A stretch of 37,312 bases of DNA from positions 1-37,312 of IMG/VR virus record IMGVR_UViG_3300043540_000062; one strand, given 5' to 3'. This document shows, in pieces, positions 1 through 37,312 of the stretch; positions within the stretch are counted from its first letter, which is position 1, and the number at the start of each line of letters is the position of its first letter. This DNA is from a virus. Under the pieces are notes generated by a model, which saw nothing but the letters and a program-made list of their open reading frames with translations, was not told the origin of the DNA and searched no databases. Both the position numbers and the translations under genes were made by a program.

Positions 1-127
1 CAAACGATGGTATCTTTGGTAAGACTGACGACCATGTGCCGTTGTTTTGCCCCTGTATCGTAATGCCGATAACGCCATAGACGCCTCGTGTTCGATAATC
101 TTGGAGCTGGGCGGCAATAGATTCAAA
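1..127. repeat. Terminal direct repeat copy 1 (= 37186..37312); circular-assembly overlap
   Basis: caaacgatggtatctttggtaag...ggcggcaatagattcaaa occurs base-for-base at both window ends (127 nt). It lies inside a continuous reading frame. Confidence 0.97.
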
Positions 128-604
128 GTCCGACGGCATGACGGTCGAAGGAGGCCCACAGAATGCTACCTTAGCGATGTACTTGGCTTCTTGTGTGTAG
201 TTTGACGGGTCTTCAGCTTCCGATTCGGTTATTCCTTCAGACGGCAAGAGAGATTCAAGTGTCACGCCGTTTTGATACGCCCACTGTGCCGAGGCAAGAG
301 AGTTTGCTCCACCTCCTGGCTCGTAATTGTAGCAGTAGCCGCTTTTCGGGGAGAGATTGATATAGGTACCACCATTATGATTCATGTTCCAGACCGCAAT
401 CGACTTAGCTATCCAATTCCAGACACAATCACTTGCAGAACCTTGATTCTTGATAGGGTAGGAGATAAATGACGTTCGAGGTTGCCAAACGGCCGCAGGG
501 AGGTTTATCGGGGCGGCAGGAGCATTAAAATGCTTAGGTCTGTCGGTAGCACCACGTCCAAAGCGTTTTTCAGGCTTGGAAAACAGTTTAAAAAAATTAA
601 GCAT
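1..604 (-). CDS. Papain-like (peptidase C1-type) cysteine peptidase, 5' part of a 264-aa ORF that crosses the circular junction (continues from 37185 down to stop 36995..36997); candidate endolysin/lytic peptidase
   Basis: My own translation; it is absent from the ORF track because it runs off the window edge. ATG at 602..604, MLNFFKLFSKPEKRF... IKNQGSASDCVW matches the papain NQGSCGSCW Gln-to-Cys spacing. The frame is open to base 1 and in phase with 37185 downward. Confidence 0.75.
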   Translation of the reverse strand, partial: MLNFFKLFSKPEKRFGRGATDRPKHFNAPAAPINLPAAVWQPRTSFISYPIKNQGSASDCVWNWIAKSIAVWNMNHNGGTYINLSPKSGYCYNYEPGGGANSLASAQWAYQNGVTLESLLPSEGITESEAEDPSNYTQEAKYIAKVAFCGPPSTVMPSDFESIAAQLQDYRTRGVYGVIGITIQGQNNGTWSSVLPKIPSF

Positions 605-689
605 AAGTGAGAAGAAGATAAATGATAAGAATAGTCGGGATAATGACGATTAAGCCAGCAATAGCCCGATATTCGGTTTCTTTATTCAT
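597..689 (-). CDS. 30-aa single-pass membrane peptide (lysis-cassette accessory candidate)
   Basis: Below the ORF-track cutoff. MNKETEYRAIAGLIVIIPTILIIYLLLTYA. Its ATG overlaps the TGA of 686..970 (ATGA), and its 3' end overlaps the peptidase ATG. Confidence 0.4.
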   Translation of the reverse strand: MNKETEYRAIAGLIVIIPTILIIYLLLTYA

Positions 690-970
690 ATTTTATATTT
701 TATGGTGATAATGACACCGAGAATAGCGGTGATGATTACTCCAAACACAATACGGACAGCCCACTTACGGTCGTCCATAAGTCCTTCCACATCGTCTTTA
801 ATAGGTTTTATTGTCGCCCGCAATTCTTCACGTTTGACATAGTTGTCGGTCATTAGTTCCAGTTTAGCATTTATGGTGGCAAATCCAAGAGTCATAGAAG
901 CCTCTAGTCGATTTATTTGCTCCTTCAAAAAGCCAATTTCTTGTTTATTTAGGGATTCCATATCAGTCAT
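686..970 (-). CDS. Coiled-coil protein with C-terminal transmembrane anchor (holin/spanin-like lysis candidate)
   Basis: 94 aa. Heptad-like N-terminus (FLKEQINRLEASM...) followed by the WAVRIVFGVIITAILGVIITI helix. Located between the fibre module and the peptidase. Confidence 0.6.
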   Translation of the reverse strand: MTDMESLNKQEIGFLKEQINRLEASMTLGFATINAKLELMTDNYVKREELRATIKPIKDDVEGLMDDRKWAVRIVFGVIITAILGVIITIKYKI

Positions 971-1117
971 TTAAGCATCGGTTTTTTCCTGTTTATCAAT
1001 AGGAAGTTTCTCAAATAATGACTTTATAGAGTCAAATGTTTGAGCAGGAATATTAGTCTGATAAATGGCTGATAAAATGTTTCTAATCTGTTCTTCGGTT
1101 ATTTTTTTCATTGACAT
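971..1117 (-). CDS. Small hypothetical protein (48 aa; 46 aa if translation starts at the second ATG, 1109..1111, of a leaderless mRNA)
   Basis: MSMKKITEEQIRNILSAIYQTNIPAQTFDSIKSLFEKLPIDKQEKTDA. Its stop abuts the ATG of 686..970. A TGGTATAAT promoter lies directly upstream. Confidence 0.45.
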   Translation of the reverse strand: MSMKKITEEQIRNILSAIYQTNIPAQTFDSIKSLFEKLPIDKQEKTDA

Positions 1118-1118
1118 A

Positions 1119-1127
1119 ATTATACCA
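1119..1127 (-). promoter_or_regulatory. Extended -10 promoter TGGTATAAT(TAT)
   Basis: Reverse complement of attatacca. The second ATG of ORF 971..1117 starts 8 nt after the hexamer, which implies a leaderless mRNA. Confidence 0.5.
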
Positions 1128-1129
1128 CA

Positions 1130-1399
1130 TTAATTAGTAAAATCTCCCTCCTGCGCGGTCGCATCTGGGGAATACTGTTGATAGAGGAACGTGCCCGAAG
1201 TAAAGTTTGTCCAAAAGTTATTCCAAGCATCTTCTGCAACATTGATACTTTTTGTGTCTATTGGAGCACCATTTTCATCGGAGATACTAAAGTTGATATT
1301 AGCTGTCCATTTTCCTTGTGGTGTCTTACTCATAGAAAAACTTGTACAGCTTACTACTTGTGATGTTGCTAATATGATTGGTTTATTGATGTTTAACAT
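1130..1399 (-). CDS. Hypothetical protein downstream of the tail fibre (fibre assembly or distal component?)
   Basis: ORF track gives 1130..1441. The internal Met at 1399 (MLNINKPIILATSQ...) avoids a 32-nt overlap with the fibre gene, which ends at 1410. Confidence 0.55.
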   Translation of the reverse strand: MLNINKPIILATSQVVSCTSFSMSKTPQGKWTANINFSISDENGAPIDTKSINVAEDAWNNFWTNFTSGTFLYQQYSPDATAQEGDFTN

Positions 1400-1409
1400 A
1401 TATATATAA

Positions 1410-3587
1410 TTATACGATTGTAAATGTTTTAGTCGTCCCACCTACACGAATGTAGATGTTTGTACCGTTGTACCAAATATCTCCATCGTTTGGCGATGTA
1501 GGAGCGGTACCAGAAAGAATCCTGAGTGAGGCTTGTGTAGTAGTTGAAGCGGCCAGGTCTAAGTTTGATGTAGGTGCCGATACATTGATACCAACTTTGC
1601 CTCCAGTTGGTGTAGAGGATTGTGTCGTTCCGCCGTATACACCCGTTCCATAAATGAGGTTACCGATATTTAATTGCTGATTACTTGTTGTTGAAGGTAA
1701 ATCAACATACGCACCAATAACGATATTACTTGAACCTGTTGTTGTATTTCTTCCAGCCCATATACCAAGTGCAGAATTATTACTTCCAGATGATGCAGAA
1801 TATAAAGTTGCATAACCAACAACTGTATTGCCTGAACCCGTAGTGTTATAAAGTGAGAACGAACCTAGAGCGATGTTATTTGAACCTGACACGTTTGTGA
1901 ACAAAGAATTAACACCAATCGTAATGTTAGATGCTCCACTAACAATATTGTATCCAGCATTTGTACCTATTCCCTGATTTGATGCCCCAGTTGTGCTATG
2001 GGCGAAAACATTACGACCTATGGCAGTGTTATCATCTCCAGTTGTATTCGAATTAAGTGCACCATCATTCAATACCGTATTATTTTTCCCAGTGGTTATA
2101 GCTTGAGTAGAGTTATGTCCAATCACAACATTTGACGTACCAGAAAAATTAGAAGCAGATAGAACACCTGAACCTATGCCAATATTTTCATACGTCTTAG
2201 CCGCATTTACACTACCTGCACCGATACCGATGTAGATAGAATCATGAATACCTGCCAGACTTAATAGAGCATTTCCATCAACAGTCAGCCCACCTGCTGA
2301 CGTATTCCAAAGCGCCGCAGTTTGGAAATTATTTGATGAACGATTAATATAATAACCATTAGCTATCATCGTTGCATCTGATGTATTATCTGTATATGTC
2401 GTCGTCGTATTATCACTAATTGTCGCAAGATAATACGTCCAGCCCGAATTTGTAGATGGTGATCGGAATATGTTTCGAGCAATAACACTTGGGTCAGTGC
2501 TTACTGGAATTCCAGTCAGTGACACTTTCCCATTCGTTGTGTTGTCCGATACCACGACAGCATTTGAAGCAGCATATGTATTTGTCTGTCCTGTCTTCGT
2601 AACATACGAAATAAAATAATAATGCGTACCATTGTCGACATTACCTGCACCCGCACCAGCCAAAGCTGCGGTGGCACTTGTTGACGGTGCGGTAACACTA
2701 TCAAAATTTATCGAACCTCCGTGAACAACTAATTTATCGTTTGGGGTTAATGTGCCGATGCCGACGTTGCCGCTGAAGTAACCGTTACCTGCAAGAGTAA
2801 TATTTCCCGAAGCATCTAGTGTGGCATTTGCTGAACCACCCAAAGCACTTGTTCCTGCACCAAACGGAATGTAACCTGTTCCAAGAGTAGTAAGTCCTGT
2901 ACCTCCATGGGCAATATTTATTGTGCCAACATCACCCGAACCAAGCAATGTTGTACCATTAACGGTTTTGATGTTCGTTCCCGAAACAAGAGTCGCCTGG
3001 AATGGTGGAGTGGTCCACGCTGTTCCCGTTCCTGTCGATTGGAGGTACATGCCGGAGCTTCCGGTAGATGACAAATCATCGGTATATGTACCAATATTTA
3101 TGATACCGAGAGAAGAGGTTAAAATATTAACATTCAAATAACCTAAACCATTTGAATAAATCGACCCAGCGTCGGTACTGATAGTCCCTGAAATAGTAGT
3201 ATTTCCACTACCATCATCGAGAGTGTTGTGTGTTGTATGTAGCTGTCCTGCAAAAAAGGAATTACCCGTAGCAGGGTCTACTGTTGCTTTAGTATTATCT
3301 CCATTCAGTGTCGTTGAAGTACCATAGACTTGAATAGCATTGAGGCCGCCCACTGGAGCTGAGCCTCCACCAGTGGCGTTGATTGTAACTATACCAGTCC
3401 CACCTATAGGAGAAATTGTGACATTTGTACCAGCAACTATTTGAGTAACACTAGCACCAACATTTTGAGTTAAGAGTCTGTGAGTGACTGGGTCAGCCCA
3501 CACCTCAACAATAGTTTCACCATCGGCGGACGATACTGCAAGTAAGACTGGTACTGAATTTTCATCTCTGCGAGCGTTTGTTGACAT
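1410..3587 (-). CDS. Tail fibre / receptor-binding protein with a repetitive beta-helix-type segment
   Basis: 725 aa, G/T/S/N-rich. Short degenerate repeats (DDNTAIGRN, SGSNNIALG, SGNTVVGY, SNNSALGIWAG, SSNIVIGAY) resemble trimeric-adhesin head repeats. The N-terminal ~40 aa are shared with ORF 12656..12796. Confidence 0.8.
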   Translation of the reverse strand: MSTNARRDENSVPVLLAVSSADGETIVEVWADPVTHRLLTQNVGASVTQIVAGTNVTISPIGGTGIVTINATGGGSAPVGGLNAIQVYGTSTTLNGDNTKATVDPATGNSFFAGQLHTTHNTLDDGSGNTTISGTISTDAGSIYSNGLGYLNVNILTSSLGIINIGTYTDDLSSTGSSGMYLQSTGTGTAWTTPPFQATLVSGTNIKTVNGTTLLGSGDVGTINIAHGGTGLTTLGTGYIPFGAGTSALGGSANATLDASGNITLAGNGYFSGNVGIGTLTPNDKLVVHGGSINFDSVTAPSTSATAALAGAGAGNVDNGTHYYFISYVTKTGQTNTYAASNAVVVSDNTTNGKVSLTGIPVSTDPSVIARNIFRSPSTNSGWTYYLATISDNTTTTYTDNTSDATMIANGYYINRSSNNFQTAALWNTSAGGLTVDGNALLSLAGIHDSIYIGIGAGSVNAAKTYENIGIGSGVLSASNFSGTSNVVIGHNSTQAITTGKNNTVLNDGALNSNTTGDDNTAIGRNVFAHSTTGASNQGIGTNAGYNIVSGASNITIGVNSLFTNVSGSNNIALGSFSLYNTTGSGNTVVGYATLYSASSGSNNSALGIWAGRNTTTGSSNIVIGAYVDLPSTTSNQQLNIGNLIYGTGVYGGTTQSSTPTGGKVGINVSAPTSNLDLAASTTTQASLRILSGTAPTSPNDGDIWYNGTNIYIRVGGTTKTFTIV

Positions 3588-3682
3588 GGTGGATAAGTGA
3601 GTTGATTAGTAATTGAATGGGGCGTATAGTATAAGTATGGAATTCATTATGCGAGTCATTGGGGCTTATTTTGTACTAGAAG

Positions 3683-5230
3683 TCATCGGTTGGCTTGTGA
3701 AGGAATAGTGCCTAGCCCTGAATATACACCGCCTTTAACTGCCTGAAGTAGGCCGGGACGACCTTTTGATGCCGCGTCTACTCCAACTTTGACTGCCTTG
3801 TTTGATATCGATTTTGCCGCCTTTTTAGCAAGCCAACCACCAAACAGCCCCTCTGCTCCGCCTGCGACTCCTCCCGTTGCACCAAACCCAATGGTAGCAC
3901 CTACCTGTCCAGCTTTGTGTTGGATAAGCTGATCTAATTTCCCTGGACTATACGGTATACCAGAGTTATCATTCCCATGAATAGCATCTAGTAATTTTTG
4001 CATCTTTACGACATCGCTTGCGGGAACATTTTTTATGTTATCAACATTTAGCCTGATAACATTTTGAGCAGGCGAACTTCCAATCGCGGGACGCTTAGCA
4101 ACATCAATCAAGTCATTTTTCAGTAATAACTCGGACACATCCCTGGATACAGTTTTTCCTGTTGCATCCTCGAGCGTGCGCTTAACACCATTAACGGCGA
4201 CGTTTTTTAGAGTGTTTCCGAGAACAGACTTTCCCACCATTCCTATTCCCTTAAACATCGGAATGAGTGTAGCGATATTAGCAACATCCCCAATGTCTTG
4301 TGCCATTTCAGGATGCGATTGTTGAAAGTCTTTTATTGCTCCAACTACAGCTTTACCCGTATCAGTATCCGCCGCTTTTGCTACTTCTCCCCCTACCCAG
4401 TCGGTGGCCTTATGAAGACCACCGAAAGTGGCAGCATTAAGTCCCGAATCAATAAGGTCTCCAACTGCACCAGCTGCCGAACCACCGATGTGTAATAGGT
4501 CTGACCACCAGTTTTGTGAACCTGGTTTTCCTGAAAGCTGGTTCCCTATGTCTGCAATAGACGAACCCGCGGTCTTCATTCGGCCAGATAATTCAGAGCC
4601 GAGTGATTGGTTAGTAGTTGCAGTATTTTGTCCTGAATCCGTTGGGGTCTGTTCAGATGTAGAGGGGGTCTGTTGGTCACTTGGATTCGTAACGAAACCA
4701 TTTTTGTATTGCTGATACCTTTCCATAACATCTTTAACGTATTGGGGTGTATTGTATTTAACTACTGTTCCGTTGATATGTGTTTGTCCCACGTGAGTAG
4801 TCCAGCTTCCATCAAGCGCCCTTCCTTCACCTGCGTTCCATGCAGCTGCGCTTTGGGCCGCGTTCATGCCACGGTCTTTGAACTGTTTAAGCTTTCCGTA
4901 CGTTACCGCATTCTGATTTTGTTTTGTCATCGGCGCGTTTTGATCACCAAGAATATCCCCCGCATACTGTTTCCACGTATCTGGTTGAAACTGAAACGCT
5001 CCCGTCGAAGTCCCCACGTCACCGACCGCTCCATAGTCCCCGCCACTTTCTTTGTCTCTAATTGCTTTGGCTAGATTTATGACCGTAGTATCAATTCCAC
5101 CTTGTGTTTGAGGTGTAGGAGACGGTGCTGAAGTCGAGACGGGCGCAGAAATTGTCTGTGCCGTTGTTGGCTCTTGGAAGTTTATTGGGTTCCCTCCATT
5201 TGCACCCATTAATTGCTGGTCTTGATTCAT
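3683..5230 (-). CDS. Virion-associated protein with an N-terminal lytic-transglycosylase-like domain
   Basis: 515 aa. AIRDKESGGDYGAVGDVGTSTGAFQFQPDTWKQYA fits the E-S-G-G ... G-x-x-Q-F ... T-W pattern of SLT/Rpf-like muramidases. It sits among tail and internal proteins. Confidence 0.7.
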   Translation of the reverse strand: MNQDQQLMGANGGNPINFQEPTTAQTISAPVSTSAPSPTPQTQGGIDTTVINLAKAIRDKESGGDYGAVGDVGTSTGAFQFQPDTWKQYAGDILGDQNAPMTKQNQNAVTYGKLKQFKDRGMNAAQSAAAWNAGEGRALDGSWTTHVGQTHINGTVVKYNTPQYVKDVMERYQQYKNGFVTNPSDQQTPSTSEQTPTDSGQNTATTNQSLGSELSGRMKTAGSSIADIGNQLSGKPGSQNWWSDLLHIGGSAAGAVGDLIDSGLNAATFGGLHKATDWVGGEVAKAADTDTGKAVVGAIKDFQQSHPEMAQDIGDVANIATLIPMFKGIGMVGKSVLGNTLKNVAVNGVKRTLEDATGKTVSRDVSELLLKNDLIDVAKRPAIGSSPAQNVIRLNVDNIKNVPASDVVKMQKLLDAIHGNDNSGIPYSPGKLDQLIQHKAGQVGATIGFGATGGVAGGAEGLFGGWLAKKAAKSISNKAVKVGVDAASKGRPGLLQAVKGGVYSGLGTIPSQANR

Positions 5231-5231
5231 A

Positions 5232-6686
5232 TTAGTAGTCGATTGGTAGTGTACCTGCCGCGGTCTGGATAGTTGCTCCTGTGTATCCTCCTGATGTAGC
5301 AGATGGAGACGCGCCTGTTTTTAATTGGTCGAGAGTTTTCTGTTTACCAGCGGCAAGATTTTGTATATTGGCGGCGATTGCCTTTTGTGCACCCTGTAAT
5401 TGGGATGGGGTTGGGTCTGCAGGTAAGTCTACTCCGTATTTTGTGGCTTGCTGTGCAATGGAACTTAACGTCTGTTTATATCCAGCTACCGCAGAGTTGC
5501 TGATTAAATTGTTAGCCGCTTTAATTTGGAGTTGAGCAAGTATCGGGCTATCAGATAATTTTGCTTGTTGAGCCAGGTTATTTACATACTGAAAATTGGC
5601 ATCTATACCCGCCTTATCTGAATTTATAGTTGAAATGTCTCCCTGCAACGAACTGGCTGAATTTGCGTTCTGGTCAATGATGTTTCCTGTAACTGCGGCG
5701 CTTTGTGCTCCTGCGGGATTAACTGCTGTGCCCGTTAACTTATTCATTGTCACATACCCATTTTGAGCAAGTGAATTGAGTATGTTACCTGCGGCATTCT
5801 GCTGTGCACCTATCTGATTTGATTGGGCCGTATTTGCAAGACCTCCTGCAGTTGCCGCTCCGGACAACTGGTTAGATTGCCCCGACAAACCAAGATTACC
5901 TTGCTGTCCTGCCGCACTTATCTGCTGTCCTTGGCCCGAAAGTGCATTAGATACAGCTCCTTGTTTAGCGGCTAGTTCAGTGGCAAATGTCTGTCCAAGT
6001 TGAGATGTCCTACCAGAAGCAACATCGGCAGCAACGTTAGGGTTTGATTGAGCCGCCGTCATATACGGATTTGATTGTGCAAACTCGTTGTATTGCTGTT
6101 CCGCCTGAGTGACCGCAGGTGTTTGATTCTGGGATATATCTGCCGAAGTTTGAGCACCTCCATAAATATTATTTAGATTCTGACTTGGCTGTGCGGTTGC
6201 GACGTTTTGAGCAGAATTTACCGCATTACCAACTGAAGCAAGCGGGGTTGTGTTGGCTTGATTGTTTATGATATTACTAAATGCACCTGCAATCCCTGTG
6301 CTGGGGGGATTTGCTGAAGGAGGAGTTGCCTCAGGATTTGCTTGCTTGTTTGCTAGACCTGGAAAATATTTAGTAAGGTCTGATTGCTGCTGAGCCGCAG
6401 CGGCCGATGGTGATCCTGGGGTAGTTGCTGTGTTTGTTGTTTTGGTGCTCGCGTTGCCTCCCCATGTTGATGGGTCATTGGCTTTGAAGTTAGCAATTCC
6501 TGCCGGAATTGGAGCGTCGTGAGGTGCTTTTTTGGGAGCATAAGATGCGGAGTTAGCCGAATTTTTTAGATTACCAAAAAAACTTCCTGTGGGTTTAGAG
6601 CCAATTCCTGTCCAAGGAGTATTTCCTGCTTGAGGTTGAATTCTAAATGATGTGTCGTTTATTCCTTTTACTAAGTTTGGATTCAT
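5232..6686 (-). CDS. Q/N/A/G/S-rich low-complexity structural protein (internal virion/ejection protein candidate)
   Basis: 484 aa. Long low-complexity runs (GQQGNLGLSGQSNQLSGAATAGGLANTAQSNQIGAQQNAAGN). Stop and start are contiguous with 3683..5230. Confidence 0.65.
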   Translation of the reverse strand: MNPNLVKGINDTSFRIQPQAGNTPWTGIGSKPTGSFFGNLKNSANSASYAPKKAPHDAPIPAGIANFKANDPSTWGGNASTKTTNTATTPGSPSAAAAQQQSDLTKYFPGLANKQANPEATPPSANPPSTGIAGAFSNIINNQANTTPLASVGNAVNSAQNVATAQPSQNLNNIYGGAQTSADISQNQTPAVTQAEQQYNEFAQSNPYMTAAQSNPNVAADVASGRTSQLGQTFATELAAKQGAVSNALSGQGQQISAAGQQGNLGLSGQSNQLSGAATAGGLANTAQSNQIGAQQNAAGNILNSLAQNGYVTMNKLTGTAVNPAGAQSAAVTGNIIDQNANSASSLQGDISTINSDKAGIDANFQYVNNLAQQAKLSDSPILAQLQIKAANNLISNSAVAGYKQTLSSIAQQATKYGVDLPADPTPSQLQGAQKAIAANIQNLAAGKQKTLDQLKTGASPSATSGGYTGATIQTAAGTLPIDY

Positions 6687-6696
6687 TGTATCTATA

Positions 6697-6705
6697 ATTA
6701 TATCA
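6697..6705 (-). promoter_or_regulatory. Extended -10 promoter TGATATAAT
   Basis: Reverse complement of attatatca. The ATG of 5232..6686 lies 10 nt downstream of the hexamer (near-leaderless). Confidence 0.4.
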
Positions 6706-6742
6706 TGATTTAATAATGGATTAGGTTCACTATCGAAACTCC

Positions 6743-7897
6743 TTAACTACTTTGGTACGGGAAAAGATTTGGATTGTTCATATAGACTTCCTCTTCCAAA
6801 TCTATTGTTACCTGTTTTGTTCCCAGATAATCCTGCATCAAAATTAGCCTATTTTGATACAAATCATCGTAGGCGCGGAACCTCTCTGGGTCTTGAACAA
6901 TAGTGGTGTAGTATATTGCAAGTGCTCCATAAACCATTGCGTCAACAAAATCTTCTTGTAAAACTGGCATCTGTCCGATGGTATACGTTGTCGACGCGTT
7001 TATGTTCGGCGCGTTTAATATTGGGGAGAGTAGCGTAAGACTTGTATCGCTATTAAAGCGCTGTATCTGGTACCAGAGTCCATCACCGAATGGTGGGTCT
7101 ATTCGTAGGTACAAATTAAGAAATGTAACGTCGGTATTAAGTGGATAGGTTCCTGTAGTGCTCCATGAAGTTGCTGTTCCAGTTACCGCATATCCTCCAA
7201 CTGCGGCAGTTGTAATATTTCCTGTTGAATAATCTTGAAACGTAAGGTCTGGAACACGCCCTTTGTAGTTAAAAGAGAGCACGTTGTTGGGAGTCGACGG
7301 AATGGGCCAGATGCCGACCGTGTTATTCCATACGAAGAAGTACTGGGGAATATCCGAGATATAGGGGAGTGTGTTTATATAATCCCATTCAGTACGCGTT
7401 TGGACGGGCTTGGGGGTGAATACCAATTGACCAACAGTGACAGTAACGTCCTTTATTTTTGAGACATTCGCAGGTATCGGATAATCTCGAAGGCCAATCG
7501 TAGTTGCGGAAGTTGTCGCTGTATTTTGTAGTCCCGCATTCCATGTCACCGAAGTTGAACCATTTGAAAACTGCGCCATTCGCTGATCACCTGATGAGAA
7601 GTTAATGAACTGCTGGCACGTTGGTTGCGTCCATGCGGCGTTTAAAGTTGCTGAGGTTGCTCCTACGGTAAGAGTTGTGGTGAATGTTAACTTTGATGAC
7701 CCAATAATTGAGATTGCGTAGCTTCTCTCATTATCAAAATACTTTTGGATAAGAAGTCTGTGCTGGTCATTCACTAACTGCTTTGCTACCGCAACAGCTC
7801 CAGCCGAGTTGTTATTGGCCAGTGTCGTGAAAGCTCCACCATACGTAGATGGAGAAGTGTTTGCGGTCGTTCCTACTAATGCAGTGAATGTTCTCAT
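6743..7897 (-). CDS. Structural protein (adaptor/tail candidate)
   Basis: 384-aa ORF in the structural operon. No motif recognised. Confidence 0.6.
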   Translation of the reverse strand: MRTFTALVGTTANTSPSTYGGAFTTLANNNSAGAVAVAKQLVNDQHRLLIQKYFDNERSYAISIIGSSKLTFTTTLTVGATSATLNAAWTQPTCQQFINFSSGDQRMAQFSNGSTSVTWNAGLQNTATTSATTIGLRDYPIPANVSKIKDVTVTVGQLVFTPKPVQTRTEWDYINTLPYISDIPQYFFVWNNTVGIWPIPSTPNNVLSFNYKGRVPDLTFQDYSTGNITTAAVGGYAVTGTATSWSTTGTYPLNTDVTFLNLYLRIDPPFGDGLWYQIQRFNSDTSLTLLSPILNAPNINASTTYTIGQMPVLQEDFVDAMVYGALAIYYTTIVQDPERFRAYDDLYQNRLILMQDYLGTKQVTIDLEEEVYMNNPNLFPYQSS

Positions 7898-7912
7898 GGT
7901 GTTATATTTATA

Positions 7913-8602
7913 TTAAGTGATTATGAATAAACCTGATATATGCCAATCTCTTGCCAACTTACCTACTGTTATTGTTATTGAGGAATTACTGACTGATGTC
8001 ACATCTGCGTAAGCCATGACATCTGAGTCTAACGATGGATTTGGGTACGCAACATATATAATATGATTTTGGCTATTGAAAGCGGTAGTGTTTGGAACTC
8101 CATCTAACATAGAACCGTCATTATGGAAGAATGAACCGCAACCCTGAATAATCGGTGATATAGTATTTCCAGTAACAGGGTCTTTGTGTCCCGGTGTGCG
8201 GTTCAGAGATAAATTATCAATCGCGCTATTTGGGTTCCACTGATAACTATTTCTACCAATAAGGGCGTTCCCTATTATATTTGCATGGTAATATCTCACC
8301 CCACCAACGAGAGGGCCTGCCCCTCCACCATAAAAGGTTATTGACGTAGGATTAAAGTTGACTGGAATTGTATATATCCCCTCAGCATCAAATGTTATAG
8401 TTCCATTGATTCTGTTTCCTGGAACAATGTTATTTGAGTTAATCTTCTCACTACTTACGCCGTCATGTGCATGGGGTAGAATCTGAGGAGTACCCGCCTG
8501 ATACATCGCGGCAGTTCCACCCACCGACATGTTATTCATGGATTGTGCACCAATCTGTTTGGCCACTTCATCCTTTATGAGTTTTTTAATTTGTTCATTC
8601 AT
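7913..8602 (-). CDS. Structural protein (tail candidate)
   Basis: 229-aa ORF. 8-nt overlap with the upstream gene 8595..10958. Confidence 0.6.
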   Translation of the reverse strand: MNEQIKKLIKDEVAKQIGAQSMNNMSVGGTAAMYQAGTPQILPHAHDGVSSEKINSNNIVPGNRINGTITFDAEGIYTIPVNFNPTSITFYGGGAGPLVGGVRYYHANIIGNALIGRNSYQWNPNSAIDNLSLNRTPGHKDPVTGNTISPIIQGCGSFFHNDGSMLDGVPNTTAFNSQNHIIYVAYPNPSLDSDVMAYADVTSVSNSSITITVGKLARDWHISGLFIIT

Positions 8603-10958
8603 TTTGGTGGAGTCTTATTTCTCTAAGTGGAATGCGACTAGAGCCCGAAGCGGCACACTTAAATGACACTTTCAGTTGCACCCACTGCCACTGGAATATT
8701 TGAGTTACGGACTCATCTGATAGTTGTGTGTTTGTGAACGTGCTTCCGATTTGGACATATGAATCGGAGAGTGATTGTCGTGCATACAGTTTCATCTGGT
8801 CACCAGTAACCATCGGCCTGTCGAGCTTAAACTCTATTCGGGCCGCTGTGGATTTTGTAAAGAACGTGCCGACAGGAATGAGGTCGGTCTCAATAACGGG
8901 CTCGAAATTCTGCCACAGTGTTGTGTCGTTATAGTCAATACCACCAAGTGCAGCTCCATTGGACCATGCCGAGTAGTAGCTATCCTGACCACTTTCCGAG
9001 GGTTCATTGTCAATGAGAAGACCATTTGGGAGAGCGCCTGCTGTTGGTACGAGACCATATGAGTTTTGAGACTCCATTGTGAGACCAGAGGCCTGTTCTC
9101 CAAGAAGTGACGGCGATACAACGAGAGAAAATATACCAGCAAGGATATTATTTCCCGAGGTGTCTTGAGCTATTGCTTGGATAAAGAGACGAGCGCGGTG
9201 GTACATCATGTCTCCAAACGACCATACTGGATCAATGACTCCCGCAATAAAGTCAGGTAGCTTTGTAAGGATTTGTGCTGAACTTCCGTTAAAGATAAAG
9301 ACATTCCCTTTCTGCCCAGCAAGCACATAGATAACGTTGAGGACGTTGTATATTCGTTTAATTGGTTCGCCAACAGGAACAGGGGCACTAGAGTTTGTGG
9401 AAACGTAATCCCATGTATACATATCCTTTTGTCCCGATATTATCATCGTACTGCGTAAGTCAGTGAGGTCAGTTATCGTATCAGACGGTTGGGCGATAGC
9501 GGTTGCCCCATAGTCTACGACGTAAGTTGCGGGAATGCCTGGGTTAAACTTTGTATTTTGATTTTGTGCCAATATACGCCCAAGGAATCTTCCGTTTGCA
9601 AAATACAGGTTTCCGTCCACCTTAGATACCCATGCCCTGTAAGGGGCCTGCGATACTGCTGGAACTGGATTAAGAATGTTCACTTGATAGGTTGCTGTAG
9701 TAGCATCTTGGTATGCTGACGGACTCAAGAGATTCACTCCAGCTGAATCAAAAGTGAATACAGCAAGCATTTCATTACCAACAGAATCCACAAAGTTATA
9801 CTGACCACTTGCGTAGAGCCACGGACTCGGTAGCGTGAGACTGGTTGAGCCAATACCATTTGTTCCCCATACGATATTTGTGACAGTAGTATTTTGTATT
9901 GGCGGATTATTAGCGGGGAGCATCGACATTGTTATCGTACCTGACCCAGCGTCAACGAGGGAAATAAACTTGTTGTTTACATAATCAGTATACGACGCAG
10001 CAACAAAGAAAGTTTTTAATACCGATGTTAAATCAGGTGTCTGCACTAGATAATAGGCTGTACCAGCAACAATTCCCGTAGGGAGGGTCCCTGTTGAAGT
10101 AAATGTAACTGCGTTTCCTGCCGCAAAGTTTTGTGAACCAACAAACGAACTTGGGCCATTGACCCTAAACTGGTACATATAAAACGTACTACTTGCCGTC
10201 GTTATTGTTATCCCCCCTGACCAACTGACGGAGGTAGAACCGTTAGTAAACACGACACTTCTTTGGTCGGGAGTTATATTGTCAAATTGAACAAAATATG
10301 TCCCCGAGGCCCCTTTCCAACTCGAGTTTAAGTTCGCGGAGGTAGCGCCTGAAGCTACCGTTCCAGTAAACGCATACGACTCGGACGAAAAGCTGGAATT
10401 CATGCCCAACAACTGAGAAAATACAGAAATAGAGGACGATGTTGACGTGAGATTCCAGTTTCCGCTTATGATACCTGCATCATTTGTTCCGTTGCCACAG
10501 AATTCAACCATGGCATCTCCAAATACAACAAGATAGTTATTCCAATACGCAAGGCCGCCTGCTCCGTTTTGAAAACGACCAGCGTCACCAATAAGATTAA
10601 ACGTGTGGGAATTGACTGCTGATTGTTTCCATACCTGTCCACTATCGTCAAGAATATAAATGAGGCCAGCGGGAGAGACTGCTTGCTGGACAGGATTAGT
10701 CATGATTGGCGTACCAATAACTGCTGAGAACAACCAGCCTGTATTATCTCCAATATTCGTACTGTGTGCTCCTGCGTACCAGAAAGTCCCAGACTCTGCA
10801 AGAGTGGATAGTTGGCGACGATAGTTTACATACGCAACACCAGGATAATAGCTTGTGTTGACATTTCGGATATTGGAAATACCTGTGTAAGGGGACTGGG
10901 CAATGCCATTTTCCCAACCATCTATTACTAGAGTTCCTCCTTCTTGTCGGTATGCCAT
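8595..10958 (-). CDS. Large tail/baseplate-like structural protein
   Basis: 787-aa ORF, beta-rich composition, inside the tail module. No motif recognised. Confidence 0.65.
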   Translation of the reverse strand: MAYRQEGGTLVIDGWENGIAQSPYTGISNIRNVNTSYYPGVAYVNYRRQLSTLAESGTFWYAGAHSTNIGDNTGWLFSAVIGTPIMTNPVQQAVSPAGLIYILDDSGQVWKQSAVNSHTFNLIGDAGRFQNGAGGLAYWNNYLVVFGDAMVEFCGNGTNDAGIISGNWNLTSTSSSISVFSQLLGMNSSFSSESYAFTGTVASGATSANLNSSWKGASGTYFVQFDNITPDQRSVVFTNGSTSVSWSGGITITTASSTFYMYQFRVNGPSSFVGSQNFAAGNAVTFTSTGTLPTGIVAGTAYYLVQTPDLTSVLKTFFVAASYTDYVNNKFISLVDAGSGTITMSMLPANNPPIQNTTVTNIVWGTNGIGSTSLTLPSPWLYASGQYNFVDSVGNEMLAVFTFDSAGVNLLSPSAYQDATTATYQVNILNPVPAVSQAPYRAWVSKVDGNLYFANGRFLGRILAQNQNTKFNPGIPATYVVDYGATAIAQPSDTITDLTDLRSTMIISGQKDMYTWDYVSTNSSAPVPVGEPIKRIYNVLNVIYVLAGQKGNVFIFNGSSAQILTKLPDFIAGVIDPVWSFGDMMYHRARLFIQAIAQDTSGNNILAGIFSLVVSPSLLGEQASGLTMESQNSYGLVPTAGALPNGLLIDNEPSESGQDSYYSAWSNGAALGGIDYNDTTLWQNFEPVIETDLIPVGTFFTKSTAARIEFKLDRPMVTGDQMKLYARQSLSDSYVQIGSTFTNTQLSDESVTQIFQWQWVQLKVSFKCAASGSSRIPLREIRLHQNE

Positions 10959-10961
10959 ATA

Positions 10962-12650
10962 TTATGAAACGTGAGAGTCTTGTAATGAGAGATAGTCACA
11001 CGACACCGTACCTGATGGCGACTTCACCAAGTACCACGGACTACCGTTAGTCGTGCTCTGTAACGTCATCAGATTTCCCGATGTTCCATTAACCGTGAAC
11101 GTATTGAGTGTCTGCGTTGTGCCTGCGGTAAATTGAATGGTGTGAGGCGGGGTATCACACTTGAAGTCTTGGAACGTATTCGACCCAGATATAATAAACG
11201 CTCCTGTACCTGCTCCCGTTAGCCACAGATTGTTGTATGTCTTTCCACCGCCAGCGAACGTCTTTGGTGATGAAGACGCGTTCGTCAGTTTAATCGTTGA
11301 TGAACCTGAAATAACTGTGCCACTTCCACTCCACACCGTTCCTGTTCCTGTAAGCGTCAAAGTACCCGAACCCATCGTTACTGTTCCTGCATTTGTGAAC
11401 GACGCAACTGAATGGTTTAGATTATTAAATACCACAGTCCCGTTCGTGTTCGTTAGGGCCCCTGTGTTTGTCATAGCATCTTGTAACGTCCAGGTGCCAC
11501 CGATTCCGTTAAACGTTATCGCTGACGCCAAAGCAACACCTCCGTTAGTTATCGTCTGGCTTGTAGTAGAGTTGAATGTTATTGCACCAGTGTATGAATT
11601 AGTCATACCAGAGGCAAGTGTGAAGTTGCCGCCAATAGTATTCGCTCCACTTCCGCTCCATGTCATACCAGATGCTCCAGTGAATGAACCAGTGATGGTT
11701 AAGGAGTAGGTTGATTGTGCAAGAGTACCAATGAATCCGATACATGACACAGTTATTCCTGTGTAATTGGCGCTCATTGTCACCGTTCCACCACCAGAGT
11801 TACCATCAAAATAAACAGCTGACGTAATAGAGGATGGTGCAGATGCACCTGGTGAGCCACCTGAAGTAGCTGACCAGTTTGTGGTCGATGACGCGTCCCA
11901 TGTGCCAGTTCCTCCCACCCAATATCGAGCGCCAACTGAATTATAGGTGATTACAATAAGACCTTGAGAACCTACACCTGCACTATGTCCGGCATTTCCA
12001 CCTCCAGAACCAGCTCCATAATTACCTCCATATCCATTAGAATTACTACCAGAGTTTCCACCTGCTCCACCTCCACCTGAGCCAACTGAAGTCCATTCAG
12101 TTCCATTTCCACCTGGACTTTCACTGCCTGTAGCACCACCCGCACCACCGAAACCAGCATCACCTGAACCACCTGCCCCTCCAGTTGAACCACTACCTGC
12201 ACTTCCATTGTTACCGTTACCACTTGGACCTGCAGCACCTCCTCCTCCACCTCCAGCAGCTAATCCAGAACCCAATCCACCTGTACCTCCGTTATAGTGA
12301 ACAGTGCCTTTTCCAACACCTGCCATACCTACTGGAGTACCCGTACTACTTCCATTTCCACCACCACTAGAGCCAACCGAAGCAACAGACAACGATACAG
12401 CATTAAAATAAGTATCTCCAACAGAACCTCCTGTAGCTATAGTATATGAAATGGAAGATCCTGGTGTTAAAGTTTGATTTAATATTTTTCCATATCCACC
12501 ACCACCTCCAGCTGAAGCACCAACACCACCTCCAGCTGAGCCACTTCCTCCAGCACCGATAACCTCAATGGTATTAGAAGCATTATTCCAATCTAATGGA
12601 ACTGTCCAGTTATTTGTGCCTGTAGTTGTTAGTACAATTTGAGTAGCCAT
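10962..12650 (-). CDS. Glycine-rich fibre-like protein
   Basis: 562 aa. N-terminal TTGTNNWTVPLDWNNASNTIEVIGAGGSGSAGGGVGASAGGGGGYG, then about 200 aa of G/S/A/N runs and a T/G/S-rich beta-type C-terminal half. This resembles phage glycine-rich-domain tail fibre proteins. Confidence 0.75.
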   Translation of the reverse strand: MATQIVLTTTGTNNWTVPLDWNNASNTIEVIGAGGSGSAGGGVGASAGGGGGYGKILNQTLTPGSSISYTIATGGSVGDTYFNAVSLSVASVGSSGGGNGSSTGTPVGMAGVGKGTVHYNGGTGGLGSGLAAGGGGGGAAGPSGNGNNGSAGSGSTGGAGGSGDAGFGGAGGATGSESPGGNGTEWTSVGSGGGGAGGNSGSNSNGYGGNYGAGSGGGNAGHSAGVGSQGLIVITYNSVGARYWVGGTGTWDASSTTNWSATSGGSPGASAPSSITSAVYFDGNSGGGTVTMSANYTGITVSCIGFIGTLAQSTYSLTITGSFTGASGMTWSGSGANTIGGNFTLASGMTNSYTGAITFNSTTSQTITNGGVALASAITFNGIGGTWTLQDAMTNTGALTNTNGTVVFNNLNHSVASFTNAGTVTMGSGTLTLTGTGTVWSGSGTVISGSSTIKLTNASSSPKTFAGGGKTYNNLWLTGAGTGAFIISGSNTFQDFKCDTPPHTIQFTAGTTQTLNTFTVNGTSGNLMTLQSTTNGSPWYLVKSPSGTVSCDYLSLQDSHVS

Positions 12651-12655
12651 AGTGT

Positions 12656-12796
12656 TTAGATACTATCAACCAATAAAGCATGTGTAATCGGATCGGCGTA
12701 TATTGGGACAGTTGTCTCTTGGTCTACGTTAGATACACCCAACAATGCAGGGACTTCGTTTTCATCGCGGGGGGCATTTGTTGAGTTTCTTGTCAT
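12656..12796 (-). CDS. Stand-alone copy of the tail-fibre N-terminal (virion-anchor) module, 46 aa
   Basis: Below the ORF-track cutoff. MTRNSTNAPRDENEVPALLGVSNVDQETTVPIYADPITHALLVDSI aligns with the fibre N-terminus MSTNARRDENSVPVLLAVSSADGETIVEVWADPVTHRLLTQNV, with more than half the positions identical. Its ATG abuts the stop of 12797..13129. Confidence 0.6.
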   Translation of the reverse strand: MTRNSTNAPRDENEVPALLGVSNVDQETTVPIYADPITHALLVDSI

Positions 12797-13129
12797 TTAT
12801 TTATAGAAGACAGTTAAGTCTTGAGCGGCTGTAGCGACGACAACATAGAGTCCAGTTGTAAAGTAGATACCTCCTGGGTTTGGCCCCCAAGTAAATGGCT
12901 GAGGTGACGCTGGTACCGTAATGGTTGCAATTACTACTCCACTTGTTGAAAGACCGTCATATATGGTAATAACACCTGTGGCAGCTGGAGAGTTAAAACT
13001 AATTGAATATAGAGCACCTTCGCCGCCTTTGATAAGTGTGCCTGTTGTGGTACTAGTTATGTTGGTAAACGTTCCACAATTCACTGGCTGTCCGTAGTAT
13101 GGGGTTGGTTTTCCTAATGTGGTGGTCAT
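12797..13129 (-). CDS. Small structural protein
   Basis: 110-aa ORF, beta-rich, in the structural operon. Confidence 0.6.
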   Translation of the reverse strand: MTTTLGKPTPYYGQPVNCGTFTNITSTTTGTLIKGGEGALYSISFNSPAATGVITIYDGLSTSGVVIATITVPASPQPFTWGPNPGGIYFTTGLYVVVATAAQDLTVFYK

Positions 13130-13148
13130 TATGTTTTCTTATTATTTA

Positions 13149-13871
13149 TTAAATTCTTATACCTTTGGCTTCCATTGTTTGTATTGTTCGTTGGAGGGTT
13201 TTATATTTGTCATTTATAAATCTCTCTCTATTGGCTAACTCCTTTGCTGCTTCTTGGATGACCTCCTCTCGGAGTAAAAAGTCCTTTTCTTTGTAAGCGA
13301 TTTCAATCTCTCGATTTTTTATTGATGTCTCTTGTGATGCAATTGACGCCGCCGCCTTGTCTGACTTTTGTTTAGTTTCTACCCAGAGCTTTCGAGCTTC
13401 AATCAATTTTTCTTGGGTTTCTTGAGCATCTTTTTCTGTAGATGATTTGATGACGTCCAGACTTCTTTTTTCTAAGATATAGTCATTGAAACGTTCCTGA
13501 AGTGTTTTCTCAGATTTGGCAAGTAGTTCCTCTCTCTTTTGGATAGCTAGGTCTCTAGAATTAAGTTCTGCAATTGTGCTATTCGAGATACTTTCCCATT
13601 CTTCCTCAAAGGGTTTAGAAAGTAACTTTTTCTTTCCCTCAAGCACTCGAACCGAGAAATCTAGCTCATTCTTTTTAGTTATAAGATTATCTATTTCCTC
13701 TTGAACAATCTTTGTCGTTTCCTCTCTGAATTTAGTTAGGTTTAACTCTTCTTTGGTGTTTAATTGTCGTAATGAATCCACTCTTTGGGCAAGTTTCATG
13801 CCCACGTCTATTTCTTGCCTTTTTTCTGAGGCTTTGACGGCAAACAATTCGTCTTTCTTTAGAAGCCTCAT
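13149..13871 (-). CDS. K/E-rich coiled-coil protein
   Basis: 240 aa, highly charged and helical in composition (EELNLTKFREETTKIVQEEIDNLITKKNELD...). Confidence 0.65.
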   Translation of the reverse strand: MRLLKKDELFAVKASEKRQEIDVGMKLAQRVDSLRQLNTKEELNLTKFREETTKIVQEEIDNLITKKNELDFSVRVLEGKKKLLSKPFEEEWESISNSTIAELNSRDLAIQKREELLAKSEKTLQERFNDYILEKRSLDVIKSSTEKDAQETQEKLIEARKLWVETKQKSDKAAASIASQETSIKNREIEIAYKEKDFLLREEVIQEAAKELANRERFINDKYKTLQRTIQTMEAKGIRI

Positions 13872-13875
13872 GTAT

Positions 13876-14361
13876 TTATGCTATAACGTTTCCTTGTGTG
13901 AGAGACTCATCCTCATTATCTCCTGACTGCCTAGATTTAATTCGTTTCATCGTTTTTGGTTCCTCGACAACCTTGGGAACAACTACGGGCTTTGGTGCAG
14001 GTGCTGGTGTAAGCGGTTCCAAACATTTCTGGACCAATACTTCTAAGTTTCCTGGAGTATACGTGACTGCTGCTGCGAATGTTCGAATATTCTCGCTTTT
14101 ATTCATAGCATCAAGACGATTGTGCTCTTTACTCTGAAAAAACTCACGCTCTGCTAATGTTTTTGCAAACTTCTTTCGAATGTTTTGCAATTCATACGGG
14201 GTCACAGACAAGATGACCATAGGGGTCGTCTTCAGTGCAGGGAACGTATATTCTACGCCTCCCCACTTTGCAGTGAAATCACGGTCAGTCCAGTTGGTAA
14301 ATCGGAATGTACCGTCAAAGTCTGCAGGCAACGTATTGTTAATAGCTTGCTGTGGGTTCAT
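13876..14361 (-). CDS. Hypothetical structural-module protein
   Basis: 161-aa ORF with a Pro/Val-rich linker (PAPAPKPVVVPKVVEEP). Confidence 0.6.
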   Translation of the reverse strand: MNPQQAINNTLPADFDGTFRFTNWTDRDFTAKWGGVEYTFPALKTTPMVILSVTPYELQNIRKKFAKTLAEREFFQSKEHNRLDAMNKSENIRTFAAAVTYTPGNLEVLVQKCLEPLTPAPAPKPVVVPKVVEEPKTMKRIKSRQSGDNEDESLTQGNVIA

Positions 14362-14467
14362 GTTTTTGACCTTTCGGCCGGTTAATGGACTTTTTCAGCC
14401 CTAATTAAGGGAGCTAAATCGTGCTCCATAACTTATCCCACCGAAGTGAGACAAGCTAGGAAAACGC

Positions 14468-15328
14468 TTAGAGCTGCAAGTACACAAGACCATTCTGGGC
14501 TGAGGTGAGCGTCTGAAGAGAGATAGCGACCTGAGGAGAAGTAGTAAGTGTTGCGACTGCAAGAGCACCTGTGACTGTGGTCGAAGCGCCAAGCGGATAG
14601 TCAACGGACGTAACCGTGTCGATAAGGCATGACGTCGGGCCTTTAGTGACGATAAGACCGTATTGATTGACACCGTTTACTGTGATAGCACCAGATGTAC
14701 CGTCGTAGGTCGGAGCAGTCGAAGCGGCCAAAGCGTACAACGAAACACCAACGATACCTCCCGTGCGTGTAGTCGGGCTAACAATGACTCCAGCGTACGG
14801 ATTGAACAAGAGAGAAATCTTGGACGTGTTGTCGAGAGTAACTGCGAGTGGGTCGGACAGATTGAGCGTAATAGCACCTGCGTTGGCGGCTGCCGAATGC
14901 GATGCAATTTTCAAAGTCTGGCCAATACCCGTACCAGCGGAAACAACAGCGTAGCCTTCCTGGAACAGGTTTTGCTTAAGAACGGTTGAACCATTGGTAA
15001 CGATGACTTGGAACGTGCCTGCAGTAGCGGGCACAGCGGTTGTCGGAACAGGGACAGCAAGTTTCTGGAAAGCAGTAATCTCTGCAGGAGCCTGAACGAG
15101 GACACCTGACGCGATGGCGACAGCCCCGTTCTGGACAAAAGTAAGAACACGACCATCAGAAGTGTCGAATTTCTGACCGATGTATGTGATGGCCTGGGAA
15201 TCGAACGTTCCCGTGCCTGTGTTTATGACGCCCGAATTAGCAGGATTTGCTGAATAAGCCTGACCACCTTTATTTGGGCCAAACGGATTCAACGAACTTG
15301 ATGTTGGGCGACCGGTAATTTTAGACAT
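14468..15328 (-). CDS. Abundant-type structural protein next to the capsid gene (decoration/auxiliary capsid or tail-tube candidate)
   Basis: 286 aa, A/T/V/G-rich beta composition. Followed by a hairpin-rich 106-nt spacer. Confidence 0.65.
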   Translation of the reverse strand: MSKITGRPTSSSLNPFGPNKGGQAYSANPANSGVINTGTGTFDSQAITYIGQKFDTSDGRVLTFVQNGAVAIASGVLVQAPAEITAFQKLAVPVPTTAVPATAGTFQVIVTNGSTVLKQNLFQEGYAVVSAGTGIGQTLKIASHSAAANAGAITLNLSDPLAVTLDNTSKISLLFNPYAGVIVSPTTRTGGIVGVSLYALAASTAPTYDGTSGAITVNGVNQYGLIVTKGPTSCLIDTVTSVDYPLGASTTVTGALAVATLTTSPQVAISLQTLTSAQNGLVYLQL

Positions 15329-15352
15329 TTGTAAGTAGTTATTAGTTAGTAA

Positions 15353-15550
15353 TTAAGACGCTGTAGTAACTGCAACCCAACTGGTCGCTCCATCTGAATT
15401 TACGTACAAACGTGTAGTGGAACTGGATCCATCCGTTCTTATGTACAGGCTACCCTTCGGAGCGCTATAAGACGGTGCACCAGTACCGGCAGCGAATCCG
15501 ACATTTAGTGCCTGAAGCGCTGGCTCATACTGTCTTAGGTCTATAGGCAT
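15353..15550 (-). CDS. Small structural-module protein
   Basis: 65-aa ORF between the capsid gene and the 286-aa protein gene. Confidence 0.5.
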   Translation of the reverse strand: MPIDLRQYEPALQALNVGFAAGTGAPSYSAPKGSLYIRTDGSSSTTRLYVNSDGATSWVAVTTAS

Positions 15551-15571
15551 TGTTTATTAAGATTAGGATTA

Positions 15572-16615
15572 TTATACTCCAGCGATACCAGTCAAGACTG
15601 CATTCCTAAACGGAGCTGTACAAAGGAGCTGACCGCCGAGAATGATAAATCCATTGATAGTACCCATGTTGTACGGGCGAATCCAACCAGTCCACGTAAA
15701 CGCATTACCTGGAGCATAGATAGAATCTTCATACACGTTACCCTCGATGTCATGAGCCTTCGGGGAAATCTTCGAACCTTCCCACCAGTTAAGACCATAG
15801 AACTTCAAATAATCGAGGTTGAGAAGGTAGAAATTACCGGTGAGAATCTTCTTGTCGCGGAAAACCATCATGCCATCCCAGATAAGATCTGAGTAACCAG
15901 ATGCTGATGCTTTCTCAGACTTACCAACTTCAAAAGAAGTCATGGTGTTGCGCTGAAATGGCGAGAGCAACTGTTCGAAGTAAGCCCAAGTTGTATAGTC
16001 TGTGACAATCATGTCAGGACGAACTGGACCATCGGAAATCGAATTCCAAAGAGTACGAACTTTCAAAAGAGAAATCGTACCAGATGAGGGGGTAACTGTT
16101 GCGGATAAACCTGGATAGGTTGCACGTGAAAGGCCACCGTATGAGGCCACATTCGTACCATCGTCAACGATACCAGCAAGACCCATCGGAGCCTTACCAG
16201 CCGAAGCTGAACCGTCACCCTGGAAGAAGTTACCAATATCATCGGCGGCATCTTGTGCACGCGATTCCATCGTAACTTTCATGAGGTCGAGAGTTTTTAA
16301 CGTGCCATTGCCTTCTGCCTTGTTTACAGAGAGGTCGGAACCAGCGAGAGCAATGTTCGTAGCGACAAATGTCGGGTAGAAGAACATGTTAACGGTCGTC
16401 GGAATCTGGTTGATAGGAAGAACATCGAATCCATTGAACGGGACCGATGCGACACCCTTCTGGTACTTAACAGGGAAGAGCATCTGTGAACCGCGCCACT
16501 TCTCGGTATTCTCAAGAATCTTTCCAAAGAAGAGGTTATCGCGGAGAACCTGGTCGACCCAAGCAGGGGCGAGATACTGGTTCGTAGTTGAGGTAATTGA
16601 AACGCCTGGAGGCAT
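15572..16615 (-). CDS. Major capsid protein (by position and size)
   Basis: 347 aa, immediately downstream of the acidic scaffold-like gene and two genes after the portal block. No sequence motif recognised by eye. Confidence 0.65.
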   Translation of the reverse strand: MPPGVSITSTTNQYLAPAWVDQVLRDNLFFGKILENTEKWRGSQMLFPVKYQKGVASVPFNGFDVLPINQIPTTVNMFFYPTFVATNIALAGSDLSVNKAEGNGTLKTLDLMKVTMESRAQDAADDIGNFFQGDGSASAGKAPMGLAGIVDDGTNVASYGGLSRATYPGLSATVTPSSGTISLLKVRTLWNSISDGPVRPDMIVTDYTTWAYFEQLLSPFQRNTMTSFEVGKSEKASASGYSDLIWDGMMVFRDKKILTGNFYLLNLDYLKFYGLNWWEGSKISPKAHDIEGNVYEDSIYAPGNAFTWTGWIRPYNMGTINGFIILGGQLLCTAPFRNAVLTGIAGV

Positions 16616-16638
16616 AGTAATTTATAATTTAGTGATAA

Positions 16639-17430
16639 TCATTGACCCCTGAGATTGTCCAGGAATCGAGACACTGTCTTAAAGGTGACAGGACCTTTCG
16701 GTGATTCTGGGACCGACTGTCCACTATGTGTCATAGTTCGAGATGCTAATTCTTTCTGTCGATCACTCACTTCACGGGGTTTATTTCGTGCATAAAGTTG
16801 TGAATACGTATCAAAGGATCTTTCCATGTCGGCATACTCCACAATTTCTCCGTTCTCGTCCTTTGGAGATACCGCTGCAATGAAATCGAGGAATCCATTA
16901 CGCAAGTCTTTTGACTGCTTGGTTGAGCCTGATAGGTCGACTCCGTATTTCTCTTCAATTGAATCGAAAGCGGAATCTATAGTATCGCTGTTCTCGGCAT
17001 CTTCACGAGAAAGCATTGCTTCTTGTTCTTGGATTTTCGATAGAGCTGCCTCTTGGGCACGTTCCTCTATTTCCTTAAACTTCTTTTGAAAGACTGAGGT
17101 CAATGCTTTTCCATCATCGGTGGTGCCGAACACTTTTACTAGATCAGGGTCTACATCACCCTCATGCTCCTTTTGATACTTCTCTAACTCGGAAAGAACT
17201 TTCACTCGCTCATTGAGGGCGATATTCATCTCCTCAATTTCTTTCATCTTTTGTTCTAAACGCCTATAACGTCGAGTCTTGGGCTTTTCTTCCTCGTCTT
17301 TGCCAGACGTAGGCTTTTCAGCTTGAGGATTTTCAGCTTTTTCTTTGTCCACTAGGTCTTTGAACACTTCGTCTTCAAGAACTGGACTGTCATTCTTGAT
17401 GTCTGATAAGAACTTGTCTTTTTCGTTCAT
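16639..17430 (-). CDS. Scaffolding protein candidate
   Basis: 263 aa, acidic and lysine-rich, helical (KPKTRRYRRLEQKMKEIEEMNIALNERVKVLSELEKYQKE). Directly precedes the capsid gene. Confidence 0.6.
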   Translation of the reverse strand: MNEKDKFLSDIKNDSPVLEDEVFKDLVDKEKAENPQAEKPTSGKDEEEKPKTRRYRRLEQKMKEIEEMNIALNERVKVLSELEKYQKEHEGDVDPDLVKVFGTTDDGKALTSVFQKKFKEIEERAQEAALSKIQEQEAMLSREDAENSDTIDSAFDSIEEKYGVDLSGSTKQSKDLRNGFLDFIAAVSPKDENGEIVEYADMERSFDTYSQLYARNKPREVSDRQKELASRTMTHSGQSVPESPKGPVTFKTVSRFLDNLRGQ

Positions 17431-17523
17431 GATATTTGTTCCGTACTCCCTTGCGGTTTCCGTACTGATTATCTTTTAATCCAAGCTTTTAATCGGAGCT
17501 TTACAACCGCATACACAAAGAAC

Positions 17524-17555
17524 AGAACGCCGCCTATTTCTAGGTAATGCGTCCT
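17524..17555 (-). promoter_or_regulatory. Conserved promoter-proximal hairpin (copy B)
   Basis: Minus strand reads AGGACGCattaCCTAgaaaTAGGcgGCGTTCTgttctttgtg, with the same stem base and 3' flank as copy A. Confidence 0.5.
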
Positions 17556-17587
17556 ATGTGAGGATGGCTCTTTATGTAATTGTTACA

Positions 17588-17596
17588 ATTATACCA
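17588..17596 (-). promoter_or_regulatory. Extended -10 promoter TGGTATAAT(TGT), upstream of scaffold/capsid genes
   Basis: Exact TGGTATAAT, abutted upstream by the palindrome CCACTTatcataAAGTGG and followed by a conserved hairpin. Confidence 0.5.
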
Positions 17597-17696
17597 CCAC
17601 TTTATGATAAGTGGAACAGTGAGGCCGATATAGGACAATTTATATGCTTGTTGTGTGTTCCTTATCTGTCTCACAAATCCACTTACCATATAGTGA

Positions 17697-17867
17697 CTAT
17701 TCCCTCGAGCCTCGCTTCTTCTTAAGCAGAGCCTCTTTCTTAGACTTGAGTATATCTTTGAACTTACCTGCTTTCTCTGAAGCGTAGAAAACCTGTTCAC
17801 CTTTTTCCTTACCGTACTCTTCTTTCATAACATCCTTTATTTTTTTACCTTTTGAGTTAAGTGGCAT
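17697..17867 (-). CDS. Small lysine-rich protein (56 aa)
   Basis: Below the ORF-track cutoff. MPLNSKGKKIKDVMKEEYGKEKGEQVFYASEKAGKFKDILKSKKEALLKKKRGSRE. Its ATG lies 1 nt after the stop of 17869..18039. Confidence 0.45.
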   Translation of the reverse strand: MPLNSKGKKIKDVMKEEYGKEKGEQVFYASEKAGKFKDILKSKKEALLKKKRGSRE

Positions 17868-17868
17868 A

Positions 17869-18039
17869 TTATTTTTTCTTGATTATTAAGGCACTTGCTT
17901 TTCGGTCTTCACGCTTCTGGTGTCTTTTAATTGTTTTAATTTCTCCAAAAGTGTGTAAGGAGCCGATTGGTTTTGTTGTTCGATATGATGCTCCGCGTAT
18001 TTTCTTATCACTATCTTTTTCTGGTGTTATATTTATCAT
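17869..18039 (-). CDS. Small basic protein (56 aa)
   Basis: Below the ORF-track cutoff. MINITPEKDSDKKIRGASYRTTKPIGSLHTFGEIKTIKRHQKREDRKASALIIKKK. Confidence 0.4.
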   Translation of the reverse strand: MINITPEKDSDKKIRGASYRTTKPIGSLHTFGEIKTIKRHQKREDRKASALIIKKK

Positions 18040-18045
18040 AATGAT

Positions 18046-18249
18046 TTATATGTTATTCGATTCCTTCCGCTTATCTTGCAATGTTTTTCTGAGAGTGTAA
18101 TTAGAGTAATGCCCGATACGCTCTTTGGTAGGCTCGTTCTTGAGATTCTCTAAAGCATGTTGTTTCAAAACCCTATAACGTGCTTGTGCTCGCGCTTTGT
18201 TTTCAAATCGAAGCAATCTACGTTCCATTTTTTCTGGGTCACGAGTCAT
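18046..18249 (-). CDS. Small basic protein (67 aa)
   Basis: ORF track. R/K-rich (RRLLRFENKARAQARYRVLKQH...). Confidence 0.55.
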   Translation of the reverse strand: MTRDPEKMERRLLRFENKARAQARYRVLKQHALENLKNEPTKERIGHYSNYTLRKTLQDKRKESNNI

Positions 18250-18253
18250 ATAC

Positions 18254-18532
18254 TTATTCTTCTTGTTTATTTACTAATGCTTGTAATTTCCTGTTTCTCT
18301 TGTATTTCCACACTCCTTCATCGAATGACGGTGAGTTCTTGCTGTACCGCTGAACAGGTGAATCTGGGTCAATGTTTTTTTTCTCTCCCCATGCCTCTCC
18401 TGCCCTGTGCCCACTTCCATTCCCACGATACACCATTCTCCCTGTACGTTTGTATCGACGAATAGACGCAGCAAAACTATACCTACGATGGGTTCCTGAG
18501 TCTCTTGCTTTATATCCAACCGCTTTTTTCAT
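18254..18532 (-). CDS. Small basic protein (92 aa)
   Basis: ORF track gives 18254..18583. The internal Met at 18532 (MKKAVGYKARDSGTHRRYSF...) lies 1 nt after the portal stop, so it is the preferred start. Confidence 0.55.
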   Translation of the reverse strand: MKKAVGYKARDSGTHRRYSFAASIRRYKRTGRMVYRGNGSGHRAGEAWGEKKNIDPDSPVQRYSKNSPSFDEGVWKYKRNRKLQALVNKQEE

Positions 18533-18533
18533 A

Positions 18534-20375
18534 TTAGTGAGGTAATGGAACGTTTGATAATGCGGCGCTAGCCGGCACTCCACCAGTAGAACCTGGCGGC
18601 TGTGATTCTAATGGTGTACCTCCTTGCCCAGGCTGTGGGGCACCTCCCGTGGCTTGCTGTCCTGCCAGTTGTTGTGCAATCTCGGGCCAATTCATTGACA
18701 AATACGCTTGTGGAGCAAGTTTATACACCATAAACTGTCCAGCAGTTTCCTTTGCATTTGGAAAATGTAAACGAGTAAGAAGTGTAAGTGGATCAATGGC
18801 CCCCGCTTCCCAGAGAGACAGCGCCTGGTTCATATCCGTTATTTCATCATGTGGCTTCATGCTGTCTGGTGATACAGAAACAATGAGCCGCCCGGTTAGG
18901 TCTTGGGCAGATAGTTCTATATATTGCGTGGCTTGCAACTGTCCCATGATTGAGGCTACATGCGGTACATCGTAATAGACGTAATATTCTTGAACCCACC
19001 AGTTAAATACATTCTTGGCAAACTGTTCAAGAGCATCACCAATGCCACCTCCAATACGGGAATTATCGTACTGATGCTTTAGTATCATACCCCTGGCTGT
19101 TTCATTCTGGTCTTGACCTGATGCAGTTATTCCTTCGGTCCCGAATATAGAACGCAGGTTCTCTATGTTATTTTCGAGGTCTCGGAAAAAGTCTGATGGA
19201 AGTGAAGGAGCTGGTATATCAACTACCGCTTCTCGAATAGGGCCACCAGCAGGTACAAGCGCGGGGTGTCCTTTGGTCTTAGCGACTGCAAATTGCTTGG
19301 CGGTTTCCTGATTAAAGTTATTAGACGACAGGATAGTTGAATTGTTTGCACGTGAAATGTTGTAGTCAATCTGTTCAACACGACGTGATATGAGCCTCTG
19401 GTTTGGAATGTTCTGCTCAATAAGCGAAGTGACATCATGAGGCTGATTACCGAACGAGAACACGGATAGGAATGTGTACGGCTTCTTAGGAACCCCAAAA
19501 TGGTTGTGCCCTTTGACTGTCTCGGTCTCTCCACCTATTCCCACTTCATCTCGGTCATAATTGAAGTGTGGATTCTTGTGCTTATCAAGTATCTTATTCT
19601 TGTAGGTATAAAAGCAGAAATTATCGTCCCACCATTCGGTATAAGTAACATCGGTACCCATCTTGCCATCAACCATAACAGTGATGAACCCTTTATGATT
19701 CGGGAACATCTCAACTAACCGATTTGCGGTAACGGTAATACGTTCGCCAAGAATTCCAATAAAGTCTCCGTACATATCAACATATCCAGTTGGGTCGAAT
19801 ATGAAATTCTTGACGTCACGGACTTCACACTTTATATCCTCAATTTTTTCGTTCCACCCATGTTTAATGACGCCTAAATAGTCAATTGTCCAGTTGCGGG
19901 TTACTAATTCCATCTTACGACGAAGAACAAGTGCATCAGCATGATACTGAAGCATGGTCTTTACTGCGTCGGATATAGCGTTCCCTTGTGGTGAATTGTC
20001 TGCCCATACAACAGGCTCAGGGTTGCGAGAAAGAGCGGCGGGTAGGAATGTCTCAACTGCCTCAAAAATGAAGTTTCCCGCAACTGGTGAGTCTGAAGTG
20101 GTTGCGGTACCTTCTTTCTGGCGTCCGAGGTAGTACTGCATGGACGCCTGTTGTTTCAGACGAATTTTAGATTCGTAAGTGGCGTATCGTGACTCATACT
20201 TCTTAGCAAGAAGGATAAGCTCTTCGTCACTTTGTTCAATAGAAAATGAGTCTATCTTCTCTCCGATTATACCCTCAGCTTGAGAGGATGCGGACATAGA
20301 TATATTTTTGTTTATCTTTGATGAGATAAGGTTTTGTACACCATCGATATTCATCTGAAACGCGTCTTTAGCCAT
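18534..20375 (-). CDS. Portal protein
   Basis: 613-aa ORF, one small gene after the large terminase. Size and position are typical of portals. Confidence 0.8.
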   Translation of the reverse strand: MAKDAFQMNIDGVQNLISSKINKNISMSASSQAEGIIGEKIDSFSIEQSDEELILLAKKYESRYATYESKIRLKQQASMQYYLGRQKEGTATTSDSPVAGNFIFEAVETFLPAALSRNPEPVVWADNSPQGNAISDAVKTMLQYHADALVLRRKMELVTRNWTIDYLGVIKHGWNEKIEDIKCEVRDVKNFIFDPTGYVDMYGDFIGILGERITVTANRLVEMFPNHKGFITVMVDGKMGTDVTYTEWWDDNFCFYTYKNKILDKHKNPHFNYDRDEVGIGGETETVKGHNHFGVPKKPYTFLSVFSFGNQPHDVTSLIEQNIPNQRLISRRVEQIDYNISRANNSTILSSNNFNQETAKQFAVAKTKGHPALVPAGGPIREAVVDIPAPSLPSDFFRDLENNIENLRSIFGTEGITASGQDQNETARGMILKHQYDNSRIGGGIGDALEQFAKNVFNWWVQEYYVYYDVPHVASIMGQLQATQYIELSAQDLTGRLIVSVSPDSMKPHDEITDMNQALSLWEAGAIDPLTLLTRLHFPNAKETAGQFMVYKLAPQAYLSMNWPEIAQQLAGQQATGGAPQPGQGGTPLESQPPGSTGGVPASAALSNVPLPH

Positions 20376-20377
20376 AT

Positions 20378-20515
20378 TTATGAGCCTAATGCTCTGACGT
20401 TACGGGGGTCTCCCATGCTTCCTCCCTCTGATAATGATTTCTTTTGTATTTTAGTGAACGTATGTTTCTTACTCTCAAGTAATCTCCTTTTTCTATCCTG
20501 TTTTTGTTTATTCAT
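20378..20515 (-). CDS. Small basic ORF (45 aa) just upstream of the portal gene
   Basis: Below the ORF-track cutoff. MNKQKQDRKRRLLESKKHTFTKIQKKSLSEGGSMGDPRNVRALGS. Its stop lies 2 nt before the portal ATG. Confidence 0.35.
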   Translation of the reverse strand: MNKQKQDRKRRLLESKKHTFTKIQKKSLSEGGSMGDPRNVRALGS

Positions 20516-20523
20516 ATAAAAAT

Positions 20524-20553
20524 AGAACGCCGCCCCAGTGGGCTAGCGTTCCT
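20524..20553 (-). promoter_or_regulatory. Conserved promoter-proximal hairpin (copy A)
   Basis: Minus strand reads AGGAACGCtagcccactggggcgGCGTTCTatttttat. The 11-mer GGCGGCGTTCT is shared with copy B. It starts about 14 nt after the predicted TSS. Confidence 0.5.
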
Positions 20554-20573
20554 GTGTAAGGTTACGTACGTTA

Positions 20574-20582
20574 ATTATACCA
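20574..20582 (-). promoter_or_regulatory. Extended -10 promoter TGGTATAAT(TAA), upstream of the portal block
   Basis: Exact TGGTATAATTAA in the 76-nt gap after ORF 20592..20783. Followed by a conserved hairpin. Confidence 0.5.
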
Positions 20583-20591
20583 CCAGATTAT

Positions 20592-20783
20592 CTACATACG
20601 CAAATGCGTGTGGATGTCAATAACCCGGATAACACCATCTGCATCGAGGTGAACTTCAAAACTTCCTCCCTTAGTGTTAAACACCCCCGCTCGCAACAGG
20701 GTATTTATGAGATGACGATTCTTTACAAACTCTACATAGAGTTTAGCTTCTTCATCTGATAGGTATACGGTATTCTGGTTCAT
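20592..20783 (-). CDS. Small hypothetical protein
   Basis: 63-aa ORF. 4-nt overlap with the TerL stop. Confidence 0.55.
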   Translation of the reverse strand: MNQNTVYLSDEEAKLYVEFVKNRHLINTLLRAGVFNTKGGSFEVHLDADGVIRVIDIHTHLRM

Positions 20784-22339
20784 ATATCTAAATGTAATCC
20801 ACGGGTATTATCAATTGGTATTTCGTCCCATACGTCACCTCCAATTATCTGGGCCATTGTTTCTTGGAACTTCTCCAGCCCTACACGAGCATAAATTGAA
20901 CACATAACAAAGTGGTCGGGTCCAGAACGTTCCCACTTAAAGCCCTTAGTCTTATCTATCTGTCCTGATTCGTCTTTCTCCCATGTGCGATAGATATTGA
21001 GCCAGTGAATAATATATTCCTGCCAGTCGCTTTCTGATCCGTTAAATGTCACGCGTTTATCCGTCATTTCATCTATAAACCACTGAATATATCTATTACG
21101 GTCTACTACAACTTTTCCATACTCAACACCATCACCCCAAGTTGCAAGCTCCATAGTCTTCTGATTGGCCCTAAACCATACGAGGAACACGCGGCCTGGA
21201 TATTTAGCCTGTAGGTTTCTAATACCTATGAGGTCTCCACCTTGGTCTGCCATTATAATTGAATTAGGGAATCGACGTAGGAGCCCTTCCAATTCAAGGT
21301 ATGGGTCTCTCCCCGATAGTGGGTCTGAGCACTTACCATAGAAGAAATATCCCTGCTTATTGGCGAGAACATAGTGAATGGGGAGACCTGTATCTACGCC
21401 GATGATTATTCTGTCTTCCTGTGTATTTACTTTATCGCTTAAACACTTAATGATAATAGACGCGTTCACTTTGTTACCTGAGCCTGTATAGGGGAGTCCT
21501 GCTACGAAGTTGGAGAAATACTCTGGCGTCTTGGTACGTTTGTATTCAGTGATGTTGTGGGCGTTAAACATTGGGTTAATCCATAAAGGAATCCAATAGC
21601 CTGACCATGCACCCTTTGCGGTAGCAATCCATTCTCCCATACGCCTTTCCTCGTCGGTTATTTCAGCCAGGCACTTGGGGCAAACGAACTGCTCTTTGGT
21701 GTAATCTATACATGCTTCATCTAGTACATAATTAGCTCCACACTTATGGGTGATGTGCCACTTCTTCTTGTCAGATAGTCTCCAATACTTGTCTATACCA
21801 AAGTCGGGAATGGTAGGGTTCGAAAAAAACGCCTTACGTGGATTAGTTGAGTGCTGCAGGCGTGAGTCGTATTGTTCAACTATCTCAGGCTTACATCGGT
21901 CTAGTTCATCGACAATGAGCTTTTTAGCTGTAATCATCAATGCCGCTCTCTCGGTCCAACTTCCTCGATAATAGATAGTAGCTTTGCCAACGCGTTTTTG
22001 TTCAATTGAGTCCTTATCTTTCGTCCATGTTTGGAGGATAGGATTGTTATCAATAATCCTATTAGTCTTTCCGCCCGAAAACTGTTTAACGTCATCAGCC
22101 GTGGGCAATACGTATATCGTGTCTTGGTTCTCGTTGTATGCTTCATGAAGTGATTTGAGTATCTCGTAAGTAGTGAACCCTATCTGAGCGGCTTTGATTG
22201 CCATAATGAAAGGGGAACGGTCTGCGTATATATCAAATAGGAATCTGTGTGTCTTGAAGTCAATTGGGTCACCACGCTCTGTTTTGATGGCGTTCTCAAG
22301 GATGAAAGCATGCAGCGATCCTTGTGCTAATAGACTCAT
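20780..22339 (-). CDS. terL: Terminase large subunit, GpA-like
   Basis: 519 aa. KAAQIGFTTYEILKS resembles the lambda gpA-type Walker A region. LIVDELD is Walker-B-like. An internal zinc ribbon (CPKC) occurs as in the GpA family. A portal gene lies downstream. Confidence 0.88.
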   Translation of the reverse strand: MSLLAQGSLHAFILENAIKTERGDPIDFKTHRFLFDIYADRSPFIMAIKAAQIGFTTYEILKSLHEAYNENQDTIYVLPTADDVKQFSGGKTNRIIDNNPILQTWTKDKDSIEQKRVGKATIYYRGSWTERAALMITAKKLIVDELDRCKPEIVEQYDSRLQHSTNPRKAFFSNPTIPDFGIDKYWRLSDKKKWHITHKCGANYVLDEACIDYTKEQFVCPKCLAEITDEERRMGEWIATAKGAWSGYWIPLWINPMFNAHNITEYKRTKTPEYFSNFVAGLPYTGSGNKVNASIIIKCLSDKVNTQEDRIIIGVDTGLPIHYVLANKQGYFFYGKCSDPLSGRDPYLELEGLLRRFPNSIIMADQGGDLIGIRNLQAKYPGRVFLVWFRANQKTMELATWGDGVEYGKVVVDRNRYIQWFIDEMTDKRVTFNGSESDWQEYIIHWLNIYRTWEKDESGQIDKTKGFKWERSGPDHFVMCSIYARVGLEKFQETMAQIIGGDVWDEIPIDNTRGLHLDI

Positions 22340-22641
22340 AGGTCTTTCTTTAACTTCTTCTCAAACTCATCTATGACAGCTTTGTGTTTGGGGTCAAGTA
22401 CGATTGATTCACCCGCTGAAGTTATGTCTGTTTTATTCTCAGGGTTACCTTCTCCCATCTTCCATATAAGTTCTTTAGGCAATCCATCCATAAAATCTTC
22501 TCTTTCTTCGTCAGACATACATGATAAATACTCTCGGACATAATCCTTTAATGTCTTGCCTTTGGGCCGTCCTTTAGGATTTCCACTTTGTCCTTTCTGC
22601 CAAAGGTGTTTCTTGTTTTCAGACTGTTTATCAGATTCCAT
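22336..22641 (-). CDS. Small terminase-like protein
   Basis: 101 aa. WQKGQSGNPKGRPKG motif is common in phage small-terminase-like (DUF5681-type) proteins. 4-nt overlap with the TerL start. Confidence 0.6.
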   Translation of the reverse strand: MESDKQSENKKHLWQKGQSGNPKGRPKGKTLKDYVREYLSCMSDEEREDFMDGLPKELIWKMGEGNPENKTDITSAGESIVLDPKHKAVIDEFEKKLKKDL

Positions 22642-22650
22642 ATTACAACA

Positions 22651-22794
22651 TTATTCCTTATGTTTGTCTTTAGTTAACTCTTTACGAATGAAGCATTTCT
22701 CGCATATCCAACCTACAGCTTGTTCATACCGTATGATTGGTATATCTGTTGGGTATACTTTCTTACATTTTACGCACTCATAAGTGACAATCAT
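22651..22794 (-). CDS. Zinc-ribbon mini-protein (47 aa)
   Basis: Below the ORF-track cutoff. MIVTYECVKCKKVYPTDIPIIRYEQAVGWICEKCFIRKELTKDKHKE (CxxC...CxxC). ATGA overlap with the upstream ORF. Confidence 0.45.
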   Translation of the reverse strand: MIVTYECVKCKKVYPTDIPIIRYEQAVGWICEKCFIRKELTKDKHKE

Positions 22795-22946
22795 TTTGGT
22801 AAGTTTTTTCTAATTTCTTTGGCACATTTACTACACAGTAGACTTTGAGAAGTAACAGGTTCATATATTGTAGGAACTACGAAAGAGCGTTTTCGAATTA
22901 TGAATCTTCTTTTGCGGCAGGCTTCACACTTGGATAAAAACTTCAT
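22791..22946 (-). CDS. Zinc-ribbon mini-protein (51 aa)
   Basis: Below the ORF-track cutoff. MKFLSKCEACRKRRFIIRKRSFVVPTIYEPVTSQSLLCSKCAKEIRKNLPK (CxxC...CxxC). ATGA overlap with the GroEL-like stop. Confidence 0.45.
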   Translation of the reverse strand: MKFLSKCEACRKRRFIIRKRSFVVPTIYEPVTSQSLLCSKCAKEIRKNLPK

Positions 22947-24448
22947 CGAGGTTGCATTCTTAGGTTCATTGCTTTAATTTCTTCTTTAATTTCCGCGGGA
23001 ATGGTAATAACTCCTTTGGTAGTAAGTATAATACCAGCTATGGAGATTGCGTTGGTTATCGCGGATTTTATTACTATTGCAGGGTCAATTATACCATCTA
23101 TTCTCAATTGATGTCCATCTGTACCGAGAATATGGGAGGGTTCATTCAATGCTGTAGCGAGTATTTTGGCTCCAATCGTGTCTGTGAGTGACCTTGAGGC
23201 TACTTCTAGAGATTGGCCTGACCCAGTGACTACCCCTTCTTGAAGTGCCCAATATGAGGCGTGTGTTGCGTCCTTTGACTTCTTAATCTTCCATGAAAGT
23301 TCTGAGTCACTGTGTGCTCCGACCTTTAAGACAGCGACCTTTGTATTGAGCCACGACGCACGAACTAGTTGTTGGTCGTCCTTTAGTCCGGCAATCTTTA
23401 AGGTTTCAATATAGTCCTTTACGTCTTTTATACCCATGACGCGTGTCTCTTCTTTTGAACAAACTAATTTCTCACAAGTTCCTAAGTGTTCAGCTTTCAA
23501 AGTTGAGAAAGTCTTACCTATTCGACTATCCACAGGTTGTGCACCGGTTATCTTAGAAAAATCCTCATATAACCAATCTTTCCACAAAATAGGAGCTTTT
23601 ATGATAAGAAACTTCATTGGTATCTTATCATTAGGCAAATCCCCATTCAGTGTTTGTACAGTATTTTTAGCGAGCGTGGAAGCTACCATAAGCTCAATGT
23701 CCTCACAGTATATGACAAGTTCATTTATACTCTGAGCACGTAACTCTTTTATGACTGGTAATATCTGCTTTACATCAGTTATTTTATCTTTAGTAATCAG
23801 AATCCTGGGATTCTTGAGTATGCACTTACCGTCTTCGGTCTGCCAATATCCTCCGAACCAACCTGACCTAATTCGTATTCCCTCAATAACTTCATAATAA
23901 GTGTCAGGAAGAGTTGAAGGTTCAATCTCAACAATGCCGTCACGACCAATCTCTTTGTAGGCATCTCCGATTATCTTGCCAAGTTCTGGTGATTCAGACG
24001 CAGTCGTCGCTATTGAATGAACATCACTCGGTTCAATTGGCTTCGTCTGATCGTCAATCGATTTAATTAGCACTGGCAAACAGTCATCCAGTTGTCGCTT
24101 AAGTTCAAGTGGTGTTATTTGGTCTGTTACTTTAATTCCTTCATTTAGAATTGAAGTGGTGAGTATAATAGTAGTCTTGCGTCCGTCACCTGCTTCTTTG
24201 TCTTGTCTCTCACATGCTTCATTCAAGATATTTGCGCCTATTTGCTCGATTGGATCAGCAAGCAAAATACAATTAGATATAAGTTTGCCGTCATTGCTTA
24301 CACGGTGTCCAGGGGATTGATTTTCCTCAATTACCACATTACTACCGTTTGGTCCGTAAGTTGGTTTAATAACGTTACACACCTTATTAACTCCCCCAAT
24401 AAGTTTGAGCAATGACTGTTCGTAATTAGCTATATTGTCTATTTTCAT
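22943..24448 (-). CDS. groEL: GroEL-like group I chaperonin (Cpn60 family)
   Basis: 501 aa, collinear with E. coli GroEL. Matches include [128 protein letters not shown] and [50 protein letters not shown]. There is no GGM tail. Confidence 0.9.
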   Translation of the reverse strand: [501 protein letters not shown]

Positions 24449-24660
24449 ATTTTTTGGTATTCAATATCATACTCTGGCATATATGGTTTCAGTGCCATAC
24501 GAAGATGTGAGTTAAGATAAATGTCGTTTGGCGTGTTATTTCTAAAAAATTCTGTCTTTCCACACTTGTAACAATACTCCTCTAAACCATCTGGCCACTG
24601 CCTAAGTATAAGCCAGTCATGGAGCCACAAACCATTACCGCATTTACTCTGTTCCCACAT
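24445..24660 (-). CDS. Cys-containing small protein between the GroES-like and GroEL-like genes (71 aa)
   Basis: ORF track gives 24445..24744. Met at 24660 (MWEQSKCGNG...EEYCYKCGKTEFF) minimises overlap with the GroES-like gene; an alternative start is 24702. ATGA overlap with the GroEL-like ATG. Confidence 0.5.
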   Translation of the reverse strand: MWEQSKCGNGLWLHDWLILRQWPDGLEEYCYKCGKTEFFRNNTPNDIYLNSHLRMALKPYMPEYDIEYQKI

Positions 24661-24910
24661 GGTATATTCCCAATATAAAGTCTTCGTGCATCCGTACGAC
24701 ATAGTGCTTCTTTCCTTCAAATTCTGGTGTCTCAAAGAAACCATGAGGCCGGAAGAAAATAATGTCTCCTGTTTTTATTCTAGGATTAATAACTCCTCCC
24801 GCCACAGATAGCACCTTAGCGGCTTCTACAAATTTCTTATCATCAGAAGAAAGACCAGTATCTAAAGAAATGGGTTCAACTTCGACATAATTACTGAAAG
24901 GTGAAAACAT
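24644..24910 (-). CDS. groES: GroES-like co-chaperonin (Cpn10/gp31-like)
   Basis: ORF track gives 24644..24931; Met at 24910 follows the stop of the upstream mini-ORF. The layout is GroES-like: FSNYVEVEP...(mobile-loop-like DTGLSSDDKK)...AKVLSVAGGVINPRIKTGDIIFF...KKHYVVRMHEDFILGI, compared with P..DRVIVK...G.VLAVG.G....VKVGD.V.F......Y.I..E.DILAI. Confidence 0.7.
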   Translation of the reverse strand: MFSPFSNYVEVEPISLDTGLSSDDKKFVEAAKVLSVAGGVINPRIKTGDIIFFRPHGFFETPEFEGKKHYVVRMHEDFILGIYHVGTE

Positions 24911-24911
24911 A

Positions 24912-25079
24912 TTAAGAGAGGTCGATGTCATCGACAGGATTATTAGGATTTATAAATTCAACTTTCTTTGACCTAAAGTTTTTCAATTTCGTTTGAACTT
25001 CTCTTTTGTATGCCAATATATTTAATATAGACAGCAGTATACCAATAACAATACCAATTATTAAATAGAGGAAATTCAT
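24912..25079 (-). CDS. Small N-terminally membrane-anchored protein (55 aa)
   Basis: Below the ORF-track cutoff. MNFLYLIIGIVIGILLSILNILAYKREVQTKLKNFRSKKVEFINPNNPVDDIDLS. ATGA overlap with the glycosyltransferase stop. Confidence 0.45.
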   Translation of the reverse strand: MNFLYLIIGIVIGILLSILNILAYKREVQTKLKNFRSKKVEFINPNNPVDDIDLS

Positions 25080-25711
25080 ATAAATATTTCTTTTAGGTGA
25101 GACGCAAACAGATCAGTATCACACCAAATATCTATCCCTTTCTCTTCAGCCTTTTTGCAGAAGGTAACATCTTCTCCAAAATAGACCACGTGCTTTTCAT
25201 CTAACCACTTAGTCTCAAACCACGGTTCAGGTATCTTTTCAAGTGCTCGCCTATGTATCAAAAGAAAACCTGTTGCAATGATACTTACTTTTTGCAAACC
25301 AGTGTTTCTTTGTACTCTCGGCGAACCATCAAGCGTCTTTCCAATTGCGTGCAATAGAAACGCGCTCGTACCAATTATAATGCCACCAGATTTATCATTT
25401 GTAACTAAGTTATATACACCGCCAATTATGTCTTTTTTATGTCGCATGAGTGCTTTTATATCACCCAAGTTAGGTACAGTGTCACTATCAATAAATAGCA
25501 AATATTTTCTTCGGGTTTTTAGGAACTCTCTAACACAAATATTCCGATTATCATCTATGAGAGGCCCTTGAACCATATTTACACTAGCGCCCAGTGCTGA
25601 CCATTTTATCAACTTCATGACAAGTGAAACAGTCAGCTTTCCGTTCTGTGGCACTGGTATAGCAATAAACACATCTTTTAATGGTTTGATAAACATAGAC
25701 GGTAAAATCAT
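25076..25711 (-). CDS. Glycosyltransferase, GT2-like
   Basis: 211 aa. YLLFIDSDTVP is a DxD motif in a Rossmann-like context. IIATGFLLIHRRALEKI is typical of GT-A family 2 enzymes. Confidence 0.6.
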   Translation of the reverse strand: MILPSMFIKPLKDVFIAIPVPQNGKLTVSLVMKLIKWSALGASVNMVQGPLIDDNRNICVREFLKTRRKYLLFIDSDTVPNLGDIKALMRHKKDIIGGVYNLVTNDKSGGIIIGTSAFLLHAIGKTLDGSPRVQRNTGLQKVSIIATGFLLIHRRALEKIPEPWFETKWLDEKHVVYFGEDVTFCKKAEEKGIDIWCDTDLFASHLKEIFI

Positions 25712-25917
25712 TTTGCTAATTCATTCTGTATTGGTGACAAAGTTCCTTTATCACGTCGGTCAATAGGTATCAATTGCGTGATGGTAGTAAAACCAGTCTT
25801 ACCTGATGGAACATATTGAGGATAAGCCATCAATACCACTTCATATTTCTGACACAAAGCATCATACTCTTTTATAAAACTATCCACCCTTTCGTTAGGG
25901 TTTTTTTGGTTATTCAT
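25708..25917 (-). CDS. Hypothetical protein, first gene of a leaderless transcript
   Basis: 69-aa ORF. TGATATAAT lies 6 nt upstream of the ATG. 4-nt overlap with the GT start. Confidence 0.55.
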   Translation of the reverse strand: MNNQKNPNERVDSFIKEYDALCQKYEVVLMAYPQYVPSGKTGFTTITQLIPIDRRDKGTLSPIQNELAK

Positions 25918-25923
25918 ACCAGA

Positions 25924-25932
25924 ATTATATCA
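25924..25932 (-). promoter_or_regulatory. Extended -10 promoter TGATATAAT
   Basis: Lies directly after terminator 25936..25964. The ATG of 25708..25917 starts 7 nt after the hexamer (leaderless geometry). Confidence 0.5.
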
Positions 25933-25935
25933 AAC

Positions 25936-25964
25936 ATAAAAGCCCCTGCATAGGGGCCTTTTAT
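25936..25964 (-). terminator. Intrinsic terminator (bidirectional geometry)
   Basis: ataaaaGCCCCtgcataGGGGCcttttat: a GC stem flanked by an A-run and a T-run. Lies between the 26068-block and ORF 25708..25917. Confidence 0.65.
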
Positions 25965-25976
25965 AGAAGACGTTAT

Positions 25977-26066
25977 CTATTTTATTGTACTTATTGCGAG
26001 AGCAATGATGATTAGAATTATAATACCTGCGCTGATCATAACCTTGTCCATGGTGTCTATTGTCAT
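25977..26066 (-). CDS. Tiny membrane peptide (29 aa)
   Basis: Below the ORF-track cutoff. MTIDTMDKVMISAGIIILIIIALAISTIK. Its ATG lies 1 nt after the stop of 26068..26610. Confidence 0.3.
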   Translation of the reverse strand: MTIDTMDKVMISAGIIILIIIALAISTIK

Positions 26067-26067
26067 G

Positions 26068-26610
26068 TTATTGTATTTTTTTAATTGCGATAATCATACT
26101 ATTAAGATTTAACTTGTTTGAGCAATTAGCCCAATCGGTTGCAAGGTTGTTGCTCTTGAACATAATAGCTTGAGCAAGCTCACCTGAAGCCTTGTCATCA
26201 AGAGCGATGAGGATAGCTTCTTTACCTGTGATAGTCTTTCCAAATAAAGTCTTCTCGTAATAGATAACTGTGGACTTTTTGAACTGAAGGGTTCCATACG
26301 ACATTGCTTTGTCATCGTTCTTACCCTCAATCTTTGGGTCATAGGTGACGAGACCGTAAGTTTCCTTGTATCCAGCACTCTCACACGCTCGCACTTGCTC
26401 AACGACTGACTTCTGCAAGCTGTCTATCTTCGCTGCGTAAGTTGAAGACGAGATGTCGTTGGTAATCGTGACCGTCTTTGTTTCGATGATGGGATGGGTG
26501 TAGTGATACCAGACTCCGCTAATAACGAACACGGCGACGACGATGGTGGTAATAATAAATCCCGCAAGCGTGTGGTCTTTCTTAAACTCACCTTGGTTGT
26601 TTCTAATCAT
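26068..26610 (-). CDS. Membrane-anchored transglycosylase-like protein (signal-anchor type endolysin candidate)
   Basis: 180 aa. N-terminal TM helix (LAGFIITTIVVAVFVISGVWY), then RACESAGYKETYG...MSYGTLQFKKSTVIYY. This is the same E-S-x-G ... G-x-x-Q-F pattern as 3683..5230. Confidence 0.6.
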   Translation of the reverse strand: MIRNNQGEFKKDHTLAGFIITTIVVAVFVISGVWYHYTHPIIETKTVTITNDISSSTYAAKIDSLQKSVVEQVRACESAGYKETYGLVTYDPKIEGKNDDKAMSYGTLQFKKSTVIYYEKTLFGKTITGKEAILIALDDKASGELAQAIMFKSNNLATDWANCSNKLNLNSMIIAIKKIQ

Positions 26611-26647
26611 TTGTTTTTGTTTACTTGTTAATCGTGGGTATGCTTAT

Positions 26648-26677
26648 ATGATAGCCTACCCGTGAGCTATATGTCAA
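26648..26677 (-). promoter_or_regulatory. Sigma70-type promoter TTGACA-18-TATCAT for 26068..26610
   Basis: Reverse complement reads tttgacatatagctcacgggtaggctatcat. Its -10 overlaps a candidate plus-strand -10 (TATGAT, 26647..26652). Flanked by GCTATATGT direct repeats. Confidence 0.5.
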
Positions 26678-26738
26678 AGGGCTATATGTGGATAAACTGG
26701 GGACGCTAATAGTTATACGGCTGTGTTAAGCTATAAAA

Positions 26739-26939
26739 ATGAAAATACATACATGCTATTCCTGTGGTCTTTATTCGAAGACGCGGCCGCTCGACCGTGA
26801 GATTTGTGGACAATGTTATAAGCAATACCAGCACGAGTATGAGAGAATGAAAGCAGAATATTCTACTGCAAAGTTTTGGGCCCGTGGAGTAATAGTGATA
26901 GACGGGGAGGAGCTTACAAGAAAATATATCTGGAAATAG
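26739..26939 (+). CDS. Zinc-ribbon small protein on the opposite strand (regulator candidate)
   Basis: 66 aa. MKIHTCYSCGLYSKTRPLDREICGQCYKQYQHEYERMKAEY (CxxC...CxxC). The antisense 119-aa ORF has junk-like composition. Confidence 0.5.
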   Translation: MKIHTCYSCGLYSKTRPLDREICGQCYKQYQHEYERMKAEYSTAKFWARGVIVIDGEELTRKYIWK

Positions 26940-27100
26940 TTTTCCTGAGTTATCAATACCTATCCCCTCAAGACCTAATGAAATCGTATGATACAATTCC
27001 GCTATGACTAAAAAGCAATTTTTTGCGGTGCTGAAGCGGATAGCAAACTGGAGAGCAAAATCCAAAACCTCTCCTTGTCGCTGTGCCGATTGTTTCGTAA

Positions 27101-27238
27101 CTATATAGTTTTCTCTTTAATTTTCGCCCTCTTCTTTCTCTGATACTCACGATTATATTTTCGGTGCTCTTCTCTGTGTTTTTTACGCCATTCTGCATTC
27201 CATTTAGCTTTATATTTCTTGACGCGTTCTGTTACCAT
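27101..27238 (-). CDS. Small basic protein (45 aa)
   Basis: Below the ORF-track cutoff. MVTERVKKYKAKWNAEWRKKHREEHRKYNREYQRKKRAKIKEKTI. Different frame from the ORF-track entry 26968..27198. Confidence 0.35.
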   Translation of the reverse strand: MVTERVKKYKAKWNAEWRKKHREEHRKYNREYQRKKRAKIKEKTI

Positions 27239-27286
27239 AGTATTGAAATTATTGATAATGATTTTATGCCGTAGCGTTGTTCTCGT

Positions 27287-27889
27287 TTATTTGTTGGCTT
27301 CATAAAATGCTTTTGCAAATCCTTTAGGAGTAATAGACCTGCGGATTTGAACAGGTTTCATTTTTCCGTCTTGTTTATAATCTTCCGGTATTGGTGGTAA
27401 GGGGCGAGTATTATTTCGGGATTGTATAATTTCTTTAGCGTTTAGTTTTATTGGTTTCTTTTTTGGCTCATTAAAATTACCCCAAATGAATGTCTGTTTT
27501 GAGTGTCTATCTCCAAAATCGTATGGGTGAAACTTAAAAGGTGGTTTACCCATAAAGCGTTGTAGGTGTCCAGCTGGGTTTTCCATAGCCCAAAACTTCA
27601 AACCAAATCGGTTATCAAATTGGCTTTCCCAAATTATTCTCAAACAAGCACGGACTATCTCCATAGCTCCACGAAAATCTCTTGGTGTTTTTGCAGTAGT
27701 TCGAGCACGAGAGAACATAGTGCAAGGCGGAGCTGCCAATATACCATAGACATCTTTAGGTGGCTTGTAAGTTAAAACATCGTATTCCGGTAGTGTAATA
27801 ACACTCACATCATAACCATTATCTTTATAAAACTTACTCCACGCCCCTGTTCCCCCACACAAATCAAGTATTATTTTTTCTTTATTCAT
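27287..27889 (-). CDS. Minimal DNA (cytosine-5) methyltransferase-like protein
   Basis: 200 aa. ILDLCGGTGAW matches motif I (FxGxG-like). ILAAPPCTMFS matches motif IV (PC). FWAMENPAG matches motif VI (ENV-like). No recognisable target-recognition domain or motifs IX/X. Confidence 0.65.
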   Translation of the reverse strand: MNKEKIILDLCGGTGAWSKFYKDNGYDVSVITLPEYDVLTYKPPKDVYGILAAPPCTMFSRARTTAKTPRDFRGAMEIVRACLRIIWESQFDNRFGLKFWAMENPAGHLQRFMGKPPFKFHPYDFGDRHSKQTFIWGNFNEPKKKPIKLNAKEIIQSRNNTRPLPPIPEDYKQDGKMKPVQIRRSITPKGFAKAFYEANK

Positions 27890-27967
27890 ACTAGAAGTAT
27901 ATACCTATGTGATTAGGTTGTCAAGGGATACCTATTGAGTTATCCACTTTTGGGCGTGAGGTTGCTG

Positions 27968-27996
27968 TTGCAAACAAATGGAGATGAAGGGATAAT
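27968..27996 (+). promoter_or_regulatory. Sigma70-type promoter TTGCAA-17-GATAAT for the plus (replication) arm
   Basis: ttgcaaacaaatggagatgaagggataat in the divergent intergenic region 27890..28197. Confidence 0.45.
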
Positions 27997-28044
27997 ACAC
28001 TCATGCAAATACCGTTGAACATTTTTAATAATTTTATTGCCAGC

Positions 28045-28094
28045 AATGGTATGCCTATGCCTTCAACGAGGCACGCAGTAGGCATACCATTTTT
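28045..28094 (+). terminator. Long hairpin plus T-run upstream of the initiator gene (attenuator/terminator-like)
   Basis: AATGGTATGCCT...(inner TGCCTtcaacgAGGCA)...AGGCATACCATTttt: a perfect 12-bp outer stem, about 45 nt downstream of the predicted start from promoter 27968..27996. Confidence 0.45.
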
Positions 28095-28197
28095 GGTTGT
28101 AAACATATGAAAGAAAAAACAATATCCGCAGAGGAGTTTGTAGAGTTACGTGCGCGTATAGATGGGCTGGTGAGTAAATTACCATTACCAAAAAACT

Positions 28198-29040
28198 ATG
28201 GCCAGCCCACAGATTGAAAACGGGTACACAAAAATAGCCAATGAGTTGCTCGAAGCAATGTCTCGGGTTCATTGCTTTGGATTTTCTAATGGCCAAATAA
28301 TGTGGGCAATCATAAGAAAAACCTATGGATGGAACAAAAAATCTGACAATATTTCAATCAGCCAGATCGTTGAAATGACCGGTCTCTCCAAAAGAATGGT
28401 CATATATTCTCTTCAGGACCTTGAGGCAAAGAAAATATTATTCATCATAAGAAGCACTAAAAATGGGGAAAAACAGACAAATAACATAAGATTAAACAAG
28501 GATTATGAGGCCTGGGTAGTGCAAAACTCCGCAGAACAGGTAAAAAAGAATAGGGATAGAGCCAAAGTTAGTAGTGCAAAGCTCCGTAGTAGTGCAAAAC
28601 TACGTGAAAATGATGTACGTAGTTTTGCACATACAAAAGAAACTAATACAAAAGAAATACTTCCTGCGATGCAGGAAGACCTATCACTTAATAAGAAAAC
28701 TATGAAAAAAAACACAATGGGAAAGTACCGCGAGGATATGCCAACCGACTCTTACGAGACCGTGATTGATTCTGACAGCGGGGAGGTCGTGGTCGAAACC
28801 AAAGTAAACCTCAATAAGAAATACGACGAGCTTCTCAAGTGGGCAGAGGCCCGGCGTGCAGGAGGATTTACCTTCACGAATAAAGCAAAACAATACAAAG
28901 CATTTTCTATCATGAGGATGGCTGGCATCCAGATGGCAGAGATTAAAAACCGCTGGGCCGAAATGGAGACAGACAAGTTTTGGTTAGATAAAGGTTTTGA
29001 TTTCATGAACGTGTGTGATTCGTTTAACAAAAAAAGATAA
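28198..29040 (+). CDS. Replication initiator, lambda O-like
   Basis: 280 aa. ENGYTKIANELLEAMSRV...QIMWAIIRKTYGWNKKSDNISISQIVEMTGLSKRMV aligns with lambda O DDGYARLSNMLLEAYSGA...KVLLAILRKTYGWNKPMDRITDSQLSEITKLPVKRC. The gene contains internal iterons. Confidence 0.85.
   Translation: MASPQIENGYTKIANELLEAMSRVHCFGFSNGQIMWAIIRKTYGWNKKSDNISISQIVEMTGLSKRMVIYSLQDLEAKKILFIIRSTKNGEKQTNNIRLNKDYEAWVVQNSAEQVKKNRDRAKVSSAKLRSSAKLRENDVRSFAHTKETNTKEILPAMQEDLSLNKKTMKKNTMGKYREDMPTDSYETVIDSDSGEVVVETKVNLNKKYDELLKWAEARRAGGFTFTNKAKQYKAFSIMRMAGIQMAEIKNRWAEMETDKFWLDKGFDFMNVCDSFNKKR
28517..28630. repeat. Iteron cluster (candidate origin of replication) inside the O-like gene
   Basis: TAGTGCAAAACTCCG (28517), TAGTGCAAAGCTCCG (28572) and TAGTGCAAAACTACG (28590) are direct copies. 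CGTAGTTTTGCAC (28618) is inverted. An A/T-rich stretch follows at 28631..28665. Confidence 0.6.
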
Positions 29041-29045
29041 CTCAC

Positions 29046-30047
29046 ATGCTTCACGAACTAAACGAAAAAGATTTGAGTGCAGTCATCTATCCAACACAAA
29101 AAGACGACACGGTTAACATTGCGAAGTACCTCAAAGAAATTGAGCGCGAGATACAAAAGACCCACAAGGAACTTGATAACTCTCTCCAGCTATCACGCCT
29201 TGAATCAATGTTGCGAAATTATAATGGGGAAGACCGACTAGTCTCATCATTTGATTTGGCTGAAAAGATAAAACTTGCTCCGCCCGAACGAAAGATTATC
29301 ACGAACATCGGAAGACTTGATGATATTTTGGGAGGCTTTAGAAATAAACAACTCATCGTAATTGCCGCCCCGACGAAGAATGGCAAAACATCTTTTTGTA
29401 TTGATCTTACGAGTCGTATGAAAGAATACAACCCGACATGGCTCCCCTTTGAGGAACCTGCCGAGGAGCTAATACAAAAATTTCTTGACCGAAACGAACA
29501 GCCCCCGTTCTTCTACACTCCTGAGAGGATGACCGGAAATACATTGTTGTGGATGGAAAAGAAAATAATCGAGGCGAAGGTAAAGTACGGTTCAGAAATA
29601 ATCTTTATTGACCATCTACACTTCATTGTTTCGTTCTCATCAGAGAGACCCGACCTTGTTATCGGGCAGACCATGCGCGACCTCAAAAAGATTGCTAAGC
29701 AGTGGAATGTCATTATCTTTCTCATTGCCCATCTCAAAAAGACACAACTCGTTTCTGCTCCAAGCCTTGAAGATTTGCGTGACTCGTCATTCATTGCTCA
29801 AGAGGCCGACACCGTCATTATGCTTTGGAGAAAGACAAACAAAGAAGCGGGCGAATATATTATTACTGACGAAACCATTGTTTCGGTTCAAGCAAACCGA
29901 AGGACAGGAAAGACGGGAAATATTACTCTCAAGTTTAAGGACGGAAAGTTTCTTGAGGTCGACGAACATCACGAGGACAATGTCCGCAGATTAGCAAGTA
30001 AGAAAACAGACGACGACTGGGAAGGAGCATCATCATGGGGGAAATAA
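29046..30047 (+). CDS. DnaB-like replicative helicase (RecA-type C-terminal domain only)
   Basis: 333 aa. Walker A IAAPTKNGKTSF, Walker B IIFIDHLHF, then IFLIAHLKK and DLRDSSFIAQEADTVIML, typical of DnaB/Twinkle C-terminal domains. Confidence 0.8.
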   Translation: MLHELNEKDLSAVIYPTQKDDTVNIAKYLKEIEREIQKTHKELDNSLQLSRLESMLRNYNGEDRLVSSFDLAEKIKLAPPERKIITNIGRLDDILGGFRNKQLIVIAAPTKNGKTSFCIDLTSRMKEYNPTWLPFEEPAEELIQKFLDRNEQPPFFYTPERMTGNTLLWMEKKIIEAKVKYGSEIIFIDHLHFIVSFSSERPDLVIGQTMRDLKKIAKQWNVIIFLIAHLKKTQLVSAPSLEDLRDSSFIAQEADTVIMLWRKTNKEAGEYIITDETIVSVQANRRTGKTGNITLKFKDGKFLEVDEHHEDNVRRLASKKTDDDWEGASSWGK

Positions 30048-30211
30048 ATAAAACAATTCAGGAAGCGAAGACCGAAGACCTTGAGTGGAAGATCAACATG
30101 CTTGAGGCGGCGTCAATCTGTCTTCGTATGTATCTCAAGACTAAATACCAGCCACTGTTTGAGATTTATGAAAAACTAATGGTCGAGGCACGGTACTGGG
30201 GTTCCAGATAG
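30035..30211 (+). CDS. Small hypothetical protein (58 aa)
   Basis: Below the ORF-track cutoff. MGEINKTIQEAKTEDLEWKINMLEAASICLRMYLKTKYQPLFEIYEKLMVEARYWGSR. 13-nt overlap with the helicase end. Confidence 0.4.
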   Translation: MGEINKTIQEAKTEDLEWKINMLEAASICLRMYLKTKYQPLFEIYEKLMVEARYWGSR

Positions 30212-30241
30212 TTATTAACAGTTTTTCCACACCCCCCCCTG

Positions 30242-30269
30242 TTGACATAACTAACAGGTAGGCTATACT
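30242..30269 (+). promoter_or_regulatory. Sigma70-type promoter TTGACA-16-TATACT
   Basis: ttgacataactaacaggtaggctatact in the 218-nt gap between the replication genes and ORF 30430. Confidence 0.6.
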
Positions 30270-30283
30270 GCCTCACAGGTAAG

Positions 30284-30392
30284 GTATGCTCTTCGACAGG
30301 TCGGCAACAAAGACGAACGATAAATGACATTCTGGTTTCGACTGGAATGCTCGCTCAAGTTCAGTATGTTGCCGGTCTATCAAAGAGCATAC
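30284..30392 (+). ncRNA. Long imperfect hairpin in the leader transcribed from promoter 30242..30269 (RNase III-type processing site or regulatory leader candidate)
   Basis: The 26-nt arms 30284..30309 (gtatgctcttcgacaggtcggcaaca) and 30367..30392 (tgttgccggtctatcaaagagcatac) pair with 2 mismatches and 2 G-U pairs. An inner 8-bp hairpin lies at 30328..30349. Confidence 0.45.
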
Positions 30393-30429
30393 GATTGAAA
30401 ACAACATAGGTTTAATTAACTAAAACACA

Positions 30430-30630
30430 ATGAAATTATCAATCACATTAAGCGAGGGGATGAATCACATTACGAGAGATTTTGATTTTACGTACGATCA
30501 ACTTATTAACTTCGCGGCAAACGACGCCATCGAGGATATGTCAGATACCCTCGGAAACAGTATGCATGAAGACAAGATGGACCATAATAATAACCCATTA
30601 AATAAACAATATGACACACCCGAATTGTGA
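30430..30630 (+). CDS. Small acidic protein
   Basis: 66-aa ORF, first gene after the promoter and hairpin leader. Confidence 0.5.
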   Translation: MKLSITLSEGMNHITRDFDFTYDQLINFAANDAIEDMSDTLGNSMHEDKMDHNNNPLNKQYDTPEL

Positions 30631-30901
30631 CCATTCATGTACAAGTGACTGCCGATACGAAGGCTGTGGATGTCTGTGCGGTGAGTATCACGACAGTATG
30701 ACTAAAGACGAGTTGATAGAGGCTCTCCAAGATGACCTAAGAGATGTTCAGATAGATACAGTTAAAACGCTTTTAAGATTTCATGTTCAAGGTATTGAGG
30801 CTTACAAACTTGCAGCGACTATTGTGGACGCTATCGTTCCGACTGTAAAGAAGTTTGAGGTTGAACAGGAAGCGAAACGCTTAACGGTTCACAATGACTA
30901 A
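30611..30901 (+). CDS. Cys-rich small protein
   Basis: 96 aa. N-terminal MTHPNCDHSCTSDCRYEGCGCLCGEYH. Confidence 0.55.
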   Translation: MTHPNCDHSCTSDCRYEGCGCLCGEYHDSMTKDELIEALQDDLRDVQIDTVKTLLRFHVQGIEAYKLAATIVDAIVPTVKKFEVEQEAKRLTVHND

Positions 30902-30966
30902 TGTACTGTACTTCATTCTCATCATCGTTGGAGCGATTATGTTTATCAATTACTTAAATAAATAAC

Positions 30967-31332
30967 ATGAAAACTATAAACATCAAGGGAAAGGATTACG
31001 TTCCCGTTGTGGAACGTGTGAAAGAGGCACACGTGCAAGACAAGGAAGTTTCAATCACCTGTGAAGTCATTAAAGAGACTGACGACTCCATCGCCATGAA
31101 GGCAACAGTTATTTTCAAAGGCAAGACGTTCACCGGGCACTCTGCCGCAAGTAAGAAGACTGGAGTGATGAAGGACGTCGCTCTTGAGGTGGCTGAGACT
31201 TCGGCGATTGGAAGGGCGCTTGGATTCGCTAACATCGGTCTGCTCGACGGCATTGCCTCTGCAGATGAAATGCGTAAAATTAAAAAAACACCTTCACTCC
31301 CCGAAGACGTATTATCAGACTTACCATTCTAA
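30967..31332 (+). CDS. Hypothetical protein (weak Rad52/Sak-like annealase resemblance)
   Basis: 121 aa. EVAETSAIGRALGFANIGLL recalls the conserved x-S-A-x-x-x-A-x-x-R-A-L-x-x-x-G-I-G segment of Rad52-type single-strand annealing proteins. This is a low-confidence functional guess. Confidence 0.55.
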   Translation: MKTINIKGKDYVPVVERVKEAHVQDKEVSITCEVIKETDDSIAMKATVIFKGKTFTGHSAASKKTGVMKDVALEVAETSAIGRALGFANIGLLDGIASADEMRKIKKTPSLPEDVLSDLPF

Positions 31333-31334
31333 AC

Positions 31335-31616
31335 ATGAACCCGAACAAAGTATTTGCAATCTTCAAAGCGAAGGAAAAGAAAAACGAAAAGTCCCCCGAC
31401 TACAATATCTCAATGAAGGTTGGAGATAAGTACGAAAACATCGGCGGGTGTTGGATAAAGGAAGGAAAATCAGGGAAGTTCTTCTCGTGTAAATTGAATG
31501 GGCCATATCAGCAAAGAAAAGGTTACGAGATTACAGAAAGTAAAAGCGTAATGTCTCAGGCAATCACTCCCGAAAACTATCCCCAGAGCATTGACCCTAA
31601 CGAAATACCCTTCTAA
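31335..31616 (+). CDS. DUF736-like protein
   Basis: 93 aa. KKNEKSPDYNISMKVGDKYENIGGCWIKEGKSGKFFSCKL fits the remembered DUF736 pattern (...APDY.v......eIGAaW.k.s..G..YLSvKLD). Confidence 0.6.
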   Translation: MNPNKVFAIFKAKEKKNEKSPDYNISMKVGDKYENIGGCWIKEGKSGKFFSCKLNGPYQQRKGYEITESKSVMSQAITPENYPQSIDPNEIPF

Positions 31617-31617
31617 C

Positions 31618-31950
31618 ATGGACAACGTTAAACGCATCGCAACAAGGCTTCGAGAAAACGGATACATCACAAACCCGCATCAAGCGGCGGAAGATAAAGG
31701 CATACTTGCAGGAGAGTTTGCGTTTGTCATGGGGCAACTTGAAGAGATACTCAACAAGAAGCCAGAAAAGTGGAACGATATGCGCCCAAAATACAAAAGT
31801 GATACCGCCTGTGAGCATGCGTGGGAGAGTACTGAGGATGGGATAAATGAGAACGGATTACGCCTACGTGAGAAGTCAATAAAAAGCATGATGTCGGCGT
31901 TAGGGACAATCGTGCGCTTAAACAGCGATGAGTCACATAATCTTTCATAA
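31618..31950 (+). CDS. Hypothetical protein
   Basis: ORF track gives 31591..31950. Met at 31618 (MDNVKRIATRL...) lies 1 nt after the upstream stop. Confidence 0.55.
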   Translation: MDNVKRIATRLRENGYITNPHQAAEDKGILAGEFAFVMGQLEEILNKKPEKWNDMRPKYKSDTACEHAWESTEDGINENGLRLREKSIKSMMSALGTIVRLNSDESHNLS

Positions 31951-31952
31951 TC

Positions 31953-32432
31953 ATGTTATCTAGATCTGGATTCAAGCGTGGGATAGTCACACAAGCCTCA
32001 AAAAGGCCCCTAGGACGCGCGAAACTGCGGAAACAAGGGAAAGCACCTATTAGTAAAGTTCAGAGGCACCTGTGGGCAATTATCAAGGAAGTCGTACGGA
32101 AGAGACACCCTCCATATTGCTACACCTGTGGGGCTGGTCCGCTTGTAGGTTCTAATTGTCAGACAGGGCATGTGCCGTGGCCAAAGTCTGTCCTGGGGGC
32201 GTTCTTGAAGTATGATTTTCGGGTACTGCGTATTCAATGTTTCAATTGTAACATCCGTCGAGGTGGAATGGGTGCAGAAGCATACAAACGAATGCTTGAG
32301 GAAATCGGTCCAGAGAAAATGGCGCAGTTAGAAAAAGATAGACAAGTGAGTGTAAACGCATATGAACATTTTACAAAACTACTGGAAGAATATAAAAAAC
32401 TCAATGAACAAATCAAACCGATTAACAATTAA
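31953..32432 (+). CDS. ninG: NinG/Rap-like recombination protein
   Basis: 159 aa. WAIIKEVVRKRHPPYCYTCG...QTGHVPWPKS...FLKYDFRVLRIQCFNCNIRRGGMGAEAYKRMLEEIG is collinear with lambda NinG AFIRERDRDLPCISCG...DAGHYRT...[35 protein letters not shown]. Confidence 0.75.
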   Translation: MLSRSGFKRGIVTQASKRPLGRAKLRKQGKAPISKVQRHLWAIIKEVVRKRHPPYCYTCGAGPLVGSNCQTGHVPWPKSVLGAFLKYDFRVLRIQCFNCNIRRGGMGAEAYKRMLEEIGPEKMAQLEKDRQVSVNAYEHFTKLLEEYKKLNEQIKPINN

Positions 32433-32577
32433 CGAAGTGGCCTCAATGGGAGGTAAGGCAAGTCATAAAAAAAACCCACGAACCAAACAATTCTTTTCTG
32501 AAATAGGAAAGAAGGGTGCTGCAAATAGATGGGGGCATAAAATCAAACCCCATGGAACAAGCATACAAGACTTATAA
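32404..32577 (+). CDS. Small basic protein (57 aa)
   Basis: ORF track gives 32362..32577. Start at 32404 gives MNKSNRLTINEVASMGGKASHKKNPRTKQFFSEIGKKGAANRWGHK, a common small phage protein pattern (LT..E.a..GGKa ... KKGa..RW). Confidence 0.5.
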   Translation: MNKSNRLTINEVASMGGKASHKKNPRTKQFFSEIGKKGAANRWGHKIKPHGTSIQDL

Positions 32578-32610
32578 GGCAAAGATTATTTAACAACAAT
32601 AAAAAAAGAT

Positions 32611-32946
32611 ATGAACAAAATATCACTACGCAACGGAGACTGGTCGTTCATCCCGACCAACGAGAAGATTATTGGAGAGACTATTAAGCATGACGGCACG
32701 TTCACGTTTGCCGAAGGAGAGGCGACAGGACACTTTCATAAGCTTATGGTCAAAAATAAAGACGATATGACGTTCAAGAAAATGCCAGATGGTTCATATC
32801 TTGTCGTTCTGAAGTCCGAAGGAATTGCTACTCACCCTGAACATTCTCTCAAGAGGCATCTTACTATTCCTCCAGGTACGTATAAACTTACACAGAGGCG
32901 CGAGAAGGATTGGTTCCAATTAATAACGCGAAAAGTTCTAGACTAA
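32611..32946 (+). CDS. Hypothetical protein with GEATGHFH motif
   Basis: 111 aa. AEGEATGHFHKL ... HPEHSLKRHLTIPPGTYKLTQRRE resembles a recurrent small phage family (GE.TGH.H ... H.EH ... G.Y...QRE) of unknown function. Confidence 0.6.
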   Translation: MNKISLRNGDWSFIPTNEKIIGETIKHDGTFTFAEGEATGHFHKLMVKNKDDMTFKKMPDGSYLVVLKSEGIATHPEHSLKRHLTIPPGTYKLTQRREKDWFQLITRKVLD

Positions 32947-32947
32947 C

Positions 32948-34393
32948 ATGCCTACACGAATAGAAAAACTCACGCAGAAGCAAAAAGATGCTATGCCTGC
33001 ATATAGAGATATGTGGATTGCAAAAGGATTACAGACTGGCGAGACTGATTGGGATACCTTTGATAAGTACATGCCGATTTGCTATGAAAAGGCTGGCATC
33101 TCTTATCCGAAACGCGTTGTTAGGGTAATGTCACCAATGGTCGGGGCGTTTGCAGCAGCGATAGCTGAAGGGATATTGCGAAAAAGGGACAACGCAATTG
33201 GCGACGAAGTTATCGGCGAAGTTCGCAACGCAGTTGGCAACGCAGTTAGCAACTCAGTTGGCGTCGCAGTTAGAGGCGCAGTTGGCGTCGCAGTTGGCGG
33301 CGCAGTTGGAGACGCAGTTAGCGGCGCAGTTAACGGCGCAGTTAGAGGCGCAGTTGGCGTCGCAGTTGGCGGCGCAGTTGTAGACGCAGTTGGAGACGCA
33401 GTTGGCGGCGCAGTTAACGGCGCAGTTGGAGGCGCAGTTAGCGGCGCAGTTGGCGTCGCAGTTAGAGGCGCAGTTGGCGTCGCAGTTGTAGACGCAGTTA
33501 GAGGCGCAGTTAGAGGCGCAGTTGGCGGCGCAGTTGGAGACGCAGTTGGAGACGCAGTTCGCAACGCAGTTGGCGTCGCAGTTGGAGACGCAGTTAGAGG
33601 CGCAGTTAACGGCGCAGTTAGCGTCGCAGTTCGCAACGCAGTTAGCGGCGCAGTTGGAGACGCAGTTGGTAACCTAATAAAAGCCGGTGTACCAATATCA
33701 GAGCATTACTGGTTTGGTGGTCAGTTTTGGGTTGGAGGTTGGTATTGGGGTGTCTCATTTGTAAACTTTTTCTTTGACGTCTGTGGATTAAAGTTCGAAA
33801 AAGACATCATGGAACGAGCACTTGCTTATCGTAAGGTATGTGAATCGGTAAATTACATATGGCCAAACCGAGACTTCGTCATGGTGTGTGCTCGACCAAC
33901 AAAGATTTCGAGGAATGTTTTAGGCCAACTTCATTGCGAAAATGGCATGGCTATTCAATACCCTGATGGTTGGGGTCTTTATCTTCTTAACGGTGTGAGG
34001 TTCGATGAGACACTCTACAAAAAAGTGATTGACCCATCATGGCCATTCTCAGAACGCATGAAGATCGTAGATATTGACCAGAGAACACAAGCTATTAACC
34101 CGAAGTTCTGCGATATAGACGCATTCATCAAAGAGGCAAAAGGTGAATTGCTCGATGAGCGTACTAAATACGATATCGACGCAAATCCTGGCAACTATAA
34201 GCTCTATAAGTTCCCCAGAGGACCTATATTCACCGAAGACGCATACTATTGCTATTTTGACTGTCCTTCGACTGGTAAGAAGCACTTAGAGGGCGTAGAA
34301 GTCGCCAAGACAGTGGCGGAGGCAATGGCATGGGCAGAGGATATTACCGTGCAAGACTGGGAGAATCGAATACCCCTCGTTCATGAAAATTAA
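32948..34393 (+). CDS. Tetrapeptide-repeat protein with DUF6745-like C-terminal domain
   Basis: 481 aa. An 85-aa N-terminal region is followed by 39 tandem x-A-V-x tetrapeptides. The C-terminal domain has QLHCENGMAIQYPDGWGLYLLNGVRF and VAKTVAEAMAWAEDI, which match my recollection of the DUF6745 family (LHCEDGPA..Y.DGW..Y..HGV..P ... A.EA.AWTFG). Confidence 0.8.
   Translation: MPTRIEKLTQKQKDAMPAYRDMWIAKGLQTGETDWDTFDKYMPICYEKAGISYPKRVVRVMSPMVGAFAAAIAEGILRKRDNAIGDEVIGEVRNAVGNAVSNSVGVAVRGAVGVAVGGAVGDAVSGAVNGAVRGAVGVAVGGAVVDAVGDAVGGAVNGAVGGAVSGAVGVAVRGAVGVAVVDAVRGAVRGAVGGAVGDAVGDAVRNAVGVAVGDAVRGAVNGAVSVAVRNAVSGAVGDAVGNLIKAGVPISEHYWFGGQFWVGGWYWGVSFVNFFFDVCGLKFEKDIMERALAYRKVCESVNYIWPNRDFVMVCARPTKISRNVLGQLHCENGMAIQYPDGWGLYLLNGVRFDETLYKKVIDPSWPFSERMKIVDIDQRTQAINPKFCDIDAFIKEAKGELLDERTKYDIDANPGNYKLYKFPRGPIFTEDAYYCYFDCPSTGKKHLEGVEVAKTVAEAMAWAEDITVQDWENRIPLVHEN
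33203..33670 (+). repeat. 39 tandem copies of a 12-nt unit (cgcagttNNNNN) encoding x-A-V-x
   Basis: Read directly. The gca-gtt (Ala-Val) core is nearly invariant at nucleotide level. Flanking codons alternate among ggc/gtc/gac/aac and ggc/aga/agc/aac/gta/cgc. Confidence 0.95.
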
Positions 34394-35081
34394 ATATGAA
34401 TATATGAAATATAAACTAACATCAAAATCAATCACTCAATGGTCAGGCAAAGTTTTATTCCAAATAGAAGCAACTGTTTCTTTTGGTTTAATTAACAAAG
34501 GGGAACTTGGTGGTTATGTAGAAAAGGAAAGCAATCTTAGTCAAGATGATGACGCTTGGGTCTATGGTAACGCTCGGGTCTATGGTAACGCTCAGGTCTA
34601 TGGTAACGCTCGGGTCTATGGTAACGCTCGGGTCTATGGTAACGCTCAGGTCTCTGGTGACGCTCAGGTCTCTGGTGACGCTTGGGTCTATGGTAACGCT
34701 TGGGTCTCTGGTGACGCTTGGGTCTCTGGTGACGCTTGGGTCTCTGGTAACGCTCAGGTCTATGGTGACGCTTGGGTCTCTGGTGACGCTTGGGTCTCTG
34801 GTGACGCTCAGGTCTCTGGTGACGCTCAGGTCTCTGGTAACGCTTGGGTCTGTCTAAAATCCTCATTTACTAAGGGCTGGTTCATTGGTGGAGGTGATTC
34901 AGGGAAGATTACAGATATTACAGAAAAGACTGGCTCAACTTATTGGAAGAATCAATACGTACTTGGAGACTATGAGATTACTCCGATAGAGGATGAGAAT
35001 AAAAAGGAGGAAGAATCTCTCTCAGGTCAGGAGGTTACTGTGACGGTAGCAGGTAAGATGTATAAGGCAGTAATTAAATGA
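34383..35081 (+). CDS. Hexapeptide-repeat (left-handed beta-helix-type) protein
   Basis: 232 aa. N-terminal ...INKGELGGYVEKESNLSQDDDAW, then 17 copies of [ND]-A-[RQW]-V-[YS]-G. 11-nt overlap with the upstream gene. Confidence 0.8.
   Translation: MKIKYEYMKYKLTSKSITQWSGKVLFQIEATVSFGLINKGELGGYVEKESNLSQDDDAWVYGNARVYGNAQVYGNARVYGNARVYGNAQVSGDAQVSGDAWVYGNAWVSGDAWVSGDAWVSGNAQVYGDAWVSGDAWVSGDAQVSGDAQVSGNAWVCLKSSFTKGWFIGGGDSGKITDITEKTGSTYWKNQYVLGDYEITPIEDENKKEEESLSGQEVTVTVAGKMYKAVIK
34551..34856 (+). repeat. 17 tandem copies of an 18-nt unit (gRc gct YRg gtc tMt ggt)
   Basis: Read directly. Only four nucleotide positions per unit vary: aac/gac, cgg/cag/tgg and tat/tct. Confidence 0.95.
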
Positions 35082-35301
35082 ATATATGAAAGTAAAATAA
35101 TTATGTTCAGGGGATGATTGTTACAATACGATAGAACCAGAGTTTGATACTGTAATAAAACCAGATAGAACACCTCATCCTCTATCCTTAAAATGAAACG
35201 CATTAATTCAAAACCTAAACCAGTCGTCCGCCCTATCTTCCTTGAAATGATAAAGGAACAAGGGCAATGTCTGGGACCAAAGAGCAGACCGTGGTTCTGT
35301 G

Positions 35302-35332
35302 AATGTTATCGGGGTTATTGCTCCCTTTCTTG
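35302..35332. repeat. 31-bp direct repeat, copy 1
   Basis: aatgttatcggggTtattgctccctttcttg matches 36231..36261 (aatgttatcggggGtattgctccctttcttg) at 30 of 31 positions. Flanks are unrelated. Confidence 0.9.
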
Positions 35333-35334
35333 TA

Positions 35335-35343
35335 TGGTATAAT
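35335..35343 (+). promoter_or_regulatory. Extended -10 promoter TGGTATAAT(TAA), plus strand
   Basis: Exact 12-mer TGGTATAATTAA, 26 nt upstream of the holin-like ATG. It lies 2 nt downstream of the 31-bp repeat copy. Confidence 0.5.
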
Positions 35344-35369
35344 TAAGTCGTATTAACTAACATATATTT

Positions 35370-35576
35370 ATGTTCACCAAAGCAAATATTTTGTCACTCG
35401 CGCATACGTTTATTGCTACGTTCATTACCGCCTTTGCCGCTATCATCGTCGCCATTCCAACTGATTCATTCTTCTCTCCGCAGACATGGACAGGTGCGGC
35501 AATCGCAGGTATTCTCATTTCAGCCGTTCGTTCAGGAGTAAAGTCAATCTCTGGTACCTTCTTACGGCAGTCGTAG
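35370..35576 (+). CDS. Two-TM membrane protein, r1t/LL-H-type holin-like
   Basis: 68 aa. LSLAHTFIATFITAFAAIIVAIPTDSFFSPQTWTGAAIAGILISAVRSGVKSI fits the remembered r1t-holin pattern (a.R..KTFaQt...... w....a...a..S.l.s). TGGTATAAT promoter lies 26 nt upstream. Confidence 0.6.
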   Translation: MFTKANILSLAHTFIATFITAFAAIIVAIPTDSFFSPQTWTGAAIAGILISAVRSGVKSISGTFLRQS

Positions 35577-35605
35577 TGTCATACTATATCTGTCTCTCAC
35601 CATAC

Positions 35606-35625
35606 AAAAAAGGGGCACTAGCCCC
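35606..35625 (-). terminator. Intrinsic terminator, best in minus orientation
   Basis: aaaaaaGGGGCactaGCCCC. In minus orientation the stem is followed by UUUUUU. It also follows the plus-strand holin-like gene. Confidence 0.6.
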
Positions 35626-35743
35626 CCATTTGTGTGCGTTATTTGTCGGCAATACCCACCGACAAATAAGTATACAACGAAATGACCGCCTAAAAGCGGT
35701 CTATCGTCCCTTGTTGCAGGTTCAGTAATGATAACACGAAAAG

Positions 35744-35772
35744 GCGGCAATGAGCCGCGTTTTTCGGTTTTT
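35744..35772 (+). terminator. Intrinsic terminator, plus orientation
   Basis: GCGGCaatgaGCCGCgtttttcggttttt. Confidence 0.6.
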
Positions 35773-35865
35773 GCGTCAACGCATAAGGCGATGCGCGCGC
35801 CCAACCCTGCAACGAAGGTGGACAAGAGAGTAGACGACGGTGGTATGGAAATATTACAGTGGTCT

Positions 35866-35890
35866 AAAAAGCCGTCCTGGAGGGGGCGGC
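35866..35890 (-). terminator. Intrinsic terminator ending the minus arm
   Basis: Plus strand reads aaaaaGCCGtCCtggagggGGcGGC. In minus orientation the hairpin is followed by UUUUU. It overlaps the stop of 35890..36099. Confidence 0.55.
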
Positions 35891-36099
35891 TATGATGGTA
35901 TCTCTGACGGAGGCAGACGTAAGGTCATGGCACGTATTGCATACCGATAGCCTCCGAGGATTTTAGTTTCGGAAATAAATGCTGGTTGCTTAATGTAGTG
36001 AGTTGCTTCACCTTGAGCGTTCCACGCGATTGGCTCAACCCAAATGATGTCGGTTGGTCGAACGCGGCCGTGACTGACTACATACACGGAGTGTTTCAT
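35890..36099 (-). CDS. Hypothetical protein, last gene of the minus arm
   Basis: 69-aa ORF. 4-nt overlap with the HNH gene. An intrinsic terminator overlaps its stop. Confidence 0.55.
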   Translation of the reverse strand: MKHSVYVVSHGRVRPTDIIWVEPIAWNAQGEATHYIKQPAFISETKILGGYRYAIRAMTLRLPPSEIPS

Positions 36100-36377
36100 A
36101 CAATCTTTTCACAAGTAAAACGATAGTTAGTTGGTAACCACTTTTCGTTCATAATTGCGCAAATGGTTTCGGGACTAAAGTTGGAGAACAATATGTGCCA
36201 CGCATTGTGTTGAGTTTGAGGCACAACAGAAATGTTATCGGGGGTATTGCTCCCTTTCTTGCTCTGCGGTTGTCGATGATGTCGACTTTCTCCCCTACGG
36301 ATTTTGATGCACCGATAGGATGTTCTGAAACGACGTTGTGACCGAGACAGTTTTGGTTTCATATCAATTCCTTCCAT
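36096..36377 (-). CDS. Small HNH endonuclease-like protein
   Basis: 93 aa (88 aa if it starts at Met 36362, 1 nt after the upstream stop). RHHRQPQSKKGSNTPDNISVVPQTQHNAWHILFSNFSPE fits the HH..P.S.GG....N.......H..WH.LF.N small-HNH pattern. Confidence 0.65.
   Translation of the reverse strand: MEGIDMKPKLSRSQRRFRTSYRCIKIRRGESRHHRQPQSKKGSNTPDNISVVPQTQHNAWHILFSNFSPETICAIMNEKWLPTNYRFTCEKIV
36231..36261. repeat. 31-bp direct repeat, copy 2 (inside the HNH gene, encodes KKGSNTPDNI on the minus strand)
   Basis: See copy 1. Confidence 0.9.
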
Positions 36378-36612
36378 CTCCGTAGCATCCTTCGTTCATC
36401 CCCCAGTCGGAGAGATGGTCGTAGGGTGGCGGGGGGTGTTTTTCAAACATTGGTTGTTGGTTGACCGACGGGTATGGTGGAACGACAAACATATCGCTGA
36501 AGCGCCACAAACTAAAGCAGGTGACGTCGCAGTAAACATGTCCATTCCCTGGGCGATACTGAGTGAGCTTGGTTATCTCCTTGTTGCAATACCGACAGAA
36601 TGAAACAGTCAT
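36364..36612 (-). CDS. Zinc-finger small protein
   Basis: 82 aa. MTVSFCRYCNKEITKLTQYRPGNGHVYCDVTCFSLW (CxxC...CxxxC), Pro-rich C-terminus. Confidence 0.6.
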   Translation of the reverse strand: MTVSFCRYCNKEITKLTQYRPGNGHVYCDVTCFSLWRFSDMFVVPPYPSVNQQPMFEKHPPPPYDHLSDWGMNEGCYGDGRN

Positions 36613-36715
36613 ATATTTCCTTTCTATTTATTTGATTTACCGAGGACAGCATTCTGCTTTTAACAAAATGCTTGATTCGATAAACCACGATTCAAAGAGC
36701 TATCTCTGGTACTTA

Positions 36716-36724
36716 ATTATACCA
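36716..36724 (-). promoter_or_regulatory. Extended -10 promoter TGGTATAAT(TAA)
   Basis: Exact 12-mer, about 100 nt upstream of the zinc-finger gene 36364..36612. Confidence 0.5.
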
Positions 36725-36756
36725 TACTCCATCAAACAATTTTATCAAATGTGGAT

Positions 36757-36781
36757 AAACAAAAAACGACATTTCTGTCGT
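36757..36781 (-). terminator. Intrinsic terminator
   Basis: Minus strand reads ACGACagaaatGTCGTtttttgttt. Confidence 0.55.
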
Positions 36782-36890
36782 CTCTCGCCCTCGATCGGTG
36801 CGCGTTTTATGAAAAAAGTTTGCTGAACCGACGTTGGTGACCAGTACGACGATAACTCCAGTATGATTCTCATCAAACCAAAATGTCGCC
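36757..36890 (-). ncRNA. Candidate small transcription unit (sRNA or micro-ORF)
   Basis: Bounded by promoter 36897..36905 and terminator 36757..36781. The only ORF (42 aa, ATG 36871..36873) reads through the terminator stem. Confidence 0.3.
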
Positions 36891-36896
36891 TACAGC

Positions 36897-36905
36897 ATTA
36901 TACCA
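36897..36905 (-). promoter_or_regulatory. Extended -10 promoter TGGTATAAT(GCT)
   Basis: Exact TGGTATAAT in the non-coding gap after the peptidase gene. Drives a roughly 130-nt unit ending at terminator 36757..36781. Confidence 0.45.
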
Positions 36906-36994
36906 TAAACACAGGGGCCGCACGGGGATATGGGTCCCAGATGCGGCATGTGTATAAGAGTCCGGTCGAGTTCATTTCGACTGAACTGTAAATA

Positions 36995-37312
36995 TTATAT
37001 ACCCGACGGCTTCATTGCGCCATAGATGAACGGTTGCCAGTCCTCGGTAAGATATTGCTGACCGTTATTCCCGATTGATGTGCCCCATGAGTTGTCTACA
37101 ACTAATACTTTTTGTCCATTTACCAGTCCAAAGTCGGTGACCGTTAGGCGGTGATACCAAGCGGACGGATCGGGAGAGAGCGGGGCAAACGATGGTATCT
37201 TTGGTAAGACTGACGACCATGTGCCGTTGTTTTGCCCCTGTATCGTAATGCCGATAACGCCATAGACGCCTCGTGTTCGATAATCTTGGAGCTGGGCGGC
37301 AATAGATTCAAA
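36995..37312 (-). CDS. 3' part of the same papain-like peptidase ORF (37186..37312 duplicates 1..127)
   Basis: ...PSAWYHRLTVTDFGLVNGQKVLVVDNSWGTSIGNNGQQYLTEDW...GAMKPSGI*. His and N-S-W-G motifs match papain HAV.../NSWG..WG..GY. Stop TAA = reverse complement of 36995..36997. Confidence 0.75.
   Translation of the reverse strand, partial: FESIAAQLQDYRTRGVYGVIGITIQGQNNGTWSSVLPKIPSFAPLSPDPSAWYHRLTVTDFGLVNGQKVLVVDNSWGTSIGNNGQQYLTEDWQPFIYGAMKPSGI
37186..37312. repeat. Terminal direct repeat copy 2 (= 1..127)
   Basis: Identical to bases 1..127. Confidence 0.97.

Follow-up and report, generated by a model that had tools for sequence, protein, structure and literature searches.

A GroES-like and GroEL-like gene cassette with an altered ATP loop in a complete 37-kb phage genome

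Chaperonin operons of the types GroES>GroEL and GroEL>GroES have been found on many virome contigs, with GroEL phages inferred to be larger than 70 kb and lone viral GroES genes far commoner than GroEL genes (Marine et al., 2017; PMC5649160). The presence of GroEL together with GroES in some phages has also been described (Bracher et al., 2020; PMC7185714), and in GenBank the two genes are annotated side by side in Flavobacterium elemo podophages (~60 kb) and Cellulophaga phage Calle_1 (73 kb). In view of both papers and of these cultured ~60-73 kb phages, the statement in an earlier sequence-only reading of this DNA that phage GroELs are restricted to jumbo phages and act without a co-chaperonin could not be upheld. 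The chaperonins of jumbo phages (Pseudomonas EL gp146, OBP gp246, Bacillus AR9) come from genomes of >200 kb, have no known co-chaperonin and tend to form single rings. T4 gp31 and RB49 CocO, on the other hand, are phage co-chaperonins of GroES fold without the roof hairpin; the partner of gp31, which has a longer mobile loop than the protein described here, is the GroEL of its host, and T4 itself lacks a GroEL gene.

The locus described here lies in a window of 37,312 nt, the term denoting the whole stretch of DNA that was analysed. As in the GroES>GroEL clade of Marine et al. (2017), in Cellulophaga phi38:1 and Calle_1 and in the Flavobacterium elemo phages, GroEL and co-chaperonin genes are located on the same strand, and the GroEL is deeply divergent from bacterial ones. 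However, its identity to the GroELs of these phages is ~28-30%, their genomes measure 60-100 kb compared to 37-43 kb in the clade of the window, their P-loop reads GDGTTT, the canonical motif, or something near to it instead of GDGRKTT, and their operons do not abut the terminase as the window cassette does. Calle_1 also has a small gene between cpn10 and groEL, but the product of that gene shows no relation to the Cys/His protein encoded at this place in the window. With the jumbo-phage chaperonins the window protein shares the phage-encoded Cpn60 and the absence of a GGM tail; it differs in its nucleotide pocket, the GroES-like gene beside it and the genome of 37 kb, and a single ring would follow here from lost inter-ring residues only. 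In tblastn to EL-like Pseudomonas phages only ~29% of the query was covered (E ~1e-6); the window GroEL is closer to bacterial group I chaperonins. Features common to E. coli GroEL/GroES (1AON, 4PKN) are the collinear domains, D52/D87/D398, D495 within GIIDP, the GroES beta-barrel fold and the groES-then-groEL order. The novelty that is left consists of the small genome, which contradicts the published inference of >70 kb, and the altered ATP loop, a signature conserved in the clade.

A complete phage genome and its chaperonin operon

Because its ends form an exact 127-bp direct terminal repeat, the genome is complete and was assembled as a circle; subtraction of one repeat copy leaves 37,185 bp of unique sequence. 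It codes for a terminase, a portal protein (18534..20375), a capsid protein (15572..16615) and for tail and replication functions. The window represents the whole ~37.2-kb genome of a tailed, uncultured phage, in agreement with the 37-kb phage assumed before. The relevant features are:

1..127 and 37186..37312, no strand: direct terminal repeat, two copies (sequence identity of both ends)
20780..22339, minus strand: large terminase subunit (PHROG 675, 1.1e-75; Pfam GpA_ATPase), overlapping the DUF5681 gene
22336..22641, minus strand: DUF5681 protein, candidate small terminase, downstream of GroEL (Pfam PF18932, 3.2e-9)
22943..24448, minus strand: GroEL-like protein, 501 aa (Pfam, PHROG and PDB matches, E. 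coli GroEL alignment, family statistics)
24445..24660, minus strand: Cys/His protein, 71 aa (sequence reading, JGI gene call P0145, clade conservation)
24644..24910, minus strand: GroES/Cpn10-like protein, 88 aa (23 homologues, AF2 fold, Foldseek, hhalign, positional orthologues)
24912..25079, minus strand: single-pass membrane protein, 55 aa (ORF list; clade loci have a homologous ORF in this place)
25076..25711: glycosyltransferase-like gene, inserted in the window between the genes of the 69-aa and the membrane protein
25708..25917, minus strand: conserved protein, 69 aa, first gene of the conserved block (clade loci)
25938..25961, minus strand: GC-rich hairpin resembling a terminator, immediately upstream of the conserved block (consensus scan only)

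Both chaperonin ORFs were recovered at 22943..24448 and 24644..24910 as proposed, each on the minus strand, and their membership in one tightly packed operon, which adjoins morphogenesis genes, was confirmed. The ~200 bp reported between them match a spacing of ~195 nt, which is, however, not intergenic but holds a conserved gene for 71 amino acids. From the GroES-like via the Cys/His to the GroEL-like gene, start and stop codons overlap or abut, and the three genes are translationally coupled: the GroES-like start codon follows 1 nt past the stop of the upstream gene, and the Cys/His gene shares 17 nt with the end of the GroES-like ORF and 4 nt (ATGA) with the beginning of the GroEL ORF. JGI gene call P0145 is identical to 24445..24660, and P0001 uses the same start as 24644..24910. 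An overlapping 99-aa ORF (24445..24744) was rejected as a competitor of the GroES-like gene, since homologues and the JGI call start the small gene at 24660.

As the large terminase gene overlaps the DUF5681 gene downstream of GroEL, the cassette heads the packaging and morphogenesis (terminase-portal-capsid) operon. The order GroES-like, Cys protein, GroEL, DUF5681/TerS, TerL and portal was observed in ~29 loci, with the DUF5681 gene in the same order relative to GroEL in relatives. On the other side, the gene of the 55-aa membrane protein is conserved as the next one upstream of the GroES-like gene; its product has a conserved NP.D.IDL motif at the C-terminus and gave only weak LapA/holin-like matches (Pfam, PHROG). 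The hairpin at 25938..25961 is likely a transcription-unit boundary; a promoter scan gave sites no more numerous than in shuffled sequence.

Some GenBank 'phage' GroEL matches look bacterial (short unannotated Listeria, Enterococcus and Staphylococcus records), which might suggest that the cassette stems from the host or from a chimeric assembly. This explanation is effectively refuted by the closed genome with its terminal repeat, the position of the cassette amid phage genes with overlapping frames, the same arrangement on dozens of independent viral contigs, and an identity of at most 30% to any GenBank phage GroEL and of 27% to E. coli GroEL. Moreover, a profile of the GroEL clade found a single weak match (31%, on a 4-kb MAG contig) in 185,579 GTDB species genomes, in which a host or prophage search with a TerL profile gave no match. 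For 40 of 120 GroEL homologues the longest contig measured 35-43 kb, and one was longer (83,776 bp), perhaps as a concatemer of 2 x 41,888 bp. The cassette is a hallmark of an uncultured clade with contigs topping out at 37-43 kb, and it is vertically inherited across this whole clade of ~37-43 kb phages.

The GroEL-like protein and its nucleotide pocket

The GroEL-like ORF matched Pfam Cpn60_TCP1 (PF00118; E 3e-33, 115.7 bits at a cut-off of 34.3), PHROG 5725 'chaperonin groEL' (2e-70) and GroELs in the PDB (to 5.6e-59), with solved GroELs aligned over residues ~12-482, confirming the collinearity with bacterial GroEL that had been read from the sequence. Pairwise alignment to E. coli GroEL (27% identity) points to a collinear equatorial-intermediate-apical-intermediate-equatorial layout over the full length, with two deletions (E. 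coli 429-436 and ~460-486) and a 10-aa apical insertion. It also bore out the missing GGM tail, a feature that is not universal among GroELs. Apical helix I carries L259A, V263A and V264K, hydrophobic or aromatic residues are kept at 199, 203, 204, 234 and 237 of the apical face, R197 of E. coli GroEL is not conserved, and the GIIDP motif with D495 is present.

GDGTTT is among the most conserved motifs of all chaperonins. The deviating GDGRKTT, reported earlier, was verified at residues 86-92 as a substitution of the same length (T89R, T90K compared to E. coli); an insertion or sequencing error was ruled out, as the motif is exactly as long as GDGTTTA and is shared by 74 cluster representatives that are independent of each other. 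The pocket segments of the window protein read TYGP (30-33), GDGRKTT (86-92) and GSG (414-416), the differences from E. coli GroEL being L31Y, T89R, T90K and G415S. If TLGP 30-33, DGTTT 87-91, G415 and NAA 479-481 are taken as the canonical nucleotide-contact segments, the first three are replaced by TYGP, DGRKT and S415 and the last is deleted. Four of five canonical ATP-contact segments (30-33, 87-91, 415, 479-481) are changed or missing; ATP binding by the GroEL-like protein is not guaranteed. D52, D87 and D398 (catalytic and Mg-binding) as well as D495 are all present.

R89/K90 was found in 74 of the 120 homologues, all 74 of which also have Y31. In this RK group D52 and D398 are invariant (74/74 each), D495 occurs in 73/74, position 87 is D in 69 and E in four, and G32, G35, G414 and G416 are invariant or nearly so. 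The 460-487 deletion, which removes the adenine-contact hairpin (479-481) and the inter-ring contacts of the 461-464 helix, is shared by 59 of the 74 RK members versus two of the 46 non-RK homologues. Two homologues look intermediate in a series that may have led from Y31 via R89 and K90 to the loss of the hairpin. The back-to-back double ring depends on inter-ring contacts of R452, E461, S463 and V464 together with K105 and A109; the deletion has removed residues 461-464, position 452 has H instead of R, and all members of the clade show a gap at A109. RK is absent from >50 other viral GroELs, and a literature search for 'GDGRKT' found no paper. By its residues, the window GroEL is assigned to a derived 'RK' subfamily with the altered ATP loop as a conserved clade signature; what is new is the recurrence of GDGRKTT together with Y31 and usually the loss of 460-487, while the catalytic aspartates stay invariant.

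The altered or deleted contact segments, together with the missing GGM tail and a degenerate mobile-loop tripeptide in the GroES-like protein of the window, would also fit an RK GroEL that has lost the ATP-driven cycle and serves as a passive holdase or assembly scaffold, the GroES-like protein having a different or vestigial role. A precedent is the phage EL chaperonin, which prevents aggregation but does not refold rhodanese (PMC7185714). We consider such a loss unlikely, as without nucleotide chemistry one would hardly expect four aspartates and four glycines to be near-invariant in the 74 RK members, the R89/K90/Y31 residues are themselves fixed and do not drift, and almost every clade locus has kept the GroES-like gene. 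We rather infer that the RK GroEL would still be a hydrolase which grips the nucleotide differently, probably as a single ring.

The GroES-like and Cys/His proteins

Of the profile checks proposed for the pair, the Cpn60 one was passed (3e-33), whereas the GroES-like ORF reached 12.6-13 bits with Pfam Cpn10 (PF00166), under the cut-off of 21.1, and 0.0025 with PHROG 3188. For the 88-aa protein 23 homologues were found, two of which gave Cpn10 matches, both weak. A search of PDB sequences with the family profile led to a spurious L22 match and nothing else, and tblastn against GenBank phages to one insignificant match unrelated to chaperonins (Vibrio phage 1.273.O, E 0.3). These poor scores, and weak ADH_N 'GroES-like' matches in some orthologues, could be explained by an ORF that encodes no co-chaperonin but a chance GroES-like beta-barrel or another small barrel, e.g. 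an ADH_N-like domain. Structure comparison makes this highly improbable: the AF2 model is all-beta (pLDDT 79), its top 31 Foldseek matches in the PDB are all GroES, Cpn10 or gp31 (TM 0.55-0.67; best match E 1e-4, TM 0.65), with dehydrogenases at E>0.3 only, and the top matches in a viral structure library are all 'Co-chaperonin GroES'. In addition, hhalign of the family with canonical GroES was end-to-end collinear (probability 82%, E 1e-5, 81 columns), 17 of 24 positional orthologues match Cpn10 at E<=0.01, six of them above the Pfam gathering cut-off, and the gene always adjoins GroEL. From predicted fold, profile-profile and synteny evidence, the GroES-type identity proposed for 24644..24910 was substantiated, and its product is best described as a highly divergent GroES/Cpn10-like co-chaperonin.

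A mobile-loop-like segment was located at residues ~15-29 between strands 8-14 and 30-36 of the AF2 model (pLDDT <50 at 19-23). According to hhalign and alignment it is ~6 residues shorter than in E. coli and other cellular GroES, its tripeptide is G-L-S in the window (T-G-L-S), V-L-V in close relatives (G-V-L-V) and I-V-L in E. coli, and the roof hairpin is reduced. Lid binding could be weak or altered, given the missed Pfam threshold and the G-L-S tripeptide.

The pairwise identities of GroEL and GroES-like proteins are correlated (Mantel r = 0.52, reached in 0 of 2000 permutations); such correlated divergence is expected from the shared ancestry of linked genes and is no proof of physical interaction. 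The most divergent GroES-like type, which has an FFRPHGFFE core, occurs in combination with the most derived type of GroEL. Both observations bear on the question whether the GroES-like protein mainly serves the host GroEL, as does T4 gp31, and the phage GroEL acts alone, as in EL, OBP and AR9. T4 gp31 is indeed among the Foldseek matches (1g31_A, TM 0.62), the clade proteins like gp31 have no full roof hairpin, and the predominance of lone viral GroES genes (PMC5649160) would agree with service to the host. Nevertheless, we find this division of labour quite unlikely: throughout the clade the genes of the pair lie together, are coupled in translation and diverge in a correlated manner, the FFRPHGFFE type pairs with the most derived GroEL as expected of co-adapting partners, and the mobile loop is shorter than in cellular GroES. 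A lid for the phage's own ring remains our preferred role for the GroES-like protein.

The Cys/His gene is located directly upstream of GroEL in 29/29 clade loci with upstream sequence, and its family has 74 representatives in a library of 1.84 billion proteins. S5, C7, H14, C30, C33 and H52 are invariant, and the protein is probably zinc-binding. The family profile had no match in Pfam or PDB, and an AF2 model from four sequences (pLDDT 53.5) was judged unusable. It may be a conserved accessory of the morphogenesis module.

Proposed function and meaning for the clade

Taken together, we think it probable that the phage encodes its own group I chaperonin system, a GroEL-like ring with a GroES-like lid for virion proteins. 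GroEL-like subunits would form a heptameric ring that binds non-native structural proteins of the phage (capsid, portal or tail), a GroES-like heptamer would cap the ring via its short mobile loop, and nucleotide hydrolysis would lead to client release; virion-protein folding would therefore be independent of host GroEL/ES. A bolder version, possible but on the unlikely side, regards the RK proteins as a distinct and previously undescribed mechanistic subclass of group I. With their inter-ring contact helix gone, these proteins would form a single ring, and in their rebuilt pocket Y31, R89 and K90 could stand in for the lost adenine-contact hairpin and possibly also for the phosphate contacts of T89/T90 or the need for a monovalent cation. 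The partner would be a minimal GroES with short loop and no roof, and the Cys/His zinc protein perhaps a third, clade-specific component. If true, no smaller self-contained chaperonin system would be known from any virus.

For the active site of GroEL the clade amounts to a natural experiment, with GDGRKT and L31Y fixed and 479-481 lost while the catalytic aspartates are kept; the RK GroEL could reveal which contacts to the nucleotide are not required and whether Lys/Arg can substitute for them. Being compact and maybe single-ring, it could be a handy minimal chaperonin in structural studies or for co-expression. Contrary to the earlier inference, a full GroES-GroEL system is not confined to large-genome phages. 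A whole clade of ~40-kb phages devotes ~5% of its genome to the chaperonin system, and probably one or another of their structural proteins depends strictly on a chaperonin and is beyond the capacity of the host system.

Genome and layout of the chaperonin region

As an exact 127-bp direct repeat is present at both ends (1..127 and 37186..37312), the window is a complete genome, assembled as a circle, with 37,185 unique bases besides this terminal repeat. Neither a tRNA nor an integrase was detected in the genome, and promoter-like sites were not more frequent than in shuffled sequence. Portal, major capsid and tail genes are all encoded on the minus strand with the chaperonin genes, and the replication genes (O-like initiator, DnaB-like helicase, NinG-like) on the opposite strand. 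The structural/chaperonin arm is separated from the replication arm by a DNA methyltransferase gene (27287..27889, minus strand; phrog_757, 1.3e-31), and the replication module ends with a gene for YdcK beta-solenoid repeats with a bactofilin-like match (34383..35081, plus strand; Pfam 7e-25, PHROG 5070 2e-74), which is unusual in a small phage. The tightly packed, operon-like chaperonin genes, kept as a cassette, stand at the head of the morphogenesis genes.

Genes of the chaperonin region
25917 to 25708, minus: 69-aa protein, conserved across the clade as upstream neighbour of the GroES-like gene
25711 to 25076, minus: glycosyltransferase-like protein (phrog_1574 and phrog_34859)
25079 to 24912, minus: 55-aa single-pass membrane protein with the C-terminus NPVDDIDLS, conserved across the clade as upstream neighbour of the GroES-like gene
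24910 to 24644, minus: 88-aa GroES-like protein, ATG 1 nt past the preceding gene's stop
24660 to 24445, minus: 71-aa Cys/His protein, 17-nt overlap with the GroES-like stop
24448 to 22943, minus: 501-aa GroEL-like protein, ATGA overlap with the 71-aa gene
22946 to 22651, minus: two tiny ORFs (47 and 51 aa), both showing the zinc-ribbon-like spacing CxxC...CxxC, between the GroEL and DUF5681 genes
22641 to 22336, minus: DUF5681 protein
22339 to 20780, minus: large terminase

Just upstream of this block, a GC-rich hairpin at 25961..25938 is terminator-like on both strands (AAAGGCCCCTATGCAGGGGCTTTT). Within the conserved block, the glycosyltransferase-like gene (25076..25711) is found in the window only; it is missing at that position in L008, the closest relative, and therefore looks like an insertion. 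The 47- and 51-aa ORFs are not kept in L008 either, where an unrelated 64-aa ORF takes their position.

Identification of the cassette proteins

The sequence-only reading had described 22943..24448 as collinear with bacterial GroEL. Its product matches the Cpn60 profile (Pfam PF00118, E 3e-33, 115.7 bits at a cut-off of 34.3) besides PHROG 5725 'chaperonin groEL' (2e-70). At E<=1e-20, a search of PDB sequences led to 49 different sequences of group I chaperonins, the best being an ancestral GroEL reconstructed for Fibrobacteres-Chlorobi-Bacteroidetes (5.6e-59) and Thermus GroEL; judged by its sequence, the 501-aa protein is unambiguously a Cpn60. Alignment to E. coli GroEL (reference checked identical to PDB 4pkn_G) revealed 27% identity over a collinear sequence, with an 8-residue deletion at 429-436, a ~27-residue deletion at 460-486 and an insertion of 10 residues behind apical helix I. 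It also bore out the missing GGM tail and the GDGRKTT motif, the latter as a same-length substitution (T89R/T90K), which rules out an insertion.

The small subunit is marginal as a GroES by sequence alone, with 12.6-13 bits against Pfam Cpn10 (under the 21.1 cut-off) and 0.0025 against PHROG GroES, and no match was found when PDB sequences were searched with the family profile. Its 23 homologues (45-66% identity) share the invariant core GDIIFFRPHGFFE..E..GKKHYVVR...EFILG. The AlphaFold2 model (pLDDT 79) is all-beta, residues 19-23 forming a loop of low confidence, and in a PDB fold search it found 31 co-chaperonins, T4 gp31 among them, ahead of the first unrelated protein (top match 8wuw_a, E 1e-4, TM 0.65); in a viral-library fold search, the named top hits were all 'Co-chaperonin GroES'. 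Moreover, hhalign of the family against canonical GroES, in an alignment containing E. coli GroES checked against 1aon_O, was collinear end to end (81 columns, probability 82%, E 1e-5). At the same position in related phage loci, 17 of 24 genes match Cpn10 at E<=0.01, six of them passing the Pfam gathering score, and the GroES-like family HMM links to these positional orthologues at E down to 1e-18. Therefore, from four independent lines, namely the conserved gene, fold, profile-profile comparison and positional orthologues, the 88-aa protein is nevertheless identified as GroES; the earlier assignment of 24644..24910 thus stood on fold, hhalign and orthologues, but not on the Pfam Cpn10 cut-off. 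Compared to E. coli GroES, its mobile-loop-like segment is ~6 residues shorter and the roof hairpin reduced; the equivalent of E. coli G24-I25-V26-L27 is T-G-L-S in the window protein and G-V-L-V in close relatives.

What had been taken for a ~200-bp spacer between both genes turned out to be 195 nt encoding a 71-aa Cys/His protein, for which the JGI gene call (24445..24660, minus strand) is identical. Found in every clade locus with upstream sequence, the protein has invariant S5, C7, H14, C30, C33 and H52 (S-x-C ... WLH ... C-x2-C ... YH), and its family counts 74 representatives, nearly all of 60-90 aa, among 1.84 billion cluster representatives. No relative was found in Pfam or PDB, and an AlphaFold model from 4 sequences (pLDDT 53.5) was too poor for use. 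In a second phage group (loci L044, L050, L052 and L053), a homologous domain resides inside a 150-aa ORF downstream of GroES-GroEL and directly upstream of the terminase, so that the functional tie of this probable zinc-binding accessory may be to the packaging/morphogenesis module no less than to the chaperonin. The window thus carries a real, complete phage chaperonin cassette, and the claim of a phage with both partners was upheld in a closed 37,185-bp genome, the homology of the pair to GroEL and GroES being near certain.

Distribution and inheritance of the cassette

Among 5.8 billion proteins searched, 196 were homologous to the GroEL at E<=1e-30, and the best 120 of them share 37-68% identity with the window protein. 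The longest contigs of these best 120 were of 35-43 kb in 40 cases and longer in only one (83,776 bp). This clade member, L009 (NCBI GCA_040384425.1, JAWVGW010000323.1), is on a MAG contig of exactly 2 x 41,888 bp, so that a phage of ~42 kb may be present there as a concatemer; the locus also has DUF397 in its neighbourhood and, behind GroEL, a gene with a VWA domain. In IMG/VR, GroEL relatives occur on more than 528 viral contigs, and those scoring as clade members are <=43 kb. No cultured relative of the window terminase exceeded 25% identity, and the clade was essentially not found in 185,579 GTDB species genomes, hence without sign of prophages.

Gene order is conserved in the ~29 clade loci having upstream sequence: ~75-aa protein, ~55-aa membrane protein, GroES-like, Cys/His, GroEL, (DUF5681/TerS), TerL, portal. 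Pairwise divergences of GroEL and GroES-like proteins were correlated (Mantel r = 0.52, reached in 0/2000 permutations), which fits vertical co-inheritance and is not by itself proof of interaction. Less probably, the GroES-like protein might serve the host GroEL, a rival explanation against which this conserved order and correlation count. We consider it quite probable that the pair has a joint foldase mechanism, in which both proteins would form a ring-lid pair folding virion proteins and acting independently of host GroEL/ES.

The nucleotide pocket and known phage systems

R89/K90 is present in 74 of the 120 homologues (RK members) and TT/ST/SS in the other 46. All 74 RK members have Y31, found in 1/46 others (L/M/I in 45), and T92 is enriched among them. 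Furthermore, 59/74 RK members have lost the greater part of the stretch corresponding to E. coli 458-490, versus 2/46 others; in GroEL structures this segment includes the 476-485 hairpin, whose N479, A480 and A481 contact adenine, and the inter-ring contact residues E461, S463 and V464. Since these inter-ring contacts are deleted, the ring would probably be single. Catalytic residues are conserved in the RK group (D52 74/74; D87 69 D and 4 E; D398 74/74; D495 73/74) and G32, G35, G414 and G416 are also fixed, so that the site is under purifying selection and not in decay; the pocket substitutions are fixed as well. A holdase without an ATP cycle would be a less likely rival explanation, to which the loss of the adenine contacts would lend itself and the fixed catalytic residues would not; in the preferred foldase, Y31, R89 and K90 may make up for the lost nucleotide contacts. 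That RK-type proteins constitute a new mechanistic subclass seems rather doubtful. RK/Y31 was not found in >50 other viral GroELs from IMG/VR, nor in those of elemo and Calle phages. The GroEL genes of two related loci seem to represent intermediate steps in the evolution of the pocket: that of L005 has Y31, canonical GDGTTT and a full hairpin, and that of L031 has KDGRTTM (R89 only). No paper on 'GDGRKT' was found in the searchable library.

Phage GroES-GroEL pairs are already known, and the novelty first claimed for the pair therefore fails. GroES>GroEL and GroEL>GroES operons were reported on 133/337 GroEL-bearing virome contigs, together with variation in the mobile loop and deletion of the roof hairpin (Marine et al., 2017; PMC5649160), and both homologues were described in some phages (Bracher et al., 2020; PMC7185714). 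The window GroEL matches 219 phage records of GenBank, in every case with <31% identity. Among the matches listed (100 of 219), the smallest bona fide genomes are of ~60 kb and belong to Flavobacterium elemo podophages, in which GroEL and GroES are direct neighbours, followed by Cellulophaga phage Calle_1 (73 kb) with Cpn10, a small ORF and GroEL. New are the much smaller genome class, represented by a clade of 37-43 kb, a conserved third gene in the cassette, and an undescribed change, now fixed, in the motif that chaperonins conserve most, coupled to loss of the adenine-contact/inter-ring segment. The clade of small genomes and the conserved remodelling of the pocket raise the finding above routine.

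Follow-up and report, generated by a model that had tools for sequence, protein, structure and literature searches.

The closest described relatives of the protein studied here are the Pfam DUF6745 proteins of Microcystis phages Ma-LMM01/MaMV-DC, which have the same C-domain and the same three-part architecture; the family has neither an assigned function nor a solved structure. The central part of the protein, a long tandem array of tetrapeptides, can be compared with repeat proteins outside the family. The circumsporozoite protein (CSP) of Plasmodium falciparum carries about 40 in-frame 12-nt units encoding NANP and NVDP tetrapeptides, with few variants and a copy number that varies among strains, and this repeat, flanked by a conserved N-region on one side and a C-terminal domain on the other, serves as a flexible stalk-like spacer. 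The likeness to the phage array is an analogy of working rather than family membership, given that the CSP repeat is eukaryotic, unrelated in sequence and immunodominant in the vertebrate host, and does not have the layout of two variable and two fixed positions seen in the phage. TALE repeats are homogenised even at synonymous sites, vary in two adjacent residues and differ in number; their units are helical hairpins of 33-35 aa that read DNA bases. Only this evolutionary signature is common to the two systems, as the phage unit is 4 aa long and not a folded unit of ~33-35 aa that reads one base. Beta-solenoid repeats, either pentapeptide or hexapeptide/YdcK as in the neighbouring gene at 34383-35081, are likewise short and in-frame and combine a fixed scaffold with variable exposed positions. 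Their period is 5 or 6 as opposed to 4, AF2 shows no solenoid for the array, and an adjacent Ala and Val are unable to both face inward in a beta-strand.

The phage array is a variant of the known repeat proteins that undergo concerted evolution and carry hypervariable residues, and it is more general than first described. We favour, with a probability of roughly 0.65 for the explanation as a whole, the reading that it is a coding minisatellite whose translation product is the variable middle module of a DUF6745-family protein. Array length appears to change by gain or loss of whole units or blocks between relatives with identical flanking domains. The units are homogenised within each array, and selection on the protein additionally maintains a small residue and then an aliphatic one at positions 3-4. 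Differences between units are confined almost entirely to the non-synonymous nucleotides of positions 1-2, encoding mostly Gly, Arg or Asp. Units would be gained and lost through replication slippage or unequal recombination, and conversion tracts would be less than one unit long.

Organization of the gene and its array

The window, by which we mean the whole 37,312-nt stretch of phage DNA that was analysed, is a complete contig with a 127-bp exact terminal repeat. Its minus strand carries the structural module (terminase, portal, major head protein and tail spike) and its plus strand the replication genes (O-like initiator, DnaB-like helicase and NinG-like protein). The DUF6745-family gene lies at the distal end of the plus-strand replication block, upstream of terminator-like hairpins (Table 1), and sits among the phage early genes. 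Megablast matches were confined to the repeat of the neighbouring gene.

Table 1. Coordinates of the DUF6745-family gene, its parts and the partner gene in the window
Feature	Position	Strand	Basis
Partner gene, 111-aa all-beta protein with an invariant His/Glu cluster (GEATGHxH ... HPEHS ... REKDW)	32611-32946	+	ORF, alignment, AF2
DUF6745-family gene, 481 aa: N-domain, tetrapeptide array, aromatic/Gly junction, C-terminal DUF6745 domain	32948-34393	+	ORF, Pfam PF20530
Conserved N-terminal domain, aa 1-80, helices and one strand	32948-33187	+	Homolog alignment, AF2
Three degenerate leading units, DNAI, GDEV and IGEV	33188-33223	+	Translation
Core array, 37 consecutive in-frame 12-nt units [G/R/S/N/V][G/D/V/N]-Ala-Val	33224-33667	+	TRF, translation
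Degenerate trailing unit, GNLI	33668-33679	+	Translation
Near-invariant aromatic/Gly junction W-x-x-W-x-GGQFWVG, aa 252-263	33701-33736	+	Homolog alignment
Pfam DUF6745 match, aa 291-353	33818-34006	+	Pfam

The initial annotation had pointed to a resemblance of the flanking regions to DUF6745, and this assignment holds. PF20530 matches the 481-aa protein with 39.6 bits against a gathering cut-off of 27 (E = 4.4e-10), the matched segment aligning to model positions 29-91 of 206. The coverage of the Pfam model is restricted to the C-domain. Residues invariant in the homolog alignment are W23, G27, L28, T30, G31, D34, T37, P54, V60, S62, P63 and G66 in the N-domain, and W255, G257, G258, Q259, F260, W261 and G263 in the junction. 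AF2, based on a 52-sequence alignment, assigns block-mean pLDDT values of 83-96 to aa 1-60 of the N-domain, dropping to 77 and 68 nearing the array, and models a confidently folded C-domain between about aa 270 and 475 (block-mean pLDDT 85-97). A Foldseek search against BFVD returned other DUF6745 proteins only, among them the one from Microcystis phage LMM01 (E = 9e-14, probability 1.00); as modelled, the protein shares its fold with other members of the family. No relative of the DUF6745 protein was found in the PDB by sequence search or Foldseek (best E = 0.7), and homology searches of Pfam, PHROGs, NCBIfam and PADLOC returned nothing informative about its function. Pfam repeat families (pentapeptide, hexapeptide and glycine zipper) gave no match over the array at E up to 1.

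The array called by TRF (33193-33669) has a period of 12, a copy number of 39.8 and 0% indels. Read in frame, the array at 33200-33667 consists of 39 12-nt units free of indels, exactly the number and regularity first reported, with GCAGTT as the core hexamer of 36 units, GAAGTT of two and TCAGTT of one. Its units run head to tail and in frame without indels, as in a coding minisatellite. The 37 units of the core array are 36 xxAV units and one SNSV, 36 with the hexamer GCAGTT and one with TCAGTT; Ala is encoded by GCA in 36 of 37 units and Val by GTT in all 37. GCA and GTT are also the preferred Ala and Val codons of the phage. The first codon specifies Gly in 18 core units, Arg in nine, Ser in five, Asn in three and Val in two, and the second Gly in 17, Asp in eight, Val in seven and Asn in five, counts that agree with the earlier description of flanking codons switching within the sets G/V/D/N and G/R/S/N/V. 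Twelve unit types are interleaved in the core array in no regular order. With at most one mismatch allowed, the pattern GCAGTT-N6-GCAGTT is present 38 times where chance alone would give 0.15, and 37 of these occurrences lie inside the array.

Family breadth and copy-number change

Homologs were searched with the repeat-free C-terminal 240 aa, the profile check that had been proposed at the outset. This query retrieved 220 homologs from a word-indexed database, mostly on contigs of 30-50 kb, and in an exhaustive search limited to E <= 1e-3 it retrieved 2,580 clusters at 50% identity. Most of the 220 homologs have a precomputed PF20530 match, and none of the homologs listed bears an informative name. 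One homolog, P0069, has a precomputed PF13436 match. The closest relative is 73% identical to the C-terminal query and has the core GCTGTT where this phage has GCAGTT, and tblastn found a single relative among cultured phages, Microcystis phage MaMV-DC, at 24% identity. Literature searches found no mention of DUF6745 and nothing relevant on phage repeats of the tetrapeptide or tandem kind; in the searchable literature, neither the array and its dynamics nor the partner gene appears to have been described.

The homologs display a single architecture, in which an N-domain of ~80 aa is followed by (xxAV)n, a near-invariant W-x-GGQFWVG junction and the C-domain. A period-12 array was found in nearly every related viral locus (79 loci in addition to earlier ones), and the range of 5 to ~81 units is based on about 70 related phage loci. 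Examples of the longest arrays contain 81 (L042), 70+18 (L034), 64 (L049) and 61 (L016) units, so that the 39 units of this phage are long but not extreme. Other lineages use the same layout of two variable and two fixed positions with the cores SV, QV, QL, QI, AT, NI and EV. At least five clean period-4 units occur in 71 of 136 diverse representatives, which supports the initial statement that members of the family often carry periodic segments. In members from Melainabacteria, Obscuribacterales and Anaerolineales, the place of the array is taken by a segment of similar length that lacks repeats. A search with the N-domain returned only short fragments, apparently array-truncated ORFs, and no alternative architectures. 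The array is a normal, fast-evolving central module of a large phage and bacterial family and not a phage-specific insertion, and the original description of repeats "inserted" in a DUF6745-like protein is to be replaced by that of a family-typical central module.

The expectation that array length varies between phages is supported by very close relatives. Proteins with 100% identical C-domains carry 15, 20, 21 and 29 units (P0019, P0020, P0021 and L012), 14 versus 25 units (P0096 and P0097), 7 versus 16 units (P0034 and P0036) and 11 versus 35 units (P0111 and L041). All of these counts come from metagenomic short-read assemblies, and some of the differences could be artefacts, since block deletions are indistinguishable from de Bruijn graph collapse. 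Unit-by-unit listing of the relatives' arrays reveals clean gains and losses of whole-unit blocks, and the unit orders of P0087, P0089 and P0090 are reshuffled despite C-domains that are 99.5-100% identical. Since both the number and the order of units change next to near-identical C-domains, the arrays evolve much faster than their flanks.

In about 33 of the 79 related viral loci (~40%) the contig breaks off within the array, and in several cases this is true of both contig ends. The warning in the initial annotation that short-read assembly may have collapsed the array is justified for such relatives, but collapse is unlikely in this contig. Because the 12 unit types interleave irregularly, the longest exact internal repeat in the array is only 44 nt, and when set against the 127-bp terminal overlap, which implies k = 127, this makes the consensus array length credible. 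The DUF6745 protein of this phage is a singleton, encoded by this contig alone. The frequent failure of short-read assemblies at these arrays could also be taken to mean that the length of the array, or its very existence, is an artefact of assembly; in the same vein, its variability might be the work of a diversity-generating retroelement (DGR). We regard both possibilities as very improbable. The internal repeat is short relative to the overlap, the order of units is aperiodic and the same architecture recurs in hundreds of independent assemblies; a second copy of the array, which could act as a template repeat, is absent from the whole contig. With no such template and no reverse transcriptase among 27 ORFs scanned against PHROGs or Pfam, we reject the array as a DGR target, and no targeted mutator of it is evident.

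Variation within the repeat unit

The concerted evolution expected of a coding minisatellite is visible in the core codons. The phages compared use 13 different hexamers for Ala-Val, among them GCTGTT, GCGGTT, GCCGTG, GCGGTC and GCAGTT, and in most arrays a single hexamer accounts for more than 90% of the units. Units of the same array resemble one another more closely than units of different lineages do, synonymous sites included. Because Ala-Val is conserved between lineages and synonymous uniformity is local to each array, these observations point to concerted evolution of a protein-constrained repeat and not to a DNA motif. Our results indicate that the synonymous uniformity results from concerted evolution together with protein-level selection rather than from a DNA signal, and they support the first of the explanations initially offered for the almost invariant Ala-Val codons, namely concerted evolution or recent expansion, in that concerted evolution or rapid turnover accounts for the pattern.

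The other explanation offered at that time, a constraint at the level of DNA or RNA, did not survive the comparison. If the repeat worked as iterons, as a centromere- or origin-like array, as a packaging site or as a structured RNA, its coding capacity would be incidental, and some features of the locus are compatible with this possibility: the array has a GC content of 61% in a genome of 43%, it lies downstream of the plus-strand replication genes, and many related contigs end inside it. Such contig ends are nevertheless expected from assemblers at repeats, and several contigs end there twice. We found no DNA motif conserved across relatives apart from coding, and no core hexamer common to the lineages; the hexamers differ synonymously, in 13 versions for AV, and the amino acids are kept. 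The frame is open and indel-free in all lineages, with conservation at the amino-acid level. The predicted RNA structure of the array is unexceptional (z = -0.85 against dinucleotide shuffles, 24 of 100 of which fold at least as well), and the whole 37,312-nt contig contains no Rfam match. A function exerted as DNA or RNA is already largely refuted, and we give it hardly any credence. We also considered whether the xSQL and xSQV arrays (L005, L001) could be frame-shifted versions of a shared CAGTT DNA core, which was ruled out by the many unrelated core hexamers in the wider survey.

The distribution of variation along the unit was analysed in 52 arrays comprising 1,781 units. Mean entropy per nucleotide was 1.15, 0.94, 0.17, 0.20, 1.03 and 0.09 bits over the first two codons and 0.07, 0.08, 0.09, 0, 0 and 0.10 bits over the last two. 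Units vary almost only at nucleotides 1, 2 and 5, all of which are non-synonymous, and third codon positions are near-invariant (entropy <= 0.17 bit). In the same 52 arrays, the variable codons account for 224 extra amino-acid variants versus 10 extra synonymous variants. Position 1 is Gly in 30%, Arg in 28% and Asp in 24% of the 1,781 units, position 2 is Gly in 44% and Asp in 32%, and the six di-residues GG, RG, RD, DG, GD and DD make up 64% of units. Since homogenisation erases synonymous differences and amino-acid differences nonetheless persist, selection appears to keep positions 1-2 heterogeneous, a conclusion drawn from site patterns and not from a population-genetic test. The earlier statement that the repeat reflects "not just protein selection" is in this respect only half right, as protein selection fixes Ala-Val and seems also to keep positions 1-2 heterogeneous. 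The neighbouring YdcK-type beta-solenoid gene contains an 18-nt array in which variation is likewise restricted to non-synonymous sites; given this shared site pattern, the signature may be a general property of the exposed sites in repeat proteins of this phage.

Variation of this kind raises the question of whether the array could be a modular recognition surface, in which a variable di-residue is displayed on an Ala-Val scaffold in a manner reminiscent of TALE, PUF or PPR proteins, and in which the order of units is selected for a periodic ligand or for a fast-evolving host or defence target. The limitation of variation to two adjacent codons in units otherwise identical as DNA, the small repertoire of di-residues, the reshuffled unit orders of phages with near-identical C-domains, and the position of the gene among phage early genes next to a gene for a putative metal-binding protein are all consistent with this idea. 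We nevertheless consider it improbable. A unit of 4 aa is far too short for a folded repeat, the repertoire consists mostly of charge states and not of diverse chemistry, and no candidate ligand is in evidence. Moreover, array length varies freely among near-identical phages, which fits a fixed target poorly, and the same site pattern in the neighbouring beta-solenoid gene may mean that it is generic.

Array conformation, partner gene and significance

The translated minisatellite would form a stalk or spacer that is extended, periodic and, most likely, helical with patterned charges; its length could change without disturbing the N-terminal domain or the C-terminal DUF6745 domain. The structure prediction called for in the initial annotation, which had envisaged a solenoid or a helix, modelled the array as long helices and not as a solenoid, at low confidence (pLDDT 30-65): values are below 50 at aa 131-145 and 156-217 and reach 55-68 at both ends of the array. 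Within arrays, opposite charges are enriched (z ~ +3) and like charges depleted (z ~ -3) at i to i+4. Hydrophobic residues recur at intervals of 4, a spacing at odds with that of canonical coiled coils. Glycine accounts for ~18% of array residues, as calculated from the residue frequencies of the 1,781 units, and together with the turn-prone variable positions this content argues against a stable isolated helix.

A different conformation, compatible with the same genetics, is that of a flexible disordered polyampholyte or of consecutive beta-turns (V-x-x-A, in which turn-forming Gly, Asp, Asn and Ser occupy the middle) acting as an entropic or elastic linker. The stretches with pLDDT below 50 would agree with it, as would the residues found at positions 1-2, predominantly Gly and Asp but to some extent also Ser, Asn and His, all of high turn propensity, and the apparently penalty-free range of 5 to 81 units. 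The modelled helices with their better-supported ends, the enrichment of opposite charges at i to i+4 and the strictness with which every fourth residue is kept aliphatic from lineage to lineage, which suggests ordered periodic packing, speak against it, and we hold a disordered or turn-based linker to be rather unlikely. In our view the array is more likely helical than disordered; the i to i+4 charge pattern and the non-repetitive segment of comparable length in homologs without repeats favour a helix. A role based on charge would not be uniform across the family, since 43 of 46 arrays are net acidic and that of this phage, at +1, is nearly neutral. Our best guess for the array is a periodic stalk or spacer that separates the two conserved domains, varies in length and carries a pattern of charges.

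The DUF6745 protein would act together with the His-cluster protein encoded immediately upstream, whose stop codon is separated from the DUF6745 start codon by one base. Homologs of the partner directly adjoin a DUF6745 gene at 22 loci, and at 50 loci when more queries are used. These adjacent pairs span phages and several bacterial phyla, with chromosomal copies in Actinobacteria, Chloracidobacterium and Melainabacteria; in the Melainabacteria pair the DUF6745 homolog has no array. Adjacency at 50 loci, bacterial chromosomes included, identifies the pair as an old, conserved two-gene module, with the array as an elaboration of the larger protein in particular lineages. Of the chromosomal copies, one lies among DNA methylases in a prophage-like setting and another among ordinary genes, neither of which reveals a function. 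The invariant residues of the partner (G36, E37, A38, T39, H41 and H43; H75, P76, H78 and S79; E98, K99, D100 and W101), as read from the alignment, suggest a putative metal-binding or catalytic site. The AF2 model of the partner is all-beta with a pLDDT of 76, and no family or fold match was found in Pfam, NCBIfam, PADLOC or the PDB by sequence or Foldseek searches, nor did PHROGs offer anything informative. PADLOC defence and anti-defence models matched neither the DUF6745 protein nor the partner nor the neighbouring protein.

DUF6745 is a large family without known function in tailed phages and several bacterial phyla, and its anatomy is now defined: an N-domain, a hypervariable period-4 array, an aromatic/Gly junction, a C-domain and a linked partner with a probable metal site. 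Arrays of this kind break or distort short-read phage assemblies, and copy numbers taken from databases need care. A more speculative proposal is that the two-gene module is a phage-host conflict system in which the array acts as a programmable recognition or charge-barcode surface, rewritten by slippage and recombination without a dedicated mutator and yielding new specificities in the way of TALE di-residues or DGR targets. We think this very unlikely; if true, the array would represent a new kind of rapidly re-writable protein surface.

The YdcK-type neighbour of the DUF6745 gene

The DUF6745 gene is directly followed by a YdcK-type beta-solenoid gene, and the two reading frames share 11 nt, from the YdcK-type start to the DUF6745 stop. 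Within this gene, an in-frame array repeats the 18-nt unit A[W/R/Q]V[Y/S]G[N/D] 16-17 times; the units show zero change at any synonymous site and vary only at 4 non-synonymous nucleotides, a site signature common to this array and the tetrapeptide array of the DUF6745 gene. Genes 83-87% identical to the YdcK-type repeat DNA were found in Streptococcus phages Javan64, Javan246 and Javan68.

Genome ends and remaining gene content

The contig, which carries an exact terminal direct repeat and was assembled with k = 127, is a complete genome, circular (or terminally redundant). A GroEL-like chaperonin gene adjoins the terminase gene, and genes for a DNA methyltransferase and a glycosyltransferase-like protein sit between the structural and replication modules. 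Downstream of the replication block, a small hydrophobic ORF precedes a cluster of terminator-like hairpins (10 observed versus 3.4 expected in the scanned region), followed by an ORF-poor stretch of ~1.5 kb in which searches for tRNA and Rfam families returned no match. The hairpin and ORF-poor region is probably a boundary separating divergent transcription units.

Coordinates of features in the phage genome (window) and at related loci
Locus	Feature	Coordinates	Strand	Match
Window	Terminal direct repeat, 127 bp	1-127; 37186-37312
Window	GroEL-like chaperonin, phage-encoded	22943-24448	-	phrog_5725, E = 1.9e-70
Window	Glycosyltransferase-like protein	25076-25711	-
Window	DNA methyltransferase	27287-27889	-	phrog_757
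Window	YdcK-type gene	34383-35081		Pfam PF18836, E = 7e-25
Window	YdcK-type array	34552-34851
Window	Small hydrophobic ORF	35370-35576
Window	Terminator-like hairpin cluster	35610-35760	both
Window	Hairpin and ORF-poor region	35600-37200
L092	DNA methyltransferases	1290-2552; 7768-8622; 8619-9851
L014	Extra period-12 array	6004-6201
L016	Extra period-12 array	9875-10053
L025	Extra period-12 array	1856-2117
L033	Extra period-12 array	2156-2378
L060	Extra period-12 array	952-1080
L083	Extra period-12 array	3543-3719

Arrays in related viral and bacterial loci

About 33 of the 79 related viral loci are truncated inside the array. In five viral contigs the DUF6745 gene is split, with its C-terminal half at the start of the contig and its N-terminal half at the end (pairs L031/L063, L027/L068, L058/L082, L040/L083 and L036/L085, each from one IMG/VR contig), and all five are circular genomes linearised by the assembler within the array.

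Copies of the module, i.e. the DUF6745 gene and its adjacent partner gene, also occur in Solirubrobacterales. Two contigs of a single MAG (L095 and L096) carry copies that have identical 4-kb upstream flanks and differ in their number of xxQI units, in which Gln-Ile replaces the Ala-Val core; these could be paralogs or variants from different strains, or the assembly could have duplicated one locus. The chromosomal copy L092 has three DNA methyltransferases encoded around it, two of the N6/N4 and one of the C5 type, which suggests a prophage or anti-restriction context.

At several related phage loci, other genes close to the DUF6745 gene carry in-frame period-12 arrays of their own, built on cores that include AW, AA, RV and GN. 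Short coding minisatellites seem common within this group of phages.
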